UHGV virus genome: UHGV-0307316
DNA: 64,000 nt
Direction: 5' to 3' (one strand)
Source of the DNA: a virus
Shown here: positions 1 through 64,000 of the stretch, piece by piece
Layout of the letters: each line of letters begins with the position of its first letter
How positions within the stretch are numbered: position 1 is the stretch's first letter
Notes under the pieces: model-generated
What the model was told of the DNA's origin: nothing
What the model saw: only the letters and a program-made list of their open reading frames with translations
Database searches by the model: none
Translations under genes and position numbers: made by a program

Positions 1-2
1 CG

Positions 3-1379
3 GGTTCTCAAGAGGTCTTTTTAAATACTAATGCTGACTTGGTACTCTATGGTGGTGCTGCTGGTGCTGGTAAGACTGCCGCATTGTTAATGGACTCTTT
101 AAGATTTATTGAAGACCCTAACTATAATGCTGTATATTTCCGTCGAAATACAACACAGTTACAAGGTGGTTTATGGCCTGCTGCAAAGAAACTATTTGGT
201 AAGTTTGGTGGAATTCCTCACGAGCAGAAGATGACTATCACATTCCCTTCTGGGGCAACTATCAAGTTTACCTATCTAGAACTTGAAAAGCACGCTGAAG
301 GTCATCAGGGTATTGAATACTCAGCTATTTACTTTGACGAAGGCACACACTTCTCTGCTTCACAGATTTCATACCTACAAACCCGTCTACGTTCTGGTGC
401 TGAAGGCGATTCATACATGAAGATTTCCATGAACCCAGACAGAGACCACTTTATTTACGATTGGGTAGAGCCATTCTTAGATGAAGAAGGCTACCCAGAC
501 CCTGAAAAATGTGGTCGTATTCGTTGGTATGTGATGAACGATGGTGTGATGGTTTCTGATTGGGAGAGAGACAAGATTCTTGAAATGTTCCCCCTTGAGA
601 TTCCTCAAACATACACCTTTATTTCTGGTACGATTGATGATAACCCAATCCTTGACTTCTTAGAGCCTAAGTACCGTGGTAAGTTGGAAAACAACACTCC
701 TGTAAACGTTGCAAGACTTCGTTTCGGTAACTGGAAGGCTCGTGCAGAAGGTTCAAACTATTGGCAAAGACAATGGTGTGAAATTGTTGATTCACTCCCA
801 GAAGATGTATTTGATGTTAGAGCATGGGACTTAGCAGCAACTTTACCATCTGAGATTAACCCTAATCCAGACTGGACAGCAGGTGTTAAGATGGGTAAAT
901 CTAAAAAAGACGGTTGCTATTATATCATTGATGTAGTAAGATTTAGAGATAGACCCTCTGGAGTCGAAACACAAATTAATTTGACTGCTGAAAGTGACGG
1001 TAAGCGAACTGGTATTTTTATCCCTCAAGACCCAGGCGCTGCTGGTAAATCCTACGCAACATCCCTCATCAGGAAACTTGCCGAGAAAGGTTATCGAGCA
1101 AGAGCCAAACCAACAAATAAAGATAAAGTTACCCGCTTTGCGGGATTTTCTGCTGCTTCTGAAGCTGGACTTGTAAAAGTCTTGAGAGGTAGTTGGAATG
1201 AAGCTTACTTTCAAGAACTTGAAGGCTTTTGTGGTGACGGTAAAACTAAAGATGACCAAGTGGATGCTACCAGTGATGCTTTCAACAGTCTTAACGAAGT
1301 TAAATTATTCAAGCCACCATCAATGGGTGCTCACACAGATTTAGTGAGAGGAAACCCATATGAGGGGCTTAGACGTTGA
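3..1379 (+). CDS. terL: Terminase large subunit, 5'-partial (frame is open upstream of the TTG at 39 to the window edge)
   Basis: Walker A P-loop GGAAGAGKT at the N-terminus of the listed ORF; upstream in-frame translation (..SQEVFLNTNADL..) has no stop; acidic nuclease-like C-terminal half; first gene of the structural block. Confidence 0.8.
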   Translation, partial: GSQEVFLNTNADLVLYGGAAGAGKTAALLMDSLRFIEDPNYNAVYFRRNTTQLQGGLWPAAKKLFGKFGGIPHEQKMTITFPSGATIKFTYLELEKHAEGHQGIEYSAIYFDEGTHFSASQISYLQTRLRSGAEGDSYMKISMNPDRDHFIYDWVEPFLDEEGYPDPEKCGRIRWYVMNDGVMVSDWERDKILEMFPLEIPQTYTFISGTIDDNPILDFLEPKYRGKLENNTPVNVARLRFGNWKARAEGSNYWQRQWCEIVDSLPEDVFDVRAWDLAATLPSEINPNPDWTAGVKMGKSKKDGCYYIIDVVRFRDRPSGVETQINLTAESDGKRTGIFIPQDPGAAGKSYATSLIRKLAEKGYRARAKPTNKDKVTRFAGFSAASEAGLVKVLRGSWNEAYFQELEGFCGDGKTKDDQVDATSDAFNSLNEVKLFKPPSMGAHTDLVRGNPYEGLRR

Positions 1380-1386
1380 TAGCTAG

Positions 1387-2862
1387 GTGAGAAGAATGGC
1401 AGATATTACAGAAACACAAGAAAGCTTACCACCATTTAGAATGGGTGAAGTAGGTTCTTTGGGTCTGAAGGTTAAGAATGGAAGAATCTATGAAGAACCT
1501 CGTCAGGCACTAAGGTTCCCTGAAAGTATTAAAACTTTCCAATTAATGATGCGTGACCCTGCTGTAGCAGCATCTGTAAATATTATTAAGATGTTTGTCA
1601 GAAAAGTCAACTGGAGATTCGTACCTCCAAAGGGAAAAGAGCAAGACCCTAAAATGCTTGAAAGAGCAGACTTCTTTAATTCTTTAATGGATGACATGGA
1701 GCATGATTGGGCAGATTTTATTAATTCTGTAATGTCATTCTGCACTTATGGGTTCTGTGTTAACGAGAAAGTTTATAAGAAGCGACAGGGTAAAAAAGGA
1801 AAGTACCAGTCAAAATTTGATGATGGTCTAATTGGATGGGCTAAATTACCAATCAGAAACCAATCAACACTTGATAAGTGGTATTTTGACGAAGACTTTA
1901 GAAAAGTTACTGGTGTTAGACAGAATCTGAGAAATGTTTCACATATTGCTGGAGCAATTAATCTCGGAGAAAGGCCACTAACAAGAAAACTTCCACGAGC
2001 TAAATTCATGCTGTTTAAGTATGATGATGAATATGGAAACCCAGAAGGTCGTTCACCATTACTTAATGCCTATGTACCGTGGAAGTATAAAGTTCAGATT
2101 GAAGAGTACGAAGCCGTTGGTGTTTCAAGAGACTTGGTAGGTATGCCAAAGATTGGTTTACCACCAGATTATCTGGATGAAAATGCAGAACCTGAAAAGA
2201 AAGCTTTCGTACAATACTGCAAAACTGTTGTTAACGATATGATTGCTAATGATAGAGCAGGTTTAATCTGGCCTAGATATATCGACCCAGATACTAAAGA
2301 GGATATTTTCGAGTTCTCATTAGTTTCTAGACAGGGTGCTAAAGCATACGATACAGGTTCTATTATTGACAGATATTCCAAGCAGATTATGATGGCATTT
2401 ATGTCAGATGTTCTTGCTATGGGTCAGTCAAAATATGGTTCATTCTCTCTTGCAGATTCTAAGACAAGCTTACTAGCAATGTCAGTGGATATTCTGCTGA
2501 AGCAAATTAAGAACGTAATTAACCGTGATTTAGTTGCACAGACTTATGCTCTTAATATGTGGGACGATGAAGAACATGTACAAATCACTTATGATGATAT
2601 CGAAACTCCAGACCTTGAAGCAATTGGTTCTTATATCCAGAAGACTGTTGCAGTAGGTGCTTTGGAAGTTGACAAAGAGCTATCTAACAAGCTTAGAGAG
2701 CATATTGGTCTTCCTCCTGCTGATGAGTCTCAACCAGTATCTGAAAAGCTTTCTCCAAATAGTCAAAGCCGTTCAGGAGATGGTTATAAGACCGCTGGAG
2801 AAGGTACTGCAAAGACACCTTCAGCGAAAGACCCAAGCACAGCAAATAAGGCAAATAAATAA
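1387..2862 (+). CDS. Portal protein
   Basis: 491 aa ORF immediately downstream of terminase with a 7-nt gap; size and position typical of portal; no motif-level proof. Confidence 0.7.
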   Translation: MRRMADITETQESLPPFRMGEVGSLGLKVKNGRIYEEPRQALRFPESIKTFQLMMRDPAVAASVNIIKMFVRKVNWRFVPPKGKEQDPKMLERADFFNSLMDDMEHDWADFINSVMSFCTYGFCVNEKVYKKRQGKKGKYQSKFDDGLIGWAKLPIRNQSTLDKWYFDEDFRKVTGVRQNLRNVSHIAGAINLGERPLTRKLPRAKFMLFKYDDEYGNPEGRSPLLNAYVPWKYKVQIEEYEAVGVSRDLVGMPKIGLPPDYLDENAEPEKKAFVQYCKTVVNDMIANDRAGLIWPRYIDPDTKEDIFEFSLVSRQGAKAYDTGSIIDRYSKQIMMAFMSDVLAMGQSKYGSFSLADSKTSLLAMSVDILLKQIKNVINRDLVAQTYALNMWDDEEHVQITYDDIETPDLEAIGSYIQKTVAVGALEVDKELSNKLREHIGLPPADESQPVSEKLSPNSQSRSGDGYKTAGEGTAKTPSAKDPSTANKANK

Positions 2863-3362
2863 TGGCTGAAGTTATCTCTATTTCAAATGCTACACGAGTG
2901 CATTCGTATAGAGGTGTTCTTATTATCACTGACAAATTATCTGTAGGGGCTGGCTCAAGGGTCAGCCTTTCAGGTTATGTAAGTGATGGTGGAACCTCTG
3001 ACGTTTTCACTATTTGTAGGTTACTTGATTCTCCAATGAGTGGAAAACCGTTTATTTCAGGAAATTGTAGTGAAATTGTTAAAATTCCATTTGACAGTTC
3101 ATGCCTTTTGGGTGTAAAGTTATATAACTGCGAGAATAAACGTATCAATGTTAATAGCATTGAAGCCGCTTTCATTACCCTCGACACTGCATTTCAATCT
3201 CCAATGACAGTTAATAAAGAAACAAACAGACTTGAATACATTTTTTCACAAAATGATTACAAAGTACTTGTCAAAGGCAAAGTATATGATATGATTGTAA
3301 ATGTGGTAGATGAATCTGGTAACCATTCAACAGTCCTTAAACAAAAAGTAAGGTTTAATTAA
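2862..3362 (+). CDS. Hypothetical virion-module protein
   Basis: ORF in operon context between portal and protease, start overlapping previous stop. Confidence 0.4.
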   Translation: MAEVISISNATRVHSYRGVLIITDKLSVGAGSRVSLSGYVSDGGTSDVFTICRLLDSPMSGKPFISGNCSEIVKIPFDSSCLLGVKLYNCENKRINVNSIEAAFITLDTAFQSPMTVNKETNRLEYIFSQNDYKVLVKGKVYDMIVNVVDESGNHSTVLKQKVRFN

Positions 3363-3694
3363 TGGGAACATTAACTATTGATGGTAAGAATAAAATCCTC
3401 GCCACGCTAACCCCAACGACTATTATTTTACACAATGTAGACCCAACGGCAGACCCTACAGCAAATAAGGTTACTCAGCCAGTGGCTATTTATTTTTCTG
3501 AACCGGATAATGGCTTAATTGCCTCAGAAGATACAGTTAATATTACTGTTCCAGCTTCTGCAACGGTCTCACACTATAGCTTGTGGGATGCTAACGATAA
3601 ATGCGTGGCAACTGGTGCTCTTAGCAAACCTCAATTCTTTGCTGAAGAAGGTATCTATGTTATCTCTTCAGTCTCTGTAGATTTAAACAAATAG
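3362..3694 (+). CDS. Hypothetical virion-module protein
   Basis: Translationally coupled ORF (ATG overlaps preceding stop). Confidence 0.4.
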   Translation: MGTLTIDGKNKILATLTPTTIILHNVDPTADPTANKVTQPVAIYFSEPDNGLIASEDTVNITVPASATVSHYSLWDANDKCVATGALSKPQFFAEEGIYVISSVSVDLNK

Positions 3695-3705
3695 GGTGAG
3701 TAAAA

Positions 3706-5052
3706 ATGAGTTCGAATATCTTCAGACTTGCTGATAGATTATTCAACCAACCTTTACTAGCCACTGAATCATTAGCTCACTCAGCAGCAACTTATGTGAA
3801 TAACAGATTGCTGGGTGATGTCCAAGCAGCAGTAAACTTTGATAAACCCAAAGGTGAAGCAAGAAGTCTTTTAAAAGTAAAAGATGACATTGCTATTATT
3901 CCTATTATGGGTGGTTTAACCCATCGTATGACATTCATTGATGCAATGTGTACAGGTGGATTAAGCTCTTATGAAGGTTTGCGTAGAGGCTTTGACGAAG
4001 CTTTAGCAGATGAGTCAATCAAGACTATTGTTCTGCACATCGATTCTGGTGGTGGTGAAGCTTCAGGTTGCTTTGAATTAGCACGTCACATTATGGCTTC
4101 AAGAGGCCAAAAGAAAATTATTGCTTATGTAGATGAGTTCGCTTGTTCCGCTGCATACGCTCTTGCATCTTCTGCTGAAGAAATTATTGCATCACCAGAT
4201 GCAGATGTTGGTTCTATTGGTGTAATTATGGTTCATCAGGAATTAACTAAGGCATTTGAAAAGAATGGCGTAACAATTAACGTCATCAAAGCTGGTGAGT
4301 TTAAAGGTATGGGTTCACCATTCCAAGCACTCTCAGAAGAAAGCAAAGAAAGACTTCAAAAGAGAATTAATGATACCTACGCAACCTTTACAGGTTTTGT
4401 AGCCGAATCTCGTAATCTCTCTGAAGAAGCTGTAAAGAATACTGAGGCGAATGTTTATTCTGCTCAGGAAGCTCTTGAACTTGGTTTAATTAACTCAATC
4501 ATGTCTCAAGATGATTTCTTAAATTACTTACAAGGTTCTGAAGAGGCTCCTGTAAGTTTAAACGTTAACAATTCAGGTGAAGAAATGACTGAACAAGAAA
4601 AGCAAGAACTAGAAGCTTTGCGTCTTCAGGTTGCTCAAATGAAAGCTAAAGAACAGGAAGCTGCTTTGTCAGATTTGACTAATAAGATTTCTGCTTCTGC
4701 TGAAGCTTTTGGATTTGATGCAAAAGAAGCTGCAACGACTATTTTAGGTGCTGGTCTTGACAACCCTCTGAGTGTTCTGTTTATGAATGCTATGGAAGGT
4801 GCTAACCAGAAACTTAATGAAACTATCGCGTCCCATGCTTCTGCAATGGAAGAAAAAGAATCAGAAATTACCAAGCTGAAAGAAACTGCTGGTGCTGTTC
4901 TTGAACATTCCAATGCTATGGAAGAAATGGGTAATGACGGCGAAGCTGATTTGGTTGAAGAAGAAAAAGAACCAGCTAAGAATGCTTCCGAAGACACCGC
5001 TGAACAACGCAAACTGGCTCTCCAGAATGCTCTAAAATCTCTTATTAAATAA
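3706..5052 (+). CDS. Prohead serine protease (S49/SppA-ClpP-like) with C-terminal coiled-coil scaffold-like domain
   Basis: N-terminal half has S49-like signatures (IIPIMGG, HIDSGGGEASG, SAAYALASSAEEI); C-terminal third is E/K/A/Q-rich coiled-coil; lies between portal and capsid genes. Confidence 0.7.
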   Translation: MSSNIFRLADRLFNQPLLATESLAHSAATYVNNRLLGDVQAAVNFDKPKGEARSLLKVKDDIAIIPIMGGLTHRMTFIDAMCTGGLSSYEGLRRGFDEALADESIKTIVLHIDSGGGEASGCFELARHIMASRGQKKIIAYVDEFACSAAYALASSAEEIIASPDADVGSIGVIMVHQELTKAFEKNGVTINVIKAGEFKGMGSPFQALSEESKERLQKRINDTYATFTGFVAESRNLSEEAVKNTEANVYSAQEALELGLINSIMSQDDFLNYLQGSEEAPVSLNVNNSGEEMTEQEKQELEALRLQVAQMKAKEQEAALSDLTNKISASAEAFGFDAKEAATTILGAGLDNPLSVLFMNAMEGANQKLNETIASHASAMEEKESEITKLKETAGAVLEHSNAMEEMGNDGEADLVEEEKEPAKNASEDTAEQRKLALQNALKSLIK

Positions 5053-5063
5053 GGAACACAATA

Positions 5064-5441
5064 ATGGCATATCAAGGTTTTACTAAGTTAGGTAACAGAG
5101 AACCTCTGAATGATATCATTCTTTGGGAACAGGTTACCCCAACAGGCCACTCTCGTAAAGAGTATACTCCAAAAGCTTCTACAGAATACCGTGTAGGTGA
5201 AGTTCTGAAAGCAGATGGCTCTAAAGTTGCAGCAGGAGAAGAAGCTCAGGCTGATTCTGTATGTATCGTTAACTTTTATGCAGACCTGCAACTGTCTTAC
5301 CACGGTCAGTTGAAAGTGGTTGGTATTTACCGCGACGCAGAACTGAAAGACATGCTTACTCTTGAGTCAGATGTTGATGCTGATGAAGTCAAGAAAGCAC
5401 TGGCTGCTAAAGGTATTGATTTCGTACCAACTGGCCTGTAA
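5064..5441 (+). CDS. Hypothetical head protein (possible decoration or scaffold accessory)
   Basis: 125 aa ORF between protease and major capsid gene. Confidence 0.35.
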   Translation: MAYQGFTKLGNREPLNDIILWEQVTPTGHSRKEYTPKASTEYRVGEVLKADGSKVAAGEEAQADSVCIVNFYADLQLSYHGQLKVVGIYRDAELKDMLTLESDVDADEVKKALAAKGIDFVPTGL

Positions 5442-5474
5442 TAACAATAATAAGACATTCTGGAGAATTTTACA

Positions 5475-6581
5475 ATGTTGACTAATTCTGAAAAAAGCAG
5501 ATTTTTCCTTGCTGACCTGACTGGTGAAGTCCAGTCTATCCCAAATACTTATGGGTATATTTCCAACTTAGGTCTGTTCCGTTCAGCACCAATCACCCAA
5601 ACTACTTTCCTTATGGACTTGACTGATTGGGATGTTAGCTTGCTTGATGCGGTAGACCGTGATAGCCGTAAAGCAGAGACTAGCGCACCTGAGCGTGTTC
5701 GTCAAATCAGCTTCCCAATGATGTACTTCAAAGAAGTTGAAAGCATCACTCCTGATGAAATTCAGGGTGTACGTCAGCCAGGCACTGCAAACGAACTGAC
5801 TACTGAAGCTGTAGTACGTGCTAAGAAGCTGATGAAGATTCGTACCAAGTTCGATATTACTCGTGAGTTCCTGTTTATGCAAGCTCTGAAGGGTAAAGTT
5901 GTTGATGCTCGTGGTACGCTGTATGCTGACCTGTACAAGCAGTTCAACGTTGAGAAGAAGACTGTTCACTTCGACCTTGACAACCCTAATGCTGACATCG
6001 ACGCTTCTATTGAAGAACTGCGTATGCACATGGAAGACGAAGCGAAGACTGGCACTGTAATCAACGGTGAAGAAATTCACGTAGTTGTTGACCGTGTGTT
6101 CTTCAGCAAACTGACTAAACACCCTAAGATTCGTGACGCTTATCTTGCACAGCAGACTCCGCTGGCTTGGCAACAGATTACTGGTTCTCTGAGAACTGGT
6201 GGTACTGACGGCGTTCAGGCTCATATGAACACTTTCTACTACGGTGGTGTTAAGTTTGTCCAGTACAACGGTAAGTTCAAAGACAAGCGTGGCAAGGTTC
6301 ACACTCTGGTGAGCATTGATAGCGTAGCAGACACTGTTGGTGTTGGTCATGCTTTCCCTAACGTTTCTATGCTGGGTGAAGCAAACAACATCTTCGAAGT
6401 GGCTTATGGCCCATGTCCTAAGATGGGTTATGCAAATACACTTGGTCAGGAACTGTACGTATTCGAATACGAAAAAGACCGTGACGAAGGTATTGACTTT
6501 GAAGCTCACTCTTACATGCTGCCATACTGTACTCGTCCTCAGTTGCTGGTAGATGTTCGCGCTGACGCCAAAGGTGGCTGA
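5475..6581 (+). CDS. Major capsid protein
   Basis: 368 aa ORF after protease/scaffold; codon usage typical of a highly expressed gene (cgt/ctg/aaa rich); size fits HK97-fold capsid proteins. Confidence 0.7.
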   Translation: MLTNSEKSRFFLADLTGEVQSIPNTYGYISNLGLFRSAPITQTTFLMDLTDWDVSLLDAVDRDSRKAETSAPERVRQISFPMMYFKEVESITPDEIQGVRQPGTANELTTEAVVRAKKLMKIRTKFDITREFLFMQALKGKVVDARGTLYADLYKQFNVEKKTVHFDLDNPNADIDASIEELRMHMEDEAKTGTVINGEEIHVVVDRVFFSKLTKHPKIRDAYLAQQTPLAWQQITGSLRTGGTDGVQAHMNTFYYGGVKFVQYNGKFKDKRGKVHTLVSIDSVADTVGVGHAFPNVSMLGEANNIFEVAYGPCPKMGYANTLGQELYVFEYEKDRDEGIDFEAHSYMLPYCTRPQLLVDVRADAKGG

Positions 6582-6601
6582 TAAATTTAGGAGGGTTATG
6601 A

Positions 6602-7051
6602 ATGTGTTATACAGGCGACCCAGCCAATAACCCTCTTGATAGAGTAAGAATCCTCTGCACAGACACTAATAATGATGAAATCCTTATTGAGCAGTCTGTG
6701 CTAGAGTGGTTCTATCTAGAATCTGGAAAGGATGAAAAGAAAGCAGCCATCAAAGCTCTTAAATATTTACTCTTTCAAGTAGCCAAGATGGGAGATGAGA
6801 AGGTTGGTGGTGTTTATTTACGTAACTCTTCCAGATTCAAATCTCTGAAAGCTGTTTATGACGACCTTGTTAAAAGCTCTGTTTCAGGACTACCCTATGC
6901 AGGTGGTATTAATCAGTGTGATATTGACATGCGTCGTCAGAATCCTTGCTCTGTCAAGAAATACACAGAATATGGTGATGCTGCCAGATACGAAGGCAGA
7001 GATTACTGCAACCGTGTTAATGGCGTATTTATTATCGAGCGAGATGAATAA
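6602..7051 (+). CDS. Head completion / neck protein (putative)
   Basis: Position between capsid and tail genes; tightly packed operon. Confidence 0.35.
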   Translation: MCYTGDPANNPLDRVRILCTDTNNDEILIEQSVLEWFYLESGKDEKKAAIKALKYLLFQVAKMGDEKVGGVYLRNSSRFKSLKAVYDDLVKSSVSGLPYAGGINQCDIDMRRQNPCSVKKYTEYGDAARYEGRDYCNRVNGVFIIERDE

Positions 7052-7533
7052 TGGTTAAAAGGGTTATTCACCCCGCGAGAGCAAAATTAGTCGGGGCTAT
7101 GAAGAACTTGCAAACGGCTAATGCTCAAGTTGGGTATTTTCAAGAACAAGGTCAACATAGCTCTGGTTTTTCTTATCCTGCTTTAATGTATTTACAAGAA
7201 GTTATTGGGGTTCCTTCAGCTTCTGGTAAAGTATATCGTAGGTTGTTTGAAATCACTATGATGCTAAACAAACAGACCTTGTTAGAGCAGACTAAGAAGA
7301 ATCTATATAAGCAACTTAGCAGTCTCAACACAGACCCTTCAAATACCTTAGAAGCATTTGCAAAGAATACTCAAAAGGTAATTAAAAGGGGTTTTGGTAA
7401 TTCTGCTATCCTCCCTCCTAACGCACCTTCCACAGTCAAGAAAAAAGGCTTTAACGCACCTCTTGTTGAGACAGGTGACTTAAGAGATAACCTTGCTTAT
7501 AAAATTTCTACTAAGAAGGGTATTAAAAAATGA
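7051..7533 (+). CDS. Head-tail connector protein (putative)
   Basis: Position; start overlaps previous stop. Confidence 0.35.
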   Translation: MVKRVIHPARAKLVGAMKNLQTANAQVGYFQEQGQHSSGFSYPALMYLQEVIGVPSASGKVYRRLFEITMMLNKQTLLEQTKKNLYKQLSSLNTDPSNTLEAFAKNTQKVIKRGFGNSAILPPNAPSTVKKKGFNAPLVETGDLRDNLAYKISTKKGIKK

Positions 7534-7931
7534 GACTCTTAAACAGACACAGCTTTGTAGTAAAGCGTAAAGTCTCTGAAGATGGTTATTATAATGATGA
7601 TGGTGATTGGGTAGCTTCACAAGATATTGTAGAGGTTAACTGTAAAGGTAATATTCAGCCATATATCAAAGGTTCTGTAAAGAATGGTACACAGATTGCT
7701 TTACCGGAAGGTATTAGGCTTACCGATACAAGAATCCTGTATACCACATATAAGCTTAGAACTTCAGATGATGTAGAGTGGAATGAGTCTGACATTGTTA
7801 TGATTGATGGTCATGAGTATGAAGTATTTATGACTATGGATTGGTCACAGCAATTAGCCCATACATCCCATTATGAATATATCATTATTAGAAGGGATAA
7901 AATGAATGCAGTTAGAAACAGCAGAACTTGA
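7530..7931 (+). CDS. Head-tail joining protein (putative)
   Basis: Position; overlapping start/stop. Confidence 0.35.
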   Translation: MRLLNRHSFVVKRKVSEDGYYNDDGDWVASQDIVEVNCKGNIQPYIKGSVKNGTQIALPEGIRLTDTRILYTTYKLRTSDDVEWNESDIVMIDGHEYEVFMTMDWSQQLAHTSHYEYIIIRRDKMNAVRNSRT

Positions 7932-8505
7932 AAAAGGTCTAGTTAGAACCTTAGTGGATGTTATTGGTCACAGATTAGCTCGTGATAAAAATAATAGACC
8001 AAACGTAATTAGAGCTTACCCTTCTGATAACTCAAATGACAAAGGTTTAAAACCTGACCAGCCATTTATTACCGTATATTGTCAAGATGCTGCAACACCT
8101 TATGGTTGGGTTCTTGATAAGTTTGTTGAAGATGATGTAGCTTGTTACAGAATCGCTTTTCAGATTCCTGTATTGATTACGGTAAATGGTAAAGGTGCTC
8201 ACAGTATTATGCTTGAGCTTAAACAAAGATTAGAGATGAGTTCAGTCAGAGATTTAATCCTTGAAGAAACAGGAGCTACAGTATTAGACACTGGAGCAAT
8301 CCCTAACGATTACACTTATCTCAATACAGATTTCGAAAATTCTGCGCCTCTTGTTGTAACTCTTGTAAAAAACTCAGTCCTGAAAGATGAACGTGGAAGT
8401 ATTATTGAGCGTGTCATTGTTGATGGTGAGTTGGTTTATGAAGAAGGGCAAGAGCCACCAGAATATACTATCCATCTAGATGTAGACTCCAAAGGGGTAA
8501 AATAA
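7906..8505 (+). CDS. Tail completion / neck protein (putative)
   Basis: Position directly upstream of putative sheath gene. Confidence 0.35.
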   Translation: MQLETAELEKGLVRTLVDVIGHRLARDKNNRPNVIRAYPSDNSNDKGLKPDQPFITVYCQDAATPYGWVLDKFVEDDVACYRIAFQIPVLITVNGKGAHSIMLELKQRLEMSSVRDLILEETGATVLDTGAIPNDYTYLNTDFENSAPLVVTLVKNSVLKDERGSIIERVIVDGELVYEEGQEPPEYTIHLDVDSKGVK

Positions 8506-9858
8506 ATGTGGAATCCAATTGTTAATGTAGATATTACATTGAACACCGCAGGAACTACAAGAGAAGGTTTTGGTTTGCCACTATTCTTAGCTTCAACAGA
8601 TAACTTTGAAGAAAGAGTGCGTGGTTATACTTCCTTAACTGAAGTTGCTGAAGATTTCGATGAGAATACTGCTGCATATAAGGCTGCTAAACAACTTTGG
8701 AGTCAGACTCCTAAAGTAACTCAGCTTTATATTGGTAGACGCGCTATGCAGTACACTGTATCAATTCCTGATGAGGTTACTGAGAGCACGGACTACTCAA
8801 TTACTGTAGCTGTCGGTGGGGGAATGTCACAACCATTCCAGTACACCTCACAAGGTGAAGATACTGCCGAGAATGTATTACAACAGTTTAAAACACAGAT
8901 TGAAGCTGACCAATCAATTAAAGATAAAGTTTCAGTCAATGTTACTGGTAGCAACGGTTCTGCCACAATGGTCATCTCCAAAGCTGGTGACAATGATTTC
9001 GTGAAGGTAACCACTACAGCACAAACTGTGTCTATTGCAAGCACAACTGCTGATACAGCGTCAACTGCTCTGGCAGCTATTGAAGCTTATTCTACCGACT
9101 GGTATTTCATTGCAGCAGAAGACAGAACTCAACAGTTTGTTTTGGCAATGGCTTCTGAGATTCAGGCTCGTAAGAAAATCTTCTTCACAGCTAACTCTGA
9201 TGTAGCAGCACTGCAAGGTACAGAATTAAATAGTGCAAATGATGTTCCAGCACAGCTTGCTAAGAGTATGTATACTCGCACAGTTTGCTTGTGGCATCAC
9301 ACAGCGGCAGAAGATTATCCAGAGATGGCATATATTGCTTATGGCGCTCCATACGATGCAGGGTCAATTGCTTGGGGTAATGCTCAGTTGACTGGTGTAG
9401 CTGCTTCTTTACAGCCAGCTAATAAGAGACCTCTGACAAGCATTCAGAAGTCAGCTTTAGATGTACGTCACTGTAACTTTATCGACCTTGATGGTGGTGT
9501 TCCAGTGGTTCGTAGAGGGATTACTTCTGGTGGGGAATGGATTGATATCGTCCGTGGTGTTGACTGGTTAGAATCAGACCTGAAAACTTCTCTGAGAGAC
9601 TTGCTAATTAACCAGAAGGGTGGTAAGATTACTTATGATGATACTGGTATTACCCGTATTCGTCAAGTCATTGAAACCTCTCTACAAAGAGCAGTCAACA
9701 GAAACTTCCTGTCATCTTACACAGTTAATGTTCCTAAAGCCTCTCAAGTTGCTTTGGCAGACAAGAAAGCTCGTATCCTGAAAGATGTTACCTTCGCAGG
9801 TATCTTAGCAGGGGCTATCTTGGATGTTGACTTGAAAGGTACAGTGGCTTACGAATAA
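8506..9858 (+). CDS. Tail sheath protein (putative)
   Basis: 450 aa ORF followed by a ~150 aa ORF, chaperone pair and tape measure: the canonical sheath-tube-chaperone-TMP order of contractile tails. Confidence 0.5.
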   Translation: MWNPIVNVDITLNTAGTTREGFGLPLFLASTDNFEERVRGYTSLTEVAEDFDENTAAYKAAKQLWSQTPKVTQLYIGRRAMQYTVSIPDEVTESTDYSITVAVGGGMSQPFQYTSQGEDTAENVLQQFKTQIEADQSIKDKVSVNVTGSNGSATMVISKAGDNDFVKVTTTAQTVSIASTTADTASTALAAIEAYSTDWYFIAAEDRTQQFVLAMASEIQARKKIFFTANSDVAALQGTELNSANDVPAQLAKSMYTRTVCLWHHTAAEDYPEMAYIAYGAPYDAGSIAWGNAQLTGVAASLQPANKRPLTSIQKSALDVRHCNFIDLDGGVPVVRRGITSGGEWIDIVRGVDWLESDLKTSLRDLLINQKGGKITYDDTGITRIRQVIETSLQRAVNRNFLSSYTVNVPKASQVALADKKARILKDVTFAGILAGAILDVDLKGTVAYE

Positions 9859-9873
9859 TAGAGGTAAATTGGA

Positions 9874-10320
9874 ATGGCTATGTATCAGCAATATTCCCCT
9901 AAAGACGTTGTATGTAGCTGGAATGGTATTGCCATTGAAGGCTTTGCCCCAGACTCATTTTTACGTCTACAGAGAACATCACCACTTATCACACCAGTTG
10001 TAGGTGCAGGTGGTCAGGTTGCTCTGACAAGAAATGCAGACAAGACAGGTACTATTGAGATTGAGCTAATGCAGACTTCTCTCTCTAACCAGATGCTTTC
10101 TGCAATTCAAGCTAAACAAGACAACATGGAACTTGAAGAAGATATCTCTTCTAACTTCGTAATCTACGACCCATCAGGCTCTGTTCTGGCAACTGGTATT
10201 AATGCTTGGTTGCAGGAATTACCACAGATTGAACTTGGGCGTGACCAGAACTCTAAAACTTGGATTTTTGGTTGTGAGAAGCTAGACTACACTTCTACAA
10301 TTCCAGCGTCAAGTGTTTAA
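9874..10320 (+). CDS. Tail tube protein (putative)
   Basis: 148 aa ORF between putative sheath and chaperones, followed by a strong terminator (typical attenuation after major tail genes). Confidence 0.5.
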   Translation: MAMYQQYSPKDVVCSWNGIAIEGFAPDSFLRLQRTSPLITPVVGAGGQVALTRNADKTGTIEIELMQTSLSNQMLSAIQAKQDNMELEEDISSNFVIYDPSGSVLATGINAWLQELPQIELGRDQNSKTWIFGCEKLDYTSTIPASSV

Positions 10321-10332
10321 TAAATCCTATAA

Positions 10333-10365
10333 GGGGGAGACTTTAAAAGGTCTTCCCCTTTTTTG
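10333..10365 (+). terminator. Rho-independent terminator after tail tube gene
   Basis: GGGGGAGAC-loop-GTCTTCCCC hairpin followed by TTTTTT. Confidence 0.6.
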
Positions 10366-10393
10366 TTTCTTTTAAAAGTATTAAGGAATCACA

Positions 10394-10792
10394 ATGAAAA
10401 CAGAATCTAAAGTAATTAATGGTAAGAAAGTAAATATCGTTCTGCTTGGGGCAAGAGATGGGATTAAGATGTCTATGAAGCTGGGTAAAATTGTTGTTCC
10501 AACATTTGCACAGATGCTATCAAGTCTGACTGATAAAGATAAGAAAGAAGCTCCAATGGTTCCATTTAAAGACCTTGTTGAAGCTTGTTTTGACAGAATT
10601 GAAGAAATTAACCTTGAAGAAATGGCTACCCTGTTATTTCAAGGGGCAACTGTTGATGACTTCCCACTCAATATTGATACATACTTCCAAGCAAACTACG
10701 GTGAGTTTATTGATTACTTAGCATTTGCGCTGGAGGCAAACTTCGGAAGTTTTTTCGAAGCAAGCATTTTCAAAAGCCTAACTTCTCAGTAA
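10394..10792 (+). CDS. Tail assembly chaperone (G-like, 0-frame product)
   Basis: Small ORF immediately upstream of tape measure; ends with slippery site and -1 frame ORF. Confidence 0.6.
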   Translation: MKTESKVINGKKVNIVLLGARDGIKMSMKLGKIVVPTFAQMLSSLTDKDKKEAPMVPFKDLVEACFDRIEEINLEEMATLLFQGATVDDFPLNIDTYFQANYGEFIDYLAFALEANFGSFFEASIFKSLTSQ

Positions 10793-11033
10793 ACATGGGT
10801 AATACTCTACAGACACCACTAACTGATGCTGCTGTAGAGGCAACCTATGAAGAAGCAGACGAGATGAAATTTGTGCTTGCTATTTATGGTATGGAAGGGT
10901 GTAAAGAAACACTTGACCAACTCTTTGCTATGACATTCTCTGATTTATTATCATTGAGACAATTTCTTGAAATTCAGAGGTCGTATAAAGAGGAAATTGC
11001 TTACAACGAACTTAGAAGAGCAGGAAAAATGTA

Positions 11034-11034
<1 letters not shown>
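10394..11034 (+). CDS. Tail assembly chaperone -1 frameshift fusion product (G-T-like); shift at 10750-10756
   Basis: Heptamer T_TTT_TTC at 10750-10756 in X_XXY_YYZ register of the 0 frame; -1 frame is open from the shift site through the 10795-11034 ORF, which ends 1 nt before the TMP start. Confidence 0.5.
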
Positions 11035-19143
<8,109 letters not shown>

Positions 19144-19145
19144 TA

Positions 19146-20318
19146 ATGGCAGTAGGTGAAATTCAAATTAGTGCCTTGCCTCAAGCATCCTTACCAATTG
19201 ACCTTAGTGATATCTTCCATCTTAAGCAGGGTATTGAGGATAAGAGGTGTACTCTTGAGCAATTACTTGCTCCACACGCAAGCCTAAGAAATAACCCTCA
19301 TGGTGTTACTAAAACACAAATTGGTTTAGATAATGTTATTAATGCTCTTCAGTTAGTCGCTGCAAATAACTTATCAGATATTGTTAATGTAGCTGAGGCA
19401 AGAGCAAATCTACAGATTATGTCTTCAGAAGAGGTTAATAACCTTGTCCAGCAACATATCAAGGACAAGAGTAACCCACACAATACAACTAAGGCACAGG
19501 TTGGTTTAAGTAATGTTCAGAACTGGACAACATCTAATCTGTATAACGAAGATGCAGATAAGTATGCTACAGCAAGAGCATTAAATAACTTGTACAAGGC
19601 TGTTCAGGCTTCTTATCCAGTAGGTACTATCCATCTTTCTATGAACTCTGCAAACCCTTCCACATACTTAATTTGTGGAGGTACTTGGGAGTTAGTTTCA
19701 AAAGGCAGGGCATTGGTTGGCTATGACTCTGATACAAGACCAGCAGGTTCTATATTTGGCGCTTCAACTGTCACTTTGTCAGTTAATAACATACCTCAGC
19801 ACTCCCACTCTGTGTCTCTTAGCGGTGGTGGTCACACTCATAATGCAACTGTGTCAATTTCAGCTTTTGATTATGGGACTAAGACTACAAACTCTTTTGA
19901 CTATGGGACAAAAGCTACTAACACAACTGGTAACCATACACACAGTGTGTCAGGTAACACTAGCACCAATGGTACTCACAACCATGATGTGTATCCTAGA
20001 GCAAATGATGGCTCTGGTAATGCTGTGGCTGACTCTGATGGTGGTGGTCCAAGAAGGACATCAAGGACTTCTAGTGATGGTGCGCACTCACACAGCTTTA
20101 ACGTCACATCTGGTGCATCAGGTGACCACAGCCACACGGTTGGTATTGGTGCTCACAGTCATACAGTTGGTATTGGTTCACATACGCATAGTGGCACTGT
20201 AACAGTTTCTTCTTCTGAACATACACATAGTGGCAATACAAATAGTGTTGGTGGAGGTCAGGCAGTTAATATTGAACAGCCATCCTTCGTACTGTATGTA
20301 TGGCAGAGAACAGCTTAA
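19146..20318 (+). CDS. Tail fiber protein (short paralog) with His-X-His C-terminal module
   Basis: N-terminal tail-fibre-type repeats (NPHGVTKTQIGLDNV / NPHNTTKAQVGLSNV); C-terminus SFDYGTK(T/A)TN repeats and HxH runs (GAHSHSF, DHSHTVGIGAHSHTVGIGSHTHSG) like T4 gp37-type metal-binding fiber tips. Confidence 0.7.
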   Translation: MAVGEIQISALPQASLPIDLSDIFHLKQGIEDKRCTLEQLLAPHASLRNNPHGVTKTQIGLDNVINALQLVAANNLSDIVNVAEARANLQIMSSEEVNNLVQQHIKDKSNPHNTTKAQVGLSNVQNWTTSNLYNEDADKYATARALNNLYKAVQASYPVGTIHLSMNSANPSTYLICGGTWELVSKGRALVGYDSDTRPAGSIFGASTVTLSVNNIPQHSHSVSLSGGGHTHNATVSISAFDYGTKTTNSFDYGTKATNTTGNHTHSVSGNTSTNGTHNHDVYPRANDGSGNAVADSDGGGPRRTSRTSSDGAHSHSFNVTSGASGDHSHTVGIGAHSHTVGIGSHTHSGTVTVSSSEHTHSGNTNSVGGGQAVNIEQPSFVLYVWQRTA

Positions 20319-20327
20319 TTTCTTTAC

Positions 20328-20348
20328 AGGGGCTTTATAGCCCCTTTT
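20328..20348 (+). terminator. Rho-independent terminator between the two fiber genes
   Basis: AGGGGCT-TTAT-AGCCCC hairpin followed by TTTT. Confidence 0.5.
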
Positions 20349-20364
20349 AAGAGGAAAATTTATA

Positions 20365-22713
20365 ATGGCAGATTACAAATTGAGTGAGCTAAACTCAATC
20401 GACACAATCCGTTCAGATGACCTTCTTCATGTCAGAGTTAAAAAGAGACCTAAAATGCTGGGTGATGAAGACCGTCGAATGACCTATCAAGATTTCTTAG
20501 CATCTTTTAAGCTTGAAAGATTTGTTCAGATTGCTGGTAGCACTATGACGGGTGACTTAGGAATTGTTAAGCTACTTTACGGTGGCAAGGCTGTATTCGA
20601 CCCCACAGGCTCTTCTGAGATTACTGTTGGTGATATTTTAAAGACTTTTAAAATCAACGCAAACGACCTTAAACTAACTATTGCAGACGCTTCAAGGTCG
20701 GCAACTGTTTATCATACTTTGAATAAGCCAAGCCCTAATGAACTTGGGATGAGAACTAATGAAGAGAATGACGCAAGGTATGCAAGACTAGCCGTGAATA
20801 ATACCTTTAGAGGTACTCAAGCTATCCTCTCTGACAATGGAGCGCTCATTATTAAAAATATCACTCAAGGTGCTCCACTCTATCTTCGTGGTCAAGATGC
20901 AGATGGTACTAACAGATGGTATCTAGGTAATGATAATAGGGGTACAAATAATCTTGTATTGAAGAATGTAAAGTCTGACGTTTCAATTGCTATTTTAGAG
21001 AATTTGGTGAAAGTCAACAGAACTCTTCAAATTGCTGGCCAAGTTCAGCCTTCAAGTTTTGCTAACTTAGATGCTAGGTATTTTACCCAGACAGCAGCTA
21101 ATCAGAGATTTGCGCAGTTAGCTGGTAATAACACTTTTACTGGTACTAACACTTTCTCTAATTTTGTTGCTAAGAAGAATGCTGAAGCCATCACTCTGCG
21201 AAATGTGGACACTGCTCCCTCTTTATATATCCGAGCAAGAAAGTCAGATGGGAATTATAAGTGGTATATTGGTAATGACGGTGATGAGAACATTTTAAAA
21301 ATCTATAACTATCTAACAGAAACACAAGTCTCACTAGGTAACACTATTGCCATGAGCAAAACAGTTCGAATTGATGGTCAAGTACAACCTTCTGATTGGA
21401 CTAACATTGATTCTAGATATATTCCGGCAGCCACTTTGAGTAATCTCCCTAAACTTAATGTTGCTAATACTTTCACAAATGTGCAGACTATTGTATCAGA
21501 TAATGAAGGTTTAGTATTAAGGAGCTTAACACAGGGACAGCCACAATATATCCGTGGTGTTGATACTGCGAATGTATCTAGGTGGTGGCTGGGCGTAGGA
21601 ACTGCTAATTCTAACGTGGTAACCTTGAGCAACAGCTTTTCAGGCACTCAAATTTCCCTAGAGCCAACATTGGTTAGTATGAATAAGAATCTGTATATTA
21701 ATGGGCAGGTTCAACCAAAAAATTGGTCTAACTTAGATGCTAGATACTTTGTTAAGACTCAGTTATTAAATCAATCTTTGATGACTGCATCTGTAGATAA
21801 TCTTGAAAACCCTTCAGCATTTAATCTTGGGTATTCAGGTTTTGTCAGAAACAACAATGTGACTAGTGGTCTGAAAGAGTTGGCAATTCATGTTGCTCAC
21901 TCTAGTAAGACTGCTGCACACGCAAGGGGTATCTCTTTTGTATACGGTTCAAACGGTTTGGCAACATTCACCTATGCCTATGACAAAAATGGTGACTATG
22001 CCGGAGAGGCACAGATTTACACAACTGATTTTAAACCAACCCCTTCAGAGATTGGTGCATATACTAAAGCAGAAACTGACCAGAAATTTGCAACAGCAAT
22101 TAGTGACTCTACAGACCTTAATAAAATCTATCCAGTAGGTATTGTAACTTGGTTTAACAGTGATGTTGACCCTAATACAGCACTACCTGGGTTAACTTGG
22201 ACGTATCTTAACAATGGTGTTGGTAGGACTATCAGGATTGCAGCAGCAGATGGTTCAGATGTTGCTACAACAGGTGGTTCAGACTCTGTGGTGTTATCTG
22301 TTGGTAACTTACCGTCACACACCCATAGTTTCTCTGCTACCACTTCATCTTTTGATTATGGTACGAAGAACACTAATAGTACTGGTGCTCACACCCACTC
22401 AGTTAGTGGTACTGCTGCATCTGCTGGGCAACACGCACACAGAATTTCACAGGGTGACAACGCTAACGTTCCATCAGGTAGAGTTGCATCTTCGAACTCT
22501 GCTCAGACCCATGTTGGTTGGACTGAAAATGATGGTGCTCACACCCACTCAGTTAGTGGTACTGCTGCATCTGCTGGTGGACATGCTCACTCTGTAGGTA
22601 TTGGTGCTCACAGCCACACAGTTAGTGGTAACACTGGTGGTACAGGCTCTGGTTCAGCATTTAGTGTTACTAACCAGTTCTACAAGTTAATGGCTTGGGT
22701 AAGAACTGCTTAA
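20365..22713 (+). CDS. Tail fiber protein (long paralog) with internal ~70-aa repeats and His-X-His C-terminal module
   Basis: Three degenerate repeats ending in LDARYF/IDSRYI; C-terminus SSFDYGTKNTNSTGAHTHSVSGTAASAG (duplicated), GHAHSVGIGAHSHTVSG. Confidence 0.75.
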   Translation: MADYKLSELNSIDTIRSDDLLHVRVKKRPKMLGDEDRRMTYQDFLASFKLERFVQIAGSTMTGDLGIVKLLYGGKAVFDPTGSSEITVGDILKTFKINANDLKLTIADASRSATVYHTLNKPSPNELGMRTNEENDARYARLAVNNTFRGTQAILSDNGALIIKNITQGAPLYLRGQDADGTNRWYLGNDNRGTNNLVLKNVKSDVSIAILENLVKVNRTLQIAGQVQPSSFANLDARYFTQTAANQRFAQLAGNNTFTGTNTFSNFVAKKNAEAITLRNVDTAPSLYIRARKSDGNYKWYIGNDGDENILKIYNYLTETQVSLGNTIAMSKTVRIDGQVQPSDWTNIDSRYIPAATLSNLPKLNVANTFTNVQTIVSDNEGLVLRSLTQGQPQYIRGVDTANVSRWWLGVGTANSNVVTLSNSFSGTQISLEPTLVSMNKNLYINGQVQPKNWSNLDARYFVKTQLLNQSLMTASVDNLENPSAFNLGYSGFVRNNNVTSGLKELAIHVAHSSKTAAHARGISFVYGSNGLATFTYAYDKNGDYAGEAQIYTTDFKPTPSEIGAYTKAETDQKFATAISDSTDLNKIYPVGIVTWFNSDVDPNTALPGLTWTYLNNGVGRTIRIAAADGSDVATTGGSDSVVLSVGNLPSHTHSFSATTSSFDYGTKNTNSTGAHTHSVSGTAASAGQHAHRISQGDNANVPSGRVASSNSAQTHVGWTENDGAHTHSVSGTAASAGGHAHSVGIGAHSHTVSGNTGGTGSGSAFSVTNQFYKLMAWVRTA

Positions 22714-22792
22714 TCCCTTGTTAACTGATTGTTAAGATGGTGTTAATATTCTTTATGGGTATTCTCACCATCTTGGCTGATGAGGTGATTAA

Positions 22793-22987
22793 ATGCCTAC
22801 AATCCTAGCAATTCTTCTAAAAAATCTAGGTAGCTTCTTCTGGAAACTCATTTTATCCCTTCTAAGTGAATACATGATTGAGAAAGTGTTCTTTAAGCTT
22901 GCAAGATATCTTGCGAGTAAAACAGACACACCTATTGATGATGAGTTCGTAGATAACTTAGAAAAAGCTTTTAAGGGGGAGAAATAA
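22793..22987 (+). CDS. Small hydrophobic protein (function unknown)
   Basis: 64 aa with hydrophobic N-terminal segment; follows tail fibers. Confidence 0.3.
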   Translation: MPTILAILLKNLGSFFWKLILSLLSEYMIEKVFFKLARYLASKTDTPIDDEFVDNLEKAFKGEK

Positions 22988-23359
22988 ATGAAGTGGCTAG
23001 AGGAAGCTTTTAAAAATAATATTGGTGCAATTGTAGTTGGTATTTTTAGTGTTATTGGGATGTATACCACCATGCAAGTTTCAAGTGGTAAACAAGAAGT
23101 GTCTGTCACAACAAAGTTACAGCAGCTAGATAATTATTCAAAAAGTAACTATTCAGCTATTCATGATTTACAGTCTGACATGAGATTGATTCAGCTAGGG
23201 ATGGAGAACCAGAAAGTTCAGTTAGAGAATGTTAAGGGCGAAAACGCAAAACTTACCAAAACTCTTGATAAATTCTCTGACAGTGTAAATAATCTGGCTC
23301 AATCAGTATCAGCCCTCCAAGCTATTACTGAGAAGAACACAAAGAATACTGAAAAATAA
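22988..23359 (+). CDS. Membrane-anchored coiled-coil protein (function unknown)
   Basis: N-terminal TM helix (IGAIVVGIFSVIGMY) then coiled-coil-like sequence; last gene of + block 1. Confidence 0.3.
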   Translation: MKWLEEAFKNNIGAIVVGIFSVIGMYTTMQVSSGKQEVSVTTKLQQLDNYSKSNYSAIHDLQSDMRLIQLGMENQKVQLENVKGENAKLTKTLDKFSDSVNNLAQSVSALQAITEKNTKNTEK

Positions 23360-23365
23360 AATTTA

Positions 23366-23396
23366 AGGCTCCCGTAAAAAGGAGCCTTTTTTGTTT
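23366..23396. terminator. Bidirectional rho-independent terminator at convergent junction
   Basis: AAGGCTCC-CGTAAAAA-GGAGCCTT hairpin flanked by A-run upstream and T-run downstream; sits between + block end (23359) and - block end (23396). Confidence 0.6.
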
Positions 23397-24295
23397 TACT
23401 TACCTACTGACAGAGGTGCTTCAATCTTCCCTGCATGTTGGTAGTTGTTAATGCCACCAATAAAATCACTTGCAGTGAGATGTTTTAGGTCACTTAAAGT
23501 GTTAAGTGGGATACCAATCTCAAAAGTTGGTGCATGGAACTCTTCATTGTTCATCAGTTCATAAACCTGCTTCATATGGTTCTGATAAATCTGAGTATCT
23601 CCAAAGACACCTATCAAATATCGTGGAGTGTATCCAGTCATCTTACAAAGGACTTCCAGAATAAAACCATAAGATGCAATGTTAAACGGAAGCCCTAAAA
23701 AGGTGTCTACAGAACGCTGATACCATTGTAAGTCAACTTCACCCTCGTTGGTGATATAAATCTGAAACAGAACATGACAAGGTGCTAAAGCCATTGAGTT
23801 TGCTGCAATATCTGCTGCATTCCAAGCGTTAACAAGCATGTAACGGTCTGTGATATCACCCTTCATCTTCGCTACTAAGGTCTCTAACTGGTCTACAACA
23901 CAACCATCATGACCCTCAAAGTTTCTCCACTGAACCCCGTAGATTCTACCACCTGCATCCTCTAACCAGTCTTGTTCAGAGGAATAATTAGAGCTTAACC
24001 AGCGTTTAAAATCATCTGACCAGATAGTCCAGCGTTCCCCATCATTTTCACCCCAAGTACGGTAACGAAGTTCACCAAGTTTATTCTCACCATTCAGGAA
24101 CCATAAAGCTTCCCCAATAACTTGCCGTGTAAACACCTGTTTAGATGTTAAGAGTGGGAAACCAGTTCGCATATCAAAACGAAACTGTGGTGGAGCAAAT
24201 GCAGAGATAACCTCTCCAGTTCGTGTAGTACGCAGTTCACCAACGGATAAAACATGGTTCAGGATATTTTTGTAACTCAAATCAGCTTGTGACAT
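23396..24295 (-). CDS. thyA: Thymidylate synthase
   Basis: N-terminal RTTRTGE motif and active-site PCH (ALAPCHVLFQ) in the translation. Confidence 0.85.
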   Translation of the reverse strand: MSQADLSYKNILNHVLSVGELRTTRTGEVISAFAPPQFRFDMRTGFPLLTSKQVFTRQVIGEALWFLNGENKLGELRYRTWGENDGERWTIWSDDFKRWLSSNYSSEQDWLEDAGGRIYGVQWRNFEGHDGCVVDQLETLVAKMKGDITDRYMLVNAWNAADIAANSMALAPCHVLFQIYITNEGEVDLQWYQRSVDTFLGLPFNIASYGFILEVLCKMTGYTPRYLIGVFGDTQIYQNHMKQVYELMNNEEFHAPTFEIGIPLNTLSDLKHLTASDFIGGINNYQHAGKIEAPLSVGK

Positions 24296-24296
24296 A

Positions 24297-24842
24297 TCAA
24301 AAGTGTCCTTTTACTTGTGGAACATAAATTTCAAAGGTTGCTTTACCATCATCCGATGGCCTTGACTGTACCTTTGCAAATACACGGCTATCATACAGCT
24401 TCTCAAAGAAGTTTTCAAAAGGTAAATGCACAGTGGCCTCTTCAGTAACTTTATGGAAGACTGTATGGAACACCACACCAGCATACGGTAAAGCATTGAC
24501 AAGGACACCTGCACCACCAATTACAAAGACATCTTCATCAATAGAGCTATCAAGATACTTCAAAAATGCTCCAAATGACTCTTTACTGGCTTTAGCATAC
24601 ATTACATCATCTTTGCCAAAGTCTATGCCTAAGTATGGTACAGAATTTGTTAAGATTAGGTTTGCACGTTCTGGTAGAGGTTTACTACCCAGAGTCTTAA
24701 AAGTCTCATTACCCATCACTACTAAGTTATTTTTAGTGAGTCTCTTAAACTCTTGCATGTCCTGTTTATGTCGAGGCCACGGCATACCAGTTGGAGTACC
24801 AAACTCACCATTTTCACCACTTGCAAAGATTAATTTAATCAT
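24297..24842 (-). CDS. Dihydrofolate reductase
   Basis: N-terminal IFA..NGEFG..MPW and VVMGNETFKTLG..PLPER motifs; adjacent to thyA. Confidence 0.8.
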   Translation of the reverse strand: MIKLIFASGENGEFGTPTGMPWPRHKQDMQEFKRLTKNNLVVMGNETFKTLGSKPLPERANLILTNSVPYLGIDFGKDDVMYAKASKESFGAFLKYLDSSIDEDVFVIGGAGVLVNALPYAGVVFHTVFHKVTEEATVHLPFENFFEKLYDSRVFAKVQSRPSDDGKATFEIYVPQVKGHF

Positions 24843-25099
24843 TTTGTAAATCCTTTCTTAATGAACCAGTTGATAACACTCTTCACAACTTTACTACGAT
24901 GGTAGATAAAATGTGGAGAGGGTTGGTATGAACCATAAGCCCAGAAAGCGATAATTTCATTACACACTGTGCATCGGGTACTTTCTTCAGCAATATGACC
25001 GTTAACTATTTCACTTACCTCACCTTGTAAGTCTGTACACCCACAATGTGGACAACGGATAGGTGTTCCATCAGACTCATAGCAGTGTTCAATTTTCAT
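24839..25099 (-). CDS. Zinc-ribbon protein (hypothetical)
   Basis: CPHCGC ... CTVCN cysteine pairs. Confidence 0.35.
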   Translation of the reverse strand: MKIEHCYESDGTPIRCPHCGCTDLQGEVSEIVNGHIAEESTRCTVCNEIIAFWAYGSYQPSPHFIYHRSKVVKSVINWFIKKGFTK

Positions 25100-25615
25100 C
25101 TATTTAACCTCAAAAACTGGTTCAAGAACCAATATAAAGTCTACACAGTCATCTTCTTCATCCAGAATACCATCAAAGTTCTTAGGTACAAAGTCGAAGA
25201 GACTCATAGAATATCGGTCAGAAGTAACCCTGATAGTGTTCCCTAGATTCTCTACAGTTAATATTGTACGGCTTTCTGTTACCTCACTTAGAAGATTACT
25301 CACAAAGTCATCTAAGAAGTGTTTCATCAGTGACTTGAAGCCTTTAGGGTAATCTGTACCAGAGTATGTTTCAATCTGAGGAACAAGCTTAACATTTATA
25401 CTAGTCTTTGTTAAGAACGTTTTAGAGAACATGCTATCAGGTAGCTTACAAACAGTCTTTCCAGTACCTTCATGTTCAATCTCAACAAAACCAGCTTCGT
25501 CGCCACATGTAACTATTTTAAAAGATGCTTCATTCTCATACTGTGAAGCCATAAACTTTTTAAGCATCTCTTTAAGGAAATCTGCATGAGCATCTTGTAA
25601 GTAGACATCAATCAT
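25100..25615 (-). CDS. Hypothetical protein
   Basis: 171 aa ORF in - strand operon. Confidence 0.35.
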   Translation of the reverse strand: MIDVYLQDAHADFLKEMLKKFMASQYENEASFKIVTCGDEAGFVEIEHEGTGKTVCKLPDSMFSKTFLTKTSINVKLVPQIETYSGTDYPKGFKSLMKHFLDDFVSNLLSEVTESRTILTVENLGNTIRVTSDRYSMSLFDFVPKNFDGILDEEDDCVDFILVLEPVFEVK

Positions 25616-25628
25616 AGTTAATCACCTA

Positions 25629-25988
25629 TTATGGGAACAGACACTTAATGTCATCGTTTTTGAAAACGAAACTTGTGTAGTTGTGACCATCAACATCCAA
25701 CCAAACAGCCTGAACATCTACACCATCAATATTCTGGTAAAGCTCTTTAATGAAGTGGTCTTTCACAAACTGACTGCTAGTGGTTTCCAGCTTGATGTTT
25801 GAGATTGCTGAACCTACAGCCATATAACCCATGACACGTTTCTTCTCAGTATGCTTAATCTTACCATCTTTGTAAGCCATAATGAGATTGGAGAGAATCT
25901 TCACACCATAATACTTTTCAAGGTGAGTAGGTACACCGTAAAAGCCTAATGCGAAGTTTTCAGAGTGGATAATGTTTTCACGTTTCAT
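25629..25988 (-). CDS. Hypothetical protein
   Basis: 119 aa ORF in - strand operon. Confidence 0.35.
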   Translation of the reverse strand: MKRENIIHSENFALGFYGVPTHLEKYYGVKILSNLIMAYKDGKIKHTEKKRVMGYMAVGSAISNIKLETTSSQFVKDHFIKELYQNIDGVDVQAVWLDVDGHNYTSFVFKNDDIKCLFP

Positions 25989-25989
25989 A

Positions 25990-26319
25990 TTAATCTGCCA
26001 ACCTTAAATTAAAATTAACACCAAATTTTTCACATACTTCCAACATATACTCAAGGGAGACATTACCAGTGAGATGAATTATGTTGGACACACGAGCCTG
26101 AGAGATACCACAAATTTTAGCAACTTGCTCTTGAGAAAGACCTCTGGATTTAATCTCTCTCTTAAAACGATGTGCAACGAAGTCTCTCATTTCGTCTACA
26201 TCCATTGGACAAATATAACTCTCCATTTCAGCCTCTCTATCAGCCTCCCAATCATCTTGTGGGGCATAAGGGTCAAAAACCTCATTCATCTTTCTTCTTC
26301 CGTTTGCGTGAAGTATCAA
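25990..26319 (-). CDS. HTH (XRE-like) DNA-binding protein
   Basis: Helix-turn-helix signature GLSQEQVAKICGISQARVSNI in C-terminal half. Confidence 0.5.
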   Translation of the reverse strand: MILHANGRRKMNEVFDPYAPQDDWEADREAEMESYICPMDVDEMRDFVAHRFKREIKSRGLSQEQVAKICGISQARVSNIIHLTGNVSLEYMLEVCEKFGVNFNLRLAD

Positions 26320-26494
26320 TTAATGAGTCTATGTTAGTAGCCCTGACCTTTTCACGTTCATCGTTAAGATAATCATCAAGAGCCTTTTCAATCTGTGAAT
26401 CATCTTGACAGATAACTGTAAAGACTGTAAAGCCGTCTGTATCGTCAATTATCTTACCATAACCGCTTCTGGGATGTAACTTTTTAAGAGCCAT
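26282..26494 (-). CDS. Hypothetical small protein
   Basis: 70 aa ORF; first gene downstream of repeat module A on - strand operon path. Confidence 0.3.
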   Translation of the reverse strand: MALKKLHPRSGYGKIIDDTDGFTVFTVICQDDSQIEKALDDYLNDEREKVRATNIDSLIDTSRKRKKKDE

Positions 26495-26495
26495 A

Positions 26496-26879
26496 TCAAA
26501 TACCTGTGCAGCTTCTGTTTTCTAAGAAATACTCAACACCATACATAGCTTTTTGCATCAAATCTTCTTTAAACTGAATACGATGATTAAGCATAGCCTG
26601 TACATCAATATCATCATGGTGCTTCTCTTTAATATTTGCAGATTGCAGGAAATACTCTGCAAGAACACGATACTGATAGTCAGTTACCTTGTCAGTCATC
26701 TCTGTTAAAGACTCTTCAGAGATTGGTTTAAGTAACTCACCATTAGCCAAAGCAACACCTTTAACAATCTGACAAGTGTCTTCTGGAACACCTGATAAGT
26801 CCACATTTGGAAGTTCTGTTGCATTGACTGGTAAATTCATTGCCATAACCATTGCAGCAGCTAATAAAATCTTTTTCAT
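26496..26879 (-). CDS. Secreted/periplasmic protein (signal peptide)
   Basis: N-terminus MKKILLAAAMVMAMNLPVNA with A-x-A cleavage-type site. Confidence 0.45.
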   Translation of the reverse strand: MKKILLAAAMVMAMNLPVNATELPNVDLSGVPEDTCQIVKGVALANGELLKPISEESLTEMTDKVTDYQYRVLAEYFLQSANIKEKHHDDIDVQAMLNHRIQFKEDLMQKAMYGVEYFLENRSCTGI

Positions 26880-26923
26880 AATGACCTCAAAGTTATATTG
26901 AATTTTGTATTACATTGAGTATA

Positions 26924-26952
26924 AAAATAAGCTATAACACCTGACTTGTCAA
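26924..26952 (-). promoter_or_regulatory. Candidate sigma70-like promoter for 26879 gene (TTGACAAG -35 type)
   Basis: On - strand: TTGACAAG, 17-nt spacer, TATTTT about 45 nt upstream of the start codon. Confidence 0.3.
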
Positions 26953-26996
26953 CAGACTTTATAGCTTATTTGGCAGATTTTTTATAAGGCTACTGC

Positions 26997-27390
26997 CATC
27001 CTTCCATACCACACCTCACCCAACCATACCATGCCTTACCAGACCGCACCTTGCCTCATTAAAAGACCCTCTTAAAAGACCTTTTAAAAAGGTAAGTCTC
27101 ATTTTAATGTAGCTGAGACTAACTACCCGCACCGAACCTCACCTGACCTGACCGCGCCATACCTAACCGCGCCTTACCACACCTCACTTAAAAACCCTAT
27201 GAGATACTCTATCGAATATAATTTAAAGACTCTTAAGTGATGTAATCGAATTTTTATGTAGCTCCGATTAACTACCCGCACTTTACCAAACCTCACCCTA
27301 CCCTACCAGACCTTACCTAACCGCGCCGTACCTCATTAAAAGACCCTCTTAAAGACCTTTTAAAAAGGAGCCTCCGAAGAGGCTACCTAG
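26997..27390. repeat. Intergenic repeat module A (two sub-copies): phased CC/ACC 5- and 10-bp repeats plus conserved hairpin cores
   Basis: Cores CATTAAAAGACCCTCTTAAAAGACCTTTTAAAAAGG and TAAGTCTCATTTTAATGTAGCTGAGACTAACTACCC; ACC every 5 bp across 27121-27185; paralogous to 28510-28790. Confidence 0.8.
27362..27386 (-). terminator. Rho-independent terminator for - strand gene 27396-27836
   Basis: On - strand: AGCCTC-TTCG-GAGGCT hairpin followed by CCTTTTT. Confidence 0.55.
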
Positions 27391-27395
27391 TCAAC

Positions 27396-27836
27396 TTAGA
27401 AAGGTTTTCTACGTTGCTTGTTAATGTTAGCTTTCATAGCAGCTAAATGGTTTTGCTGTTCAATTAGTCGTGAACGTTCTTGATGGCTAAGTACCATAGT
27501 GTTCACATTCTCAATCGCTTGAGTGGCTTGCTTTAAAGCACGACCAATCTTACCAGACATTTTACGTTTTGCAATAGTTGCTTGATGCTTAGGTTCAACC
27601 ACACGATAACCAACACCCATTGAAGCAACCAGATAAATCTTCTCTTCTTTAAGAAGCTTCTCAATAAACTTCTCAAGTCGATTTAAGCGTGTAAGTGCGT
27701 AAGCTTTCATTTCATCTTCGTACTTAACAATGTCACCTTGATAAGTTGGCTTCACAATACCTAAGAAGGTATCCATCTCAGAGTGTGATACAGTGTCACC
27801 GTAACTAAACTTTGCTGCTAATGCTTTTGTATTCAT
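27396..27836 (-). CDS. Hypothetical protein (repeat-bracketed cassette)
   Basis: 146 aa ORF; basic C-terminus; flanked by repeat modules. Confidence 0.4.
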   Translation of the reverse strand: MNTKALAAKFSYGDTVSHSEMDTFLGIVKPTYQGDIVKYEDEMKAYALTRLNRLEKFIEKLLKEEKIYLVASMGVGYRVVEPKHQATIAKRKMSGKIGRALKQATQAIENVNTMVLSHQERSRLIEQQNHLAAMKANINKQRRKPF

Positions 27837-27838
27837 AA

Positions 27839-28444
<606 letters not shown>

Positions 28445-28509
28445 TTAGTTGATTGTTAAGTTGTTTGTAAAGAACCCTCAACAGAAGACTCTTTAGAAAC
28501 TTGGTAGAT

Positions 28510-28790
28510 TTTTAACGTGGATACTACCATCCACCCATACCGTGCCACACCACACCGGACCGTACCATGCCCAACCCTACTACACCAGACCTTATTAAAA
28601 GACCCTCTCCAAAGACCTTTTAAAAAGGTAAGTCTCATTTTAATGTAGCTGAGACTAACTACCCATACATTACCGCACCATATTATACCCTACCCCACCA
28701 TACTTCACTGCACCGAGCCACGCATTACATCACTTAAAAAACCTTTTCAAAGACTCTTAAGTGATGCTGGTGAGTACCCGTTGGTTTATG
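28510..28790. repeat. Intergenic repeat module B (paralog of module A)
   Basis: Shares the core GACCTTTTAAAAAGGTAAGTCTCATTTTAATGTAGCTGAGACTAACTACCC (28614-28664, identical to 27078-27128) and ATTAAAAGACCCTCT, plus CC/ACC-phased tracts and CACTTAA...TTAAGTG hairpin. Confidence 0.8.
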
Positions 28791-28830
28791 CTGCTCAGTA
28801 TACTCACCAAATTTTCTATGTCAACAACTT

Positions 28831-29967
28831 TTATTCGTAGTCTCGAATAACGAGACCAACAGGGAACTGTAAAGAACCCTTACGAGTCATCTTCTGGAAC
28901 TGAACCGTTAAAGGTTTCCCGATAAACTCTTCAGGATGCTCAGCAAGATACTGTTTCTTCTCGTGTGTAGTTTTCCATGAAACATCTACAAAGACGTTAG
29001 GAAGAGTCTCTACAACGAACTTACCATGACCACGCTTATCAGTCTTTACACCAGTCACTTTAAACTCTTCAGTGTGCATCTTCTTGTGCTTAATCAAGAA
29101 GTATGAACGGTGACCACACTCATAGAAAGATTCTTCAGAGATTGAACGGTACATTGCACCTTCAAACTTAGCTTCAACCCACTTATCATGAGCTTCATCA
29201 AACTCTTCCCAAGAATTTACACGGATAGTCTGTACAGGAACAACTCTACAGGTATCCCCAAGCTCAACAATAGGTGAGTTATCAATAACTTCACGACGCT
29301 CAGGCCAAGATTTTGAATTGTCACAGATATCATACCAGTAGAATTTAAGAAGGTGACGGTCTGGATTGTCAGCATTCTTAATCATAGATACAATATCTTC
29401 TAAGTCCCAACCATGAGCATAAATCTCTCCGTCAAAGTCTTCAACTTGCGGATGTAATTTAAGCAACAAAAGCAAATCTGGGATTAGTTCTGTTGGAACG
29501 TTGTAAACAGTATTCTCACGAGAATAAGCTGTGAAACTGACTGAATCAGCATCTCTTGAGATTCTACAACGTACACCATCAAGTTTTGGTTGAGCATCAG
29601 CAGGGAACTTCAGATACTTTGCATGACTAACCTTTGCAGCATCATGAGCAAGCTGTACACCTACCTTCTCAGTATTCTGTGCAGACTCTTTTGTGTAAGC
29701 ATAACCTTTACGGTCAACTTGCTTTTTATACTTAGCAGCAACTTCAAAGAGAGCTTGCTGTTCAGCGTTACGCTCATTCTTTTTACCGATGTTCTTAGGC
29801 TCTGCTGTATACTCTTCAAACATCATCTTGCCATTCTCTTTACCATAGGTTGTAATAACTTTGTCACCTACAGCAACACATGACCAGACGTTGAAGGAAC
29901 CATCTTTATTTTGTTTGTACAGAATTGTCATTTTTAACCTCTGAGTGATACCAAGTATTGCAAGCAT
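28831..29967 (-). CDS. ATP-dependent DNA ligase
   Basis: Adenylation motif I KLDGVRC (KxDGxR) in the translation; size as for T7-type ligases. Confidence 0.8.
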   Translation of the reverse strand: MLAILGITQRLKMTILYKQNKDGSFNVWSCVAVGDKVITTYGKENGKMMFEEYTAEPKNIGKKNERNAEQQALFEVAAKYKKQVDRKGYAYTKESAQNTEKVGVQLAHDAAKVSHAKYLKFPADAQPKLDGVRCRISRDADSVSFTAYSRENTVYNVPTELIPDLLLLLKLHPQVEDFDGEIYAHGWDLEDIVSMIKNADNPDRHLLKFYWYDICDNSKSWPERREVIDNSPIVELGDTCRVVPVQTIRVNSWEEFDEAHDKWVEAKFEGAMYRSISEESFYECGHRSYFLIKHKKMHTEEFKVTGVKTDKRGHGKFVVETLPNVFVDVSWKTTHEKKQYLAEHPEEFIGKPLTVQFQKMTRKGSLQFPVGLVIRDYE

Positions 29968-30124
29968 TACATGCGTAAAGCTCTAAGTCATTTTTATCTG
30001 GTTTGTGGAAACAGTTTGACCCACAACGACACCGGAATAGCTTACCATCAACACGAAGAATGAATGTTTCAAGCTCACCATCTTCTGTAAGAACTGCGTT
30101 CTTAAATTTATCTTCTACAGTCAT
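29906..30124 (-). CDS. Zinc-finger small protein (hypothetical)
   Basis: CRCGSNC ... CNACN cysteine pairs. Confidence 0.35.
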   Translation of the reverse strand: MTVEDKFKNAVLTEDGELETFILRVDGKLFRCRCGSNCFHKPDKNDLELYACNACNTWYHSEVKNDNSVQTK

Positions 30125-30327
30125 TTTCTCTTACCACCAATCTCTACGTCGATAACTTGAACATCGCCAGCAACATCAAACTTATGAATGATGCTTTCCA
30201 CAGTGTAAGTCCAACCCTCAATGCGAACCAACTCACCTTCTCGTGGGACGATTGGATTACGTTGAGCTACGGTTGTAGTGGAGTGAACAACATCATAACA
30301 ATAGATGTAGTTTACTAAGACTTCCAT
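30121..30327 (-). CDS. Hypothetical protein (start trimmed to internal Met to avoid overlap with lipoprotein gene)
   Basis: ATG at 30325-30327 (- strand) preceded by GAGG; the longer listed ORF would overlap 30338-30607. Confidence 0.3.
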   Translation of the reverse strand: MEVLVNYIYCYDVVHSTTTVAQRNPIVPREGELVRIEGWTYTVESIIHKFDVAGDVQVIDVEIGGKRK

Positions 30328-30337
30328 CGTGAAAACC

Positions 30338-30607
30338 TCACTCAATAACCGTAGTGTGTGATTGACCATTTTTGCCATAGCTATAAGATGTTGTTGTTTG
30401 GGAGTTTGGACATCTGACAACAACAATATCTCTGCTTATAGCATCACCATGTAACTTGTATACTCTGCAATCTTGCATCTCTGGTGGGAGACTGTAAGAA
30501 GCATTTTTATCTTCATAAGAAGGGTTGCAGCCAGATAGAAAAACAACACCAAGCGCAATTACTGCTTTCCACATAATACTTCCCCAGAGACTGTACATTT
30601 TCTTCAT
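30338..30607 (-). CDS. Small lipoprotein (candidate superinfection-exclusion / receptor-masking protein)
   Basis: Signal peptide with lipobox (VVFLSGC); short mature domain with an additional Cys. Confidence 0.5.
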   Translation of the reverse strand: MKKMYSLWGSIMWKAVIALGVVFLSGCNPSYEDKNASYSLPPEMQDCRVYKLHGDAISRDIVVVRCPNSQTTTSYSYGKNGQSHTTVIE

Positions 30608-30837
30608 AGCAACTCCAGAATATCAATACGTTCACCTTTGAGTACTCCAGTACGGTCTTTTGCAATCTTACCGTCAACAATAAGAATGTGTGCAGACCTT
30701 AAAGTGTCGCTGTTAAAGGCTTTTACGAACTTGCTAGGCATCACTACAATACACATCTCCTGAATCAACTCTGGAGTATAGCAATTGTCGTGAAGTTGCT
30801 GAATAACGTCTGCAAGTGTCATTTTTGATGTCTCCAA
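30604..30837 (-). CDS. Hypothetical protein
   Basis: 77 aa ORF, translationally coupled. Confidence 0.3.
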   Translation of the reverse strand: METSKMTLADVIQQLHDNCYTPELIQEMCIVVMPSKFVKAFNSDTLRSAHILIVDGKIAKDRTGVLKGERIDILELL

Positions 30838-31028
30838 TATTCAATATCTACAAGTTCTTGTGCAATGCTTTTAAGGTTACTTTTGAGGAAAACTTTCTCA
30901 CCACCAGACAGGGAAGTGTTATCAATGAGTCTATTCATTCTCTCAAACAACTTCTGCTTACGGTTCTTGATAGTTTCCTTTGAAGCACCTTTCATCATCG
31001 CTGCATGGGTTCTTCCACGGTGACTCAT
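30819..31028 (-). CDS. Hypothetical small basic protein
   Basis: 69 aa ORF. Confidence 0.3.
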   Translation of the reverse strand: MSHRGRTHAAMMKGASKETIKNRKQKLFERMNRLIDNTSLSGGEKVFLKSNLKSIAQELVDIEYWRHQK

Positions 31029-31079
31029 AAGCCCTCCTATATAAGATATAGTATAAGGTACTCTTCCATGAGCACCTTG

Positions 31080-31595
31080 TCAACTTAGTTTTGCAAACTC
31101 TCCGTGGAGTTTTACAGCAGCTTCACAGTAAGCTTTATGGGCTTCTTCTTCCGTTGTGTATGTTCCTATATGTATAGTCTTACCATTATGGTTAATCTGG
31201 GCTACCCACTTACCAGACTTGCTTCTACTTGTGCCTTTTAAGTTTTTTGATGTTCTAGGTTGTCTCCTATTAGACATGTTCTGTTCTTTTGTGGCCTCTC
31301 TTAAATTGTTCCAAGCGTTATTCAAGCCATCTCCATCTTTGTGGTCAATGTGTTTATCAGGCCACTTGCCTGTCATCCAGAACCAAGCAATTCGGTGATT
31401 ACCTGTCCTGTATCCTAAAATCTGTGTGTGCATATACACACCAGACCTTGTGCGCTTAATTGCTCCGGCTTGGCTTCCAATAACCACCCTACTACTATGT
31501 GGAGGTCTACCAATCCATGTTAAGACCCCTGTTTCGGGGTCATAATCTAACCAAGACTTTAACTGTTCATGTGTGAATCCACAATCTCTCATCAA
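31080..31595 (-). CDS. HNH homing endonuclease with AP2-type DNA-binding domain
   Basis: HNH core IDHKDGDGLNNAWNNLREATKEQN; C-terminal AP2-like segment SKSGKWVAQINHNGKTIHIGTYTTEEEAHKAY; start abuts DNA polymerase stop. Confidence 0.7.
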   Translation of the reverse strand: MMRDCGFTHEQLKSWLDYDPETGVLTWIGRPPHSSRVVIGSQAGAIKRTRSGVYMHTQILGYRTGNHRIAWFWMTGKWPDKHIDHKDGDGLNNAWNNLREATKEQNMSNRRQPRTSKNLKGTSRSKSGKWVAQINHNGKTIHIGTYTTEEEAHKAYCEAAVKLHGEFAKLS

Positions 31596-34321
31596 TGTAC
31601 CTCATACCAGCTCTTACCAACCTTACCTGTGCCAGTTACAAGCGTCTCACTCTTCAAACCTAAATTCTTAGATGCCTGACCATACATCCAGTCAGTTATG
31701 GCTTTAACTTCTTGAGTCATACTTTCTGGGCATTCCCAACTGTTTTCATCGTGGTATGCCAGCAAAAGCCTAGCACCGATTGCTGGTTTTCGTCCATTTA
31801 ATTTTGTCAATCCTTCTTCACATGCTCTTCTACAAGCAAGATTAATTGCCTCATTTTGAATCTGAGCCTCTGAACCCATGAGCAAATAATTCAATAACTT
31901 ATGTGGAGATTTACACCACAACCAAGCTCCAGCAACCTTTACAAAACCACCTTTAGAGATTGCAGCAGTCTTACCAAATACCTCTTCAAGTGCCTTTTTA
32001 GTTGCTTTGTAGTCAGCTTCCAAGTCATCTAGCAGCTTTTTAATTTTAGGCAAACGAATAAAGTAAGTCTGTTTAGTCAGCGCACCTTCCTGAGTAGTTG
32101 CAGCTTTAATCGTCTTAGCAAACTTCTCATCACCTGCACCGAACAGCAGTGCATAGATACCATTCTTAGCTTTCTTACGACCCTTGCTAATCTCATGAAG
32201 AAGATTCTCATCCTGAGTAGCTCGACAAGTCAAGATGTCCTGCTCATCGTTCAAGTTAAAGTAAATACTGTTCAGTGTATGTGCATCAGTCCCTGAATAG
32301 ACAACGTACAGGTCATTCTCAGAGTCATAGCGAAGGTACTTATCAATCTCTGGGTTGAGGTACTCATCAAAGTGTTTACAGTAATAGCGTCCATCTTCTT
32401 GACGAATGAACTCAATTTCTTCTTTACCTTGCGTTACCGCTTTGGTGAAGTCTTTATCACCCATAAAGTTACAAAGAAGAACTAGCTGGGCTGAGTTCAT
32501 GTCTACAGAGACAACGTTAGTACCTTCCTCACAAATCCACACTGCCCTCATTGGTTCCCCATAGACAGCAGCACCAGACGGTACGTTTACAATACCATAC
32601 TGTGTCATACGTCCAGTTGAAGTACCAAACACCATTGCACCAGCACTAAGGCGACCATCAGGACGAATCTGGTTCAACCAACCTTTTTCATCATCCTTTG
32701 AGTTCTCAATAGTTCTGCGTCGGTGCATCAAAGTGTAGTATTTAGCAATCTTCTGTCCAAGCTCACCTTCAATCGTATCGTAAGATGATTCAGTAAGTTT
32801 TGGTGAAGTACGGATTAAGCAAGGCTCAAGCAAATCTGTGTACTTCTTCACAGACCAGTTATGCTCAATGTACTGGACGCCTTCGTGTTCAACATAACTC
32901 AAACCACACCGCTCAACCATTTCCTGCCACTTAGGATGCTTTGTAATCATCTTTTTATTGTCTTTGAAACGACAAACTTTGACAGGGCGACCATCAGAGT
33001 CTTTCTTGTAGTTCCAGTCATCTGGAATCCAACCAACTGATTTCAAGTAGTCTTTAACAACTGCTACCTGAGTCATACGAGAAACTTCAAACTCAATTGG
33101 TGTATATGGTGCATCAATCAAACCTGTGTAGCGACTTGACTCAAGTTCAAAGTGGTTAACAACGTGGCTGTTATAGTACTTCACAGTTTTGACTGTTTTT
33201 ACTGGCTTCCAGTCTTTGCATTTCTTACCAATCTTTGCGTTCAACTCATTGCAAATTGCACGAGCATCCTTCATTGCTACAAAGCCTTCCTTGTACTCTT
33301 CACCAGTTACAGAGTTGGTTGGTGTATAGCAATTCCTTTTTTCAATGTTAAAAATCTTTGTAGTTGGCTTACCAAATGGTTTGATTTCGTATGTCTGCAT
33401 CTCGCCATTACGTACCTGCTGACGATACTTTGTCTTAGGGTACTTGGTAATTCTTTTCAGTCCATCTGCATGACCAAATGTTTCAACATACTCATTCCAA
33501 GCTTTTGCAAACTCTTCTCCAGTGACTTTACCTTTGGTCTTAATAGTTGGAGGTAGATGTGGTTCAACCTCTGAAGCAAGCTCATTAGTCAACTTGTCAA
33601 GTTCCTTTACATGGAACTCCATAAGCTCTTTATCAGCTTTCCAACCATTGATAGCTTGTTGACTCATCCAGAAAGATGTTTCTTTAGCTCGCATGTAGGT
33701 TTCATAAGTGTCTATGCCACACTTCTTAAGCTTGAGATACTCATTATCAAGTGCCCGTTTAGTTTTGGCGTTAATACGGATATCTTCTACAACACGAGTG
33801 AAGATTTCTGCATTCCACACACCCCAATGTTCAATCTCTGGTTTACGAACACCAACACGAGCACCCCATGCAGCCAAGCCATGAGCACCTTTATAACCCT
33901 TTGGAGTTGGTCTATCCATCCACTGAACACGAGACTGGATAAGAGAATCCTGAAAGAAATTACTCCACGGCTTACACTTTGGATTATCAAAGTTCCATAA
34001 ATCCGGTGCAATGTGATTGAAAACCCACCAGTCATAACCTAGACCATTATGAATGCAAAGACGTTTTGCCTTTAACGCAAACTCAATACCTTCACGTAAG
34101 CCACCCTTAATGTACTTGGTATACTTGTGACCGAGGATAGGCTCATCTGTAAAGACCCATACAGGTGGCTCTTCATCGTCAGATTTATAGTCTGCGAAAG
34201 CCATTACGTGCACTTTAGTGAACTCAAGGAGTAAACCATCAGTTTCTGTATCACCAACTAAATGTAAGTTTTTAAAATCTACGTTTTCCATTTTTACTCC
34301 CTCTAAAATCATTAACCTCAT
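31592..34321 (-). CDS. DNA polymerase, family A (T7 gp5-like) with 3'-5' exonuclease domain
   Basis: Exo I VGDTETDGL; Pol motif A VSVDMNSAQLVLL; motif B KKAKNGIYALLFGAG; motif C AYHDE. Confidence 0.9.
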   Translation of the reverse strand: MRLMILEGVKMENVDFKNLHLVGDTETDGLLLEFTKVHVMAFADYKSDDEEPPVWVFTDEPILGHKYTKYIKGGLREGIEFALKAKRLCIHNGLGYDWWVFNHIAPDLWNFDNPKCKPWSNFFQDSLIQSRVQWMDRPTPKGYKGAHGLAAWGARVGVRKPEIEHWGVWNAEIFTRVVEDIRINAKTKRALDNEYLKLKKCGIDTYETYMRAKETSFWMSQQAINGWKADKELMEFHVKELDKLTNELASEVEPHLPPTIKTKGKVTGEEFAKAWNEYVETFGHADGLKRITKYPKTKYRQQVRNGEMQTYEIKPFGKPTTKIFNIEKRNCYTPTNSVTGEEYKEGFVAMKDARAICNELNAKIGKKCKDWKPVKTVKTVKYYNSHVVNHFELESSRYTGLIDAPYTPIEFEVSRMTQVAVVKDYLKSVGWIPDDWNYKKDSDGRPVKVCRFKDNKKMITKHPKWQEMVERCGLSYVEHEGVQYIEHNWSVKKYTDLLEPCLIRTSPKLTESSYDTIEGELGQKIAKYYTLMHRRRTIENSKDDEKGWLNQIRPDGRLSAGAMVFGTSTGRMTQYGIVNVPSGAAVYGEPMRAVWICEEGTNVVSVDMNSAQLVLLCNFMGDKDFTKAVTQGKEEIEFIRQEDGRYYCKHFDEYLNPEIDKYLRYDSENDLYVVYSGTDAHTLNSIYFNLNDEQDILTCRATQDENLLHEISKGRKKAKNGIYALLFGAGDEKFAKTIKAATTQEGALTKQTYFIRLPKIKKLLDDLEADYKATKKALEEVFGKTAAISKGGFVKVAGAWLWCKSPHKLLNYLLMGSEAQIQNEAINLACRRACEEGLTKLNGRKPAIGARLLLAYHDENSWECPESMTQEVKAITDWMYGQASKNLGLKSETLVTGTGKVGKSWYEVH

Positions 34322-34548
34322 ACATTACTGCAAAAAATTATAAAAAGCAAGTTGACAATGCACTTGACAAGGTGTTAATCTTTGCGAAGTGGGTTTTTAC
34401 TTAAAAGGTTACTTAACAGTTTAACTATACAGATACTTTAAATCTCTTAAAAGATTATTTAATAGCTTTTAAAAAGCTTTAAAGTATAACGTATAGAATA
34501 CGTTAAGATAAAAGATTAAAACTTAATAGTTACTTAAAAGAGGCTTAC
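34322..34548. promoter_or_regulatory. Divergent AT-rich control region between the - and + replication blocks
   Basis: Tandem TTGACA (34352, 34364), perfect palindrome AACGTATAGAATACGTT (~34490-34506), near-palindrome AGCTTTTAAAAAGCT, repeated CTTAAAAG. Confidence 0.5.
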
Positions 34549-34971
34549 ATGCAGAAAATGTTTGTTCACCCAGACATAGCTGACTTTGTTAGAGCTTTGC
34601 AGAAGTTGGAAGAACTTGACATTGCTGCTCAACGGGAATATGCTCACCATCACAGGAGAATGGTTGATATACAACATGAAATAGAGTTGTCTGAAAACTA
34701 TGAAGATGACTTAAAATGCTCTGTATTTGAGCATATGAAAGATGTTGCTACAGCAAGACGTAAAGCTAAAGACACAGTTGCTTTACTGGATTCTCTTAAA
34801 AAGAGGTTGCAAAGTGGTACAGACCTGTGTAATCTAGCGTCACTGATTAACGATGTTGAAACTTCTTGGGATAGGCACTATTATCCACGTTCTGAAAAGA
34901 CACTTGACTTTTCTTCATCAGAAAACTTAAAATGTTCTAGAAAGAAACTTAACCAACTGAGAGAGAAATAA
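34549..34971 (+). CDS. Hypothetical protein
   Basis: 140 aa ORF, first gene of + block 3. Confidence 0.35.
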   Translation: MQKMFVHPDIADFVRALQKLEELDIAAQREYAHHHRRMVDIQHEIELSENYEDDLKCSVFEHMKDVATARRKAKDTVALLDSLKKRLQSGTDLCNLASLINDVETSWDRHYYPRSEKTLDFSSSENLKCSRKKLNQLREK

Positions 34972-34972
34972 T

Positions 34973-35785
34973 ATGAATATCAATGTGGAACAGATGCTTG
35001 AAGAGAAAGGTGTTGATGAAGCATTCTTAATCAATGCCGTAGAAAGCATGGCTATGATTCTTCGTGGAAATAACTACACAGAACAGTTTATGCCTGCAAG
35101 CTACAACTTACCTGAAGACAAGTCTGATAGTAGTGCTTTTGCAGAGCAGGTTAATATGATGCTGTGTGACAAAACGCTTGCTTTAGCATCTATCGTTGTA
35201 GGTGTCGATGCTCTTGCAGAGTTCATTTTTTATGAGATGCAGAAAAATGACTATATTGCCATGACATCTGAAGAAAAAGACTCGCTGCTGCTCTTAGATA
35301 ATGATGAGCTAGTTGGCCTGTTAATTTCTTCAACGAGTGCTGTTATGGCTGCTCTTGAGAAGCGTATGAATGAGAAGTTGTCACGGTATGAAAAACTTGA
35401 TTGGGGCGTAGAAGAATTAAACCCACGAATCAAAGAGATTATCCAGCAAACCAAAGCTTCTTTGGAAGAAGCTGTGAAAGATGATTATGTAGCTGGCATA
35501 GAACCACTACAGGTGAAAGTTGCATTGATGATGCCAGCTATCTCTACGATGATGAATATCGTTGCATTAATCCAGCTTTCACAGATGATGGGTACAACCA
35601 TCGAGTTCATTGAGAGTATGACTGGTGGTGTCAGTATGCAAGCAATCAATGATGTTTTGGTGAGCATTGGAGCTTCAATCATTGAAGAGAAACTGCGCAT
35701 TAACTTTGGTGACGATTTTGTGAAGCAAATCGCAGCTATGGCTGAAAAAGAACACTCACAGATTACCACTGAACAACTGCACTGA
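34973..35785 (+). CDS. Hypothetical protein
   Basis: 270 aa ORF. Confidence 0.4.
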   Translation: MNINVEQMLEEKGVDEAFLINAVESMAMILRGNNYTEQFMPASYNLPEDKSDSSAFAEQVNMMLCDKTLALASIVVGVDALAEFIFYEMQKNDYIAMTSEEKDSLLLLDNDELVGLLISSTSAVMAALEKRMNEKLSRYEKLDWGVEELNPRIKEIIQQTKASLEEAVKDDYVAGIEPLQVKVALMMPAISTMMNIVALIQLSQMMGTTIEFIESMTGGVSMQAINDVLVSIGASIIEEKLRINFGDDFVKQIAAMAEKEHSQITTEQLH

Positions 35786-35802
35786 GTTTTTATAAATATT
35801 AC

Positions 35803-35827
35803 AAGCCTCCTTAGTTGGGGGCTTTTT
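35803..35827 (+). terminator. Rho-independent terminator
   Basis: AAGCCTCC-TTAGTT-GGGGGCTT hairpin (one G-U pair) followed by TTT. Confidence 0.45.
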
Positions 35828-35846
35828 AGTAATTAAGGGAGATAGA

Positions 35847-36590
35847 ATGAGTAATATTATCGCATTTACTGGAAAGGCACGCTCTGGAAAAGACACCTCA
35901 TGTTCTATTGTGAAGAACATCTTAGAGGATGAGTACGGCTACAATGTTGCTGTAATGGCCTTTGCAGACAACCTTAAAATGTCTGCATCAAAGATATTTG
36001 ACCTGACTTGGAATGACCTGTATGGTGAAACTAAAGAGACTCCACAGGTATTTGACTTATCATATCCTGAACTGATGTTTAAAGTTACGGAAGCTATGGA
36101 GTTCACCTTCAGAGATGAACGTTACCATATGGACTTCAAGCTTATGTCAGAGTTAACCGGACGATTAATCATGGAGCTTAAGAAGGTTGCTAAACCTACC
36201 CTATTAACACGTCTGGGATTTAGTAAAAAGTATAAATTCTCATCAAGACAAATTCAACAGATTTGGGGTACTGAAGTTGTCCGTAAAGTAATGGGCGACA
36301 AGTTCTGGTCTAAAGACCTTGAAAAAAGAATGGTTAGATTCCATGAAATGTGCTCACTTAGAAATCAATATGGTTTTGTCTTAATCAGTGATTTAAGATT
36401 TGACTCTGAAGCTGAATGGCTGAGTAGATTTGCACACCAAACTATTGAAGTAAAAAGAGACAATGTGGACAAAGTTTCATCACATGTTTCAGAAAATGGG
36501 ATTTCTACAAAATATGAGCGTGACATTATTCATAATAATGGTACTCTTGCAGACCTTGAGAACAAGCTAAGAGCCATCATTAAAGTTTAA
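35847..36590 (+). CDS. Deoxynucleoside monophosphate kinase (T4 gp1-like)
   Basis: P-loop FTGKARSGKDT and colinear similarity to T4 gp1 blocks (..IWGTEVVRKVMGDKFW.., ..IHNNGTLADLENKL..). Confidence 0.65.
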   Translation: MSNIIAFTGKARSGKDTSCSIVKNILEDEYGYNVAVMAFADNLKMSASKIFDLTWNDLYGETKETPQVFDLSYPELMFKVTEAMEFTFRDERYHMDFKLMSELTGRLIMELKKVAKPTLLTRLGFSKKYKFSSRQIQQIWGTEVVRKVMGDKFWSKDLEKRMVRFHEMCSLRNQYGFVLISDLRFDSEAEWLSRFAHQTIEVKRDNVDKVSSHVSENGISTKYERDIIHNNGTLADLENKLRAIIKV

Positions 36591-36598
36591 AAGAGAGA

Positions 36599-36799
36599 AT
36601 GAAGATGAGAGTAAAAGACAATTTTAAAGTTATTGACCACCGTTTAGTGGAACTCTCATCTCTTTCCAATGAGGTAATGATTGAACGTCTTAAGAGAGTT
36701 GAATCACGAAGGAAAGAGATTGCAGATGAAATTCATGAACTGGACAAGATTGAAAATGGATTGAAGGCAGAACTACAACGAAGAGGTGCTAATGTCTAA
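36599..36799 (+). CDS. Hypothetical small coiled-coil protein
   Basis: 66 aa ORF. Confidence 0.3.
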   Translation: MKMRVKDNFKVIDHRLVELSSLSNEVMIERLKRVESRRKEIADEIHELDKIENGLKAELQRRGANV

Positions 36800-38777
36800 A
36801 GGTCGTAAATTGAAAGAGGCTGGTCAGTTTGTTGGTCATTGCGCATGTCCACGTTGTGGTTCATCAGATGCTGGTTCAATCTATCATCATGACGATGATT
36901 CTTATTCAATGACTTGCTTTAGTTGTAACAAAGGTTTCCCAGAGTGGGATTTTGATAAAGGACAAATTGTGAGCACTTATTCTACTGGTTCAGACAATAA
37001 AAACCGTACTTTCCGTGGAATGGATTTAGACGATGTAAAAGAAAACCTAGAAGCAATGGACTTGAAAGATAGGAAGATTCCTGCAAAAGTCCTTGAACGC
37101 TTAGGTATCAAGGTTGACATTGACAGTGATGGTGAAATTGACGCGCATTTCTATCCAACTTACAAACGTAATGAAGATGGTAAGCTAGAGCACGTTGGCT
37201 ACCGTGTTCGTCACCGTTACCCAGAAGACCATCCAAAAGAACACCTACGAGGTAAGTTAAAAGACTTTTCTGGTGGTGTTGGAGACATTAAAGGTGAACT
37301 GGCAATGTTCGGTTCATGGATTGCTCCAGAAGGTGGTAACCGTCTATTCATCTGGGAAGGTGAGATGGAATGTGCGACAGCAATCTATATGACTTCTCTT
37401 GCGATTAAGGATAAATCTCGTCGTAAGAATTACTGTCACGTATCTGTTCCATCAGGTGCAAACATCAAGTCTATCAAAGATAACTATCAGTACATTACAT
37501 CATTTGATGAGATTTACTTGTGCTTTGATAACGATGAAGCAGGTGCTAAAGCCACTAAAGATGCTGCTGGTATCCTACCTATTGAGAAGGTTCGTTTATT
37601 CCAGTATCCAGAAGGCGTAAAAGACCTTAACGAGTGGTGGACAAAGTTCTATAAAGAGAAAGACACAGTTCTGGAAGGATTTAAGCAGCGTATCTACAAT
37701 GCACCTCGTTACTGTCCTGCTGGTATCAAGAACTTTGCAGATGGTTTTGAGGCAATGAAGAATCGTGGTCAGATTCCATTGATTCCTTTCCCAGAATCTT
37801 TCGGAGATTTGAACAGGCTGACTTATGGTGGTTACGGTTTAGGTGAGATTACAACTATTGCAGCACCATCTTCAGTAGGTAAGTCAGCTTACACTCGTGA
37901 GATGATTTATTCAGCTTGGAAAGAAACTGATTATAATATCGGTGTAATTCCTGTAGAAGATACTTACGAAGAACTTATGGAAATGCTCTGTGCAATCCAC
38001 CTGAGCAAGCAGATTTCTGAGATTCCTTATGATGAACGGGATTGGGATGAATTAAAAGGAGCACACGCAGAACTATCTAAAGGCCGTCGTATCCATATCG
38101 TTGACCATCAAGGGGCAATTGACCAAGATAACCTGCTAGAGTTTGTTGACTATCTTGTTAACAGTTTAGACTGTAAGATTATCATTCTTGACCCTATCAC
38201 GTTAGCCCTGTCACGTTCTGATACGGATGAAGAAGAAGTTTTGTCTGAGCTATTGCGTCGTTGCAAACGCTACCAGTATGCGCAGGTAAACGTATGTCAC
38301 GTTCGTAAGAGTGCAGGTGGTCAGAAAGCTAACTCTGAAGGTGGAGATATCTCTGAAGAGGATATTAAAGGTTCTGGTGCGTATTTCCAGATTTCTATGA
38401 ACAACATTCTGTTAATGCGTAACAAGGTTGACCCAGACCCTGTTAAGAAAAACTTGACAAAAATCAAGTTAACTAAGTGTCGTCGTCATGGTAAGTCAAC
38501 AGGTATTGCTGGTCATACTTGGTACAATCCAGATACAGGACGTCTTATCAAAGCTTCTGGATGTGGTGTTGATATTGATGGTGCAGCAGAAAATATTCGC
38601 CAGCAGTTTGGTATTGGTGAAGCTGAAGACCATTACGATGACTCTTTGCCACATTATGAGGACGAAGTGTTTGACCGTGAGACTGGTGAAGTCTATACTG
38701 AAGAGCAGCGTCAAAGCTCAACGATTCCACCTGTATTAAGTGAGGATGCAGATGACTGCCCGTTCGAAACTGAGTGA
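36786..38777 (+). CDS. DNA primase-helicase (T7 gp4-like)
   Basis: N-terminal Cys4 zinc ribbon (CPRCGS...CFSCN), TOPRIM-like acidic motifs (CFDNDEAG), DnaB-type Walker A (APSSVGKSAY) and Walker B (IIILDP). Confidence 0.85.
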   Translation: MLMSKGRKLKEAGQFVGHCACPRCGSSDAGSIYHHDDDSYSMTCFSCNKGFPEWDFDKGQIVSTYSTGSDNKNRTFRGMDLDDVKENLEAMDLKDRKIPAKVLERLGIKVDIDSDGEIDAHFYPTYKRNEDGKLEHVGYRVRHRYPEDHPKEHLRGKLKDFSGGVGDIKGELAMFGSWIAPEGGNRLFIWEGEMECATAIYMTSLAIKDKSRRKNYCHVSVPSGANIKSIKDNYQYITSFDEIYLCFDNDEAGAKATKDAAGILPIEKVRLFQYPEGVKDLNEWWTKFYKEKDTVLEGFKQRIYNAPRYCPAGIKNFADGFEAMKNRGQIPLIPFPESFGDLNRLTYGGYGLGEITTIAAPSSVGKSAYTREMIYSAWKETDYNIGVIPVEDTYEELMEMLCAIHLSKQISEIPYDERDWDELKGAHAELSKGRRIHIVDHQGAIDQDNLLEFVDYLVNSLDCKIIILDPITLALSRSDTDEEEVLSELLRRCKRYQYAQVNVCHVRKSAGGQKANSEGGDISEEDIKGSGAYFQISMNNILLMRNKVDPDPVKKNLTKIKLTKCRRHGKSTGIAGHTWYNPDTGRLIKASGCGVDIDGAAENIRQQFGIGEAEDHYDDSLPHYEDEVFDRETGEVYTEEQRQSSTIPPVLSEDADDCPFETE

Positions 38778-39033
38778 TAGTTATAAAAGAGAGGGGTTCA
38801 CACCATTCTTTGAAGAAAAAAGTTTAAATAAATTTCAGGAAGAGTGTTTGACAAAGATTGATAGGTTCTATAGAATGCTCCACATGAAATGCGATGGAGA
38901 AGTTGAAATAGAACAACAGTTCCATCAAAGTATGATTACAGTCATCATTACACTGCCTCAGCATAATATTGGTTGGCTGTTTATAATGAAAGAAAATGTG
39001 TTTGAATATCAAGTATATCGGAGAATATCATGA
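38740..39033 (+). CDS. Hypothetical protein
   Basis: 97 aa ORF overlapping helicase 3' end; coding status uncertain. Confidence 0.25.
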   Translation: MRMQMTARSKLSDSYKREGFTPFFEEKSLNKFQEECLTKIDRFYRMLHMKCDGEVEIEQQFHQSMITVIITLPQHNIGWLFIMKENVFEYQVYRRIS

Positions 39034-39186
39034 AACACTCTAAAGCATTTGAAAAAGTTTTTGGGGATTCCTTAAAAGCCACTGCTGGAAAACCAGCAAA
39101 ATACTATGAAGAAAAACGTGTAAGAACTGGAAAAACTGCACGTAAAGCAGCTTCTAAAGATAAGCACAACTTCCAGTAATTAGTAT

Positions 39187-39215
39187 TTGACAATAGAGTA
39201 TCAACAAATTAGAAT
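39187..39215 (+). promoter_or_regulatory. Sigma70-like promoter upstream of SSB gene
   Basis: TTGACA (39187-39192), 17-nt spacer, TAGAAT (39210-39215). Confidence 0.5.
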
Positions 39216-39251
39216 TGGTACTCTTCATAAATTGAGATAGAGGTTTAAATA

Positions 39252-40109
39252 ATGTCTAAAGTTGTTAAAATGAAAGCTCCGGTAGAGAAGTACAACGGTA
39301 CTGAACGTCAAACTCTGCGTTACCTGCTGAAAGATGTCTGGTTTTATTACCTGAACACTTCACCACGTCCGGGAAAAGGTAAATCTATTGACAAGAAATT
39401 CCCAGGAAAAGATTGTAACTACAGCGTATCAATTCTGGCAGAAGACGGTAACAAACTCTTTAAAGAGTTTACTAAGTCTAAGAAGAACCCAGAAGGTTGG
39501 GATAAAGTTACTACTGAAGCAGTTGATGCAGATGACTTCGAAGAGAAGTTTGGCTGCAAACCACCATTTGAAGCAGACACTTACTACATCTTGAAAGTAA
39601 GTCGTGCAGCAGCTTATAAAGATGGTGCTGTATGGACAGCTAAACAGTCATTCCCTGTAATGCTGATTGAAGAAGTGAATGGTAAGCGTGTAGCTGTTAA
39701 GCAGCCGATGAAGAAAATTAAAGCTCAAGCATCTGATAAACACGAAGATGACAAGAACTATGATGTAATTCATCCAGATATTGCAGTTGGTAACGGTTCT
39801 TTTGGTAGTGTGATTCTCTCTACTCACTTCTACACTTTTGAGAACAATGTTCTGACAAAACCTATTCAGGAACAGTTTATCATTGATACCCTTGTACCTT
39901 ACACTGGTGGTAACGGTGCTAATGGTGAACCTGAACTGGATGAAGATGAACTGGCTATGCTTGGTCTTGATGGTGTCGAAGATAACGGTGAAATCACTGA
40001 AGAAGACGCAACAGACCATAAATCTTCGAATGATTCTGATGATGGTGATGATGAAGATTTGCCAGACCCAGATGACGAAGAAGATGAAGACTTCGATACA
40101 GAAGATTAA
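39252..40109 (+). CDS. ssDNA-binding protein (T7 gp2.5-like, putative)
   Basis: Highly acidic C-terminal tail with aromatic residue (..DDEEDEDFDTED); sits between primase-helicase and exonuclease. Confidence 0.45.
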   Translation: MSKVVKMKAPVEKYNGTERQTLRYLLKDVWFYYLNTSPRPGKGKSIDKKFPGKDCNYSVSILAEDGNKLFKEFTKSKKNPEGWDKVTTEAVDADDFEEKFGCKPPFEADTYYILKVSRAAAYKDGAVWTAKQSFPVMLIEEVNGKRVAVKQPMKKIKAQASDKHEDDKNYDVIHPDIAVGNGSFGSVILSTHFYTFENNVLTKPIQEQFIIDTLVPYTGGNGANGEPELDEDELAMLGLDGVEDNGEITEEDATDHKSSNDSDDGDDEDLPDPDDEEDEDFDTED

Positions 40110-40126
40110 TCTCTAAAGTTACTTTA

Positions 40127-40154
40127 AAGCCCTGTACTCCGTATGGGGCTTTTT
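40127..40154 (+). terminator. Rho-independent terminator
   Basis: AAGCCC-loop-GGGCTT hairpin followed by TTTT. Confidence 0.45.
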
Positions 40155-40170
40155 CATATGGAGAGCCATA

Positions 40171-41211
40171 ATGGAGAAGTACACATTAACAAAACTTCCC
40201 GATTCAGTTACACATGTCTTTATTGACTCTGACAGTATTGCCTATAAAGGTGCTTGTGTAGTTGAGAAAGCAAAATATAAATACGTCAATAAACTCACAG
40301 CAGAAGAATCTGAACCATTTGACAATGCGAAAGATGCTGCAAGATGGTTAGCAGACCAGAGAATCCTTGTGGAAGAACTTGGCCTGACATTTGATGAAGA
40401 TGAATGGGAAAGACAGACTTGGAAAGAAGCTAAGAGTGAAAAAGAAGCTATCATGGCTACTCAACAGGTGCTTCAGGAATGGCTTAAGGTTGTTGGTAAA
40501 GAAAGAACTTGGGTAGGTTATTTAACAGAGAAAGGTGTGCATAAACATAAAGACATTAAAGGTCTTGAGCACCAATATCAAGGTAACCGTAAAGATGCTG
40601 TCACACCAACACACTTAGTTGCTTGTCGTGAATACCTTTTATCCAGACCAGAGTTCAAGCTCTTAAAGGGGGGCTTCGAAGCCGATTCAATCGTAATTGC
40701 TAAAGCTGAAAAGATGGGTAAGAAGGCTGCTCTTATGAGTATTGATAAAGACCTTCGACAAGCTGAAGGAACTTATTGTATTGATATGACTTATGAAAAA
40801 TCACCACTAATCTTTATTGCTGATAATAATGTTGGTGATATCTGGGATTGTCCTATCAAATCAAAACCAAAAGCTGCAAAAACAGTTGGTGTAGGTTTTA
40901 AGTTCTTGTGCTATCAGGCTGTTGCTGGAGATAATGCAGACAACTACTTCGGACTTAAAGGTGCTGGTAAAGTAGCTGTGATGAATGCTTTAGATGGTAA
41001 AGAGACCTACAAAGAGTGTCTTGATGCTATCTATGAACTCTATGCTAAAAAAGACTCTTATACCTATGTGTCATGGGATGGACAGACTGTTACAAAGACA
41101 CCGTTAGAGTTAATGGAACAGCATTTCTGGATAGCATATCAAGAGAGAAATCCAAAAGACAATTTCTCTTTCAAGAAATATAATTGGGAGCCGTGTATGA
41201 ATGAAGATTAA
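40171..41211 (+). CDS. 5'-3' exonuclease (T7 gp6-like)
   Basis: Colinear T7 gp6-like blocks: VFIDSDSIAYKGA, YQGNRK, MSIDKDL, GDNADNYFGLKGAG. Confidence 0.75.
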   Translation: MEKYTLTKLPDSVTHVFIDSDSIAYKGACVVEKAKYKYVNKLTAEESEPFDNAKDAARWLADQRILVEELGLTFDEDEWERQTWKEAKSEKEAIMATQQVLQEWLKVVGKERTWVGYLTEKGVHKHKDIKGLEHQYQGNRKDAVTPTHLVACREYLLSRPEFKLLKGGFEADSIVIAKAEKMGKKAALMSIDKDLRQAEGTYCIDMTYEKSPLIFIADNNVGDIWDCPIKSKPKAAKTVGVGFKFLCYQAVAGDNADNYFGLKGAGKVAVMNALDGKETYKECLDAIYELYAKKDSYTYVSWDGQTVTKTPLELMEQHFWIAYQERNPKDNFSFKKYNWEPCMNED

Positions 41212-41698
41212 AGGATTTGGCAATTGCCCTACCTACGGTCATTGGGTATCTTTATGTGGGGAAGTTGACCCCACTAAACATTTTGGCTTTGTCTATTTAG
41301 TACACTGTAAGAAGACTGGACAATATTATATAGGAAAGAAACAGCTTAACAGTGTGACCAAAAGAAAAGTTGCTGGGAAGACTCGGAAGAAGGTAGTCAC
41401 TAAGGAAAGTGATTGGATGACTTACGAAACCTCTTCTGAGTATATTAAAAAAGATATTGAGAGCTTTGGAAAAGAATTTTTTGACTTTTACATTATTCAG
41501 ACCTACTACACAAAAGGTGGCCTAGTCTATGGTGAAGCAAACCTTCAACATAAATTCGATGTAATGACAAAAAGGATTGACTCGAAGCTCAGACTCTTCT
41601 ACAATGCCAATATTGCAGCAATTAAGTTTATTACTAAAGAAACTTATGAAGATGCTGAAAAAAGAATCCATAAGGTAATGAAAGCAAATTGTGCTTGA
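41201..41698 (+). CDS. GIY-YIG-like nuclease domain protein (putative homing endonuclease)
   Basis: FGFVYLVHCKKTGQYYIGKK resembles the GIY..YIG signature; small basic protein. Confidence 0.35.
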   Translation: MKIKGFGNCPTYGHWVSLCGEVDPTKHFGFVYLVHCKKTGQYYIGKKQLNSVTKRKVAGKTRKKVVTKESDWMTYETSSEYIKKDIESFGKEFFDFYIIQTYYTKGGLVYGEANLQHKFDVMTKRIDSKLRLFYNANIAAIKFITKETYEDAEKRIHKVMKANCA

Positions 41699-41704
41699 TA
41701 ACTA

Positions 41705-41968
41705 TTGAGAGAGAATAAAATGTTTAACAAAAGCAAAGCTGTGAGTCATGTAGCAAAAGTTGACAGCAAGATTGAAGAACTTGAGCGCATCCTTGCAAAT
41801 GCCAGAGAGTCAATAATCAAAGAAGTTGAAGCTGTTGAATCTCAAATGCAGCACCTAATGCTTAAACGTCAAGAGCTACGTGAGCATCTAGAATATATTG
41901 AAACACGAGAGCTAAAAGTTAACAGATATTTTAAGGAGTCCGAATGTTTAACTCAAGAGAATCAGTAA
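41705..41968 (+). CDS. Hypothetical coiled-coil protein
   Basis: 87 aa ORF. Confidence 0.3.
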   Translation: MRENKMFNKSKAVSHVAKVDSKIEELERILANARESIIKEVEAVESQMQHLMLKRQELREHLEYIETRELKVNRYFKESECLTQENQ

Positions 41969-42699
41969 AAAACTGGAACCTTCGTTGTGGAAACACTCAA
42001 AAGCAACCTTACAGTGATGAGTATTGGGAATCTTTAAAATCTCAATCTCTGTGTATGCTTGAAGAAGCAAAAGAGCTTGTAAAAGCAATTGAAGAGAAAG
42101 ACCCCATTGAGACACTGGATGCTCAGGCAGATTTGCAATATGTTCTTGACGGTTTGATTTACCTGTCACAACATGACCATAACGGTGCTATGAAAGCTGT
42201 TTGCCGTAATAATGACCTGAAGTACACAGATGACTATGAAGAAGCTTTAAAACGTCTTGCAGACATTGAAAAGCGTACTGGTCAAGAGTGTATTATCAGA
42301 ATGTCAGTAGTTGATGGTAAAGAGTGGTATGCGATTGTTCGTACAGCCGATGGGAAGATTATGAAGCAATCAAATCTCCCTAAAGTACAGCTTGGTGAAT
42401 ACATTGTAGAGCTTGAAAGCCAAGAACTTTTTGTGGTAGTATCTGAGACATGCGTTATCTGCAAAGGTATTGTAGGTAGCTTAAAGGATTTGGGTGTAGA
42501 TGGTTTTGTAGAAGTTAATCCAATTACCTCTAAAGCAGATAAAGACTTCTGTAAAGAGAACGGACTATGGATTGCAGATATTGTCTACTATGATGGTGAG
42601 CAGTTCCATGTAACCTCATACCCGAAACTGAATTATGATGCTAATAACCTGAAGTGCTGGTTAAAAGGGGTTGGTTATAATGGATTCACAGAACATTAA
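41944..42699 (+). CDS. Hypothetical protein, possible MazG-like NTP pyrophosphohydrolase N-terminal domain
   Basis: Acidic helix pair (LEEAKELVKAIEE ... DAQADLQYVLDGL) reminiscent of MazG EExxE...D motifs; weak. Confidence 0.3.
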   Translation: MFNSRESVKNWNLRCGNTQKQPYSDEYWESLKSQSLCMLEEAKELVKAIEEKDPIETLDAQADLQYVLDGLIYLSQHDHNGAMKAVCRNNDLKYTDDYEEALKRLADIEKRTGQECIIRMSVVDGKEWYAIVRTADGKIMKQSNLPKVQLGEYIVELESQELFVVVSETCVICKGIVGSLKDLGVDGFVEVNPITSKADKDFCKENGLWIADIVYYDGEQFHVTSYPKLNYDANNLKCWLKGVGYNGFTEH

Positions 42700-43003
42700 T
42701 AAAGAGGGTGTGGCTCAAAAGAGCCACTTCTCAAACTACAATATTTCTATGACGGTGTTTATGAATGACCCGTTACTAGAAAAATATGGTGAGACTCCAG
42801 ATACACTTCTGGACAATGAACAAGTTTTAAAAGCAGTCCTATACAAATACGGGATTGATATTGAGAAAGAATATTCCTTTGAAATCTGCCAACACAGGAA
42901 TACTTTCGGTAAAGTTGTGATGGCTCCACTCTTTATGGGTGTAGAAAGGACTGACTATGGTTGGTTGTATCTAAAAAGAAACTTGGAGAAATACCGTGTC
43001 TAA
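42671..43003 (+). CDS. Hypothetical protein
   Basis: 110 aa ORF. Confidence 0.3.
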   Translation: MVIMDSQNINKEGVAQKSHFSNYNISMTVFMNDPLLEKYGETPDTLLDNEQVLKAVLYKYGIDIEKEYSFEICQHRNTFGKVVMAPLFMGVERTDYGWLYLKRNLEKYRV

Positions 43004-43334
43004 AGCAAAAAAGCTATCTTATGATGATATTGTCTCAGGTGCTAAGTTAGGCGTTGACAGCCTCGGACAAGATGTTAAGCACGGGGACACAGTTATGTAC
43101 TGTGATGACCGAAGAGGTAGAAGTGCAATCTTGTTTGGAAGAATTGTTTGCAAGATGCGAGGCAATTACGTTGTTGCAGACATGGATGTGAACGTTACAC
43201 AAAAACTTGAAACACTTATGGATGATAATACATCATCATGGTTCTCCCTGAATTGTATGCACACTTCTTCAGTCACAAAAGTAAGTGATAAGTTTTACGA
43301 TATGTGGCAGAATGAGCAAATTTTCAAGATTTAA
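42996..43334 (+). CDS. Hypothetical protein
   Basis: 112 aa ORF. Confidence 0.3.
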   Translation: MSKAKKLSYDDIVSGAKLGVDSLGQDVKHGDTVMYCDDRRGRSAILFGRIVCKMRGNYVVADMDVNVTQKLETLMDDNTSSWFSLNCMHTSSVTKVSDKFYDMWQNEQIFKI

Positions 43335-43340
43335 ACTAGG

Positions 43341-43362
43341 GAGCCTCTTCGGAGGCTCTTTT
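43341..43362 (+). terminator. Rho-independent terminator (UUCG tetraloop family)
   Basis: GAGCCTC-TTCG-GAGGCTC followed by TTTT. Confidence 0.6.
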
Positions 43363-43380
43363 CATCTGTAGGATTCGAAA

Positions 43381-45615
43381 ATGATTAAGACAATTAAAAA
43401 ATCAAATGGTACAGTAGTAAGCTTTGACCCAGAAAGACTGAATAAGTGGGCATCATGGGCAGATAAACGTGGAATTATCTGGTCAGAAGTCACTATGGAA
43501 GCTATGAAACGTGTCTATGAGGGTTGCACTACAAAAGAGATGCACCAAGCCATGATTGATGTTTGTGTTGATAAACAAACTCAAGAGTACTCAGATATGG
43601 CTGGACGACTGCTTTTGGGTATTATCTACAAAGAAGCATTTGGAGGATTTACTAAGGTTCCTACGCTGGTTACCTTCGTTAAAAATATGGAGAGAGCAGG
43701 ACTTTGGGAGAAGATGGACTACTCACAGGAAGAGCTTGAATACCTGCAAGGTTACATTGTGCACTCAAAAGATATCTCTTACGGTTATGCAGTCTTGAAA
43801 CAGTTCAGAGACAAGTATGGTATCCGTGATATTAAAACGGGAAGACTTTTTGAGTCACCACAATTTATGTTCATGGGTATGGCTATGAAAGCCTTTGAGA
43901 AGCAACCAAAGCACCGTAGACTGCAAGATGTTATCAAGCTGTACACTTACCTATCTGACCTGAAGATTAACGCTCCTACGCCCTATTTAAACGGGTTAAG
44001 AGCAACTAAATCAGGTTATGCGTCATGCTGTTTGATTAAGGCAAATGATACTGCTGAGTCTCTCGGTATTGCTGCAAAGGTTGCTTATGATATGACTACA
44101 AAGCAAGCTGGCATTGGGATGCTGATGGAGACTCGTACTATTGGTGATGGTATCCGTCAAAATACTATTGAGCACATGGGTAAACTACCTTATTACAAGC
44201 TTGTACGCTCATCTGTAGAGGCAAACAAACAGAAGAGTCGTGGTGGTTCAGCTAATAACTTCTACACTGCTCTAGACCCGCAGATTGAAGATTTACTGCG
44301 TTTGAAGCACCCTACAACGGTTCCTTCTAAACGTATTAATGAGATGGACTACTCATTTGGTACAAATGATTATTTCTGGCAGTGTGTTCAATATGATACA
44401 GACTGGTTGCTATTCTCTTACAAAGATGCACCAAAACTCTATGACATGTTCTACACAGCATCTGCTGATGAGTTTGCTATGGCAGTTGGTCACGCAGTGC
44501 ATTCAGGTGTTAAGCACAGACGAGTAAAGGCTCGTGAAATTGCTAAACTGTTTATCCAGCAGCGTTATGCAACAGGTCGTGTGTACCCATTCTTCACGAA
44601 TAATGCAAACACACATACACCATTTAAAGAGCCTTTGAAGATGTCAAATCTTTGTATGGAAATTGTATTGCCAGTGTATGGTTTTGAGAAAGAGACAGAC
44701 CTTTACAGAGATGATGCTGTGAAAGAGGATGGTGAGGTGGCTCTTTGCTTCCTAGCTAGTTTGGTTGCAGGGAGAATTTCAGAAGATGAATACGCTGACG
44801 TTGCTTATTATGCTCTTGCAATGGTTGACTCCGTTATTGACCTTATGGATTATCCGTATCCGTCGATGCGTAACCACGTTCAGAAGCGTCGTTCTGTTGG
44901 GATTGGCCTTACAAATGTGGCTCATTACCTTGCGAAGAACTACGTGAACTACTCTTCACGAGCAGGTAAAACGAAACTTCATGAACTGGCAGAGATGCAC
45001 TCTTACTATCTGCATGAAGCCTCTCTGAGACTTGCTAAAGAACGTGGCGTGCCAGAGTACATGAAGTTCACTAAGTATCCTGAAGGCTGGGTTCCTCCAA
45101 AGACAGCTAACAAGAAGATTGATGAAAAGCATGATGCAAAACTACGATATGATTGGGATGACTTAGCACAACGTATCAAAGAAAATGGTGGAATCCGAAA
45201 CTCTGTATTAGAAGCTTACATGCCTAATGAGAGTTCTTCACTGGCAACCAATACGACAAATGGTTTGTACCCAATTCGTGACTTTATTTTAACTAAAAAG
45301 TCTGCAACTGGTAACGTACTGTTTATTGTTCCAGATTATGAAGAATTGAAGTATGTCTATGAAATTGCTTGGGATATCGACACCTTTGATATGATTGACT
45401 GTTATGCAATTGTTCAAAAGTTCACTGGTCAAGCTATCTCTTCAGACTTCTATGTTGACTATGCAAAGTCTAAGAAGGTATCATTGGCTCAAGCTTTGAA
45501 GTACATGATTTATGCCAACTCGGTAGGTATGAAAACCATGTACTACCTTAACAGTCGCATTGGTGTAGGTAAATCTGCACTGCAAGATGCTTATTGCGAG
45601 GGTTGTGGTGTTTAG
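43381..45615 (+). CDS. nrdA: Ribonucleotide reductase class Ia large subunit
   Basis: N-terminal ATP-cone (IKKSNGTVVSFDPERL), active-site NLCMEI, C-terminal Cys pair; followed by nrdB. Confidence 0.9.
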   Translation: MIKTIKKSNGTVVSFDPERLNKWASWADKRGIIWSEVTMEAMKRVYEGCTTKEMHQAMIDVCVDKQTQEYSDMAGRLLLGIIYKEAFGGFTKVPTLVTFVKNMERAGLWEKMDYSQEELEYLQGYIVHSKDISYGYAVLKQFRDKYGIRDIKTGRLFESPQFMFMGMAMKAFEKQPKHRRLQDVIKLYTYLSDLKINAPTPYLNGLRATKSGYASCCLIKANDTAESLGIAAKVAYDMTTKQAGIGMLMETRTIGDGIRQNTIEHMGKLPYYKLVRSSVEANKQKSRGGSANNFYTALDPQIEDLLRLKHPTTVPSKRINEMDYSFGTNDYFWQCVQYDTDWLLFSYKDAPKLYDMFYTASADEFAMAVGHAVHSGVKHRRVKAREIAKLFIQQRYATGRVYPFFTNNANTHTPFKEPLKMSNLCMEIVLPVYGFEKETDLYRDDAVKEDGEVALCFLASLVAGRISEDEYADVAYYALAMVDSVIDLMDYPYPSMRNHVQKRRSVGIGLTNVAHYLAKNYVNYSSRAGKTKLHELAEMHSYYLHEASLRLAKERGVPEYMKFTKYPEGWVPPKTANKKIDEKHDAKLRYDWDDLAQRIKENGGIRNSVLEAYMPNESSSLATNTTNGLYPIRDFILTKKSATGNVLFIVPDYEELKYVYEIAWDIDTFDMIDCYAIVQKFTGQAISSDFYVDYAKSKKVSLAQALKYMIYANSVGMKTMYYLNSRIGVGKSALQDAYCEGCGV

Positions 45616-45670
45616 TTTTAACAACTATGAGGGTCGTAAAAGACCCTCTAAAAATAACTTTGGAGAGACC

Positions 45671-45928
45671 ATGAAAGATTTAATAGAAAAACATGAGCGA
45701 CCTATATACTTGCTCCACAAGCCTCGGAAAACGATGTACTATGTGAGTAGCACAGATATGATGATAAAACAAAAGGATGACTCATGGGTTGCTGGTATCT
45801 CTTACATCTCTACAGCAGATGGTAAAATCTACGCAAGACCTTATGAGATGTTCAACAAAGAAAATTGGGAAGTTTTAGACAGAAAACAAGCCTTAGAAAT
45901 GATAAAGAAAGGAGAAATCACGCTATGA
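45671..45928 (+). CDS. Hypothetical protein (start set to internal Met with GGAGAG RBS)
   Basis: ORF between nrdA and nrdB. Confidence 0.3.
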   Translation: MKDLIEKHERPIYLLHKPRKTMYYVSSTDMMIKQKDDSWVAGISYISTADGKIYARPYEMFNKENWEVLDRKQALEMIKKGEITL

Positions 45929-46998
45929 TTAACCAGCACCCAATCTTTTTAGGTGGTGAGAGAAAAACTTTTGACTCACTTAATAAACACTACCCAAAAA
46001 TCTTTGAACTTTATAAACAACAAAAAGCACAAGACTGGTCAGAAGATGAGTTCACTTTTGAACAATCACGTCTTGATTTTGAGAGTGTCCCAGCATCAAT
46101 GTCAGGTGTAATGCTTGAGATTCTTAAGTGGCAGTGGGAAGCAGATACTCAAGTTGCTAAGAGCTTGGCATTTGCCTTTGCACCATTTATCTCTGATGAC
46201 ATCTATGCAACTGCAATTATGAAGCAGTCTGAGATTGAAAACCTACATGCCCTTACTTACTCAGAGATTGTAAGGCAATGTATTAAAAACCCTGAAACAA
46301 TCTTAGATGAGATTAACCAGAATGTTGCTGTGCAAGACCGATTAAAAACTGTGAATCGTGTTCTTGAAGAATTACTGGATGAAGGTATAAACTATCGTCT
46401 GAGTTATGTGCGTGATTCACTTCTGGACAAAGACCCTTTACACTTCCATAAAGTGATTCTGAAAGGGCTGTTTGCAGTGACTGCACTTGAAGGTATATCT
46501 TTTATGGCATCCTTTGCATGTACTTTTGCACTTGATGCTCAAGATAAATTTCAGGGTATTGCTCAAGCTGTGCAGAAGATTATGCTTGATGAAATCCTTC
46601 ACACTAAAATTGATATTGAAGTTTTAAAAGAAACTTTAAGAGATGATGAGTGGCAGAAAGCTTTTCAACAAATTCTTCCAGAGATTAAAGTAATCTTAGA
46701 TGAAGTAGTTGAAAGTGAAGAGAAATGGTCGTATTATATCTTCTCCGAAGGACGTGCTGTAGTTGGCTTAAATACAAAGCTTCTTCATGAGTGGGTTTAC
46801 TATAATGCTGCCCCACTGTATGATATGTTTGGCATTCCCAGAGATTTTGTAGCTCCTAAAGAACCACCTTTGAAGTACATGATTAAGAAGATGGAAATTG
46901 ATAAAGAGCAGAATGCTAATCAGGAGCAACAGAACGGTGCGTACCTATTGAATACTGTTGTAGATGATTTGAATAGTGGATTTTTAGAGGTTCCTTAA
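45925..46998 (+). CDS. nrdB: Ribonucleotide reductase class Ia small subunit
   Basis: Start at ATG 45925 preceded by AAAGGAG; di-iron/tyrosyl-radical type helices; directly follows nrdA. Confidence 0.85.
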   Translation: MINQHPIFLGGERKTFDSLNKHYPKIFELYKQQKAQDWSEDEFTFEQSRLDFESVPASMSGVMLEILKWQWEADTQVAKSLAFAFAPFISDDIYATAIMKQSEIENLHALTYSEIVRQCIKNPETILDEINQNVAVQDRLKTVNRVLEELLDEGINYRLSYVRDSLLDKDPLHFHKVILKGLFAVTALEGISFMASFACTFALDAQDKFQGIAQAVQKIMLDEILHTKIDIEVLKETLRDDEWQKAFQQILPEIKVILDEVVESEEKWSYYIFSEGRAVVGLNTKLLHEWVYYNAAPLYDMFGIPRDFVAPKEPPLKYMIKKMEIDKEQNANQEQQNGAYLLNTVVDDLNSGFLEVP

Positions 46999-47240
46999 TG
47001 ACTTATGTAATTTACTCCAAAACTGGATGCCCTCAGTGCGAGACTGCAAAGAATTTTGCAAAAGCTCGTGGTATTGACCATGTTGTGAGAATGTTAGGGC
47101 AGGACTATGAACTATCAGACCTGATTGATATTGCACAGATGCCAGTTCGTCAGATGCCATTCATCATGAAAACTGATGGGCAAAACCTAAAACCTGTTGG
47201 TACGCTACAGAATTTTATGGCAGAGGTGAATAATGCTTAA
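46998..47240 (+). CDS. Glutaredoxin/NrdH-like redoxin
   Basis: N-terminal CPQC active-site motif in an 80 aa protein; coupled to nrdB. Confidence 0.6.
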   Translation: MTYVIYSKTGCPQCETAKNFAKARGIDHVVRMLGQDYELSDLIDIAQMPVRQMPFIMKTDGQNLKPVGTLQNFMAEVNNA

Positions 47241-47439
47241 ACGCATTTGGGAAGGTTTGTTTGTTGATGCACCAGCTATTGTGATTGGTATGCTTATCGT
47301 TAACCTATTTACTGACTTTGAACAAGGTTCATTGTTTGGAGCCATGTTACTATGGGTTATCTTCGAAATATTAGAGATACAGTTAGGTATCACTGAAAAA
47401 CTAAGAGAACTCTTTGCGAAGTTTTCTAAAAAGATTTAA
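47233..47439 (+). CDS. Small membrane protein
   Basis: 68 aa with hydrophobic helices. Confidence 0.3.
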   Translation: MLKRIWEGLFVDAPAIVIGMLIVNLFTDFEQGSLFGAMLLWVIFEILEIQLGITEKLRELFAKFSKKI

Positions 47440-47445
47440 AATGAA

Positions 47446-47469
47446 AGGGTCTCTTCGGAGACCTTTTTA
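47446..47469 (+). terminator. Rho-independent terminator (UUCG tetraloop family)
   Basis: AGGGTCTC-TTCG-GAGACCT followed by TTTTT. Confidence 0.6.
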
Positions 47470-47487
47470 GCATGTAAAGGGGCAATA

Positions 47488-49632
47488 ATGAACAAAGTAC
47501 AGATTATTAAAAAGAATGGCTCACTTGAAGAACCTGATATCAAAAAAGTTTTAGCAGCAGTCACAAAGTCAGCTAACAGAGTTGGTTATAAAGAGCTTCC
47601 ACCAGATGTTACTCAAGCTCTTGAGTCAGCATTTATGAGGATTCTGGTAAAGTCCACTAAGCAGAATAATTTGCTAATTTCGGTAAATGATATTCACAGT
47701 ATTGTTGAGGGTGCTTTGGCAGAAGTCAATCACGAGATTTATGAGTCTTACTCAACATATAGAAATTACCGTAAAGAGGTTGCTCAAAATTGGGATGAAC
47801 TCTACCAGAAGACCAAAGATACACTCTTCTTAGGCGACCGAGAAAACGCTAATTTTGACAGCAGTTTAATTTCTACAAAAGGCTCAATTATTCGTGGTTA
47901 CCTGACTAAAGAAATCTTTAAACAGTACCATTTAACACCAGAGGAACTTGAAGCCATTGAAAAAGGATTTATCTATATCCATGATTTAAGAGACCTAATT
48001 TTTGGTGGTATCAACTGTTGCCTGTTTGACATTGGTAAAGTCCTGAAAGGTGGCTTTGAAATGTCTGGCATCGAATATTGTGAACCGAAGTCTGTGCTGT
48101 CAGCCTTACAGGTTATTGGTGATGTAGTTCTTTCAGCAACTGCACAGCAATTTGGTGGCTTTACTTTAGCAGAGATTGATAAGGTACTTGTACCGTATGC
48201 TAAGAAGTCTCTACGCTATCATGCTGAGAAAGCAGCATCTTATGGTATTCCTAAAGAACATTACCATAATTATGTCATGGAGCAGCTACAGATTGAATTA
48301 ACTCAAGGTTTTCAGTCACTTGAAATGAAACTGAACACTGTACCTTGCAGCCGTGGTGATTTCGCATTCACAACTTTAACATTCGGGTTACTTGACTCAG
48401 ATATGTCTAATGAAGACAACCGACTACAATACATGATTGCAAGTACTCTCCTAGATGTTCGTATGAATGGACAAGGTAAGAGCAAGAAGCCTGTTGTATT
48501 TCCTAAACTGGTTTATATTTATGACCAGAAGAGACATGATGAAAATATCTGTCAAGGTCACCTGTACAGTAAAGCTATTGAGTGTTGCTCTAAAGCAATG
48601 TATCCAGATTTCTTAAGTGTATCTGGTCATGGTGCTGTAGCAGAGGCTTTTGAGCGTTCTGGCAAGGTTATTTCGCCGATGGGTTGCCGAGCGTTCTTAT
48701 CTCCGTATCTTAACGAGAATGAGGAAGAGTTCTACGTTGGTCGTGCTAACATTGGTGCTGTATCTTTGAACTTACCAATGATTTACCAGTATTCTAAAGA
48801 GAATGGTTTAGATTTCTGGAAAGAGCTTGATAAGTACCTAGAGATGATTCGCAGCTTCCACAAGAAACGTTACGAAATGATTGCTAATATGCCAGCAAGT
48901 TCTAACCCTCTTGCATTCACACAAGGTGGTCTGTACAAAGGGACTAAGAAACCTACTGACAGGGTTGGTTGGGATATTGTGAAATCCTTCACAGCTTCTT
49001 TTGGGGTTACTGCTCTTGATGAGCTGTCTGTTCTTGCTGAAGGTAAACGACTTCATGAAGTTGGAAGCTATAGTTTTGCATACGATGTTCTGGCATACAT
49101 TAACATGAAAACTGAAGAGTTTAAGAACGAAGATGGCTTCCTGTATGCGGTATATGGCACTCCAGCAGAATCACTTTGTGGAACTCAGTTAAAACAGTTC
49201 AGGGATATGTTTGGTGTTATTAAAGGTGTCTCTGACAAGGAATACTTTACAAACAGTTTCCATATGAATGTTGCAGCAGACATCTCACCATTTGATAAGC
49301 AGGACTTAGAAGAACCATTCTTCCATATCTGTAGAGGTGGCAGAATCCAGTATGTAAGGGTAGCTAACCCAGAAAACTTACCAGCACTTAAAAGTTGTAT
49401 TACCAGAGGGATGTTGAAAGGTTTTTATCAGGGACTTAACTTTGACTTAGCAATCTGTGAGCATTGTGGTAACAGACCAAAATCAGATGTTGAAGAGTGT
49501 GAAGTTTGTCACTCACATGATATCTCTGTGATTAACAGAGTGTGTGGGTATCTTGGATGGACTAAGATTAAAGGTGAATCCCGAATGAACGATGCAAAAA
49601 TCGCTGAGATTCGTGATAGAGTCTCTATGTAA
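47488..49632 (+). CDS. nrdD: Anaerobic ribonucleoside-triphosphate reductase (class III)
   Basis: N-terminal ATP-cone, C-terminal Zn ribbon (CEHCGN...CEVCHS) and glycyl-radical motif RVCGY. Confidence 0.9.
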   Translation: MNKVQIIKKNGSLEEPDIKKVLAAVTKSANRVGYKELPPDVTQALESAFMRILVKSTKQNNLLISVNDIHSIVEGALAEVNHEIYESYSTYRNYRKEVAQNWDELYQKTKDTLFLGDRENANFDSSLISTKGSIIRGYLTKEIFKQYHLTPEELEAIEKGFIYIHDLRDLIFGGINCCLFDIGKVLKGGFEMSGIEYCEPKSVLSALQVIGDVVLSATAQQFGGFTLAEIDKVLVPYAKKSLRYHAEKAASYGIPKEHYHNYVMEQLQIELTQGFQSLEMKLNTVPCSRGDFAFTTLTFGLLDSDMSNEDNRLQYMIASTLLDVRMNGQGKSKKPVVFPKLVYIYDQKRHDENICQGHLYSKAIECCSKAMYPDFLSVSGHGAVAEAFERSGKVISPMGCRAFLSPYLNENEEEFYVGRANIGAVSLNLPMIYQYSKENGLDFWKELDKYLEMIRSFHKKRYEMIANMPASSNPLAFTQGGLYKGTKKPTDRVGWDIVKSFTASFGVTALDELSVLAEGKRLHEVGSYSFAYDVLAYINMKTEEFKNEDGFLYAVYGTPAESLCGTQLKQFRDMFGVIKGVSDKEYFTNSFHMNVAADISPFDKQDLEEPFFHICRGGRIQYVRVANPENLPALKSCITRGMLKGFYQGLNFDLAICEHCGNRPKSDVEECEVCHSHDISVINRVCGYLGWTKIKGESRMNDAKIAEIRDRVSM

Positions 49633-49642
49633 AACTTGACAA

Positions 49643-49681
49643 GGTGATGTGGGTCTTGATAGGCTTACATCACCTTTTTTA
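49643..49681 (+). terminator. Rho-independent terminator after nrdD
   Basis: GGTGATGT ... ACATCACC hairpin followed by TTTTTT. Confidence 0.55.
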
Positions 49682-49786
49682 TTGGATGTTAGATATGGCA
49701 GAAAGTATTATTGGGTTGTTCATAGGTTCTGTCTCACTAGGGTTCTTTTTAGGACTCTCTTATTGTGAATTGAAAGGTAAGTTAAA

Positions 49787-49987
49787 ATGTTTAAGATATC
49801 AAAAGCGTTGATATACATACTCCATATTCTAGTCTTCTTCTTTGGGGTTAGTGTTATGGTATGGGGTTTTTCAGACCCACAATGGAGTTTCTCATATCAT
49901 GGTCAGATGGATTTATGGTCATGCTTCAAACCATTTTTAGGGTTAGTCATAGCATTCAGTGCATTACCAACTAAGGTGAAATTATGA
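49787..49987 (+). CDS. Small membrane protein
   Basis: 66 aa, two hydrophobic segments. Confidence 0.3.
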   Translation: MFKISKALIYILHILVFFFGVSVMVWGFSDPQWSFSYHGQMDLWSCFKPFLGLVIAFSALPTKVKL

Positions 49988-50379
49988 TTAAGTTGAGCCA
50001 AAAACAGCTAGAGTGGATTAAAGATTATGCCTCAGAGTGTGGCTCTTGTGAAAAGAATCACGTAAGATACTCAACATTCCACACGGTCTTCACATTGTAT
50101 ATCGGTGACAATGTTCTAAGTGATTCTGTAGAAGATGGTGTAGCATTGCCTAATGAATTGCTTGACAAATTAGCTGTAGTCACTGGAACTTGGTCTGAAG
50201 AAGATGGTCACGAACTATCTGATGATGTTGTCTTCTACAGTCTTGAAAACATCATGAATCCAGAGTACATTATGCTAATGACTTGCGCACAAGATTGTGT
50301 ACCATTACAAAACTTCATTAAAGAGCATTGTGAAGAGTTTATTACTAAACAGGTTCCTTGTCAGGTGGTGTTTGAATGA
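49984..50379 (+). CDS. Hypothetical protein
   Basis: 131 aa ORF. Confidence 0.3.
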   Translation: MIKLSQKQLEWIKDYASECGSCEKNHVRYSTFHTVFTLYIGDNVLSDSVEDGVALPNELLDKLAVVTGTWSEEDGHELSDDVVFYSLENIMNPEYIMLMTCAQDCVPLQNFIKEHCEEFITKQVPCQVVFE

Positions 50380-50675
50380 GTAAAACAATTCGAAGAAAAG
50401 GTTTGAAGAACGTTCATGGACTCTATGAGTGGAGAAATGAGGTACGTAACAGAGAAAATGCTTCAGATGTCTACTTCCATTCTGATATGATGTCCAGAAA
50501 AGGAGGCTCTTATGACTTTACAAGCCAGCCTTGTAGAGAGATTAAGAAGGCCACTAAACGTCTTACAAGAACACAAATAAGGCAGCTTTCTAAGACATCC
50601 TTCTTAGATGAAGACTTTGACATTGATAGCAAGTCTCCAAAGAAAGCTGCTAAGAACACTTATATGTATTGGTGA
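50376..50675 (+). CDS. Hypothetical basic protein
   Basis: 99 aa ORF. Confidence 0.3.
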   Translation: MSKTIRRKGLKNVHGLYEWRNEVRNRENASDVYFHSDMMSRKGGSYDFTSQPCREIKKATKRLTRTQIRQLSKTSFLDEDFDIDSKSPKKAAKNTYMYW

Positions 50676-50684
50676 GGTAACTAG

Positions 50685-51170
50685 ATGAATTACATGGAGA
50701 TTCGACCATTTGATACAGCTAATGGTGAAGGGGTTCGTGTAAGCCTCTTCGTAGCTGGTTGTAAGCATCACTGCGAAGGCTGCTTTAACAGGGAGTCTTG
50801 GAAGTTTAATGCTGGTAAAGAGTTTACTTATGCAAACCTTTATGGCATTCTAAGACTTTTGGAAGATGACTCTTTAAGTGGGCTGTCTATCCTCGGTGGA
50901 GAACCATTGGATGACCGTAACATTGGAGAAGTCACTAAGATTTGTCAGAAGGTTAAATCAATCTATCCAGAGAAATCTATCTGGCTCTGGACAGGTTTTC
51001 AGTTACATGAAAAAATTCACCTTGATGTGATGAAATATGTTGACGTGGTGATTGATGGTAAGTATGATTCATCTAAACCAACAGTTAAACCATATCGTGG
51101 TTCTAATAACCAAAACCTCTGGAGAAAAGAGTATGGGTGGCAAGGTGATTGTCAGTGGAGAGCAGAGTGA
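50685..51170 (+). CDS. nrdG: Anaerobic RNR activating protein (radical SAM)
   Basis: CKHHCEGC radical-SAM cysteine motif near N-terminus; small size; near nrdD. Confidence 0.8.
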   Translation: MNYMEIRPFDTANGEGVRVSLFVAGCKHHCEGCFNRESWKFNAGKEFTYANLYGILRLLEDDSLSGLSILGGEPLDDRNIGEVTKICQKVKSIYPEKSIWLWTGFQLHEKIHLDVMKYVDVVIDGKYDSSKPTVKPYRGSNNQNLWRKEYGWQGDCQWRAE

Positions 51171-51250
51171 TTATTCTGGCAAATGGACTAAGGTATAACT
51201 CCAATTGGTATCACTGAAGAAGAACTTCATAAGTTCTGTATTAAACTTTA

Positions 51251-51535
51251 ATGAGAGAGAGACTAAAAATGGGAATTTTAGGTAATATGAAAGCTGGATT
51301 CTTGAAGGCACTGGAAAAAGCAGCAGCAATTGTTTCTATGACTGGAAAGCAGGTCGGTGTAGATGCTTCAGTGGTTGCACAGGTTCTTGCAAGCCAAATT
51401 GAACAGCAGCCTTACATCTACGTAGGCCGTGGTAAAGGTGGTAAGAAACAAGCCCACCGTCCGTCTGGTGCAGCAGCTATTAAACGAGCAGCTAAGAAAG
51501 CTCGTAACCGTAAACGTAATAAGAAGGCTAAATAA
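51251..51535 (+). CDS. Hypothetical protein with Lys/Arg-rich C-terminus
   Basis: 94 aa; C-terminal AKKARNRKRNKKAK. Confidence 0.3.
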   Translation: MRERLKMGILGNMKAGFLKALEKAAAIVSMTGKQVGVDASVVAQVLASQIEQQPYIYVGRGKGGKKQAHRPSGAAAIKRAAKKARNRKRNKKAK

Positions 51536-51537
51536 TC

Positions 51538-51858
51538 ATGAGCAAAGTTTATAACACTCGCAAATTACAGATTTTCGTACTGTGCCAGTTTATGGCTAAA
51601 GAATACAACTTCTACTATTGTGGTACAGGTTTTATTAGTGATGATGATGGCTCATACCTCCCATTTAAAGAAGCTGTAAAGCTCTTTAATGAAGAGAAAA
51701 GCTCTAAGAAAGATATTGAAAAGGTTAAGCTAACCTACAGCAAGAAAGATAAGAAGATTATCTGCCTAGATAACTTTGTGAAAGTTACTGGAGAAGCAAA
51801 AGAGTTTATGGATGAGAGTGAGATTTCATTCACAAGCATCTTGAAAGTAGCTCAGTAA
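51538..51858 (+). CDS. Hypothetical protein
   Basis: 106 aa ORF. Confidence 0.3.
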   Translation: MSKVYNTRKLQIFVLCQFMAKEYNFYYCGTGFISDDDGSYLPFKEAVKLFNEEKSSKKDIEKVKLTYSKKDKKIICLDNFVKVTGEAKEFMDESEISFTSILKVAQ

Positions 51859-51871
51859 ACAGATACTATAA

Positions 51872-51896
51872 GGGGACTGTAAAGGTTCCCTTTTTA
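51872..51896 (+). terminator. Rho-independent terminator
   Basis: GGGGAC-loop-GTTCCC hairpin followed by TTTTT. Confidence 0.45.
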
Positions 51897-51909
51897 TTTT
51901 GGAGATGAT

Positions 51910-52425
51910 ATGTATCTGTCAAACCTAAAACGTTCTGCTGCAATGTCAGTGCTAAGACTCAGCTTTGAGGAACGTCAAGAGTTCATTGACTCCCACCAAT
52001 ACGACCCCTCAAACTCCAATCACATGATTCTCTGGAATCGTGAAAGTACTCGTGAAAGAGCACTATTCCGTTATTACCCACACTACACTATAGATAACCT
52101 GTATGAATTGTTTGTTGTGAAGAACACCATTACAGTGCTCAATAAACTTTGCAGATACACAGGTAGCCAATCCTTCACATTAGGTCACCACAAGCCTGTT
52201 ACAAAGGGTGGTGAGCATCACTGTGCAAACTGGTTTATCCAGACTAAGCTTGATAACCAGAAGCAAGGCGACAGTCTTCTAAGCATCCCTAAGATGACCT
52301 ACGAAGAGCAAGAGAAATATATCAAAAATAATATGCCAGATGTGCTTGACAACAACTATACAGATTTGGCAATATCTCTCCTGTTGAAGTTCGAGACAGT
52401 TTATAGGGCAACTTACAATGGCTAA
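51910..52425 (+). CDS. HNH endonuclease (putative)
   Basis: LGHHKPVTKGGEHHCANWFIQTKLDNQKQG resembles the HNH core (His pair, Asn, Cys). Confidence 0.45.
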   Translation: MYLSNLKRSAAMSVLRLSFEERQEFIDSHQYDPSNSNHMILWNRESTRERALFRYYPHYTIDNLYELFVVKNTITVLNKLCRYTGSQSFTLGHHKPVTKGGEHHCANWFIQTKLDNQKQGDSLLSIPKMTYEEQEKYIKNNMPDVLDNNYTDLAISLLLKFETVYRATYNG

Positions 52426-52696
52426 AGAGAAGTGGGAAATTTTACCATTAGTCAGTGAAGGTGGTAATGGTTGTGAAATGTACATGATACGTGGTCATGT
52501 TCCAGAACCAATTGCACTTGAGATGGTAAACAACTTTACAGATGGTTCTTACAAAGACTTAGGAGAGCCAACTATAAAGCATCAATGGGTAAAACCTGTA
52601 CCAGACAGCACAGGTAACTGTAGTGTACTTTACCACGTTGTAGACCCTGTAAAATGCAAATCTGCAATGGCAGTAACAAACGTAACCTTTGATTGA
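52418..52696 (+). CDS. Hypothetical protein
   Basis: 92 aa ORF. Confidence 0.3.
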   Translation: MAKEKWEILPLVSEGGNGCEMYMIRGHVPEPIALEMVNNFTDGSYKDLGEPTIKHQWVKPVPDSTGNCSVLYHVVDPVKCKSAMAVTNVTFD

Positions 52697-53589
52697 GAGA
52701 CAAAACTATGAAAACATCTATCCGTGTTACAGTTCATTCACCAACTAAAGGGACTCACGAAGAAGAGTTTAACATCGTCCAATTTCCTTCTGGTGAGATT
52801 GGTGGACATTTTTCACCAGAGTTTGTTGATTTTACTGCTTATGCTGCATCATCCATCAACAACGTGATTATGATTATAAAGGGTTATGACAAAGACACAT
52901 TATTTGCTGTGGCACTTGCTAAAGAGGTAATTGATGATTTAGTACCTCATAAGTTTGCTATGAAGACTGCTATCTTTTACTATTTGCCAAATGCACGTTA
53001 CGACCGTCACATGTTTAAAGGTGATGCAGCAGCTTTGAAAGTGTTTGCACAACAGGTTAATGCAATGGGTTTTGATGCAGTCTGTGCAGTTGACCCTCAT
53101 AGTTACGTTCCAGATAACCTTTTCAATTGCTTCCAGAGTATTCCTCAAAAGGAGATTGCAGTCCATTACGCAAATGACCCTCTGATTGATTACTTAGTAG
53201 CCCCAGATGCAGGTGCTTCTAAGAAGATTGCAGAGACTGCTAAAGAGGTGGATAAACCATATATCACAATGTCTAAGGTGCGAAATCTTAAGACTGGAGA
53301 AATCACTGGTATGCGAATCCTTGACGATGTTGATTTGACCGATAAAACCGTCATGATTCTTGATGATATCTGTGATGGTGGTCGAACCTTCGTAGAGGCA
53401 GCTAAACACCTACGTGAAGCAGGTGCAAAACGTGTAGAGCTTTATGTAACACATGGTATCTTCTCTAAAGATGTTGAAAACCTTCTTGACAATGGTATCG
53501 ACCATATTTACACTACAAACTCTTTAGGCGAAGCTAAAGACCGTGGCTTAACACATTACAGTCAAGTTACTGTAGCAAACCTTGATTGA
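52693..53589 (+). CDS. Ribose-phosphate pyrophosphokinase family protein (Prs-like; candidate ADP-ribose pyrophosphokinase Adps)
   Basis: PRPP-synthetase-type C-terminal half: VAPDAGA, phosphoribosyl-binding loop VMILDDICDGGRT, YVTHGIFS. Confidence 0.75.
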   Translation: MRDKTMKTSIRVTVHSPTKGTHEEEFNIVQFPSGEIGGHFSPEFVDFTAYAASSINNVIMIIKGYDKDTLFAVALAKEVIDDLVPHKFAMKTAIFYYLPNARYDRHMFKGDAAALKVFAQQVNAMGFDAVCAVDPHSYVPDNLFNCFQSIPQKEIAVHYANDPLIDYLVAPDAGASKKIAETAKEVDKPYITMSKVRNLKTGEITGMRILDDVDLTDKTVMILDDICDGGRTFVEAAKHLREAGAKRVELYVTHGIFSKDVENLLDNGIDHIYTTNSLGEAKDRGLTHYSQVTVANLD

Positions 53590-53636
53590 AACTTTATATG
53601 GGCTTGAAAGACCCATTTTGAGAGAGAGATTAAAAG

Positions 53637-55418
53637 ATGACTAAATCACTTTATGCAGTACCAGCAGGTTTAAACGCGGATGCTTACAAGTCTGGCCATG
53701 TTTACCAGTACCCTAGTGCAACAGAATACTTGATGTTCAACCTGACACCACGTAGTGACAAATGGTTTAACAGCCCTTTAGCAATTGACGGTGTAGTGGC
53801 TTTTGGTATTCAACGTTTTGTTAAAGATTACTTGATAGACCACTGGAACGCCACTTTCTTTGAACGTGATAAAAAAGAAGCAATTGACGAAATCTTAGAA
53901 GTCATGAATGGTGTTCTGGGTAAAGATGCTATCGGTCGAGAGCATTGGGAAGCACTTCACGACTTAGGTTATCTACCAGTTGAAGTATACGCGGTAGAAG
54001 AAGGTACAGTTGTCCCTATGCGTGTCCCAATGATTGTCTTCCAGAACACTGTTTCAGGTTTCCATTGGGTAGCAGGTTATCTGGAAGATGCTTTCTCTGC
54101 TGAGATTTGGAAGGCTTGCACTATTGCAACTATTGCATTGCATTACAAACGCATCTGTAAGAAGTGGGCTGACCTTACTTGTGACAACGACTTACATCTG
54201 CCCTATCAGTGCCATGACTTTGCTATGCGTGGTATGTCCGGCTTTACTGATGACGCATTTAACGCTGTAGGTCACTTAACCAGCTTTAAAGGAACCGATA
54301 GCTTCCCTGCTGTATACACGGCTAAACGCATCTATGGACAGTCTTACCCAATCTCTGATATTGGTAGTTCTGTACCAGCCACTGAACACTCTGTAATGTG
54401 TGCAAACATTGCTTGGGAAGGTGGTAATGAATTGATTGAAGAAGAAAGACGCTTTAAAGGTGAGTTACAAACCTTCCGTCGTTTCTTAACAGAAACTTAC
54501 CCAACTGGTATTGCAAGTATTGTTTCAGATACTTATAACTTCTGGAGAACTGTGTCAGAAATCTTACCAGCACTCCGTAAAGAAATTATGGAACGTGATG
54601 GTAAACTGGTAATTCGCCCTGACTCTGGAGACCCTGTACATATTGTCACAGGTTATAAAGCAATCCACTTAGAGTGTGCTAAAAAGGCTTATTACGAGCA
54701 CCTAAGCAAGCTTGAAGCCAGCGACACAATGTTGAATGCTGTTCTGAACATGAAGCTTGAAAACATCAACTATGGTATTGCTGGATGGCTACTGTCAGAA
54801 GGCTACGAAATGGTTGTTGACAGAGAAGACTTTGAAGTAGCCGATACAGTGTTGCTGAAAGATGCTTACATCAACGGCTCTGCAAACGTTGTAACACGTC
54901 CTGTAGCGGAGATTGATGGAGCTATTAAGACACTGTACAACATCTTTGGGGGAACTATTAACTCTAAAGGGTTTAAGGTACTGGATGAGCACATTGGCCT
55001 TATCTATGGCGACTCTATCACGCTGGAACGTGCAAACGAAATCCTGAAGCGTCTGTATGAAATGGGTTTTGCAAGCTCTAACGTAGTGTTTGGTGTAGGC
55101 TCTTACACTTACCAGTACATGACTCGTGACACCTTTGCATTTGCTGTTAAAGCAACTCTTGCAAGCATTGGTGGTAAAGAGATTATGCTTGCAAAAGACC
55201 CTAAAACAGATAGTGGTGTTAAGAAGTCTGCTTTTGGTGGTGTAGTACCTATGTGGAATGGTGATAAGTTGAAAGCTGTAGATGGCTATGGATTCCAGAG
55301 CTTTGCAGATGTACTTGAACATCCAGCTTGTGCTCTACGTTTAGTCTTTAGTGACTCTGAGCAGTATGGTTACACATCTCTTGGTGATATTCGAAATAAT
55401 ATTGACAAGCAGCTTTAA
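53637..55418 (+). CDS. Nicotinamide phosphoribosyltransferase family protein (NadV-like; candidate nicotinamide ADPR transferase Namat)
   Basis: 593 aa ORF with NAMPT-like N-terminus (NADAYKSGHVYQYP); immediately downstream of Prs-like gene. Confidence 0.7.
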   Translation: MTKSLYAVPAGLNADAYKSGHVYQYPSATEYLMFNLTPRSDKWFNSPLAIDGVVAFGIQRFVKDYLIDHWNATFFERDKKEAIDEILEVMNGVLGKDAIGREHWEALHDLGYLPVEVYAVEEGTVVPMRVPMIVFQNTVSGFHWVAGYLEDAFSAEIWKACTIATIALHYKRICKKWADLTCDNDLHLPYQCHDFAMRGMSGFTDDAFNAVGHLTSFKGTDSFPAVYTAKRIYGQSYPISDIGSSVPATEHSVMCANIAWEGGNELIEEERRFKGELQTFRRFLTETYPTGIASIVSDTYNFWRTVSEILPALRKEIMERDGKLVIRPDSGDPVHIVTGYKAIHLECAKKAYYEHLSKLEASDTMLNAVLNMKLENINYGIAGWLLSEGYEMVVDREDFEVADTVLLKDAYINGSANVVTRPVAEIDGAIKTLYNIFGGTINSKGFKVLDEHIGLIYGDSITLERANEILKRLYEMGFASSNVVFGVGSYTYQYMTRDTFAFAVKATLASIGGKEIMLAKDPKTDSGVKKSAFGGVVPMWNGDKLKAVDGYGFQSFADVLEHPACALRLVFSDSEQYGYTSLGDIRNNIDKQL

Positions 55419-55429
55419 AAGTATATGAT
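55402..55429 (+). promoter_or_regulatory. Candidate promoter inside 3' end of NadV-like gene
   Basis: TTGACAAG (55402-55409), ~16-nt spacer, TATGAT. Confidence 0.35.
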
Positions 55430-55431
55430 AA

Positions 55432-55455
55432 AAGGCTCCCGTAGGAGCCTTTTTA
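55432..55455 (+). terminator. Rho-independent terminator after NadV-like gene
   Basis: GGCTCC-CGTA-GGAGCC followed by TTTTT. Confidence 0.6.
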
Positions 55456-55471
55456 ATTTCTGGAGAAGACT

Positions 55472-55807
55472 ATGAAAATCAAAGAAATGAACATCAACAT
55501 TGTCTTAGAAGAACGTTGGGAGAACATCAAGAAGCATGAAGATGGTCATAAGTTCCTTAACAAAATTTTAGTAGCAGCTAAAGAAGAACTGGCTGGCAAG
55601 GTTGCAGCAGCAATCACAATAAAGGTTTGTGTAAAAGGTCTTCCACAACATCACCAATTTGCACTTGACGAGTTTAAAGAAAGCTTCTACAATCCAAACA
55701 AACAGATGCTTGAAAGTAACTTTGCAGTATCTACAAGTATCGTTCATGACAGAAGCTTTATCCTTTACAAGAATATGAGAGGTGAGTCATGCAAGCATAT
55801 TGGATAG
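55472..55807 (+). CDS. Hypothetical protein
   Basis: 111 aa ORF. Confidence 0.3.
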   Translation: MKIKEMNINIVLEERWENIKKHEDGHKFLNKILVAAKEELAGKVAAAITIKVCVKGLPQHHQFALDEFKESFYNPNKQMLESNFAVSTSIVHDRSFILYKNMRGESCKHIG

Positions 55808-55965
55808 AAATTTTACTGTCACTTGGTAGTGTAGCAGTATTTGTTTACCTCCTTTGTAAGTACTTTGCAGAGCACAAAAAATGTGACTACTGTAATGGAG
55901 AGGGGTACATAAGGGCAGGATGTTGTCCTATGTGTGGTGGTTCTGGTAAAATGTTTAATAAGTAA
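55789..55965 (+). CDS. Unlisted small ORF (58 aa): membrane-anchored protein with two DnaJ-type CxxCxGxG zinc-finger motifs
   Basis: ATG at 55789 preceded by GAGGTGAG; translation MQAYWIEILLSLGSVAVFVYLLCKYFAEHKKCDYCNGEGYIRAGCCPMCGGSGKMFNK; below the 60-aa ORF-track cutoff. Confidence 0.45.
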   Translation: MQAYWIEILLSLGSVAVFVYLLCKYFAEHKKCDYCNGEGYIRAGCCPMCGGSGKMFNK

Positions 55966-55993
55966 TTTAACAGTAAACTGAGAGGAAAGTATT

Positions 55994-58360
55994 ATGCGCA
56001 TGGTAAATGACCACGCAGAAGTGATTAAGAGTTCAACTTCTTTAGAGACGTCTCAAGCACAGATTACAATGACACCTGAGATGTTCAGCCTTTTGAGTTC
56101 TGGTGTATATACCTTTAAAGAAAGGGCAGTGATTCGTGAACTGTCATGTAACGCAGTAGATGCTCAGAAAGAAGCTGGAAAAGAGAACATCCCATTCCAT
56201 GTGCATTTACCTACTCGTTTTGAGCCTTACTTCGAAGTTCGTGATTTTGGAACTGGATTGACTCATGATAAAGTTATGAGTTTGTACCTAAACTATGGAG
56301 CTTCTACGAAGAATGACTCTAATGACTACATTGGTGCAATGGGTATCGGCTCAAAGTCACCATTTGCAATTGCTCAGTCATTCACAGTATCTAGTTATGT
56401 TGACGGTGTTGTTAATAAGTACTCTGTTTATCTTGAGAATGGTATCCCTCAAGTAACTAAGCTGACAACTAACCAAACAAAAGAACCTAATGGTTTAGCT
56501 GTACGTGTGGCAGTTGCTGACCACCGTATCTCAAAGTTCTTTGAAGAAGCTGGGAATGTGTACTCATACTTCACTGTAAAACCAGAAAGTAATATTGAGT
56601 ACGACGATGTATTAGCAGATATGAACGTAATTGCCCGTGAAGAAGGTGTTTATGATGCCATGATTCATAAGCACAGCTGGCGTTCTAGTGATAACAGGAC
56701 AGAGTTTAATGTGGTGATGGGTAACATTGCCTATCCAGTGAACATGGAAGCGTTACTTGGTGATGATTTCTTCAAAGTCTTGCCAGAGTTTTTCCGTAGG
56801 AGCGTAGACCTTGTAAACATCTACATGCCTATTGGTTCAGTTGCTATTGCAGCTTCTCGTGAAGCATTGCAGATGAATGACACGACAAAAAATGTTATCA
56901 TTGAGGCTACTAAAAAGATAACTGAAGCAATTACAAAGGATGTTATCAAGAAAGTTAATAGCCAACCTACACTCATGGATGCTGCACAGGCTTATGCTGA
57001 GTTACGTTTGAACTCACGAGAGATGTTTAATGCTGTGTGTCCAAAGCTAGAGTGGGGTGGCGTTAAGCTTGATTCTCTGGAAGAAGAATTGCTAAACATT
57101 CGTCGTGGAATTATCTACGCAGAAGACGGCTCAGTCATTTATGAACGTGATGGTAAAGGCAATATTAAGGTTGATAGGAACGGGAACAATATACCTAAAG
57201 TAGATTATCTTTATGACCCAGTTGCTTATGTCAAGTTCAACTCTTTAGAGAGTAAGATTCGTGCAACATCGCTTTCCTACACTCAAGAGGCAAGTATGTT
57301 CAATATCTTTGGTGCAATGCGTAAAAGCCAAATTGAACAGTTTTTGTTCGTGATTAATGACCGTCGCAATAAAAATGGTACTGAGAAGACTGTAGGCCGC
57401 AATCAGATTCTGCGTGGTGCATGTCGAGACTACGCCAGTGAGTCAAGTCTGTTTCACAGATACAATGGTATTGTGTTTGTATTCTCGACTGAAAAAGAGT
57501 TAGACGACCTAATCAATCTACACAAACTTGATAAAAGCTTGTTAAAGATTGTGAAAATGTCTGATAAGGAGCACCATTACCAGCGCAAAGAAGCTGTAAG
57601 GGGTGTTGTAAAACTCTGGAAAGCTGTTCCAGCAGAAGGTGTAGCTTCCTATAAAGAGGTTTCAGAGGACTTAGACACAATTGAAGAACCTCAGCTTTAC
57701 ATTAAGGCAATTGGTGACACAGTTGATGGTGAATGTTTTTGCTCATCCCCAGAAGATGTAGCTAAGTCAGTTGCTAATGTTATTGGAAAGACAGTCTATG
57801 TTTTCCGAAAAGCAAATTGGAAAAAGATACCAGAAGACTGGATTGAAGTAGATGAGAAGCTCTTGAACGACAGCTTAACTGATGTTCATTGGATTAATCA
57901 TAACAGGTATACGACACGCATCTACATGAATGGTGTTCTTGACCTTACAAGTAGCTGGATTATTGCCAGAAACTTTACGTTCAATAACAGGAAGATTTCT
58001 CGTGGCTATTGCTATTCACGGGATACAAACAAAACTATCTTCCTAGAAGGTAATGAAGAGGCTGTAGAGGCAATGTTTGGTAAAATCCAGTATGTTGCTG
58101 CACCATTTGCATACACTTACACTATTAGTGTGTTGAAAACTTTGAAAGATTGTCTTGACAACGATACAAAGCTTTACAAGAAAATTAAGAAAGCTGGTGA
58201 CCGTATGGTTATTAAGGTGACAAACTACCTTTCAAAAAGAAAACAAGAAAACTTCTTGCTTTCTCATTTAGATTGGAATAAAGTGTCACCCATCGAAGTG
58301 AGTAAGTTCTTAGGTTTTGATGTGAAGTGTGTTCCAGAAGGAACTACAGTTTACGATTAA
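55994..58360 (+). CDS. rIIA-like protein with N-terminal GHKL-type ATPase domain
   Basis: Bergerat-fold motifs: N-box ELSCNAVDA (ExxxNAxDA), G1 box DFGTGLT, G2 box GAMGIGSKS; ~790 aa as for rIIA-family proteins. Confidence 0.5.
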   Translation: MRMVNDHAEVIKSSTSLETSQAQITMTPEMFSLLSSGVYTFKERAVIRELSCNAVDAQKEAGKENIPFHVHLPTRFEPYFEVRDFGTGLTHDKVMSLYLNYGASTKNDSNDYIGAMGIGSKSPFAIAQSFTVSSYVDGVVNKYSVYLENGIPQVTKLTTNQTKEPNGLAVRVAVADHRISKFFEEAGNVYSYFTVKPESNIEYDDVLADMNVIAREEGVYDAMIHKHSWRSSDNRTEFNVVMGNIAYPVNMEALLGDDFFKVLPEFFRRSVDLVNIYMPIGSVAIAASREALQMNDTTKNVIIEATKKITEAITKDVIKKVNSQPTLMDAAQAYAELRLNSREMFNAVCPKLEWGGVKLDSLEEELLNIRRGIIYAEDGSVIYERDGKGNIKVDRNGNNIPKVDYLYDPVAYVKFNSLESKIRATSLSYTQEASMFNIFGAMRKSQIEQFLFVINDRRNKNGTEKTVGRNQILRGACRDYASESSLFHRYNGIVFVFSTEKELDDLINLHKLDKSLLKIVKMSDKEHHYQRKEAVRGVVKLWKAVPAEGVASYKEVSEDLDTIEEPQLYIKAIGDTVDGECFCSSPEDVAKSVANVIGKTVYVFRKANWKKIPEDWIEVDEKLLNDSLTDVHWINHNRYTTRIYMNGVLDLTSSWIIARNFTFNNRKISRGYCYSRDTNKTIFLEGNEEAVEAMFGKIQYVAAPFAYTYTISVLKTLKDCLDNDTKLYKKIKKAGDRMVIKVTNYLSKRKQENFLLSHLDWNKVSPIEVSKFLGFDVKCVPEGTTVYD

Positions 58361-58365
58361 AGTGT

Positions 58366-58395
58366 TTGACAAGGGGCTTCAAAGCCCCTTAGAAT
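58366..58395 (+). promoter_or_regulatory. Sigma70-like promoter with terminator-like hairpin in the spacer
   Basis: TTGACAAG (58366-58373), 18-nt spacer containing palindrome AGGGGCTTCAAAGCCCCT, TAGAAT (58390-58395). Confidence 0.45.
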
Positions 58396-58439
58396 ATCCT
58401 CACAAAATGATTTATTAACTAACAAGAGAGAGTAATAAG

Positions 58440-59549
58440 ATGACTACTAAAACTAAAGCACAGATTGACGCAGAAATTTACAAACTGGTTAAAGAAGGTA
58501 AGCTGACTAAAACAGCTATTGCACAGAAATTTAATACTTCAACCCGTTCAGTCGGTCGTGCTGTAGAGCGTCATGAAGCAACATTAAAAGGGAATAAGAA
58601 GGTAACTTCTACACCAGCTACGAAGACTTTGAAGCAAGTTGCTAAGACCTTTAAAAAGAAAGCTGACAAACCAGTTGAAAAGGTTGTTAAAGATTCTGTA
58701 CAGAAAGCTCCAGTAAATAAACTGCACGAAGCTATGCAGAAAGATGACAAGATTGAGTACATGATTACTGGCGACTCTGTAATTATGACTTACGGTTCAG
58801 AATCTGAAATTGTTGAGTCTACTCATCCGAACTATCAAGAGATTGTAGTTCATGTTGTGAAAGGTGAGTTCAAGAAAGCCTTTGAACTGATGAACATTCG
58901 TAAGTCTATCGAAAACTTCACGCAGGGAGCTATCACAATCAAAGGTGATAAGCTATTCTACGGTGCTGTTGAGATGCGTTCTACTCTGGTTGACCGTATC
59001 CTTCACATGATGAAGACTGGTGATAAAGGTTTTGAACGACTTGTAATGTTCTTCGAAAAACTGATGGAAAACCCATCTAAAGATTCTGTAGAACAACTTT
59101 GGGGATTCATATCTCACCTTGATGTTGAAATTGATGAAGAAGGCTACATCATTGGTTGGAAGAAAGTCTCTACTCGTGAAGGCAAGCTGGTTGACTCCCG
59201 CACCTGCAAAGTACCTAATGATTTGGGTAACATTGTAGAAATGCCACGTTGGATGGTTGATAATAACCGTAACGTGACTTGCTCTCAAGGTCTTCACGTT
59301 GGTGCTTGGGATTATGTTCGTTACTTCTCAGGTGATACAATTCTGAAGGTTCGTGTCCATCCACGAGACGTTGTATCCGTACCAACTGATTACAACGATA
59401 TGAAGATGCGCTCGTCTCGTTATGAAGTTGCAGCAATCGTTGATAATCAACGTAAAGTACTGAAAGCATGGGATGGCAAGACTGAAGCTTTGCATGTCAT
59501 CGTTGGCACTGCTGGTGAACTTATCTCTGAGCGTAAACGTGAAATCTAA
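58440..59549 (+). CDS. Putative rIIB-like protein (by position after rIIA-like gene)
   Basis: 369 aa ORF immediately after rIIA-like gene; Lys-rich N-terminus; no diagnostic motif. Confidence 0.3.
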   Translation: MTTKTKAQIDAEIYKLVKEGKLTKTAIAQKFNTSTRSVGRAVERHEATLKGNKKVTSTPATKTLKQVAKTFKKKADKPVEKVVKDSVQKAPVNKLHEAMQKDDKIEYMITGDSVIMTYGSESEIVESTHPNYQEIVVHVVKGEFKKAFELMNIRKSIENFTQGAITIKGDKLFYGAVEMRSTLVDRILHMMKTGDKGFERLVMFFEKLMENPSKDSVEQLWGFISHLDVEIDEEGYIIGWKKVSTREGKLVDSRTCKVPNDLGNIVEMPRWMVDNNRNVTCSQGLHVGAWDYVRYFSGDTILKVRVHPRDVVSVPTDYNDMKMRSSRYEVAAIVDNQRKVLKAWDGKTEALHVIVGTAGELISERKREI

Positions 59550-59566
59550 TAAGTAATTTCTTAAAA

Positions 59567-59588
59567 GGCTGCTTCGGCGGCCTTTTTT
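59567..59588 (+). terminator. Rho-independent terminator (UUCG tetraloop family)
   Basis: GGCTGC-TTCG-GCGGCC followed by TTTTTT. Confidence 0.6.
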
Positions 59589-59649
59589 ATTTGTATTTTG
59601 TGCAGAGTGCTGTATAATTGTTGTCACGATAAACTAAACAGGAGAACCA

Positions 59650-60198
59650 ATGAAGAAATTGATTCTAGGTTTGTGCTTAATGTTTACAGCACACTTATCT
59701 TATGCAGTTGACTGCCCAGAGCTATCAATTAGCCAAAAAGTAAACATGTTAAAAGCTTACCAGTATGGTGAGAACAACATGGGTAAAGGTTGGGGTATCA
59801 CTCTAGCTGCTATAGCCTTACAAGAGTCAGAGTTAGGTCTGAAGGTAGAGAATAAAAAGACACATGATTATGGTATTTTCCAGAATCACTTGAAGACTGT
59901 TGTAAAGCGTAACAAAATTAGTCCTAATATGGCTAAAAAGAAACTCTTAAAAGACTTTAACTATGCTGCGAAGGAAACTCACAAAGAGCTTGAGTTTTGG
60001 ACAAAGGTGCATGGTCAGCCAAAGTCAAAGAAGACTTTACAAAAAGTTTTAGCATCATATAATGCTGGGTATTCGTACAAAATCCCTAAAGCTAAGAAAT
60101 ATTCTCAAGATGTCTATAACAACATGAAAGTCATTGCTCAATGTGAATTTGCAACAAACATTTCTAAGGTAAACCATGAAAAAATTAAAAAAGTCTGA
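59650..60198 (+). CDS. Lytic transglycosylase (SLT domain) with signal peptide; candidate endolysin
   Basis: Signal peptide MKKLILGLCLMFTAHLSYA; SLT motifs QESEL (ES), DYGIFQ (GLMQ-like), SYNAGYS (AYNxG). Confidence 0.7.
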   Translation: MKKLILGLCLMFTAHLSYAVDCPELSISQKVNMLKAYQYGENNMGKGWGITLAAIALQESELGLKVENKKTHDYGIFQNHLKTVVKRNKISPNMAKKKLLKDFNYAAKETHKELEFWTKVHGQPKSKKTLQKVLASYNAGYSYKIPKAKKYSQDVYNNMKVIAQCEFATNISKVNHEKIKKV

Positions 60199-60871
60199 TG
60201 AAGTACTGTGTCATGCTTACGACTTACATCCTCATGAGTTAGGTCTTGATTCCTGTGTATGGACTCCAGAACAGTGTAGGGATTTTGAAGACACTGCAAG
60301 AGAAGTTGTATGCTCACTCGAAGAGTTCCACACATCAGAGCCAATTGTGAATGTTGTAGATAAAGAGACTGGACAAACTATAGGTGTAAGTCGTGATAGC
60401 TTAGTCATAGTCAATAAAGACCTTGTAGAAAAAGGTAACCTCATCTTAGCAGATATTGATGGTGTTCTTACAAATTTTAATCACGAAGATTGCTCAACGG
60501 AATTGACTGATGGGTCATTCTCACAGTACACTAATCTTCTTGACTCTGTAAGAGCAAAACCAACGTATGTCTTTAGTATTATTGATGCAATTGCTAATCA
60601 TGCTGCCATTGGACTCTTGACAGCGAGAGGTGAATCTCAGAGAATACCTACTGAGATGTTTTTAAGGCACAATATAGAGCATGATTACTTGCTTTTTATG
60701 CGTGGTTTTGGAACTAACTCTATAAGTGCAGAAAGTTTGAAAGTGAGGATGATTCAGTCTTGCATTCTTCCTTACTTTAATATAGTATGTTTTATAGAAG
60801 ATACAGAGAAGAATGTTCAGAAGGTAAACAGAATCCTTCCACACATTAAAACCATGTTAGTTAAACACTGA
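60176..60871 (+). CDS. HAD-like hydrolase domain protein (putative phosphatase)
   Basis: HAD motif I-like LILADIDGVLT, motif II-like LLTARGE, acidic motif CFIEDTEKN; N-terminal extension unusual. Confidence 0.35.
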   Translation: MKKLKKSDEVLCHAYDLHPHELGLDSCVWTPEQCRDFEDTAREVVCSLEEFHTSEPIVNVVDKETGQTIGVSRDSLVIVNKDLVEKGNLILADIDGVLTNFNHEDCSTELTDGSFSQYTNLLDSVRAKPTYVFSIIDAIANHAAIGLLTARGESQRIPTEMFLRHNIEHDYLLFMRGFGTNSISAESLKVRMIQSCILPYFNIVCFIEDTEKNVQKVNRILPHIKTMLVKH

Positions 60872-60880
60872 GAGAAACTT

Positions 60881-61345
60881 ATGAACAATATCATTACGGT
60901 AGCACTGGACGTTACAGCAAACAAATCTGAAGTAGTTCGTAACATTATCAAGAGCAACTTTGAAGGTAAAATCTTCCGTGCTGTCAATGTAAAAGCAGAC
61001 GGTAACATCCGGGAGTATCGTGCTCTTCTGAATGTTAAGAAACACGTAAAAGGTGCTGGTTCAACGACTGCACACAAAGAAAACCTGATGACTATCTATG
61101 ATATGGGTATGGCTTCAGAGTTAGGTACTGAAGGTATCGTTAAAGAAGGTGCTCCGTATCGCTCTTTCAATCTGGAAACTGCTCTTATGCTTTCCTTTAC
61201 AAGTGGTTCTAAAACAACTACTTATCTCTTTACTGATGCTGCAACGGTATCTGCTATCAAGGATAGCACCGTCAAAGCTGGGGTAGCTGCTGCTGCAAAA
61301 GCTTCTTCGATGGCTGCAAATGTCCTTGCTAAAGTCCTCGGTTAA
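60881..61345 (+). CDS. Hypothetical protein
   Basis: 154 aa ORF. Confidence 0.3.
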   Translation: MNNIITVALDVTANKSEVVRNIIKSNFEGKIFRAVNVKADGNIREYRALLNVKKHVKGAGSTTAHKENLMTIYDMGMASELGTEGIVKEGAPYRSFNLETALMLSFTSGSKTTTYLFTDAATVSAIKDSTVKAGVAAAAKASSMAANVLAKVLG

Positions 61346-61357
61346 GGTTAAGATACA

Positions 61358-61380
61358 GGCTCCTTCGGGAGCCTTTTTCA
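61358..61380 (+). terminator. Rho-independent terminator (UUCG tetraloop family)
   Basis: AGGCTCC-TTCG-GGAGCCT followed by TTTTT. Confidence 0.6.
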
Positions 61381-61397
61381 TTTCAGGAGATTGTTAA

Positions 61398-61745
61398 ATG
61401 ACATTTAAAGAGTTCTGTCAAGCTACTTTCATAATTGTTTTCTTAGTTGGGGCAGGTGTCTGGGGAGGATACTCTTACAGAGACTATCAAGTTGCTGAAG
61501 TTGAGCTAAATAATGAGAAACTAATAAGTGTTGCCAAAGATGCTTATCAGGAAGGTTTAGCCACACTGAGCACCAATTACAAAAATGATTTGAAAGATGT
61601 GCTTGCTAAGAATAAGCATACAAAAGAGGTACTAACGTATGAAAAGACTAAGCCAGAGTTTTATAATGTTTGTGTTACTGATAATTATGTCAGGGTGTTC
61701 AACGAACAAAGTGAGCAGTACATTCAAAAACTCCCAAGTAAGTGA
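61398..61745 (+). CDS. i-spanin (Rz-like, putative)
   Basis: N-terminal TM helix (FIIVFLVGAGVWGGY) then coiled-coil periplasmic domain; lipoprotein ORF begins inside its 3' end. Confidence 0.5.
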   Translation: MTFKEFCQATFIIVFLVGAGVWGGYSYRDYQVAEVELNNEKLISVAKDAYQEGLATLSTNYKNDLKDVLAKNKHTKEVLTYEKTKPEFYNVCVTDNYVRVFNEQSEQYIQKLPSK

Positions 61746-61908
61746 GAGTGATAAGTACACTCAAGAAGAATCACGGTATATCATCAAAGGCAACACAGGC
61801 AGCGATGTAGCAGCAGCCCTTGAGTTCTATCGTGACGGCTTTTACCAGTGCACAATCAAAGCTAACAACCTTATTGACATGATTTTATTAGGGAATAAGC
61901 AGCAATGA
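61639..61908 (+). CDS. o-spanin (Rz1-like lipoprotein, putative), overlapping the i-spanin gene out of frame
   Basis: Signal peptide with lipobox (LLIIMSGC); starts within 61398-61745 in a different frame. Confidence 0.5.
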   Translation: MKRLSQSFIMFVLLIIMSGCSTNKVSSTFKNSQVSESDKYTQEESRYIIKGNTGSDVAAALEFYRDGFYQCTIKANNLIDMILLGNKQQ

Positions 61909-62174
61909 CAGAGAATCAAGATACTTTTTACGTAGAAGGGTACTTACTGTTACCACGACCAAAAGAGACTTATATGCGAATTGATTTCTCACCAACCATT
62001 ATGGATAATGTGATGTGCCATATCTTTATGCAAGGTGTCACAGCACAGCTTAAACATGTTGGTAAAGAGTGCAAAATAAAGGTTGACACTCATCCAGAAA
62101 TCAAAGAGAATCACTACACATGGTTCTTACCAGATTCTAAAGAAATCTTAGCAGTTCTTAAAACGAGGAAGTAA
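61905..62174 (+). CDS. Hypothetical protein
   Basis: 89 aa ORF. Confidence 0.3.
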   Translation: MTENQDTFYVEGYLLLPRPKETYMRIDFSPTIMDNVMCHIFMQGVTAQLKHVGKECKIKVDTHPEIKENHYTWFLPDSKEILAVLKTRK

Positions 62175-62176
62175 CT

Positions 62177-62500
62177 ATGCAGATTAATGGAAGAGACTTT
62201 GTAGCCATTTACTATGAGAAAGGTAAAGAAGTTGGCGTAGCACAAGTATCTTATGGCAATGGTAAGTGGCTATATGGAACAATCGCAGTAGTAGGAACAA
62301 GAAGTGATACAAAAACCTTTAAAGATTGTGTTGACCTTCTTGAAGAATCCATCCAGAATCATTGGTGTCTGATATGGATGACTGATAACGAAGTGATGGA
62401 GCGTTTCAAAAAGATTGATATCAACATTGACAGTATTGAGCATGTTGATTTATATGAACTAACCGAAAAGGTAAGCTATGAAAGCTCTAGAGGTAATTGA
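62177..62500 (+). CDS. Hypothetical protein
   Basis: 107 aa ORF. Confidence 0.3.
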   Translation: MQINGRDFVAIYYEKGKEVGVAQVSYGNGKWLYGTIAVVGTRSDTKTFKDCVDLLEESIQNHWCLIWMTDNEVMERFKKIDINIDSIEHVDLYELTEKVSYESSRGN

Positions 62501-62705
62501 TAAAGACACTGGAGAAGTTACATCAGCATGTGTTTTCGTTAGTAACGACACAGTGATACCATTTTACAATCTCGATAGTTTTAGTTTTACAGGGATAACT
62601 CCAGAAGAATACTTTGAAGACCTCACCTTTGCCAGAATCTCTATAGACACATTCTATAAATGCTTCTATGATGAAGGTAAAGAATTACGAGAAACTGAAC
62701 TATAA
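62478..62705 (+). CDS. Hypothetical protein
   Basis: 75 aa ORF. Confidence 0.3.
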   Translation: MKALEVIDKDTGEVTSACVFVSNDTVIPFYNLDSFSFTGITPEEYFEDLTFARISIDTFYKCFYDEGKELRETEL

Positions 62706-62717
62706 GGTATATATTAT

Positions 62718-62918
62718 ATGGCTGACTTCTGTAAAGACTGTTCTATCGAAATGTTCGGACGTGATACAGGTGACTTAAAAGGTCTTATCACTGAAGATGA
62801 CTTTAAAGCTGGTTATGCAATGCCAGTAATCTGTGAAGGTTGTGGGTGTATCTGGGTAGACCATGAAGGGCAACGTGTAAAACCTTCAGAAGATAAAGAA
62901 TCTTGGGAGAGATGCTAA
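62718..62918 (+). CDS. Zinc-ribbon small protein (hypothetical)
   Basis: CKDC ... CEGCGC cysteine pairs. Confidence 0.3.
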   Translation: MADFCKDCSIEMFGRDTGDLKGLITEDDFKAGYAMPVICEGCGCIWVDHEGQRVKPSEDKESWERC

Positions 62919-63704
62919 ATGGGTATTGTAAAAATCATCAATGGTGATATCTTTGCTGCATTTGATAAAGGTAAGTTTGACATCATTGGTCATGGTTGTA
63001 ACTGCATGAACCTAATGGGCGCAGGTATCGCTGACAAGATTTCTAAACTTTACCCAAAAGCATATGAGACCGATACAGAAGTTTATCTCTATGCAGGTGG
63101 TATAGGTCACAAACCCTGTGAGAATTTACTAGGTAATTTCTCTGTAGCACGCTTAAAACAAGGTCGTATAGCTAACCTTTACACTCAGCTTAAGACTGGT
63201 AAAGATGCCCGATACAGTGCTTTAGAGTCATCTTTGAAGCAACTTAACAGATACTGTGAAGTTAATCAGTTGAAGAAAGTTGGTTTACCTATGATTGGTG
63301 CAGGTATCGGTGGACTTGACCCTCAAGCCGTCACAGTTATCATCAATCAGGTGATGAAGAGTGTAGATGTTTATCTATATGTCTATGAAGGAGAGATGTA
63401 CCACAAGTTACTCTCAGGTTGGAAGAACTACTGTGAACCAGAATACTTTGCAGGTGTAGCAGTGTTCACAGATAACGCAGTTACCCTCTTCAGACGAAGA
63501 AAAGGTAAGATACATCAAAGTAACCCTCCGGTTGAAAAGATGTCTCTAAGTAACGCTCTAGTTACCCACCTGTCAAAGAGCAATCACAGAATTGCTGTAA
63601 CATTTGGTAGTGATGCAGAAGCTTATATCTATGCAAGAACTGATGAGGATATTGAGGCAATCTTCTCTTCACCAGAAGTTACCTTCTTAGACGCAAAGAA
63701 CTAA
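62919..63704 (+). CDS. Macro-domain protein (TARG1/DarG-like ADP-ribosyl hydrolase, putative) with C-terminal unknown domain
   Basis: N-terminal 140 aa resemble TARG1-type macro domains: GDIF...IGHGCNCMNLMGAGIA and GLPMIGAGIGGLD. Confidence 0.5.
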   Translation: MGIVKIINGDIFAAFDKGKFDIIGHGCNCMNLMGAGIADKISKLYPKAYETDTEVYLYAGGIGHKPCENLLGNFSVARLKQGRIANLYTQLKTGKDARYSALESSLKQLNRYCEVNQLKKVGLPMIGAGIGGLDPQAVTVIINQVMKSVDVYLYVYEGEMYHKLLSGWKNYCEPEYFAGVAVFTDNAVTLFRRRKGKIHQSNPPVEKMSLSNALVTHLSKSNHRIAVTFGSDAEAYIYARTDEDIEAIFSSPEVTFLDAKN

Positions 63705-63750
63705 GAAACTCTGTAGGATATTCACAATAGCCTAAGCCTTTCTTATCTGG

Positions 63751-63960
63751 TAAATTTTTCAGGTAAGGAGGGCTTTTTCATTTCAGATTTGTGCAGGTAG
63801 AGTTCTGTAGAGAAATCTATAGAGAAAATTTTGAACTCCAAAGAGAAAATTCATTTTCAAACTGTGCAGGTAATCTCCAAAGAGCTTTTTCATTTTCAAA
63901 ACGTGCAGACCCCGCTCAGGTCGGGCAAGAAAAATCATTTTAGAATTGTGCAGGTAGGTT
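63751..63960 (+). repeat. Array of four direct repeats TCATTTTCA(A/G)A-N2-3-TGTGCAG(G)TA in terminal intergenic tract
   Basis: GTGCAG at 63791, 63864, 63903, 63947, each preceded by (T)TCATTT(T)CA(G/A)A; related TTTTGTGCAGAG at ~59596. Confidence 0.6.
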
Positions 63961-64000
63961 TTTATAGACAGCCAGCCCAACCCCTCTCCCCCTCTTACTC

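Follow-up and report, generated by a model that had tools for sequence, protein, structure and literature searches.

The primary origin of phage T7 consists of the tandem promoters 1.1A and 1.1B followed by an AT-rich region, and in T4 oriF and oriG combine a promoter with a downstream unwinding element. At the left end of T7, in and next to the terminal repeat and upstream of the A1 promoter, lie the short repeats CCTAAAG, CTTAAAG and CTTAAAAG. Bases 17–345 hold many copies of CCTAAAG, often 12–14 bp apart, and ACTTAAAG and ACTTAAAAG occur just upstream of A1; these repeats are not known to have an established function.

Felix O1-like phages are widely used in Salmonella and E. coli typing, biocontrol and therapy. 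In Felix O1, RT-PCR detected gene 96 (polymerase) within 5 min, with genes 96 and 97 peaking at 25 min, which places the transcription of both in the early to middle period (PMC3185647). The authors of the genome paper assumed divergent promoters at the region studied here, did not find promoters in this very region and described the timing of transcription as not known; the phage encodes no RNA polymerase and no MotA/AsiA-type proteins were reported (PMC3185647). GenBank records carry predicted promoters in the region. Our literature search found no transcription start or transcriptome data for Felix O1, Felixounavirus or other Ounavirinae, and the searched portion of the text of the Bas63 PhageMaP preprint does not mention the region. 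Divergent promoters here were already presumed in the literature and are not new as such.

Here we analysed a 64,000-nt stretch of DNA (the window), which is a Felixounavirus (Felix O1-like) genome. The region between the DNA polymerase gene and the rightward operon is the only divergent gene junction within the window. It is the main divergent promoter region of this Felix O1-like coliphage, with two predicted back-to-back host-type promoters, leftward P_L and rightward P_R, and a strongly conserved AT-rich leader (Table 1). A PolA-type polymerase flanks it on one side and a primase/helicase operon on the other. We consider, at a probability of roughly 0.6, that the region is a compact early control region, in which back-to-back sigma-70 promoters are combined with leader boxes that form a putative protein-binding array.

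Table 1 Coordinates of features in and around the divergent promoter region, numbered along the window
Feature	Position	Strand	Remarks
DNA polymerase start codon and Shine-Dalgarno	34289–34303	-	ATG 34291–34289; GAGGGAG is the reverse complement of 34297–34303
P_L -10 hexamer, TAATGT	34322–34327	-	predicted start about 34313–34316
P_L -35 hexamer, TTGCTT	34345–34350	-	17 bp from -10; invariant
A-tract AAAAAG, upstream of P_R -35	34342–34347	+	like the promoter-proximal half of an UP element; invariant across genera
P_R -35, TTGACA	34352–34357	+	6/6 match; invariant in all lineages compared
Second TTGACA within the 11-mer TTGACAAGGTG, inside P_R spacer	34364–34374	+	invariant across three genera
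P_R -10, TAATCT, preceded by TGt	34376–34381	+	predicted start about 34388
Invariant block GAAGTGGGTTTT	34385–34396	+	covers predicted rightward start and first transcribed bases
Boxes 1–3: CTTAAAAG (34400), CTTAACAG (34412), CTATACAG (34425)	34400–34432	+	spacing 12–13 bp
Boxes 4–5: CTTAAAAG (34446), TTTAATAG (34458)	34446–34465	+	alignment
Inverted repeat AGCTTTT-A-AAAAGCT	34464–34478	+	outer AGC/GCT conserved; interior varies without compensation
Box 6: palindromic CTTTAAAG	34477–34484	+	overlaps 34464–34478 inverted repeat
Inverted repeat TAACGTAT-AGA-ATACGTTA	34487–34505	+	8-bp arms, asymmetric 3-bp centre
Boxes 7–8: CTTAATAG (34522), CTTAAAAG (34533)	34522–34543	+	alignment
First gene of rightward operon	34549–34971	+	140-aa helical protein, Felix01p180 family, phrog_4039

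The limits of the region depend on the start of the polymerase gene. The original prediction of a 227-bp gap requires ATG 34321 to be the start codon of the polymerase. As read from the sequence, the most likely start is ATG 34291, from which the coding sequence, with the predicted N terminus MENVDFK, runs down to 31592. It stands 5 nt from the strong Shine-Dalgarno GAGGGAG, it is the annotated start in Suspvirus and Mooglevirus, and it lies downstream of the predicted leftward promoter; codon and Shine-Dalgarno are invariant in the alignments, and neither of the ATGs further upstream (34312 and 34321) is conserved. Because the polymerase most likely starts at ATG 34291, the gap is about 257 bp (34292–34548) rather than 227 bp. 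This would also correct the polymerase start codon used in many Felixounavirus records. On the rightward side, the first gene is followed by dNMP kinase and primase/helicase genes. Its product has no Pfam match, its PHROG (phrog_4039) bears no functional label and its homologues are confined to Ounavirinae; AlphaFold predicts a helical hairpin (pLDDT 72), for which every Foldseek match against the PDB had E > 0.1. A role as a regulator or SSB was considered for this protein and dropped, the domain, PHROG, AlphaFold and Foldseek results being uninformative.

We compared the region across five Ounavirinae lineages (six genomes), including Mooglevirus, Arno18 and Kolesnikvirus. P_L follows the consensus TTGCTT-N17-TA[AG][TG]GT, of which it is the sole match on the - strand. 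Positions 1, 2, 5 and 6 of its -10 are invariant and positions 3 and 4 vary (TAATGT, TAAGGT, TAGTGT and TAGGGT across the five lineages), and the -35 shares three of six positions with TTGACA, keeping the TTG. The spacer is fixed at 17 bp in length and free in sequence, with five different spacers in five lineages; conserved hexamers around such a spacer are the classic footprint of a promoter, here of the sigma-70 type. P_L (TTGCTT-N17-TAATGT, start ~34315) would provide the DNA polymerase gene at ATG 34291 with a 24-nt leader. Three other readings of the leftward signals were set aside. The perfect TATAAT at 34342–34337 is found only in Felixounavirus and has no -35 at 16–18 bp, and TTGCTT-N17-TAATGT is preferred to it. 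The leftward promoter annotated in ASO1A (TTAAGA-N15-TATAGT, about 34424–34450) is considered unlikely because its conserved part coincides with box 3, CTATACAG. A T4 MotA box (tTGCTTtA, centred at -30 and 11–13 bp from the -10) does not describe the TTGCTT of P_L, which sits at the normal 17-bp -35 distance.

The -35 hexamers of P_L and P_R lie back to back, 1 bp apart. P_R is kept, with 17–18 bp spacing, in all six genomes (five lineages), and thus also in Arno18 and Kolesnikvirus, which are beyond the reach of nucleotide alignment. In sigma-70 promoters a TAnnnT -10, optionally extended by TG, stands 17 +/- 1 bp from the -35, and the transcript begins 6–8 bp downstream of the -10. The -35 of P_R is likewise followed at an 18-bp spacer by a -10 with TG, the last two bases of TTGACAAGGTG (TG, 34373–34374) supplying the extended -10. 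TAATCT matches TATAAT at 3/6 positions; every lineage retains T1, A2 and T6 (TAGTCT, TAGGCT and TACATT), and the pattern T-A-n-T-C-T is invariant in the alignment, with TAGTCT in Mooglevirus. The AYO145A GenBank record annotates the same promoter as a prediction. A generic promoter scan of 33800–35000 showed no enrichment and did not call P_R, because it requires 4/6 matches in the -10. The promoter-grade elements that had been proposed in both directions are present and conserved across genera.

Also present are the tandem TTGACA hexamers of the original prediction, at 34352 and 34364, 12 bp apart. In 2,000 dinucleotide-preserving shuffles of the 257-bp region, 0.04 such hexamers were expected and two were reached once. 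They do not amount to two ordinary promoters, as a suitably spaced -10 accompanies the first alone, and a promoter using the second was rejected for want of a TAnnnT at 16–18 bp in any of the three cassettes described below.

Compared with synonymous sites, the region as a whole changes far more slowly. At third codon positions identity to other genera is 51–67%, whereas the promoter block 34343–34396 is 91–98% identical between genera and the leader 80–82%. Within the genus, 14 sites vary in the 257 bp, and none falls in a hexamer, a box, the 34487–34505 repeat or a Shine-Dalgarno, an avoidance with a post hoc binomial probability of about 1e-4.

The predicted P_R leader, roughly 160 nt with 21% GC (also 21% for 34400–34549), carries eight CTTAAnAG-type boxes from about +12 onwards, all on the same (+) strand and spaced 11–13 bp. 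The first begins 42–48 bp after the P_R -35 in all six genomes and the eighth merges into the Shine-Dalgarno GAGG (34540–34543) of the first rightward gene. In the alignments the box columns are invariant and the spacers between boxes vary. The CTTAAAAG repeats noticed earlier are part of this array, at 34400, 34446 and 34533. Seven YTTWANAG boxes compare with 0.6 expected and were reached in 0/2,000 shuffles, statistics that are inflated because this very region served to define the boxes. Under a loose definition, boxes are frequent throughout the genome (about 0.3–0.5 per 120 bp), where they occur on either strand and also within genes.

Known signals were set beside the array. CTCTTAAAA at 34444 resembles lambda nutL boxA. 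A lambda-type nut site (a CGCTCTTA-like boxA with boxB) was rejected, as the CTC is unconserved (the genera have CTC, CCC or GTC) and there is no boxB after it. Host regulators that bind direct repeats phased at 10–11 bp (ArcA, PhoP, CpxR and OmpR) were also considered. TTAACA repeats at 11 bp in the phage's terminal repeat resemble the reverse of ArcA sites (TGTTAA repeats); the C of TTAACA, the would-be critical base of an ArcA-type site, is the unconserved position in the leader boxes.

The extended motif TTGACAAG had been said to recur through the phage as the mark of a promoter class. It does occur at the expected places (49636, 55402 and 58366 on the + strand, 26945 on the - strand), and its enrichment is modest, with 11 occurrences against 5.2 +/- 2.3 window-wide. 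About six of the 11 are inside genes; four lie in the non-coding 4.6% of the window sequence, all co-oriented with downstream genes. The class itself survives in another form, as about 17 intergenic TTGAC(A/T)-N16–18-TAnnnT promoters that include the sites listed earlier. TTGACAAG does not define it, since the "AG" extension is found in about 5/17 of these promoters. The commoner extension of intergenic TTGACA promoters is an upstream A-tract, AAAAGnnG, which precedes most of them.

Exact tandem TTGACA pairs number exactly three in the roughly 87-kb genome, all intergenic, and each has an A-tract upstream and boxes downstream. The other two are at L033 15207/15219 and 4702/4715; downstream of the tandem promoter at L033 4702 stands GAGGGGGTTTA, a sequence similar to the invariant block. 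Within the first 120 transcribed bases the tandem promoters have 6, 4 and 2 boxes, versus 0–1 at 14 single-TTGACA promoters. Three genera share 93% identity over a second divergent region, its tandem TTGACA, boxes and a hairpin included, and the cassette also sits upstream of the blocks of tRNA and early genes. The 0.6-kb direct terminal repeat of the phage is filled with related boxes at 11-bp phasing, among them the array at L033 6856–7126, between two convergent terminators, and a promoter scan found no strong promoter in this repeat. The original prediction contained neither the eight-box array nor the corrected polymerase start nor the recurrence of the whole cassette.

From the observed elements, their conservation and the recurrence of the cassette, we infer the start sites, the polymerase used and protein binding as follows. 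Host sigma-70 RNA polymerase would start in both directions, from P_L and P_R, and P_R (A-tract, TTGACA, 18-bp spacer with TG, TAATCT; start ~34388) would drive the operon for replication and nucleotide metabolism. The boxes and the second TTGACA, which itself resembles a box, may form a binding array for a phage-encoded or host protein that would set the timing or level of rightward expression. Such a protein would probably act at the DNA level shortly after the start, since boxes of this family also occupy the terminal repeat, in which the scan found no strong promoter; leader boxes (CTTAAAAG) and terminal-repeat boxes (CTTAACAG, CTAACAAG) are equated here by resemblance and shared phasing only. 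We suggest, far more tentatively, that CTTRAMAG-type boxes (the -35-like CTTGACAAG, the leader's CTTAAAAG/CTTAACAG and the terminal repeat's 11-bp-phased CTTAACAG/CTAACAAG arrays) might, although this is doubtful, constitute one genome-wide cis-element family with one reader protein. A single reader of this kind could be a protein that recognises -35-like DNA.

The position of all boxes on the sense strand of a transcribed leader, in all three cassettes, fits a role in RNA equally well. Boxes and hairpins could work within the rightward mRNA, in its 160-nt 5′ untranslated leader, as an AU-rich landing pad for the ribosome or S1 (a translational enhancer), an autogenous translational repressor site or RNase E processing or stability signals, a reading that we regard as unlikely though credible. 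The leader is free of ORFs and ATGs, its last box merges with the Shine-Dalgarno, its single-sequence fold is better than that of shuffles (z = -2.2), and it contains twice the motif AGAUU, which resembles RNase E sites. The structural element would be the stem-loop at 34487–34505, of which seven pairs are kept across eight sequences with none broken and two showing compensatory double changes. However, this stem is lost in Arno18 and Kolesnikvirus, where the TAGAAT/TATAAT core is kept, and the RNAalifold covariation term is small (-1.3 kcal/mol), the other predicted pairs being invariant or inconsistent. The single-sequence fold also pairs the 5′ end of the transcript with the distant Shine-Dalgarno, an interaction that receives no support from the alignment. 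No Rfam family matches: in Rfam 15 the region, searched at permissive thresholds, gave a best match of 21 bits against a cutoff of 109 (E = 2.5), and nothing in the whole window reached the gathering score. A tRNA scan of the window was likewise empty. Boxes are also no general feature of ribosome-binding sites, standing near them at 12/90 gene starts in this phage, mostly by chance, and their abundance in the terminal repeat, in which the scan found no strong promoter, speaks against an RNA-level role.

By analogy with T7 and T4, the region might instead be a transcription-activated origin, in which P_R RNA in the 21% GC leader would serve as primer for the T7-like polymerase and primase/helicase encoded next to it; we hold this to be improbable. 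It would suit about 150 bp of 21% GC directly downstream of a strong promoter with a doubled -35, the site between the PolA-type polymerase and the primase/helicase operon, the strong conservation of the whole region and the G-cluster at the transcript start (GUGGG here, GAGGGGG at L033 4702). The cumulative GC skew also has its minimum here, but this is fully explained because the transcription strand switches at the same place, and the skew arms would be 11 kb and 75 kb. The two -35 hexamers share one -10 and are not two complete promoters, and the cassette is found three times per genome, including upstream of tRNA and early gene blocks. Origins of the iteron/DnaA type, with several 17–22-bp iterons and/or DnaA boxes next to an initiator gene, look different: the boxes here are 8 bp long with unconserved spacers, no DnaA box with at most one mismatch was found in the region, and Tandem Repeats Finder on the region returned nothing.

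The inverted repeats were at the centre of the original prediction, which took them for operators. Its perfect 17-bp palindrome, AACGTATAGAATACGTT, is present at 34488–34504 but is really an interrupted inverted repeat; conversely, the near-palindrome AGCTTTTAAAAAGCT at 34464–34478 is a perfect 7+1+7 repeat. The embedded TAGAAT is at 34494–34499, about 50 nt ahead of the ATG, and all five lineages retain a TAGAAT, TATAAT or TAACAT at a distance of 37–54 nt upstream. An 8-bp arm was reached in 218/2,000 shuffles, which is not unusual in such AT-rich DNA, and three repeats with arms of at least 7 bp in 85/2,000, which is marginal. Both repeats are single-copy in the window, and the closest relatives of the 34487–34505 repeat have three mismatches and lie inside genes. 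They are unlike classical repressor operators because they occupy about +75 to +117 of P_R, 75–115 bp past the rightward start, and do not cover the promoter core; Cro/CI-type operators are palindromes that overlap the core, usually in several copies. The model of a dimeric repressor, for example the XRE-type HTH protein at 25993–26319, bound to these palindromes beside a TTGACAAG-class promoter and an internal TAGAAT promoter is very improbable: the HTH protein is real (Pfam HTH_3, E = 6e-10; PHROG "transcriptional regulator") and the 8-3-8 repeat is operator-sized, centred on the conserved -10-like TAGAAT and kept symmetrical by its compensatory changes, but the symmetry is lost in the more distant lineages, chance would yield palindromes of such a size in DNA of this composition, TAGAAT lacks a usable -35 in the window, every -35 and -10 of P_R and P_L is left uncovered and nothing ties the protein to the sites.

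For the early control region that we favour, the general principles are unchanged, as it is common in phages for host-type promoters to diverge beside short repeats. The analysis yields predicted starts that can be tested, one for the polymerase gene and one for the replication operon, and a small promoter class, with three members in each genome, that combines a doubled -35 with a leader full of boxes. These tandem promoters are the obvious place to seek the early-to-middle switch. If the proposal of one box family is true, it would link control of the three tandem -35 early promoters to the genome ends, and perhaps also transcription-primed replication from the tandem promoters to those ends, and would make the boxes the Felix O1-type counterpart of the T7 CCTAAAG repeats.

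Compared with known systems, the region resembles Cro/CI-type operators in the 8-3-8 size of its inverted repeat, the symmetry in three genera and the XRE-type HTH gene in the genome, and differs in the single copy, the position off the promoter core, a frequency not above chance and the loss in distant relatives. Eight direct repeats on one strand, 11–13 bp apart from about +12, recall roadblock operator arrays or iterons; unlike these, the boxes are only 8 bp long, degenerate and in transcribed DNA. As at the T7 and T4 origins, a strong promoter with a doubled upstream element precedes an AT-rich stretch beside T7-like replisome genes, whereas the promoters are of the host type and not for a phage RNA polymerase, there is one -10 and the cassette is present three times. 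With the T7 A1–A3 and T5 early promoters the region shares the near-consensus TTGACA, the 17–18 bp spacer, TAnnnT, the TG at -15/-14 and the upstream A-tract, as well as transcription of the flanking genes within 5 min of infection in a phage that encodes no RNA polymerase; the second perfect TTGACA in the spacer and the long conserved box-laden leader set it apart. The box consensus and phasing differ from those of the T7 repeats, with no homology beyond the short motif, and a 12-mer common to T7 and window positions 34446–34457, CTTAAAAGATTA, could be chance in AT-rich DNA. Like T7, the Felix-like phage carries phased CTTAACAG-type boxes both in its terminal repeat and at its early promoters.

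The control region, the divergent gap between the DNA polymerase gene and the replication operon, lies within 3.5 kb that are 96–99.8% identical to many Felixounavirus (Felix O1-like) coliphage genomes. On a simple gene map, with which the annotation of related records is consistent, the window carries three gene blocks, and the control region is therefore its only divergent junction. The first rightward gene encodes a helical protein, uninformative as to role. Directly downstream of the polymerase gene lies a gene for an HNH endonuclease of the homing-endonuclease type that also has an AP2 DNA-binding domain (31083–31595, − strand); in Kolesnikvirus, the polymerase and the control region are separated by a different HNH-like gene, inserted upstream of the former. 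Regions of this kind are familiar, and this one had been presumed to exist: the authors of the Felix O1 genome paper assumed divergent promoters to lie between gene 96 (polymerase) and gene 97, saw no obvious consensus promoter there, and reported no encoded RNA polymerase, no known polymerase modifiers and a temporal control that was not understood; by RT–PCR, gene 96 transcripts appeared within 5 min, and both genes reached their peak at 25 min (PMC3185647). In GenBank, the AYO145A and ASO1A records annotate promoters within the gap that were predicted computationally; we found no literature on start-site mapping.

The control region is real and functionally constrained. In an alignment of Felixounavirus, Suspvirus, Mooglevirus and an intermediate lineage, conservation of the gap was far above that of neutral sites: between genera, identity to the window was 91–98% in the block 34343–34396 and 80–82% in the leader (34397–34548), compared with 51–67% at third-codon positions of the two flanking genes. 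Within the genus, 21 distinct sequences differed at 14 positions in 257 bp, none of them in the promoter hexamers, the boxes (short CTTAAnAG-type repeats of the leader), the 34487–34505 repeat or a Shine–Dalgarno sequence; about 40% of polymerase third-codon positions varied in the same sequences.

Coordinates of gene blocks, promoter elements, boxes and tandem hexamers (window positions unless marked L033)
Feature	Position	Strand	Basis or remark
Structural block	1–23359	+	Gene map
Block ending with PolA-type DNA polymerase	23396–34321	−	Gene map
Block with 140-aa protein, dNMP kinase, primase/helicase, exonuclease	from 34549	+	Gene map
P_L −10	Reverse complement of 34322–34327	−	Five-lineage comparison
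P_L −35 TTGCTT	Reverse complement of 34345–34350	−	Five-lineage comparison
P_R −35 TTGACA	34352–34357	+	Pairs with TAATCT, 18-bp spacing
P_R −10 TAATCT	34376–34381	+	
Box 1 CTTAAAAG	34400	+	
Box 2 CTTAACAG	34412	+	
Box 3 CTATACAG	34425	+	
Box 4 CTTAAAAG	34446	+	
Box 5 TTTAATAG	34458	+	
Box 6 CTTTAAAG	34477	+	
Box 7 CTTAATAG	34522	+	
Box 8 CTTAAAAG	34533	+	
Tandem TTGACA pair	Control region		
Tandem TTGACA pair	L033 15207/15219		Other divergent junction
Tandem TTGACA pair	L033 4702/4715		

For the leftward promoter (P_L), TTGCTT-N17-TA(A/G)(T/G)GT was the sole leftward match to TTGnnn-N16–18-(T/C)AnnnT in each of five lineages. Its spacer differed in sequence in every lineage and was constant in length at 17 bp; a free spacer sequence combined with a fixed spacer length is what sigma-70 promoters classically show. 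The predicted start lies near 34313–34316, leaving a 24-nt leader to the ATG at 34291. The rightward promoter (P_R), whose −35 hexamer is 1 bp from that of P_L, also has a TG at 34373–34374 and AAAAAG upstream, with a start predicted near 34388; the record of phage AYO145A annotates the same predicted promoter. Nucleotide alignment fails for Pectobacterium phage Arno18 and for Kolesnikvirus; at the corresponding place, both have a single TTGACA-N17-TAnnnT. A leftward TTGAC(C/T)-N17-(C/T)AnnnT lies back-to-back with the rightward promoter in Arno18 and in Kolesnikvirus phage phi63_307; the short stretch of EAP4 that was scanned yielded no such counterpart. Taken alone, back-to-back host-type promoters are highly probable.

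The original prediction had given a 227-bp gap. Of three in-frame polymerase ATGs (34321, 34312 and 34291), only the last has a strong Shine–Dalgarno sequence (GAGGGAG, 5 nt upstream). Suspvirus and Mooglevirus records annotate the equivalent start, the GAGGGAG–ATG block is invariant across genera while the upstream ATGs are unconserved, and the inferred leftward start lies downstream of the other two. These features point to ATG 34291 (2700-nt CDS) as the probable start, and the gap would therefore span 34292–34548, or 257 bp. Many Felixounavirus records, ASO1A, AYO145A and KhF3 among them, begin the polymerase at the equivalent of 34312 (2721-nt CDS).

Downstream of the rightward start, the leader contains no ATG and no ORF. 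It holds eight boxes, all on the same strand and mostly spaced 11–13 bp apart. In 2,000 dinucleotide-preserving shuffles of the control region itself (26% GC), 0.6 YTTWANAG boxes were expected against seven observed, and 0.04 TTGACA hexamers against the two forming the predicted tandem, both far above chance. Across genera, box columns are invariant and inter-box bases variable; the first box follows the −35 by 42–48 bp in every lineage, and Arno18 has six consecutive boxes at 12–14-bp spacing and Kolesnikvirus two pairs. We favour, at a probability of roughly 60%, back-to-back host-type promoters combined with a box array as DNA-level protein-binding control. That the boxes themselves would be such an array controlling rightward expression is put forward tentatively, at somewhat less than even odds.

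An RNA-level function of the leader is unlikely. In three genera, the 34487–34505 repeat has seven pairs, none ever broken and two changed on both sides; apart from it, a consensus RNA fold showed little covariation, and Rfam gave no match. A T7/T4-style transcription-primed origin is less likely still; GC skew cannot separate the readings because it follows gene orientation. Palindromes acting as operators, as originally proposed, are very improbable. Every listed motif was found in its place; what was described as a perfect 17-bp palindrome is an inverted repeat with an interruption (TAACGTAT-AGA-ATACGTTA, 34487–34505). An 8-bp arm is unremarkable, being reached in 218 of 2,000 shuffles, and the symmetry is missing in Arno18 and Kolesnikvirus. 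The second repeat is present as a perfect 7+1+7 AGCTTTT-A-AAAAGCT (34464–34478), not a near-palindrome. All lineages have a −10-like hexamer (TAGAAT, TAACAT or TATAAT) 37–54 nt before the ATG, and in three genera it falls within the loop of the 34487–34505 repeat.

The promoter and box arrangement recurs. With the remaining 23 kb taken from L033 (OZ035744.1), a near-identical genome, about 87 kb contain just three exact tandem TTGACA pairs, each with an A-tract upstream, one −10 fitting the first of its two hexamers and, beginning near +12, CT(T)AAAAG boxes. Box counts over the first 120 transcribed bases set these apart within a group of 17 intergenic TTGAC(A/T) promoters: 6, 4 and 2 at the three tandem promoters, 0–1 at the remaining 14. 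The second divergent junction (L033 15129–15356; OZ035744.1, about 77.9–78.2 kb) is 93% identical across three genera, tandem hexamers, boxes and hairpin included. It reads AAAAAGttGTTGACAAagtaCTTGACAAGGTG-TAGGCT, then CTTAAAAG-type boxes and a hairpin AGATATC-N6-GATATCT, with a leftward TTGACT-N17-TACCAT 25 bp away. The third promoter (L033 4702–4890), in an early-gene block, reads TTGACAATACCCCTTGACATTGGTAACTT, then GAGGGGGTTTA, with boxes CTAAAAGG, CTTAAAAG and CTTTATAG in a leader of about 150 nt.

A distinct promoter class exists, defined by the doubled −35 and box leader; the 'AG' after TTGACA does not define it. The motif TTGACAAG has 11 copies in the window (5.2 ± 2.3 expected), with 4 of 11 in the 4.6% non-coding sequence, all four co-oriented with downstream genes. 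The general promoter set has an ordinary sigma-70 consensus with an AAAAGnnG tract upstream. The 11-mer TTGACAAGGTG (0.1 copies expected per window) has further copies at 49636 and 31073 (−). At 49636–49690, 31029–31083 (−) and the related 58366–58395 (TTGACAAGGGGCTTCAAAGCCCCTTAGAAT), the −35 hexamer continues directly into an AAGG-initial hairpin, which at 49636 is a terminator (AAGGTGATGT...ACATCACCTT-T6); by their sequence, the 49636, 31073 (−) and 58366 sites look like overlapping terminator–promoter units. Separately, about five copies of a 107–140-nt unit occupy non-coding gaps of the − block (26880–27395 and 28639–28830, − strand sense). The palindrome ACCTTTTAAAAAGGT stands before every copy. 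Each copy carries a run of (GGTNN)n pentamer repeats, such as GGTTAGGTAAGGTCTGGTAGGGTAGGGTGAGGTTTGGTAA, and has GGGTAGTTA(A/G)TC..AGCTACAT(T/A)AAAAT at its end; copy number differs among relatives, the units go unannotated in other records, and they matched neither Rfam nor tRNAs.

The analysis adds promoter positions precise enough to be tested, a correction of the polymerase start, and a class of three promoters, each with a doubled −35 and a box leader, that may be linked to the terminal repeat. Elsewhere in the genome, boxes cluster only in a 1.5-kb stretch that holds no genes and is flanked by convergent terminators (L033 6066–7585); there, TAACA occurs 27 times on one strand and 6 on the other, and box arrays, all on one strand, have a dominant 11-bp spacing within CTTAACAG, CTAACAAG and TTAACAAG units. 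Identical 581- and 613-bp direct terminal repeats of Felixounavirus in two independent records map to L033 6545–7135; for one of these records, terminal repeats are supported by PhageTerm (PMC11737134). A promoter scan found no strong promoter in this stretch, which favours a DNA-level role, at least for those boxes. The left end of T7 (17–345 and 415–470) has a comparable box family, with CCTAAAG, CTTAAAG and CTTAAAAG repeats that lie both within and beside its terminal repeat, and also upstream of promoter A1. T7 and window 34446–34457 have the exact 12-mer CTTAAAAGATTA in common, which may be chance in AT-rich DNA, and the likeness of the T7 repeats to the Felix-like boxes is a resemblance rather than a demonstrated relationship.

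Follow-up and report, generated by a model that had tools for sequence, protein, structure and literature searches.

The window is a 64,000-nucleotide stretch of a Felixounavirus genome (a Felix O1-like coliphage), with 97-99.7% identity to published coliphages. The original prediction had recognized at least three putative homing endonucleases in it: a GIY-YIG-like ORF (here ORF1), an HNH-like ORF (here ORF2) and an HNH-AP2 gene. All three genes are present. ORF1, which starts with ATG and carries FGFVYLVHCKKTGQYYIGKK, follows the gene of a T7 gp6-like exonuclease, and ORF2, which carries LGHHKPVTKGGEHHCANWFIQTKLDNQKQG, lies between nrdG (50685-51170) and a Prs-like gene. The features are as follows.

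31080-31595, minus strand: HNH-AP2 gene for a free-standing homing endonuclease, immediately downstream of the gene for DNA polymerase; our positive control
40171-41211, plus strand: T7 gp6-like 5'-3' exonuclease gene, 346 aa (phrog_107, E=2.4e-63)
41151-41196, no strand: vacant site for insertion of a homing endonuclease where the exonuclease gene and ORF1 meet, occupied in some relatives
41201-41698, plus strand: ORF1, a stand-alone SegE-type GIY-YIG domain protein of 165 aa, 100% identical to Bas63 bas63_0057
51870-51892, plus strand: terminator-like hairpin with a T-run, directly upstream of ORF2
51910-52425, plus strand: ORF2, a putative divergent HNH (beta-beta-alpha-Me) protein of 171 aa, orthologue of Bas63 gp77 (97% identity)
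52418-52696, plus strand: orf92, 92 aa (phrog_4726), overlapping the end of ORF2
52693-53589, plus strand: Prs-like phosphoribosyl-pyrophosphokinase gene (Pfam and PHROG matches), orthologue of Bas63 g79 (79% amino acid identity)
53637-55418, plus strand: NadV-like nicotinamide phosphoribosyltransferase gene, orthologue of Bas63 g80 (98% identity)
55430-55453, plus strand: terminator-like hairpin (10-bp stem with 5 GC pairs, T-run), closing the ORF2-orf92-prs-nadV unit

The GIY-YIG assignment of ORF1, originally made at the level of motifs, was borne out by a profile match far above chance. ORF1 matches the Pfam family PF19835 (SegE_GIY-YIG) at E=9.4e-28, with 97.4 bits against a cut-off of 25 bits, and the match spans residues 21-138 of the protein and positions 10-123 of the 123 in the model; phrog_447 is matched at E=4e-48. 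No variation is seen in the motifs G29-F30-x-Y32 and Y43-x-G45, nor at E112 and N135, across alignments of Ounavirinae proteins with one from a cyanophage and a Seg-like homologue of 359 aa. Within a predicted hairpin insertion, R62 is nearly invariant and K64 is invariant among close relatives. As for the catalytic arginine, hhalign places R27 of I-TevI opposite V52, within a weak alignment; the profile comparison with I-TevI is correct in register but weak (E=0.017, probability 2.7%). The AF2 model of ORF1 has a pLDDT of 70.6, falling below 50 in residues 109-114 and 120-147 and hence at both E112 and N135. A Foldseek search of the PDB with this model gave no significant match; the best matches were to the catalytic domain of I-TevI (E about 0.4-0.5, target-normalised TM-score 0.52-0.56). 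Sequence searches of the PDB with the protein and with the family profile matched no solved structure, T4 endonuclease II included, NCBIfam matched none of five proteins, ORF2 among them, and a literature search on the family found nothing. From its sequence, then, we regard ORF1 as a GIY-YIG domain protein with a predicted nuclease fold. Pfam shows only this catalytic domain and none of the DNA-binding or target-recognition modules sought (NUMOD, AP2, IENR1, zinc finger). The label "NAD synthetase", carried by phrog_447 and RefSeq, was rejected along with any NAD-related function, because GIY-YIG is the sole domain found.

For ORF2, the HNH claim held in part: remote homology points to a divergent HNH-like protein, whereas Pfam itself returns no HNH match at E<=1 and no domain of any kind. 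The protein matches phrog_3500 at E=5e-91 and phrog_2214, annotated "HNH endonuclease", at E=3.8e-4. Two members of its family, P0047 and P0042, reach Pfam HNH at E of about 0.03. A family profile built without a third protein, P0050, matches P0050 at E=6.5e-5 among 1.8e9 proteins, and P0050 lies above threshold for both Pfam HNH_5 (8e-13) and HNH (8.7e-12). Every member of the family has G100, G101 and N107, and conservation is at least 90% at H93, P96 and N116. The structure prediction lays a beta-beta-alpha arrangement over this H..N..N motif, with a first strand at 89-93 that ends on H93, N107 preceding a second strand at 108-112, and N116 within a helix at 113-121. The AF2 model is of moderate quality (pLDDT 68.8) and gave no significant Foldseek match in the PDB. 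In BFVD, the matches beyond the family itself are mostly HNH proteins, such as an Aeh1 "HNH endonuclease" (probability 0.99, E=0.03). Among PDB sequences, the Gme HNH nuclease 4h9d is matched weakly but in the correct register (E=0.056); the only other matches, to protein A repeats, were dismissed as chance. An acidic residue before the catalytic histidine is absent (Gly92-His93), and no conserved cysteines that might form zinc-binding pairs occur anywhere in the family. Neither feature is universal in the HNH superfamily. Remote homology, the motif and the predicted beta-beta-alpha arrangement thus support the view that ORF2 is a divergent HNH-like protein with a nuclease fold.

Are these genes mobile? 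Among matching megablast records, full-length copies of ORF1 were found in 217 of 217 and of ORF2 in 204 of 208, and of the HNH-AP2 control in only 44 of 146; the HNH-AP2 locus is covered to at least 80% in only 88 of 262 records. When the junction was searched with ORF1 deleted from the query, 123 records covered at least 80% of it, the flanks of ORF1 not being joined into one place in 93 of the 216 records. The 34 two-piece matches listed all span about 1200 bp, and ORF1 is therefore present in those records; no genome that lacks ORF1 was seen among these 34. The few absences of ORF2 do not resemble clean empty sites. In phage L27, a microhomology deletion has removed ORF2 and orf92 and left stubs of both; NBEco004 has the same shortened span at this locus, and BPS17W1 has lost orf92 alone.

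The synteny comparison points the same way: both ORFs keep their positions across genera of the Ounavirinae, ORF1 in Mooglevirus, Kolesnikvirus and a Hafnia phage, and ORF2 in Mooglevirus, Kolesnikvirus and a Pectobacterium phage. They also diverge together with their flanks. In Michonne, the Hafnia phage and the Erwinia phage, the amino acid identity of ORF1 is 87, 64 and 62%, and that of the exonuclease is 92, 60 and 54%; in phiEa21-4 and Arno162, ORF2 stands at 44 and 41% and NadV at 46 and 51%. In five other Ounavirinae lineages, the two ORFs follow the flanking core genes, as judged by identity values. ORF1 is conserved on a par with the helicase and the exonuclease, retaining 62-64% identity where MazG retains 38-42%. 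Estimates of dN/dS, which are approximate because dS is saturated (>1), are 0.037 for ORF1 against 0.029 for the exonuclease, and 0.11 for ORF2 against 0.13 for prs. These values indicate strong purifying selection on ORF1 and ORF2.

The control behaves differently. The gene at 31080-31595 encodes Pfam HNH_3 (6.9e-14) together with AP2 (1.6e-9), and the further controls were bas63_0068, where Pfam finds HNH_3 with NUMOD1, and the 359-aa Seg-like protein of phage leE. Of the genes in this part of the window, the one at 31080-31595 alone bears the marks of a homing endonuclease. ORF1 and ORF2 are fixed, syntenic, divergent in step with their flanks, held by purifying selection and devoid of a recognizable DNA-binding module, so that their reading as selfish homing genes is not supported; because they behave as non-mobile genes and the HNH-AP2 gene is sporadic and joins a nuclease to AP2, we count one credible homing endonuclease here, not three.

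A second element of the HNH-AP2 type does occur in relatives, at the exonuclease/ORF1 junction itself. In Felixounavirus LF110P2, 535 bp replace 44 bp of the junction and encode a 174-aa protein in which HNH and AP2-like motifs can be read by eye and which is 33% identical to the HNH-AP2 protein of the window (E=4e-17). The insert recodes the C-terminus of the exonuclease, and ORF1 is still 100% identical. This allele is full-length in 26 of 103 records, and the same junction holds other HNH alleles too. In the window, the junction is thus an unoccupied insertion site for such an element.

ORF1 begins before the exonuclease ORF has ended, the two sharing 11 nt, and these genes likewise overlap or abut in finno, Michonne, Bas63 and the Hafnia phage. 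Because of this overlap, the two genes are probably co-translated, and translational coupling is possible. A scan for sigma-70 promoters around ORF1 and ORF2 gave counts at the chance level, and therefore no promoter of its own can be claimed for either. Upstream of ORF2, a hairpin with a T-run is found at the same position in Bas63, Sf13, CECAV_041, phiEa21-4 and Arno162, with differing stem sequences. ORF2 heads a unit with orf92, prs and nadV and comes after this conserved terminator-like hairpin. That ORF2 must go together with NAD salvage does not hold generally: the ORF2 homologue of Stephanstirmvirinae lies elsewhere, adjoining genes for a UvrD-type helicase and ribonucleotide reductase rather than prs and nadV.

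The best clue to the role of ORF2 comes from Bas63 (Escherichia phage JohannRWettstein), whose bas63_0077 is identical to ORF2 at 97% of positions over all 171 residues and has the same neighbours. In a preprint that is not peer reviewed, deletion of gp77 lowered plating on cells with retron Ec67 about 10-fold, a modest effect, and complementation restored it (PMC11482910). On laboratory hosts, the 46-66 kb region of Bas63 is not essential and gp77 is dispensable, and the authors propose that gp77 cleaves the retron msDNA (PMC11482910). The same PhageMaP preprint describes g79 and g80 as counter-defence genes that reconstitute NAD+ and terms gp77 a GIY-YIG domain protein (PMC11482910). We could not retain this last identity, as no GIY-YIG match was returned for 14 members of the family at E<=1 and HNH links were found instead. 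The gene numbers of the preprint correspond to GenBank locus tags, with g65, g79/80, g124 and g130 as anchors; an offset in the numbering, hinted at by the phrase "gene 74 = reductase activator", was ruled out by the other anchors.

How, then, are the two genes best explained? We consider it likely that ORF1 and ORF2 are nuclease-fold genes that are fixed and vertically inherited in the Ounavirinae, that they are not mobile, and that they serve the following roles. Gene overlap and synteny suggest that ORF1 might be a general or structure-specific endonuclease acting with the exonuclease, its likely task being to degrade host DNA to nucleotides or to process replication or recombination intermediates. 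Such an arrangement would parallel gp3 plus gp6 of T7, or T4 endonuclease II. Since the orthologous gp77 is needed for full plating on Ec67 cells, ORF2 is most likely a counter-defence nuclease.

The alternatives have to be set against the same observations. It could be argued that one or both ORFs are free-standing homing endonucleases that swept to fixation and are still selfish, for instance via marker exclusion: the Pfam family of ORF1 is named for the T4 homing endonuclease SegE and has longer Seg-like relatives (the 359-aa protein of leE), GenBank often labels ORF1 homologues "GIY-YIG homing endonuclease", several real homing endonucleases occur in Felixounaviruses, and ORF2 is missing from a few genomes. 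However, homing endonucleases, once fixed, are expected to decay, whereas both genes persist at the same locus at 41-64% identity between genera with approximate dN/dS far below 1. Moreover, the 217 megablast records and the listed junction matches reveal no presence/absence polymorphism of ORF1, the loss of ORF2 in L27 is a scarred deletion that took orf92 with it, and Pfam finds a DNA-binding module in neither protein; we therefore regard persistent selfishness as very unlikely. Scarcely easier to accept is the idea that the nuclease fold of one or both proteins is domesticated and catalytically inactive, serving instead as a DNA-binding regulator or a structural partner. Domesticated endonucleases serving as regulators do exist in phage-related elements (PMC8096241). 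The arginine of ORF1 is not confidently placed, and ORF2 lacks both the acidic residue and the cysteine pairs and is missed by the Pfam HNH models. Nevertheless, the putative catalytic residues are invariant or nearly so across deep divergence (Y32, Y43, E112 and N135 in ORF1; H93, N107 and N116 in ORF2), a pattern that would be expected of active enzymes.

A further alternative concerns ORF1 alone, which could be a counter-defence nuclease directed at nucleic acid of host defences or at competing DNA, and not take part in exonuclease-linked DNA metabolism. The precedent of Bas63 gp77 in a neighbouring family speaks for this, as do short stand-alone homologues of ORF1 in unrelated contexts, in cyanophages and in the Stenotrophomonas phage IME-SM1, which speak against any strict tie to the exonuclease. 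Variability is the rule for counter-defence genes, however, whereas ORF1 ranks with the most conserved genes of the replication block, well ahead of MazG. Nor is its orthologue among the counter-defence genes mentioned in the text of the preprint (PMC11482910), and on balance we judge such a role to be unlikely. Returning to the reading of both ORFs as fixed, vertically inherited genes, we speculate, tentatively and with less confidence than in that reading itself, that both are domesticated former homing modules, ORF1 having become the coupled partner of the exonuclease, shared with cyanophages, and ORF2 opening a four-gene counter-defence operon. If this were true, ORF1 and the gp6-like exonuclease would form a two-enzyme unit for DNA breakdown or repair, with ORF1 obligatory and translationally coupled, and the operon would comprise an HNH anti-retron nuclease, orf92 and two enzymes of NAD+ reconstitution.

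ORF1 and ORF2 are already known genes and, apart from the correction of some database labels, the finding is an ordinary one. Judging from sequence, the labels "GIY-YIG homing endonuclease", "NAD synthetase", "HNH endonuclease" and "hypothetical" appear to cover conserved single-domain nucleases rather than mobile elements, and that of "NAD synthetase" is without domain support. That the anti-retron gp77 of Bas63 looks HNH-like rather than GIY-YIG matters for mechanistic follow-up of the preprint (PMC11482910). The truly mobile endonucleases of Felixounaviruses, downstream of the polymerase, at the exonuclease/ORF1 junction and in the nrdD intron, can now be told apart from the fixed nucleases, a separation that aids the engineering of these phages for therapy. 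The family of ORF1 is widespread, extending over Ounavirinae and cyanomyophages.

Among known systems, T4 SegE and other Seg-type homing endonucleases share the catalytic-domain family of ORF1, including the GIY and YIG tyrosines, the Glu and the Asn. In contrast to the 359-aa Seg-like protein of leE, ORF1 has 165 aa and no C-terminal DNA-binding domain, and it occupies one fixed locus in all its relatives and shows the evolutionary pattern of core genes. Closer in form is SSM1_208 of the T4-like cyanophage S-SM1 ("T4-like GC 213", mislabelled "NAD synthetase"), also a short stand-alone SegE_GIY-YIG protein (153 aa; Pfam E=2.3e-52). Genes of this type lie near nrdA/nrdB and are widespread in cyanomyophage records, but they are only about 30% identical to ORF1 and have other immediate neighbours, with no adjacent exonuclease. 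T4 endonuclease II (DenA) is a stand-alone GIY-YIG enzyme, and T7 pairs an endonuclease with its gp6 exonuclease; in both, as may be the case for ORF1, a small phage endonuclease is found within a nucleotide-metabolism or replication block. ORF1 has no detectable sequence match to any solved structure, endonuclease II included, and the parallel would be one of role and not of membership. The HNH-AP2 homing endonucleases of Felixounaviruses reside in the same genomes as ORF2 and belong to the same broad HNH superfamily; unlike ORF2, they combine strong HNH_3 and AP2 matches with a DNA-binding domain and a sporadic distribution (44/146 and 26/103 full-length). Finally, Bas63 gp77, for which the Ec67 phenotype is reported, bears a GIY-YIG label in the preprint where the family of ORF2 shows HNH links, but it is 97% identical to ORF2 and likewise stands upstream of orf92, prs and nadV.

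Are these two small nuclease-like genes selfish elements? The original prediction had proposed that both encode homing endonucleases, and both ORFs are present exactly where it placed them. The window belongs to a Felixounavirus (Ounavirinae), a coliphage of the Felix O1 type: identity over 39000-44000 is 97-99.7% to published phages, among them VpaE1_ev78, LF110P2, finno and Bas63/JohannRWettstein, and over 50600-53700 it is 92-96% to that group. The features concerned are as follows.

31080..31595, - strand: HNH-AP2 gene, directly 3′ of the DNA polymerase gene; Pfam HNH_3 (6.9e-14) and AP2 (1.6e-9)
31592-34321, - strand: DNA polymerase gene, abutted by the HNH_3+AP2 gene, a true homing endonuclease
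40171..41211, + strand: exonuclease ORF, 346 aa, phrog_107
41201..41698, + strand: ORF1, 165 aa, including FGFVYLVHCKKTGQYYIGKK
47488-49632: nrdD, uninterrupted in the window
51538-51858: ORF of 106 aa, Pfam DUF7390 (E=1.1e-16)
51910..52425, + strand: ORF2, 171 aa, with nrdG on one side and the Prs-like gene on the other
52693-53589: Prs-like gene

With the HNH-AP2 gene as a control, every one of the 217 records that match ORF1 by megablast has it full-length, as have 204 of 208 for ORF2, as against 44 of 146 for the control; the respective loci are covered over at least 80% in 239 of 261, 229 of 259 and 88 of 262 records. In junction queries, the two flanks of an ORF were joined and the ORF itself was left out. 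The ORF1-deleted query never matched in one piece, and the two-piece matches listed (34 rows; 123 records cover at least 80%) all span approximately 1200 bp, which indicates that ORF1 is present there; the ORF2 query gave spans of approximately 1300 bp, apart from a few exceptions. In phage L27 (locus L018, 1611-1682), ORF2 and orf92, the 92-aa ORF that follows it, have been removed by a microhomology deletion between short repeats (TCTGC..AATG); what is left is a fusion ORF of 20 codons in which approximately 13 first codons of ORF2 are joined to the last codons of orf92. Judged by span length alone, NBEco004 is shortened in the same way, and in BPS17W1 (locus L019, 1411-1944) orf92 alone is deleted and ORF2 is longer by six residues. 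These losses are deletion scars, not empty homing sites.

The positions of both genes are conserved in other Ounavirinae: ORF1 directly follows the exonuclease gene in Mooglevirus (Michonne), a Hafnia phage and Kolesnikvirus, and ORF2 lies upstream of prs-nadV in Mooglevirus Sf13, phiEa21-4 and Pectobacterium phage Arno162. In three relatives, the amino acid identity of ORF1 is 87, 64 and 62%, compared with 92, 60 and 54% for the exonuclease and 77, 42 and 38% for MazG; in two relatives, that of ORF2 is 44 and 41%, compared with 46 and 51% for NadV. These identities indicate that the divergence of ORF1 and ORF2 follows that of their flanking genes. The dN/dS values, which are approximate, with dS saturated, are ~0.04 for ORF1 versus 0.03 for the exonuclease, and 0.11 for ORF2 versus 0.13 for prs. 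No DNA-binding module was detected in ORF1 or ORF2, and the proteins used for comparison (HNH_3+AP2, HNH_3+NUMOD1 and a 359-aa Seg-like protein) differ in architecture. Distribution, junction queries, synteny, divergence and architecture, five tests in all, say that neither gene is selfish. Of the original prediction, the observation itself and the nuclease folds stand, and the selfish genes do not.

Mobile elements do occur nearby. One insertion site, at the exonuclease/ORF1 junction (41151-41196), is empty in the window; in LF110P2 (locus L015, 2253-2796) it holds a protein of 174 aa, 33% identical to the HNH-AP2 protein of the window, in which HNH and AP2-like motifs were recognised by eye. 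Beside this insert the exonuclease C-terminus is recoded, and ORF1 is still 100% identical. Full-length copies of the LF110P2-type allele occur in 26 records, while SWJM-02, 35FD, radambza, VSe11 and fjerdesal have a different HNH allele there; in 93 of 216 records the ORF1 flanks do not come together at a single place, and the inspected cases have an insert at the junction. In Bas63, nrdD (locus L010, 11631-14517) is a two-part CDS whose intervening sequence encodes an intron-borne HNH_3+NUMOD1 endonuclease, bas63_0068. The polymerase is annotated as two CDSs at the HNH-AP2 locus in several relatives, which suggests further insertions within the polymerase gene there.

The orf92-prs-nadV stretch is a variable spot; ORF2 itself stays in position. 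At the orf92/prs junction (52696/52693), Salmonella phage vB_CECAV_041 (locus L014, 2562-4288) has four additional small ORFs (~1.9 kb), and in Arno162 a homing endonuclease is annotated between the prs and nadV genes. The Prs-like protein is 79% identical to that of Bas63, versus 97-98% for ORF2, orf92 and NadV around it, and 95-96% identical to those of L27 and BPS17W1, which points to an allele exchange of the prs-like gene alone. Homologues of the 51538-51858 ORF are named ‘putative HNH homing endonuclease’ (Sf13) and ‘HNH endonuclease’ (BPS17W1); the domain search shows DUF7390 only, and its dN/dS measured against Sf13, 0.41, is relatively high.

What, then, do the two genes encode? ORF1 matched Pfam SegE_GIY-YIG (PF19835) well over threshold (E=9.4e-28), which bears out its GIY-YIG assignment, together with the motif residues: G29, F30, Y32, Y43, G45, E112 and N135 are invariant among relatives at 47-87% identity, and still so once a protein of cyanophage S-SM1 and the N-terminal part of the Seg-like protein (359 aa) from Cronobacter phage leE are added to the alignment. 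In a weak profile alignment to I-TevI, the sequence of which was confirmed against annotated T4-like records, Y32 and Y43 fall on the GIY and YIG tyrosines of the catalytic domain, and the canonical Arg found no placement. The AF2 model is of moderate quality (pLDDT 70.6; poor at residues 109-147), and its top PDB structure match, the I-TevI catalytic domain, is not significant; PDB sequence searches and NCBIfam gave no match. ORF1 thus consists of a GIY-YIG domain in which the main catalytic residues are present, and of nothing further. In PHROGs it matched phrog_447, named ‘NAD synthetase’ (4e-48), and homing-endonuclease families more weakly. That label, also found in many RefSeq phage records, including cyanophages, is unsupported by every domain search; elsewhere the gene is labelled HNH endonuclease or GIY-YIG homing endonuclease.

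ORF2 had no HNH match in Pfam; in PHROGs it matched phrog_3500 (unknown function; 5e-91) and, at no better than 3.8e-4, an HNH family. Its family is small: searched in full by HMMER with the family profile, 1.8 billion representative proteins yielded 18 clusters only. The profile matched P0050, a repeated-domain protein absent from the query profile, at E=6.5e-5, and this protein exceeds the Pfam thresholds for HNH_5 (8e-13) and HNH (8.7e-12). The Gme HNH nuclease 4h9d aligned in register with the profile (E=0.056), and matches in a viral structure library, apart from the family itself, are mostly HNH proteins, e.g., an Aeh1 ‘HNH endonuclease’ (probability 0.99). Conservation within the family is complete at G100, G101 and N107 and at least 90% at H93, P96 and N116; in the AF2 model (pLDDT 68.8), these residues map to a beta-beta-alpha unit (strand 89-93, strand 108-112 and helix 113-121). 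An HNH-like fold is therefore well supported through these remote profile and model links; its catalytic competence is putative, with Gly92 in place of the acidic residue usual before the catalytic His and with zinc-binding cysteines missing.

A functional lead for ORF2 comes from Bas63 (JohannRWettstein, MZ501086): its bas63_0077 matches ORF2 at 97% identity, and its bas63_0057 matches ORF1 at 100%. Gene numbers in the PhageMaP preprint (PMC11482910) correspond to locus tags, as anchored by g65 (glutaredoxin), g79/g80 (prs/nadV), g124 (Ig-like) and g130 (upstream of the tRNAs). There, deletion of gp77 is reported to lower plating on retron Ec67 cells ~10-fold and complementation to restore it, msDNA cleavage by gp77 is proposed, and g79/g80 are reported to regenerate NAD+ against Sir2-HerA and the 46-66 kb region of the Bas63 genome to be nonessential on laboratory hosts (PMC11482910). 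The preprint describes gp77 as holding a GIY-YIG domain (PMC11482910); in Bas63, however, the GIY-YIG gene is bas63_0057, and bas63_0077 encodes an HNH-like protein. None of 14 family members matched a GIY-YIG family at E<=1, and the scans support HNH, so the name may be a mislabel. Terminator-like hairpins on either side, at 51870-51892 directly upstream of ORF2 and at 55430-55453 after nadV, suggest that ORF2-orf92-prs-nadV is one unit; the upstream hairpin is conserved in position, but not in stem sequence, in six Ounavirinae, phiEa21-4 and Arno162 among them. Outside Ounavirinae, the ORF2 homologue has a UvrD-type helicase as its neighbour, and the association with NAD genes therefore does not hold in general.

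Both genes are already known, being identical or near-identical to public records and in existing families; what the analysis adds is the annotation corrections and the recognition of an empty insertion site. The ORF1 gene, among the best conserved of the replication block, overlaps the 5′-3′ exonuclease gene, its ATG lying 11 nt within the 3′ end of the latter, and short homologues that stand alone are common in T4-like cyanophages, close to nrd genes (‘T4-like GC 213’), and present elsewhere too. A counter-defence role may be considered for ORF1, as may a non-catalytic one; most likely, by analogy with T7 gp3 and gp6 and with T4 endonuclease II, it would be a non-homing endonuclease for host-DNA breakdown or the processing of intermediates.

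Follow-up and report, generated by a model that had tools for sequence, protein, structure and literature searches.

Two adjacent genes in a Felixounavirus genome have their orthologues in genes 79 and 80 of Escherichia phage Bas63 (JohannRWettstein, MZ501086; bas63_0079/0080), the operon where NAD+ reconstitution pathway 1 (NARP1) was discovered, and judged from their sequences they very probably form a functional NARP1 operon of this genus. The DNA analysed, hereafter the window, is a stretch of 64,000 nucleotides from virus genome UHGV-0307316, which 260 phage records match, the top one at 96% DNA identity; Bas63 is likewise classed in Felixounavirus. A first-pass annotation had read the pair as NARP1-type enzymes, an ADP-ribose pyrophosphate synthetase (Adps) and a nicotinamide ADP-ribose transferase (Namat), rather than conventional Prs and NAMPT, and orthology to Bas63 genes 79-80, the clamp motifs of Namat, and the residues of Adps bear this out. 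The novelty it implied for the pair does not stand: the system is already published as NARP1, the pair belongs to its founding lineage, and the present result is one of annotation, not discovery. The identification of Adps and Namat rests on orthology, gene order, diagnostic residues and motifs, and the lack of a detectable NMN adenylyltransferase (NMNAT).

In the proposed mechanism, NAD+-depleting host defences (SIR2-HerA/Nezha, Thoeris, DSR1/2, SEFIR, and similar systems) split NAD+ into ADP-ribose (ADPR) and nicotinamide. Adps would then move the β,γ-pyrophosphate of ATP to the terminal ribose of ADPR, yielding ADPR-PP, and Namat would swap the pyrophosphate of ADPR-PP for nicotinamide, yielding NAD+ directly without an NMNAT step. 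For the window pair, we infer ADPR-PP synthesis, NAD+ synthesis, and a counter-defence phenotype from published work on orthologues. Deletion of genes 79-80 abolished the escape of Bas63 from SIR2-HerA, and infected cells contained ADPR-PP when these genes were present (bioRxiv 10.1101/2024.02.11.579819); plating of the deletion mutant on SIR2-HerA hosts was reduced about 20-fold, and NAD+ loss was worse. Since the Bas63 protein purified poorly, the in vitro biochemistry comes from the SPbetaL1, ICP1, and DyoEdafos enzymes, which convert ADPR and ATP to ADPR-PP, convert ADPR-PP and nicotinamide to NAD+, and prefer ADPR-PP over PRPP, while the activity of Bas63 is known in vivo only, via ADPR-PP in infected cells. 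A published survey found Namat next to 97% of the genes in the Adps clade.

Comparison with the Bas63 genome places adps and namat at the same position and in the same order as genes 79-80, and both ORFs lie on the plus strand; neither is broken, and each spans the whole length of its Bas63 orthologue. The pair is part of a block of four genes that is conserved and has a terminator on either side. The probable 5′ boundary of the transcription unit is a terminator-like hairpin found by terminator scan (51870..51892, +), and phage Moogle has a terminator annotated at the equivalent position. The unit is closed by an intrinsic-terminator-like hairpin of 10 pairs with a T-run (AAAAGGCTCC-CGTA-GGAGCCTTTT; 55430..55453, +), as the first-pass annotation had proposed for the region downstream of Namat. 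Namat adjoins adps on the same strand, and this hairpin is the sole terminator of the pair; the scan found none in the 47-nt spacer between the genes (53590..53636, +), which carries a purine-rich ribosome-binding stretch (GAGAGAGAGA) ahead of the Namat ATG. The terminator-bounded block would be co-transcribed. The two ORFs upstream of adps (51910..52696, +) keep their order in Bas63 and Moogle: ORF171, which is HNH-like (51910-52425, +), is the first ORF in the block, and ORF92, with no function assigned (52418-52696, +), is confined to Ounavirinae and has its stop codon 11 nt before the Adps ATG. Both are candidate NARP1 members only. A role for ORF92 as a RyR-domain, RyDEP-type NARP1 accessory was considered and rejected, with no Pfam match even at E 10. 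Three antisense ORFs within the two genes (54795-55322, 52939-53166, and 53194-53409) are treated as chance ORFs because none of the three has a PHROG match, and an Rfam scan of 51000-56500 returned a single sub-threshold sRNA match (E 0.07) and nothing else.

The first gene, adps (52708..53589, +), encodes a PRPS-like protein of 293 aa that is 79% identical to Bas63_0079 over 293 aa and matches PHROG 619 “ribose-phosphate pyrophosphokinase” (E 1.7e-97) and Pfam Pribosyltran/Pribosyl_synth. These matches confirm the ORF and family of the Prs homolog that had been called at 52693-53589, a reading of 298 aa from TTG 52693, but the start is probably ATG 52708, since a GAGAG Shine-Dalgarno-like element lies 8 nt upstream of it and it agrees with the start codons annotated for Bas63 and Moogle. 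The TTG shares nucleotides with the stop codon of the preceding ORF and lacks a Shine-Dalgarno-like element. At the sequence level, Adps is closer to characterised Adps proteins than to E. coli Prs, with BLASTP E-values of 1e-35 for ICP1 Adps, 4e-29 for SPbetaL1 Adps, and 8e-17 for E. coli Prs. Profile searches place it below the cutoff of every NCBIfam Prs equivalog model, the best score being 105 bits where the cutoff is 296 (which the E. coli Prs control, at 232 bits, also misses) and another being 67 bits against 438. The only Prs model that it passes is the broad TIGR01251 subfamily model (125 versus 113 bits), and the highest score of the E. coli control on any NCBIfam Prs model is 533 bits, obtained with a subfamily model whose cutoff is 297.

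The roles of ligand and catalytic residues have been mapped on the ICP1 Adps structure (PMC13586617), and eight of them align with identical residues in the window protein: F26, R97, H131, D167, K190, D219, D220, and D223 correspond to ICP1 F18, R87, H121, D161, K185, D212, D213, and D216. Lys190 lies in the catalytic β-hairpin region MSKVRNLKTGEITGM (53269..53313, +), and the K185A substitution in ICP1 Adps abolishes ADPR-PP formation (PMC13586617). The three aspartates D219, D220, and D223 fall within the PP-loop region VMILDDICDGGRT (aa 215-227 of 293; 53350..53388, +), a loop that the first-pass annotation had quoted and that is indeed present, and its DDICDG motif is common to ICP1 Adps. 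Inspection of the substrate pocket found one adenine contact that differs, with Met102 of the window protein aligned to Phe92 of ICP1 Adps. In a sequence alignment with E. coli Prs, Adps ends about 20 residues earlier (293 versus 315 aa); canonical PRPS enzymes have a C-terminal α11-α12 regulatory and filament module, which a NARP1-type Adps is expected to lack. A PDB sequence search returned canonical PRPS enzymes only (best 4twb, E 3e-19) from a set of structures that excludes ICP1 Adps. Structures of ICP1 Adps are described (PMC13586617), and with these outside the searched set a comparison of folds could not tell Adps and Prs apart.

The second gene, namat (53637..55418, +), encodes a NAMPT-like protein of 593 aa with 98% identity to Bas63_0080 over its 593 aa, and the NadV homolog reported at these positions is an intact ORF that matches PHROG 448 “nicotinamide phosphoribosyl transferase” (E 5e-202) and Pfam NAPRTase/NAMPT_N. 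In a PDB search, the SPbetaL1 Namat structures 9w5w/9w5x score 432 bits and Nampt structures at most 180 bits. Two clamp elements distinguish the protein. The selectivity-clamp loop (SCL) TPRSDKWFNSPLAIDG (53745..53792, +) contains K42-W43 and is the same as in Bas63; in a Bas63-type SCL, the residue after the lysine stacks on adenine (PMC12774641). The second element, the SCH adenine clamp motif GSYTYQYMTRD (aa 488-498; 55098..55130, +), is recognised by alignment and by the published consensus of the Namat-specific SCH motif (PMC12774641), and Xanthomonas Nampt has GGALLQKVDRD at this place. As judged from these alignments, the aromatic adenine clamp is present in the window Namat and absent from true Nampt. 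The core residues D15, Y17, F195, R198, D221, A248, H251, R327, D329, G458, and D459 are shared with SPbetaL1 Namat, as are G488, S489, and R497. The ATEHSVMC segment (54378..54401, +) is kept in the window, Bas63, ICP1, and SPbetaL1 proteins, and the conserved catalytic histidine described for these enzymes (PMC12774641) would, by alignment, be H251 of the Nampt-like core. Moreover, gaps in the PDB and multiple alignments with SPbetaL1 and ICP1 Namat reveal an 88-aa insertion (aa 340-427; 54654..54917, +) between the RPDSGDP strand and the next helix. It is 47% identical to that of Moogle, against 78-84% for the remainder of the protein, and a tblastn search with a 97-aa query spanning it matched only 254 records, all of Ounavirinae type. 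This Ounavirinae-specific insertion is a possible lead in its own right.

The foremost alternative is conventional salvage, in which a true PRPP synthetase and a true Nampt would make NMN, and host NadR/NadD or an unseen phage NMNAT would finish NAD+ in a NARP2-like manner. The Pfam, PHROG, and NCBIfam names of the two proteins are indeed those of Prs and NAPRTase/Nampt, and Adps does narrowly exceed the broad TIGR01251 cutoff. In addition, Namat enzymes retain side activity on PRPP, with SPbetaL1 Namat making NMN from PRPP in vitro, and given this activity the window Namat may form some NMN. Nevertheless, this explanation is very improbable. Adps misses all Prs equivalog cutoffs by a wide margin, Namat carries an aromatic adenine clamp that Nampt lacks, and in published phylogenies the Nampt of NARP2 forms a separate clade found in phages without Adps. 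Nor was an NMNAT found, and the earlier claim that the window has none agrees with the searches made: Pfam searches of ten otherwise unannotated window ORFs gave no nucleotidyltransferase match, a scan for the (H/T)xGH motif in all window frames of at least 100 aa recovered an HNH-like ORF, a SegE-like endonuclease, and DNA polymerase only, and the annotation of Bas63, a complete genome collinear with the window, lists no NMNAT. The ~23 kb of genome beyond the window was judged through that annotation alone.

A second alternative turns to nucleotide metabolism: the pair would mainly provide the PRPP with which the phage makes its DNA, and would influence NAD+ only incidentally. Its appeal lies in the neighbourhood, as the pair sits just downstream of a ribonucleotide reductase cluster (nrdA, nrdB, nrdD, and nrdG) in a long co-directional block, read from Bas63, with which the window is collinear. 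Every point against conventional salvage holds here too, and wild-type Bas63 left NAD+ no higher than normal in defence-free cells according to published data, which fits an ADPR substrate that arises only after NAD+ cleavage. This alternative is more improbable still. The least credible reading is a decayed or non-functional pair, for example through its divergent Adps N-terminal allele (the first ~500 nt of adps are 60-70% identical to Bas63, against 95-98% in the flanks), since neither ORF is interrupted or shortened, the mapped ligand and catalytic residues are all kept, and the window-type allele is the more frequent of the two, with 155 phage records at least 90% identical to the window sequence. 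At the protein level, the N-terminal domain of Adps (aa 1-165) shares 68% identity with that of Bas63, so the allele tested in Bas63 is not the window allele. The existence of two old alleles of this domain is a possible lead of its own.

Recognition of the pair as NARP1 has practical consequences. It corrects the “Prs” and “NadV/NAMPT” labels, which are misleading, on nearly all records of these phages, and it aids host-range prediction for Felix-O1-like therapeutic and typing phages. More broadly, NARP1 and NARP2 together allow about 5% of sequenced phages to evade NAD+-depleting defences.

A peripheral and possibly useful lead is an unlinked Adpp-family Macro-domain gene 7.5 kb downstream of the pair (62919-63704). 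Its product belongs to PHROG 335, as does the in-operon protein of Vibrio phage Noelle, with which it also shares a TARG1/DarG-like match profile, but it extends about 100 aa further at the C-terminus. The NCBIfam DarG match was considered as a means of separating this protein from the Adpp type and was discarded because the Noelle in-operon protein matches identically. An Adpp that has been characterised is the in-operon protein of Vibrio phage Gary, a member of the same genus as Noelle. Under the published criterion, NARP1-AP has a Macro-domain protein within two genes of NARP1, and no Macro domain was matched in the two ORFs on either side of the pair (51910-52425, 52418-52696, 55472-55807, and 55789-55965); the published survey, which looked no further than two genes from NARP1 in each direction, would miss the window gene. 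A tentative and on balance unlikely idea is that Felixounavirus NARP1 is the core of a dispersed NARP1-AP, in which the Macro protein would act in trans as an ADPR-1″-phosphate phosphatase feeding ADPR to Adps. If so, these phages would resist RES-type (aRES) NAD+ phosphorolysis, and the Adps allele split and the fast-evolving Namat insertion could mark a continuing arms race on the pathway.

Among known systems, Bas63 is the closest: genus, position, gene order, and upstream flanking genes are the same, and the Namat clamp motifs and 88-aa insertion are identical to those of the window. Bas63 differs in its N-terminal allele of Adps and in an extra small gene, bas63_0081, directly after the Namat terminator, which the window lacks. 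The NARP1 of Bacillus phage SPbetaL1 has the two-gene order and the Namat catalytic core in common with the window, its Adps conserves the catalytic lysine and acidic residues, and its SCH motif reads GSFTYQYNTRD. However, only 46% of Namat and 31% of Adps are identical in multiple alignments, Arg40 occupies the SCL where the window has K42-W43, the Adps PP loop is DDLSSFGG rather than DDICDGGR, and the 88-aa and an additional ~15-aa insertion of the window Namat are absent. Vibrio phage ICP1 encodes Adps and Namat as NrsA and NrsB, with DDICDG and the eight ligand/catalytic residues the same as in the window and Namat adjacent, whereas its Adps is 33% identical overall with N-terminal domains that align poorly, and its Namat has no 88-aa insertion. 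In NARP1-AP (Adps-Adpp-Namat) of Thalassavirus phages such as Gary and Noelle, Adps and Namat are homologous to those of the window, but the Macro gene stands within the operon and not 7.5 kb downstream of it. More distant are NARP2 of Vibrio phage KVP40 (Nampt plus a bifunctional Nmnat) and cellular Prs/NAMPT salvage, with which the window has the Namat/Nampt fold, nicotinamide chemistry, and the PRPS-like fold of Adps in common. In contrast to both, the window has Adps scoring under the Prs equivalog cutoffs, an adenine clamp, and no NMNAT found, and the literature gives ADPR, not PRPP, as the substrate of NARP1.

The two plus-strand open reading frames (ORFs) that the first-pass annotation proposed as an NAD+ reconstitution pathway 1 (NARP1) system are where it placed them, match the expected families in both Pfam and PHROG, and very probably constitute a working NARP1. 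The proposal is supported by orthology to Escherichia phage JohannRWettstein (Bas63), by the residues of the Prs-like protein (Adps), by the selectivity clamp of the NadV/NAMPT-like protein (Namat), and by the lack of a recognizable NMN adenylyltransferase (NMNAT) in the window. Orthology, synteny, and diagnostic residues and motifs are all kept, and by analogy with the orthologues the window pair would share their chemistry and phenotype.

The adps ORF (52693-53589, +, 298 aa from TTG) encodes a protein matching Pfam Pribosyltran/Pribosyl_synth and PHROG 619 ("ribose-phosphate pyrophosphokinase", E 1.7e-97), and the loop quoted for it, VMILDDICDGGRT, is found at 53350-53388. The TTG start at 52693, which overlaps the stop codon of the upstream ORF, should nevertheless give way to a likelier ATG at 52708 (293 residues), which has a GAGAG element 8 nt 5' of it and is the counterpart of the annotated orthologue starts in Bas63 and Citrobacter phage Moogle. 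The namat ORF (53637-55418, +, 593 aa) matches Pfam NAPRTase/NAMPT_N and PHROG 448 ("nicotinamide phosphoribosyl transferase", E 5e-202), and the terminator reported after it is a 10-pair hairpin with a T-run (55430-55453). Nothing credible is encoded on the opposite strand: antisense ORFs within the pair have no PHROG match. An Rfam scan around the pair gave nothing significant.

A megablast search with 52400-55900 matched 260 phage records (top identity 96%), almost all Felix-O1-type phages of Escherichia, Salmonella, Shigella and Citrobacter, in which the genes are labeled "ribose-phosphate pyrophosphokinase" and "nicotinamide phosphoribosyltransferase"; thus the window, about 64 kb long, belongs to a Felixounavirus genome. 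Its sequence runs collinear with Bas63 (MZ501086), with 92-97% DNA identity around the locus. Some matched records (MG065668.1 and others), labeled "Campylobacter phage A126" (43 kb) and, in one case, as a "Staphylococcus" phage, contain near-identical Felixounavirus sequence (Adps 96% identical) and are probably mislabeled or contaminated. NARP1 was discovered in this very lineage, in Bas63 (Osterman et al., bioRxiv 10.1101/2024.02.11.579819). Bas63 lacking both genes plates about 20-fold less well on SIR2-HerA hosts, the wild type partly preserves NAD+, and ADP-ribose pyrophosphate (ADPR-PP, m/z 720.01) is seen only when operon and defence system are present together (Osterman et al.). Because the Bas63 protein purified poorly, in vitro assays used the SPbetaL1 homologues, which convert ADP-ribose (ADPR) and ATP to ADPR-PP, and ADPR-PP and nicotinamide to NAD+, with Namat preferring ADPR-PP over PRPP (Osterman et al.). 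In direct pairwise comparisons, window Namat is 98% identical to Bas63_0080 over all 593 residues, and window Adps is 79% identical to Bas63_0079 over 293 residues without gaps.

The main rival explanation is that the pair is a true Prs and Nampt making NMN, and the first gene product bears on it directly. Structures of ICP1 Adps assign ADPR binding and reaction positioning to F18, R87, H121, D161, D212, D213 and D216, and catalysis to K185 (PMC13586617). Aligned with the Adps of Bas63, ICP1 and SPbetaL1 and with E. coli Prs, the window protein has F26, R97, H131, D167, D219, D220 and D223 at the former positions and K190 at that of the catalytic lysine; its PP loop carries the same DDICDG motif as ICP1, and one adenine contact differs, with M102 aligned to ICP1 F92. 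In pairwise BLASTP, window Adps matches the characterised Adps proteins (ICP1 1e-35, Noelle 4e-36, SPbetaL1 4e-29) more strongly than it does E. coli Prs (8e-17). It misses all NCBIfam Prs equivalog cutoffs widely (best 105 bits vs 296) and barely passes the broad subfamily model TIGR01251 (125 vs 113 bits), while E. coli Prs itself reaches 533 bits on the Prs model that fits it best (a subfamily model, cutoff 297). The PDB copy searched with window Adps contained no Adps structure, so a fold comparison could not have helped to tell Adps from Prs.

The second gene product likewise resembles Namat rather than Nampt. In a PDB sequence search, SPbetaL1 Namat (9w5w/9w5x) scores 432 bits, whereas Xanthomonas Nampt reaches only 180 and mammalian NAMPT about 140. 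The Namat-specific "selectivity clamp" has two elements, of which the SCL loop carries Arg, Lys or Tyr as its third residue; where this is Lys, as in Bas63, stacking is done by the next residue (PMC12774641). Window Namat has the same SCL as Bas63 (K42-W43) and, at aa 488-498, the clamp motif GSYTYQYMTRD, where Xanthomonas Nampt has GGALLQKVDRD. The catalytic core shared by Namat and Nampt is intact (D15, Y17, F195, R198, D221, H251, R327, D329, G458, D459). One PDB entry pair labeled "nicotinamide phosphoribosyltransferase" (9ke8/9keo) is close to Namat, scoring 353 bits against the full-length window protein and 120 bits against a C-terminal fragment; its clamp region reads GAQTYQRNTRD, and it may be an intermediate or an enzyme of NARP2 (the Nampt plus Nmnat route).

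Both the conventional and the NARP2-type routes would depend on an NMNAT. The claim that the window has none held up within the searches run: none of ten unannotated window ORFs of suitable size has a nucleotidyltransferase Pfam match, and an (H/T)xGH scan of all window reading frames of at least 100 aa hit only an HNH-like ORF, a SegE-like endonuclease and the DNA polymerase. The complete Bas63 annotation, through which alone the roughly 23 kb of genome beyond the window were judged, also lists no NMNAT. The Prs plus Nampt explanation is very improbable, and what little probability it has comes mostly from the side activity on PRPP that Namat shows in vitro. As a NARP1, the pair would act on the ADPR and nicotinamide that host NADase effectors release: Adps would pyrophosphorylate the terminal ribose of ADPR with ATP, and Namat would exchange the pyrophosphate for nicotinamide to yield NAD+. 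Because its substrate would arise only after NAD+ cleavage, NARP1 would be idle in defence-free hosts.

Between a terminator-like hairpin (51870-51892) and the namat terminator lie four co-directional genes: ORF171 (51910-52425, +, HNH-like), ORF92 (52418-52696, +, 92 aa, found only in Ounavirinae), adps, whose ATG follows ORF92 by 11 nt, and namat. This order, through the terminator, is kept in Bas63 and in Moogle (sister genus), where the block begins after an annotated terminator and an HNH homing endonuclease is inserted between Adps and Namat (3391-3882 in L012, the Moogle sequence). A role for ORF92 as an RyR-domain (RyDEP) accessory is not supported, as Pfam gives no match. Within 51841-51892 and 55402-55453, a sigma-70-like promoter match (9/12 and 11/12, respectively) directly abuts the 5' arm of the terminator hairpin; judged by consensus only, a transcript initiated there would miss part of that arm and could escape termination, whereas transcripts arriving from upstream would stop. 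Indel hot spots surround the pair, including one at about 55470; in Bas63 the Namat terminator is directly followed by a small gene (bas63_0081, 15509-15853 in L005, the Bas63 sequence) that is absent from the window, and some Felixounavirus records match this stretch with an HNH endonuclease gene included. Just upstream of rIIA, a 58-aa ORF (55789-55965, +) with a hydrophobic N-terminus and two CxxC pairs has weak DnaJ CXXCXGXG-like and DUF5351 matches and is the orthologue of a Bas63 "putative membrane protein". Elsewhere, at 41201-41698 and 41944-42699 (+), a SegE-like GIY-YIG homing endonuclease (Pfam E 9e-28) sits beside a MazG-like nucleotide pyrophosphohydrolase (PHROG 2144, E 6e-102).

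The first ~500 nt of adps (52701-53200) are only 60-70% identical to Bas63, whereas the flanks are 95-98% identical and the two Felixounavirus Namats 98%. The first 165 residues of Bas63 Adps share 78% identity with Moogle but only 68% with the window, a pattern suggesting that two old N-terminal alleles circulate in Felixounavirus; of these, the window's is the more frequent, with 155 records showing at least 90% identity to it. Relative to the SPbetaL1 and ICP1 proteins, window Namat carries an 88-aa insertion (aa 340-427; 54654-54917, +) and another of only ~15 aa (54408-54467, +). The former, seen in 254 records, all Ounavirinae, has changed more quickly than the rest of Namat (47% vs ~80% identity to Moogle), and Thalassavirus Namat has an unrelated ~48-aa insertion in the same loop.

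About 7.5 kb away, a 261-aa protein (62919-63704, +; orthologue of bas63_0095) combines an N-terminal Macro domain (Pfam E 1e-7; PHROG 335 "phosphatase", E 5e-113) with an unassigned C-terminal region of ~100 aa. It shares its PHROG and match profile with a 158-aa Macro protein (29% identity, E 7e-15) that Vibrio phage Noelle encodes between Adps and Namat. Members of this Macro family are also frequent among records of T4-like phages, which are not known to carry NARP1. The window and Noelle proteins equally resemble DarG/TARG1-type macrodomains. For both reasons the link to NARP1 is hypothetical, and it seems rather doubtful that the window protein is an unlinked Adpp (ADPR-1''-P phosphatase) serving the pair. 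In Vibrio phage Gary, of the same genus as Noelle, an in-operon Adpp converts ADPR-1''-P to ADPR, extending NARP1 against aRES defence; the Adpp survey covered two genes each side of NARP1, and would thus miss a gene at this distance (bioRxiv 10.64898/2026.01.28.702374).

Taken against known systems, the window pair is the published NARP1 in its founding lineage, and the practical gain is a corrected annotation, Adps/Namat instead of Prs/NadV, together with a few peripheral leads.

Follow-up and report, generated by a model that had tools for sequence, protein, structure and literature searches.

A conserved 58-residue protein with a predicted membrane anchor and zinc knuckle encoded directly upstream of rIIA in a Felixounavirus genome

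The 64,000-nucleotide stretch of viral DNA analyzed here (the window) is Felixounavirus, and at positions 55789-55965 it carries a gene for a 58-residue microprotein that we regard, with near certainty, as a genuine protein-coding gene under purifying selection. Our best explanation of the gene, of which we are about half persuaded when it is taken as a whole, is that of an early accessory gene encoding a membrane-tethered zinc knuckle that would serve as a conditional protein-binding module. Within this explanation the protein-binding activity and the conditional role are suggested rather than seen, and we consider that part possible rather than probable. The invariant cysteines, the nearly invariant motif glycines, the conserved neighbourhood and the dispensability in the examined hosts are observations that we hold to be practically beyond doubt.

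The gene and its conservation

The features of the gene are as follows.
55779-55785, + strand: Shine-Dalgarno sequence GAGGTGA, read from the sequence and lying within the 3' end of the preceding gene
55789-55965, + strand: coding sequence of the 58-residue microprotein including the stop codon (open reading frame list and sequence)
55798-55860, + strand: predicted single transmembrane helix, codons 4-24 (Kyte-Doolittle, AF2)
55882-55950, + strand: predicted Zn(Cys)4 knuckle (C32, C35, C46 and C49) in CDYCNGEG-x6-CPMCGGSGK, codons 32-54 (alignments, profile, Foldseek)

The original prediction described an unlisted 58-residue open reading frame with a good ribosome binding site, and translation of 55789-55965 (+) indeed yields the protein described, MQAYWIEILLSLGSVAVFVYLLCKYFAEHKKCDYCNGEGYIRAGCCPMCGGSGKMFNK. 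The word "unlisted" is right only with respect to the first-stage list of reading frames, where a 60-residue cutoff is the sole reason for the absence of the gene; in GenBank relatives it is already annotated, as Felix01p243, Bas63 g83 (96.6% identical to the window protein), SUSP1 agp080, KhF1 ANZ51858 and JH2 gp023, although under no other label than "hypothetical" or "putative membrane protein". The PHROG 3931 profile gives a full-length match (E 1.5e-33, residues 1-58 against profile positions 1-59 of 59). The gene is hence known to the databases as Felix01p243 / PHROG 3931 and is not new.

The ATG at 55789 is the first start codon 3' of an in-frame TGA stop at 55783-55785, so that no alternative upstream start is available. 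GAGGTGA agrees with the Shine-Dalgarno consensus over 7 bases, its GAGG core ending 6 nt before the ATG, and the claim of a good ribosome binding site is borne out in the relatives as well: Moogle, mistaenkt, FL04 and P778 have a GGAG/GAGG-type site equally far from the start codon, and a ribosome binding site is annotated at this very position in Salmonella phage Meda. The overlap predicted with the 3' end of the preceding gene (55472-55807) amounts to 19 nt. Of 10 full-length Felixounavirus relatives, 7 interrupt the 60-residue reading frame on the opposite strand (55819-56001, -) by an in-frame stop at its codon 8, and this frame, suspected from the start to be spurious, is therefore taken to be so.

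A product at least 90% identical to the microprotein is encoded in about 213 of 224 related records (approximately 95% intact), and 11 alleles of the gene gave a pN/pS of 0.094, with 21 of the 33 variable sites at codon position 3. A few frameshifted or truncated alleles were also encountered (P0003-P0007), several of them at the run of six A residues in 55876-55881. Orthologues are present in the Ounavirinae genera Felixounavirus, Mooglevirus, Suspvirus and Kolesnikvirus, in Yersinia phage P778, and in the T4-like Krischvirus; the named Ounavirinae orthologues (Felix01p243, Bas63 g83, SUSP1 agp080, KhF1 and JH2) are 47-100% identical and agree in length, neighbours and motifs. Residues C32, C35, G37, G39, C46, C49, G51 and G53 are invariant in both of our alignments (A1 and A2), and the single departure outside these alignments is the replacement of G39 by Asp in SUSP1. 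Conservation of the reading frame and of the cysteines in relatives had been set beforehand as the check on the prediction; when it was run, the Cys/Gly pattern held over a range of about 26-60% identity in six phage lineages, that is, down to the lowest identity of 26%.

Apart from these orthologues, CxxCxGxG pairs were encountered in IMG/VR contigs (L018-L026) and in most of 2158 representative-library matches, where they belong to large or multi-repeat proteins that are not orthologues of the microprotein. No second copy of the gene, that is, no other reading frame with a C..C.G.G motif, was found within the 64-kb window, and tblastn with the Krischvirus form found no homologue in T4. We also note an apparent exchange of the gene between the Ounavirinae and the T4-like Krischvirus.

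The predicted membrane helix and zinc knuckle

The N-terminal transmembrane helix of the original prediction was recovered in two ways: the best 17-residue hydrophobic stretch comprises residues 6-22 (mean Kyte-Doolittle value 2.26), and AlphaFold2 places a helix at residues 3-28. The helix contains a conserved Glu near its outer end and a conserved Ser. In 15 family members the tail in front of it is 3-7 residues long and uncharged or acidic, with no K or R before the helix in any of the 15, while K or R follows within 10 residues after the helix in 13 and is absent nearby in the other two. Under the positive-inside rule this charge bias, by itself, suggests that the protein is likely oriented N-out/C-in, which would place the knuckle in the cytoplasm, separated from the 17-residue hydrophobic window by a linker of 2 to 12 residues up to the first Cys. 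A lipoprotein or a cleavable signal peptide was ruled out, there being no positively charged N-region, a Leu at position -1 of C23, and no conservation of C23. There are bacterial proteins that combine multiple CxxCxGxG motifs with a signal peptide of the classical, positively charged type, and such motifs can thus also reside outside the cytoplasm.

The two DnaJ-type CxxCxGxG motifs predicted for the C-terminal half are present as CDYCNGEG (residues 32-39) and CPMCGGSG (residues 46-53). A search of the window in all six frames gave no C..C.G.G match besides these two, and the motif pair was recovered in none of 200 shuffled windows. The spacing between the second and third Cys is 11 (12 in the Moogle type) throughout the 15 members. 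Compared with the DnaJ Cys-rich domain (1EXK) the family profile gave an E value of 8.7e-11 in two stretches, with DnaJ motifs 3-4 aligned without gaps, and compared with Anti-TRAP (2BX9) it gave an E value of 5.8e-3. The top PDB matches in a Foldseek search with the AF2 model were Anti-TRAP chains, at rmsd values of 0.6-0.7 Å over 24-26 residues with 38-40% identity (0.6 Å over 25 residues for 3LD0); because the module is so short the E values are only 0.15-0.5, which is non-significant when taken alone. As judged from the model and the profiles the knuckle is closest to Anti-TRAP in fold and to the DnaJ Cys-rich domain in sequence, and a single zinc ion is probably coordinated by C32, C35, C46 and C49. 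No match above the curated Pfam or NCBIfam cutoffs was obtained for the microprotein.

The term "DnaJ-type" used in the original prediction fits the motif only. DnaJ and the microprotein have the CxxCxGxG repeat in common, but in DnaJ the repeat occurs four times and builds a pair of interleaved zinc centres (motifs 1+4 and 2+3), while the microprotein has two repeats and is devoid of the J domain, the G/F region and the C-terminal substrate-binding domains. Membership of the DnaJ/Hsp40 family was accordingly rejected, as neither Pfam nor NCBIfam gave a J-domain match, the protein has 58 residues only, and its N-terminus is a transmembrane helix; so was membership of the DnaJ zinc-finger family PF00684, where it scores 18.3 bits against a cutoff of 32.7 with two repeats instead of four. 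The label "dnaJ chaperone protein" carried by the orthologue of Erwinia phage Rouille is an over-annotation.

The resemblance to Anti-TRAP (RtpA of Bacillus; 2BX9, 3LCZ, 3LD0; PF15777) extends further, as both proteins have approximately 53-58 residues and a core of one Zn(Cys)4 knuckle (predicted in the microprotein) made from two DnaJ-type CxxC motifs, and the second and third Cys are spaced by 11 in Anti-TRAP too, as counted and in agreement with the ungapped profile alignment. Anti-TRAP acts by binding and blocking another protein and by nothing else. It is a soluble protein whose C-terminal helix drives assembly into trimers and dodecamers, whereas the microprotein has an N-terminal transmembrane helix, ends 4-5 residues past the second motif, and shows no C-terminal helix in the AF2 model. 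The Anti-TRAP family cutoffs were missed by a wide span (Pfam PF15777, 11.7 versus 32 bits; NCBIfam RtpA NF058604, 14.4 versus 65 bits), and both the organisms and the biology of Anti-TRAP, which concerns trp regulation, are unrelated to those of the microprotein.

The overall architecture is met with in Arabidopsis FIP, one of the thylakoid DnaJ-like zinc-finger proteins that lack a J domain; here two CxxCxGxG motifs come after a hydrophobic membrane anchor and lie on the stromal side, and the protein binds the FtsH5 protease (PMC5915565). Mature FIP has the architecture of the microprotein, an anchor followed by a C-terminal C4 finger on the side equivalent to the cytoplasm, provided that the microprotein has the predicted orientation; the likeness considered here is one of architecture. 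FIP is a longer plant protein with a transit peptide. In the literature searched, on phage CxxCxGxG membrane proteins and on Felixounavirus transcriptomics, we found no discussion of the zinc knuckle of PHROG 3931 orthologues and no direct study of this gene.

The locus upstream of rIIA and the loss phenotype of orthologues

The microprotein gene is flanked by NARP1 and rIIA/rIIB, in a region with the following features.
55402-55429, + strand: sigma-70-type promoter TTGACA-16-TATGAT, 11 of 12 consensus positions, at the end of the Namat gene (consensus scan)
55430-55453, + strand: GC-rich hairpin followed by a T run (terminator scan)
55472-55807, + strand: upstream gene of 111 residues, PHROG 4262 (open reading frame list, profile match)
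55994-58360, + strand: rIIA (PHROG 612, E 1.4e-188; synteny)

The promoter element is also found in Moogle, mistaenkt and SUSP1 and is a likely early promoter for the 111-residue gene, the microprotein gene and rIIA. The hairpin (fold energy -15.2 kcal/mol, z -2.6) is conserved across genera and annotated as a terminator in phage Meda, and it would terminate the Namat transcripts; transcripts initiated at the promoter at 55402-55429 would begin inside its 5' arm. The 19-nt overlap between the 111-residue gene and the microprotein gene is kept in Felixounavirus, Mooglevirus and Suspvirus (Moogle, mistaenkt and SUSP1), which makes translational coupling likely, while in Kolesnikvirus the pair is kept with a 10-nt gap in place of the overlap. 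AF2 predicts an alpha/beta fold for the 111-residue protein (pLDDT 72.8); a hint of likeness to IF3-C was distrusted (E 2e-3, TM 0.42, rmsd 5 Å). Rfam gave nothing above the gathering score in 55000-56500, and PADLOC gave nothing meaningful.

On the other side, rIIA starts 28 nt past the microprotein stop codon and its product is 97.1% identical to that of Bas63 g84. No promoter was found in this gap in Felixounavirus, where rIIA is probably on the same transcript as the microprotein gene. All Ounavirinae genera examined, and Yersinia phage P778 as well, have the gene directly in front of rIIA, and in P778 this adjacency is kept even though the 111-residue gene is absent. In Krischvirus, the microprotein gene is found elsewhere, after a glutaredoxin gene and far from rII.

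Other neighbours are of known function in a close relative, the window products being 77-98% identical to those of Bas63 g77, g79-80 and g84-85. In Bas63, g77 counters the Ec67 retron, g79-80 (NARP1) counter Sir2-HerA, the Ec86 retron and hhe, and g84-85, which are rIIA/B, counter QatABCD (bioRxiv 10.1101/2024.10.10.617714). For the microprotein gene itself, CRISPRi-ART knock-down of SUSP1 agp080 was scored "Not Fit" with 7 guides (fitness 1.05, KS p 0.11; PMC11879866). In the part of the PhageMaP data covered here, the fitness of Bas63 g83 knockouts was positive on S17 as host and likewise on four hosts of the defence panel (bioRxiv 10.1101/2024.10.10.617714), and none of the 5 defence sheets covered, out of about 10, indicated importance of g83 under any defence system. 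It is clear that the gene is dispensable in the hosts represented in these data, and with g83 important in none of the five sheets, the case for a counter-defence role is one of genomic association alone.

The constant position raises the question of whether the microprotein serves RIIA/RIIB specifically, as a subunit of the complex or as its membrane anchor, and tethers or assembles the RII proteins encoded downstream. Such a partnership would agree with the adjacency in the Ounavirinae genera and in P778, where it does not depend on the 111-residue gene, with the promoterless 28-nt gap in Felixounavirus, and with the membrane association of the T4 RIIA and RIIB proteins, which have no clear transmembrane segments. 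It is nevertheless quite improbable. On QatABCD, Bas63 g83 knockouts are fit (0.77/0.66/0.81) while those of g84 (rIIA; -1.26/-1.30/-1.61) and g85 (rIIB; -1.05/-2.46/-2.45) are negative (bioRxiv 10.1101/2024.10.10.617714), which in the sheets covered shows that rIIA/B work without the microprotein, at least against QatABCD, and largely rules out an obligatory rIIA/B cofactor. In addition, the Krischvirus gene is remote from rII, and a separate promoter-like site is present between the microprotein gene and rIIA in Moogle, SUSP1, mistaenkt and Rouille. In T4, rIIA/B occur without a microprotein homologue; rIIA.1, which occupies the equivalent position in T4, was ruled out as a counterpart, being an unrelated soluble helical protein.

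Alternative readings and a proposed role

The glutaredoxin neighbour bears on a different possibility, namely a redox-active or periplasmic Cys-rich domain that would act as an oxidoreductase, as a redox switch or through structural disulfides, perhaps together with the phage glutaredoxin. In Krischvirus, as well as in a divergent T4-like contig, the start of the microprotein gene overlaps the end of the glutaredoxin (NrdH-like) gene by 11 nt, disulfide isomerase activity in vitro is known for the DnaJ Cys-rich domain and for the J-less plant proteins LQY1 and CYO1, and the bacterial multi-repeat proteins with signal peptides mentioned above would also be in line with a redox function. The charge bias, however, points to a C-terminus in the cytoplasm for 13 of the 15 members, a positively charged N-region is present in none, and the invariant glycines, like the constant 11-residue spacing, belong to a zinc-binding fold. 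Nor is the arrangement general: the glutaredoxin gene of the window (46998-47240) lies about 8.5 kb from the microprotein gene, as in the Ounavirinae, and the small membrane reading frame behind it (47233-47439) is a different one, with two hydrophobic stretches and no Cys motif. We therefore consider a redox-active or periplasmic domain a poor prospect.

Still less credit is given to a factor in lysis or superinfection exclusion, whether as holin or antiholin or by blocking DNA entry in the manner of Imm, for which one could cite the small size, the single transmembrane helix with a charged C-terminus, the vicinity of genes historically called "lysis inhibitors", and the poor definition of the Ounavirinae lysis genes (CRISPRi-ART supplementary discussion, PMC11879866). 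The gene is part of an early-type unit between Namat and rIIA, far from the endolysin gene, and in relatives the holin and spanin candidates and the endolysin are annotated elsewhere. Moreover, the tail predicted to face the periplasm has only 3-7 residues, and the knock-down or knock-out of orthologues gave no lysis-type fitness defect. We know of no holin in which a conserved zinc knuckle is a feature. That the reading frame is a chance occurrence or a fossil without a functional protein, as its very short length, the missing phenotype in two genome-wide screens and the few broken alleles might suggest, is hardly credible in view of the pN/pS value and third-position bias, the Cys/Gly pattern invariant in the alignments of six lineages, the retained ribosome binding site, the failure of shuffling to reproduce the motif pair, and the intact state of approximately 95% of the genomes.

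The explanation that we prefer, an early accessory gene for a membrane-tethered knuckle, would work as follows. Host RNA polymerase would transcribe the 111-residue gene, the microprotein gene and rIIA early from the promoter at 55402-55429. The product would be a bitopic inner-membrane protein with its short N-terminal tail in the periplasm and one helix across the membrane, presenting at the cytoplasmic face a 23-residue two-motif module that probably binds one zinc, by analogy to Anti-TRAP and to each DnaJ zinc centre. Knuckles of the Anti-TRAP and DnaJ type are protein-binding surfaces, for which reason binding is the most likely mode of action: the microprotein could retain a partner at the inner face of the membrane, block it there or recruit it, the partner being a host or defence protein or possibly one of the phage itself. 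The effect would matter in certain hosts only, as is the case for the neighbours NARP1 and rIIA/B.

A bolder version, in which the microprotein is a new phage counter-defence or host-takeover factor whose tethered knuckle captures a membrane-proximal host protein and has an effect only in hosts bearing the target, is in our opinion rather unlikely. It would fit the place of the gene in the island of g77, NARP1 and rIIA/B and the apparent exchange between the Ounavirinae and Krischvirus, and candidate targets would be the FtsH protease, by analogy to FIP, or a membrane-acting abortive-infection effector.

Phages of the Felix O1 type are used in diagnostics and biocontrol of Salmonella and E. 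coli, and to our knowledge most of their small genes are without known function. On the present evidence the microprotein gene is an ordinary accessory gene, and since it was already annotated and gave no phenotype in the examined hosts, our analysis refines an annotation rather than reporting a discovery. The refined picture is that of a very compact combination of a predicted membrane anchor and a knuckle of the DnaJ/Anti-TRAP type that is found throughout the subfamily and is common to some T4-like phages. Three experimentally proven counter-defence modules surround the gene, and on account of this position it may reasonably be regarded as a candidate host-specific factor.

A conserved gene upstream of rIIA

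The microprotein is encoded by the following ORF, whose ATG is the earliest start codon past an in-frame TGA located one codon upstream.

55789-55965, + strand, microprotein ORF of 58 codons, encoding MQAYWIEILLSLGSVAVFVYLLCKYFAEHKKCDYCNGEGYIRAGCCPMCGGSGKMFNK

A 7-base Shine-Dalgarno match (GAGGTGA, 55779-55785) is well spaced from the ATG and the start of the ORF overlaps the 3' end of a 111-aa ORF (55472-55807) by 19 nt, confirming the good ribosome-binding site and the gene overlap of the original prediction. Besides these two motifs the 64-kb window has no C..C.G.G match in any frame, and the pair occurred in 0 of 200 shuffles of the window. An antisense 60-aa ORF (55819-56001), already guessed to be spurious, is so: 7 of the 10 full-length relatives interrupt it with a stop at codon 8.

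At the nucleotide level, 224 phage records match the microprotein region with 80-99% identity, and almost all of them are Felixounavirus, Felix O1-like myophages that infect Escherichia, Salmonella and Shigella. Orthologues are annotated as “putative membrane protein, similar to Felix01p243” (KhF1, ANZ51858), “possible membrane protein”, together with its RBS (Meda_002), “membrane protein” (JH2 gp023) and “putative membrane protein” (Bas63 g83), and the product belongs to PHROG 3931 (E 1.5e-33), listed as function unknown. The gene is already in databases and not new there; the term “unlisted” holds for the first-stage track, where the 60-aa cutoff was the sole reason, and fails for GenBank relatives and PHROG 3931, which already have it.

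A pN/pS of 0.094 and the location of 21 of 33 variable sites at third codon positions (11 distinct Felixounavirus alleles), together with approximately 213 tblastn records in which the product is at least 90% identical, mark a genuine coding gene. Orthologues at 26-60% identity are found in six further lineages: Mooglevirus (Moogle), Suspvirus (mistaenkt, SUSP1), Kolesnikvirus (Erwinia phage Rouille, phi63_307), Yersinia phage P778, the T4-like genus Krischvirus (FL04) and a few metagenomic contigs. GGAG/GAGG-type ribosome-binding sites are retained in relatives, and residues C32, C35, G37, G39, C46, C49, G51 and G53 do not vary in either family alignment, the sole exception being G39D in SUSP1, seen outside the two alignments. 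The conservation of frame and Cys residues on which the original prediction was to be judged is thus borne out down to 26% identity, and the gene is real and conserved. Some alleles are frameshifted, several at an A6 run (55876-55881), and represent either sequencing errors or occasional gene loss. This homopolymer lies just 5' of the first Cys codon; database alleles P0005, P0006 and P0007 lose frame at about there, and P0003 breaks further on, near a G run.

The predicted zinc knuckle and its membrane helix

AlphaFold2, run on a 12-sequence family alignment, modelled residues 3-28 as a helix and placed a small knuckle after it (mean pLDDT 74.6), supporting the proposed N-terminal transmembrane helix. 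The family profile matched 1EXK, the cysteine-rich domain of E. coli DnaJ (E 8.7e-11), ungapped over DnaJ motifs 3-4, and the Bacillus zinc-knuckle protein Anti-TRAP, 2BX9 (E 5.8e-3). The top three PDB matches of the model in Foldseek were Anti-TRAP chains (rmsd 0.6-0.7 Å over 24-26 residues, 38-40% identity), with E-values of 0.15-0.5 that are not significant, the module being so short. Against curated families every score was under the cutoff. Because only two CxxCxGxG motifs are present, the four Cys must form a single predicted zinc site, as in Anti-TRAP, whereas DnaJ has two interleaved sites. Cys2 and Cys3 are spaced by 11 residues in all but three of the 15 members; in Moogle, SUSP1 and the database member P0023 the spacing is 12.

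The DnaJ-type label therefore stands for the motifs, as the 1EXK match indicates, but not for the protein: with two motifs only and scores under the curated cutoffs it was rejected as a DnaJ. It joins the J-less DnaJ-like zinc-knuckle proteins as a new, minimal member from a phage. The Rouille orthologue (OQ818707, L027 2971-3135) is labelled ‘dnaJ chaperone protein’, an over-annotation; two genes upstream of it lies a 150-aa gene annotated as a ProQ-like RNA chaperone (2179-2631), not found at this position in the window. Pairs of CxxCxGxG with similar short spacing also occur inside large proteins (242-779 aa) of unrelated IMG/VR viral contigs (L018-L025, near position 3001 of each), and from such sequences the knuckle appears to move among phage proteins as an insert module.

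None of the 15 family members has Lys/Arg N-terminal of the helix, 8 carry an acidic residue in the tail before it, and 13 have Lys/Arg within 10 residues past it. By the positive-inside rule this charge distribution would place the predicted knuckle in the cytoplasm, near the membrane, a location that is also favourable for a zinc-thiolate site. Since multi-repeat CxxCxGxG proteins bearing classical signal peptides are known from bacteria, the motif is not restricted to the cytoplasm and the orientation should be taken with caution. The near-invariance of E7 and S11 within the helix (alignment A2) hints that the helix may do more than anchor the protein.

Gene neighbourhood and counter-defence genes

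Features around the microprotein gene in the window.
47488-49632, NrdD
50685-51170, NrdG
51910-52425, Bas63 g77 homologue (GIY-YIG)
52693-53589, Prs-like (Adps)
53637-55418, Nampt-like (Namat)
55402-55429, near-consensus sigma-70 promoter, TTGACA-16-TATGAT
55430-55453, hairpin terminator with T-run, -15.2 kcal/mol, z -2.6, abutting the promoter
55472-55807, 111-aa gene
55994-58360, rIIA
58440-59549, rIIB
60176-60871, polynucleotide kinase (Bas63 g87 homologue)

The promoter and hairpin pair (55402-55453) is kept in Moogle, mistaenkt (Suspvirus) and SUSP1. Transcripts from this promoter would begin within the 5' arm of the hairpin, and those from upstream would terminate at it. Since just 28 nt separate the microprotein gene from rIIA in Felixounavirus, the two are probably co-transcribed there; the other genera have an additional promoter-like site between them. 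The microprotein gene is probably early. It lies immediately 5' of rIIA in 4 of 4 Ounavirinae genera and in P778 which, with the Ounavirinae root placed between Kolesnikvirus and the remaining genera in the BASEL paper (PMC8594841), makes this arrangement likely ancestral. Krischvirus and a divergent T4-like contig have the microprotein gene elsewhere: there it lies upstream of the gp55 region and overlaps a glutaredoxin gene at the end of the latter. The same slot in the window holds a 68-aa ORF (47233-47439) with two hydrophobic stretches, which starts 8 nt within the end of the glutaredoxin gene (46998-47240) and has no motif in common with the microprotein.

The 111-aa gene (PHROG 4262; Bas63 g82) is kept beside the microprotein gene in four Ounavirinae genera and is missing from P778. 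AlphaFold2 gave its product a beta-alpha-beta-alpha-beta-beta fold (pLDDT 72.8), for which the only matches were weak and IF3 C-domain-like. Between Namat and this gene, relatives carry differing extra small genes, with none in the window:

L037 15509-15853, Bas63 g81, 114 aa
L004 1973-2194, Moogle gene of the 71-73-aa class
L031 11613-11828, SUSP1 agp078, 71-73-aa class, PHROG 2375

Judged by these differences, the gap looks like an insertion hot spot directly past the promoter/terminator element.

In the PhageMaP study (bioRxiv 10.1101/2024.10.10.617714), Bas63 g77 is a validated counter to the Ec67 retron, g79/g80 to Sir2-HerA, the Ec86 retron and hhe, and g84/g85 (rIIA/rIIB) to QatABCD; g79-80 constitute NARP1, which rebuilds NAD+ (bioRxiv 10.1101/2024.02.11.579819). 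The names ‘Prs’ and ‘NadV’ that most records carry are older than the NARP1 finding. Since the window homologues of g77, g79-g80, g84-g85 and g87 are 77-98% identical to the Bas63 proteins, we regard 51910-60871 as a counter-defence island with experimental support from this close relative, and the microprotein gene is situated amid this stretch of proven counter-defence genes.

Loss-of-function data and proposed role

In SUSP1, CRISPRi-ART with 7 guides against agp080, equated with Felix01p243 and PHROG 3931, gave a fitness of 1.05 (KS p 0.11) and the call “Not Fit”, and SUSP1 rIIA was called “Semi-Fit” (PMC11879866). The microprotein is 96.6% identical to Bas63 g83, for which knockout scores are available.

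PhageMaP scores of the g83 knockout, three replicates each, in the six sheets covered (bioRxiv 10.1101/2024.10.10.617714).
S17: 0.25, 0.11, 0.48
Another lab-host sheet, after S17: 1.27, -0.07, -0.17
TerY-P: 0.10, 0.51, 1.16
Later defence sheet, AVAST Type 4 judging from its position: 0.39, 0.66, 0.88
Sheet with g79/g80 turning essential: 1.37, 1.16, 0.51
qatABCD: 0.77, 0.66, 0.81

Structural and replication genes mostly score approximately -1 or lower on this scale. Across SUSP1 CRISPRi-ART and these six sheets, loss of the microprotein has no phenotype, and it is dispensable in the laboratory.

We propose that the predicted zinc knuckle would be tethered to the membrane, facing the cytoplasm, that it may act at the inner membrane by binding a protein there, and that it may matter in certain hosts only. 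Of the two closest mechanistic precedents, Anti-TRAP is a soluble pure binder; the Arabidopsis protein FIP, also a pure binder, has the same anchor and two-motif architecture and binds FtsH5 (PMC5915565). It is tempting to let the microprotein anchor RIIA/B, but this is weakened by the qatABCD sheet, where g83 knockouts are fit while g84 and g85 drop to -1.05 to -2.46, by the position of the Krischvirus gene beside glutaredoxin instead, and by T4, which is without a homologue. Redox, lysis or exclusion roles are possible and less well supported than binding at the inner membrane. Both the observation and the interpretation of the original prediction are supported overall, and the result is a refined reading of an already annotated gene.
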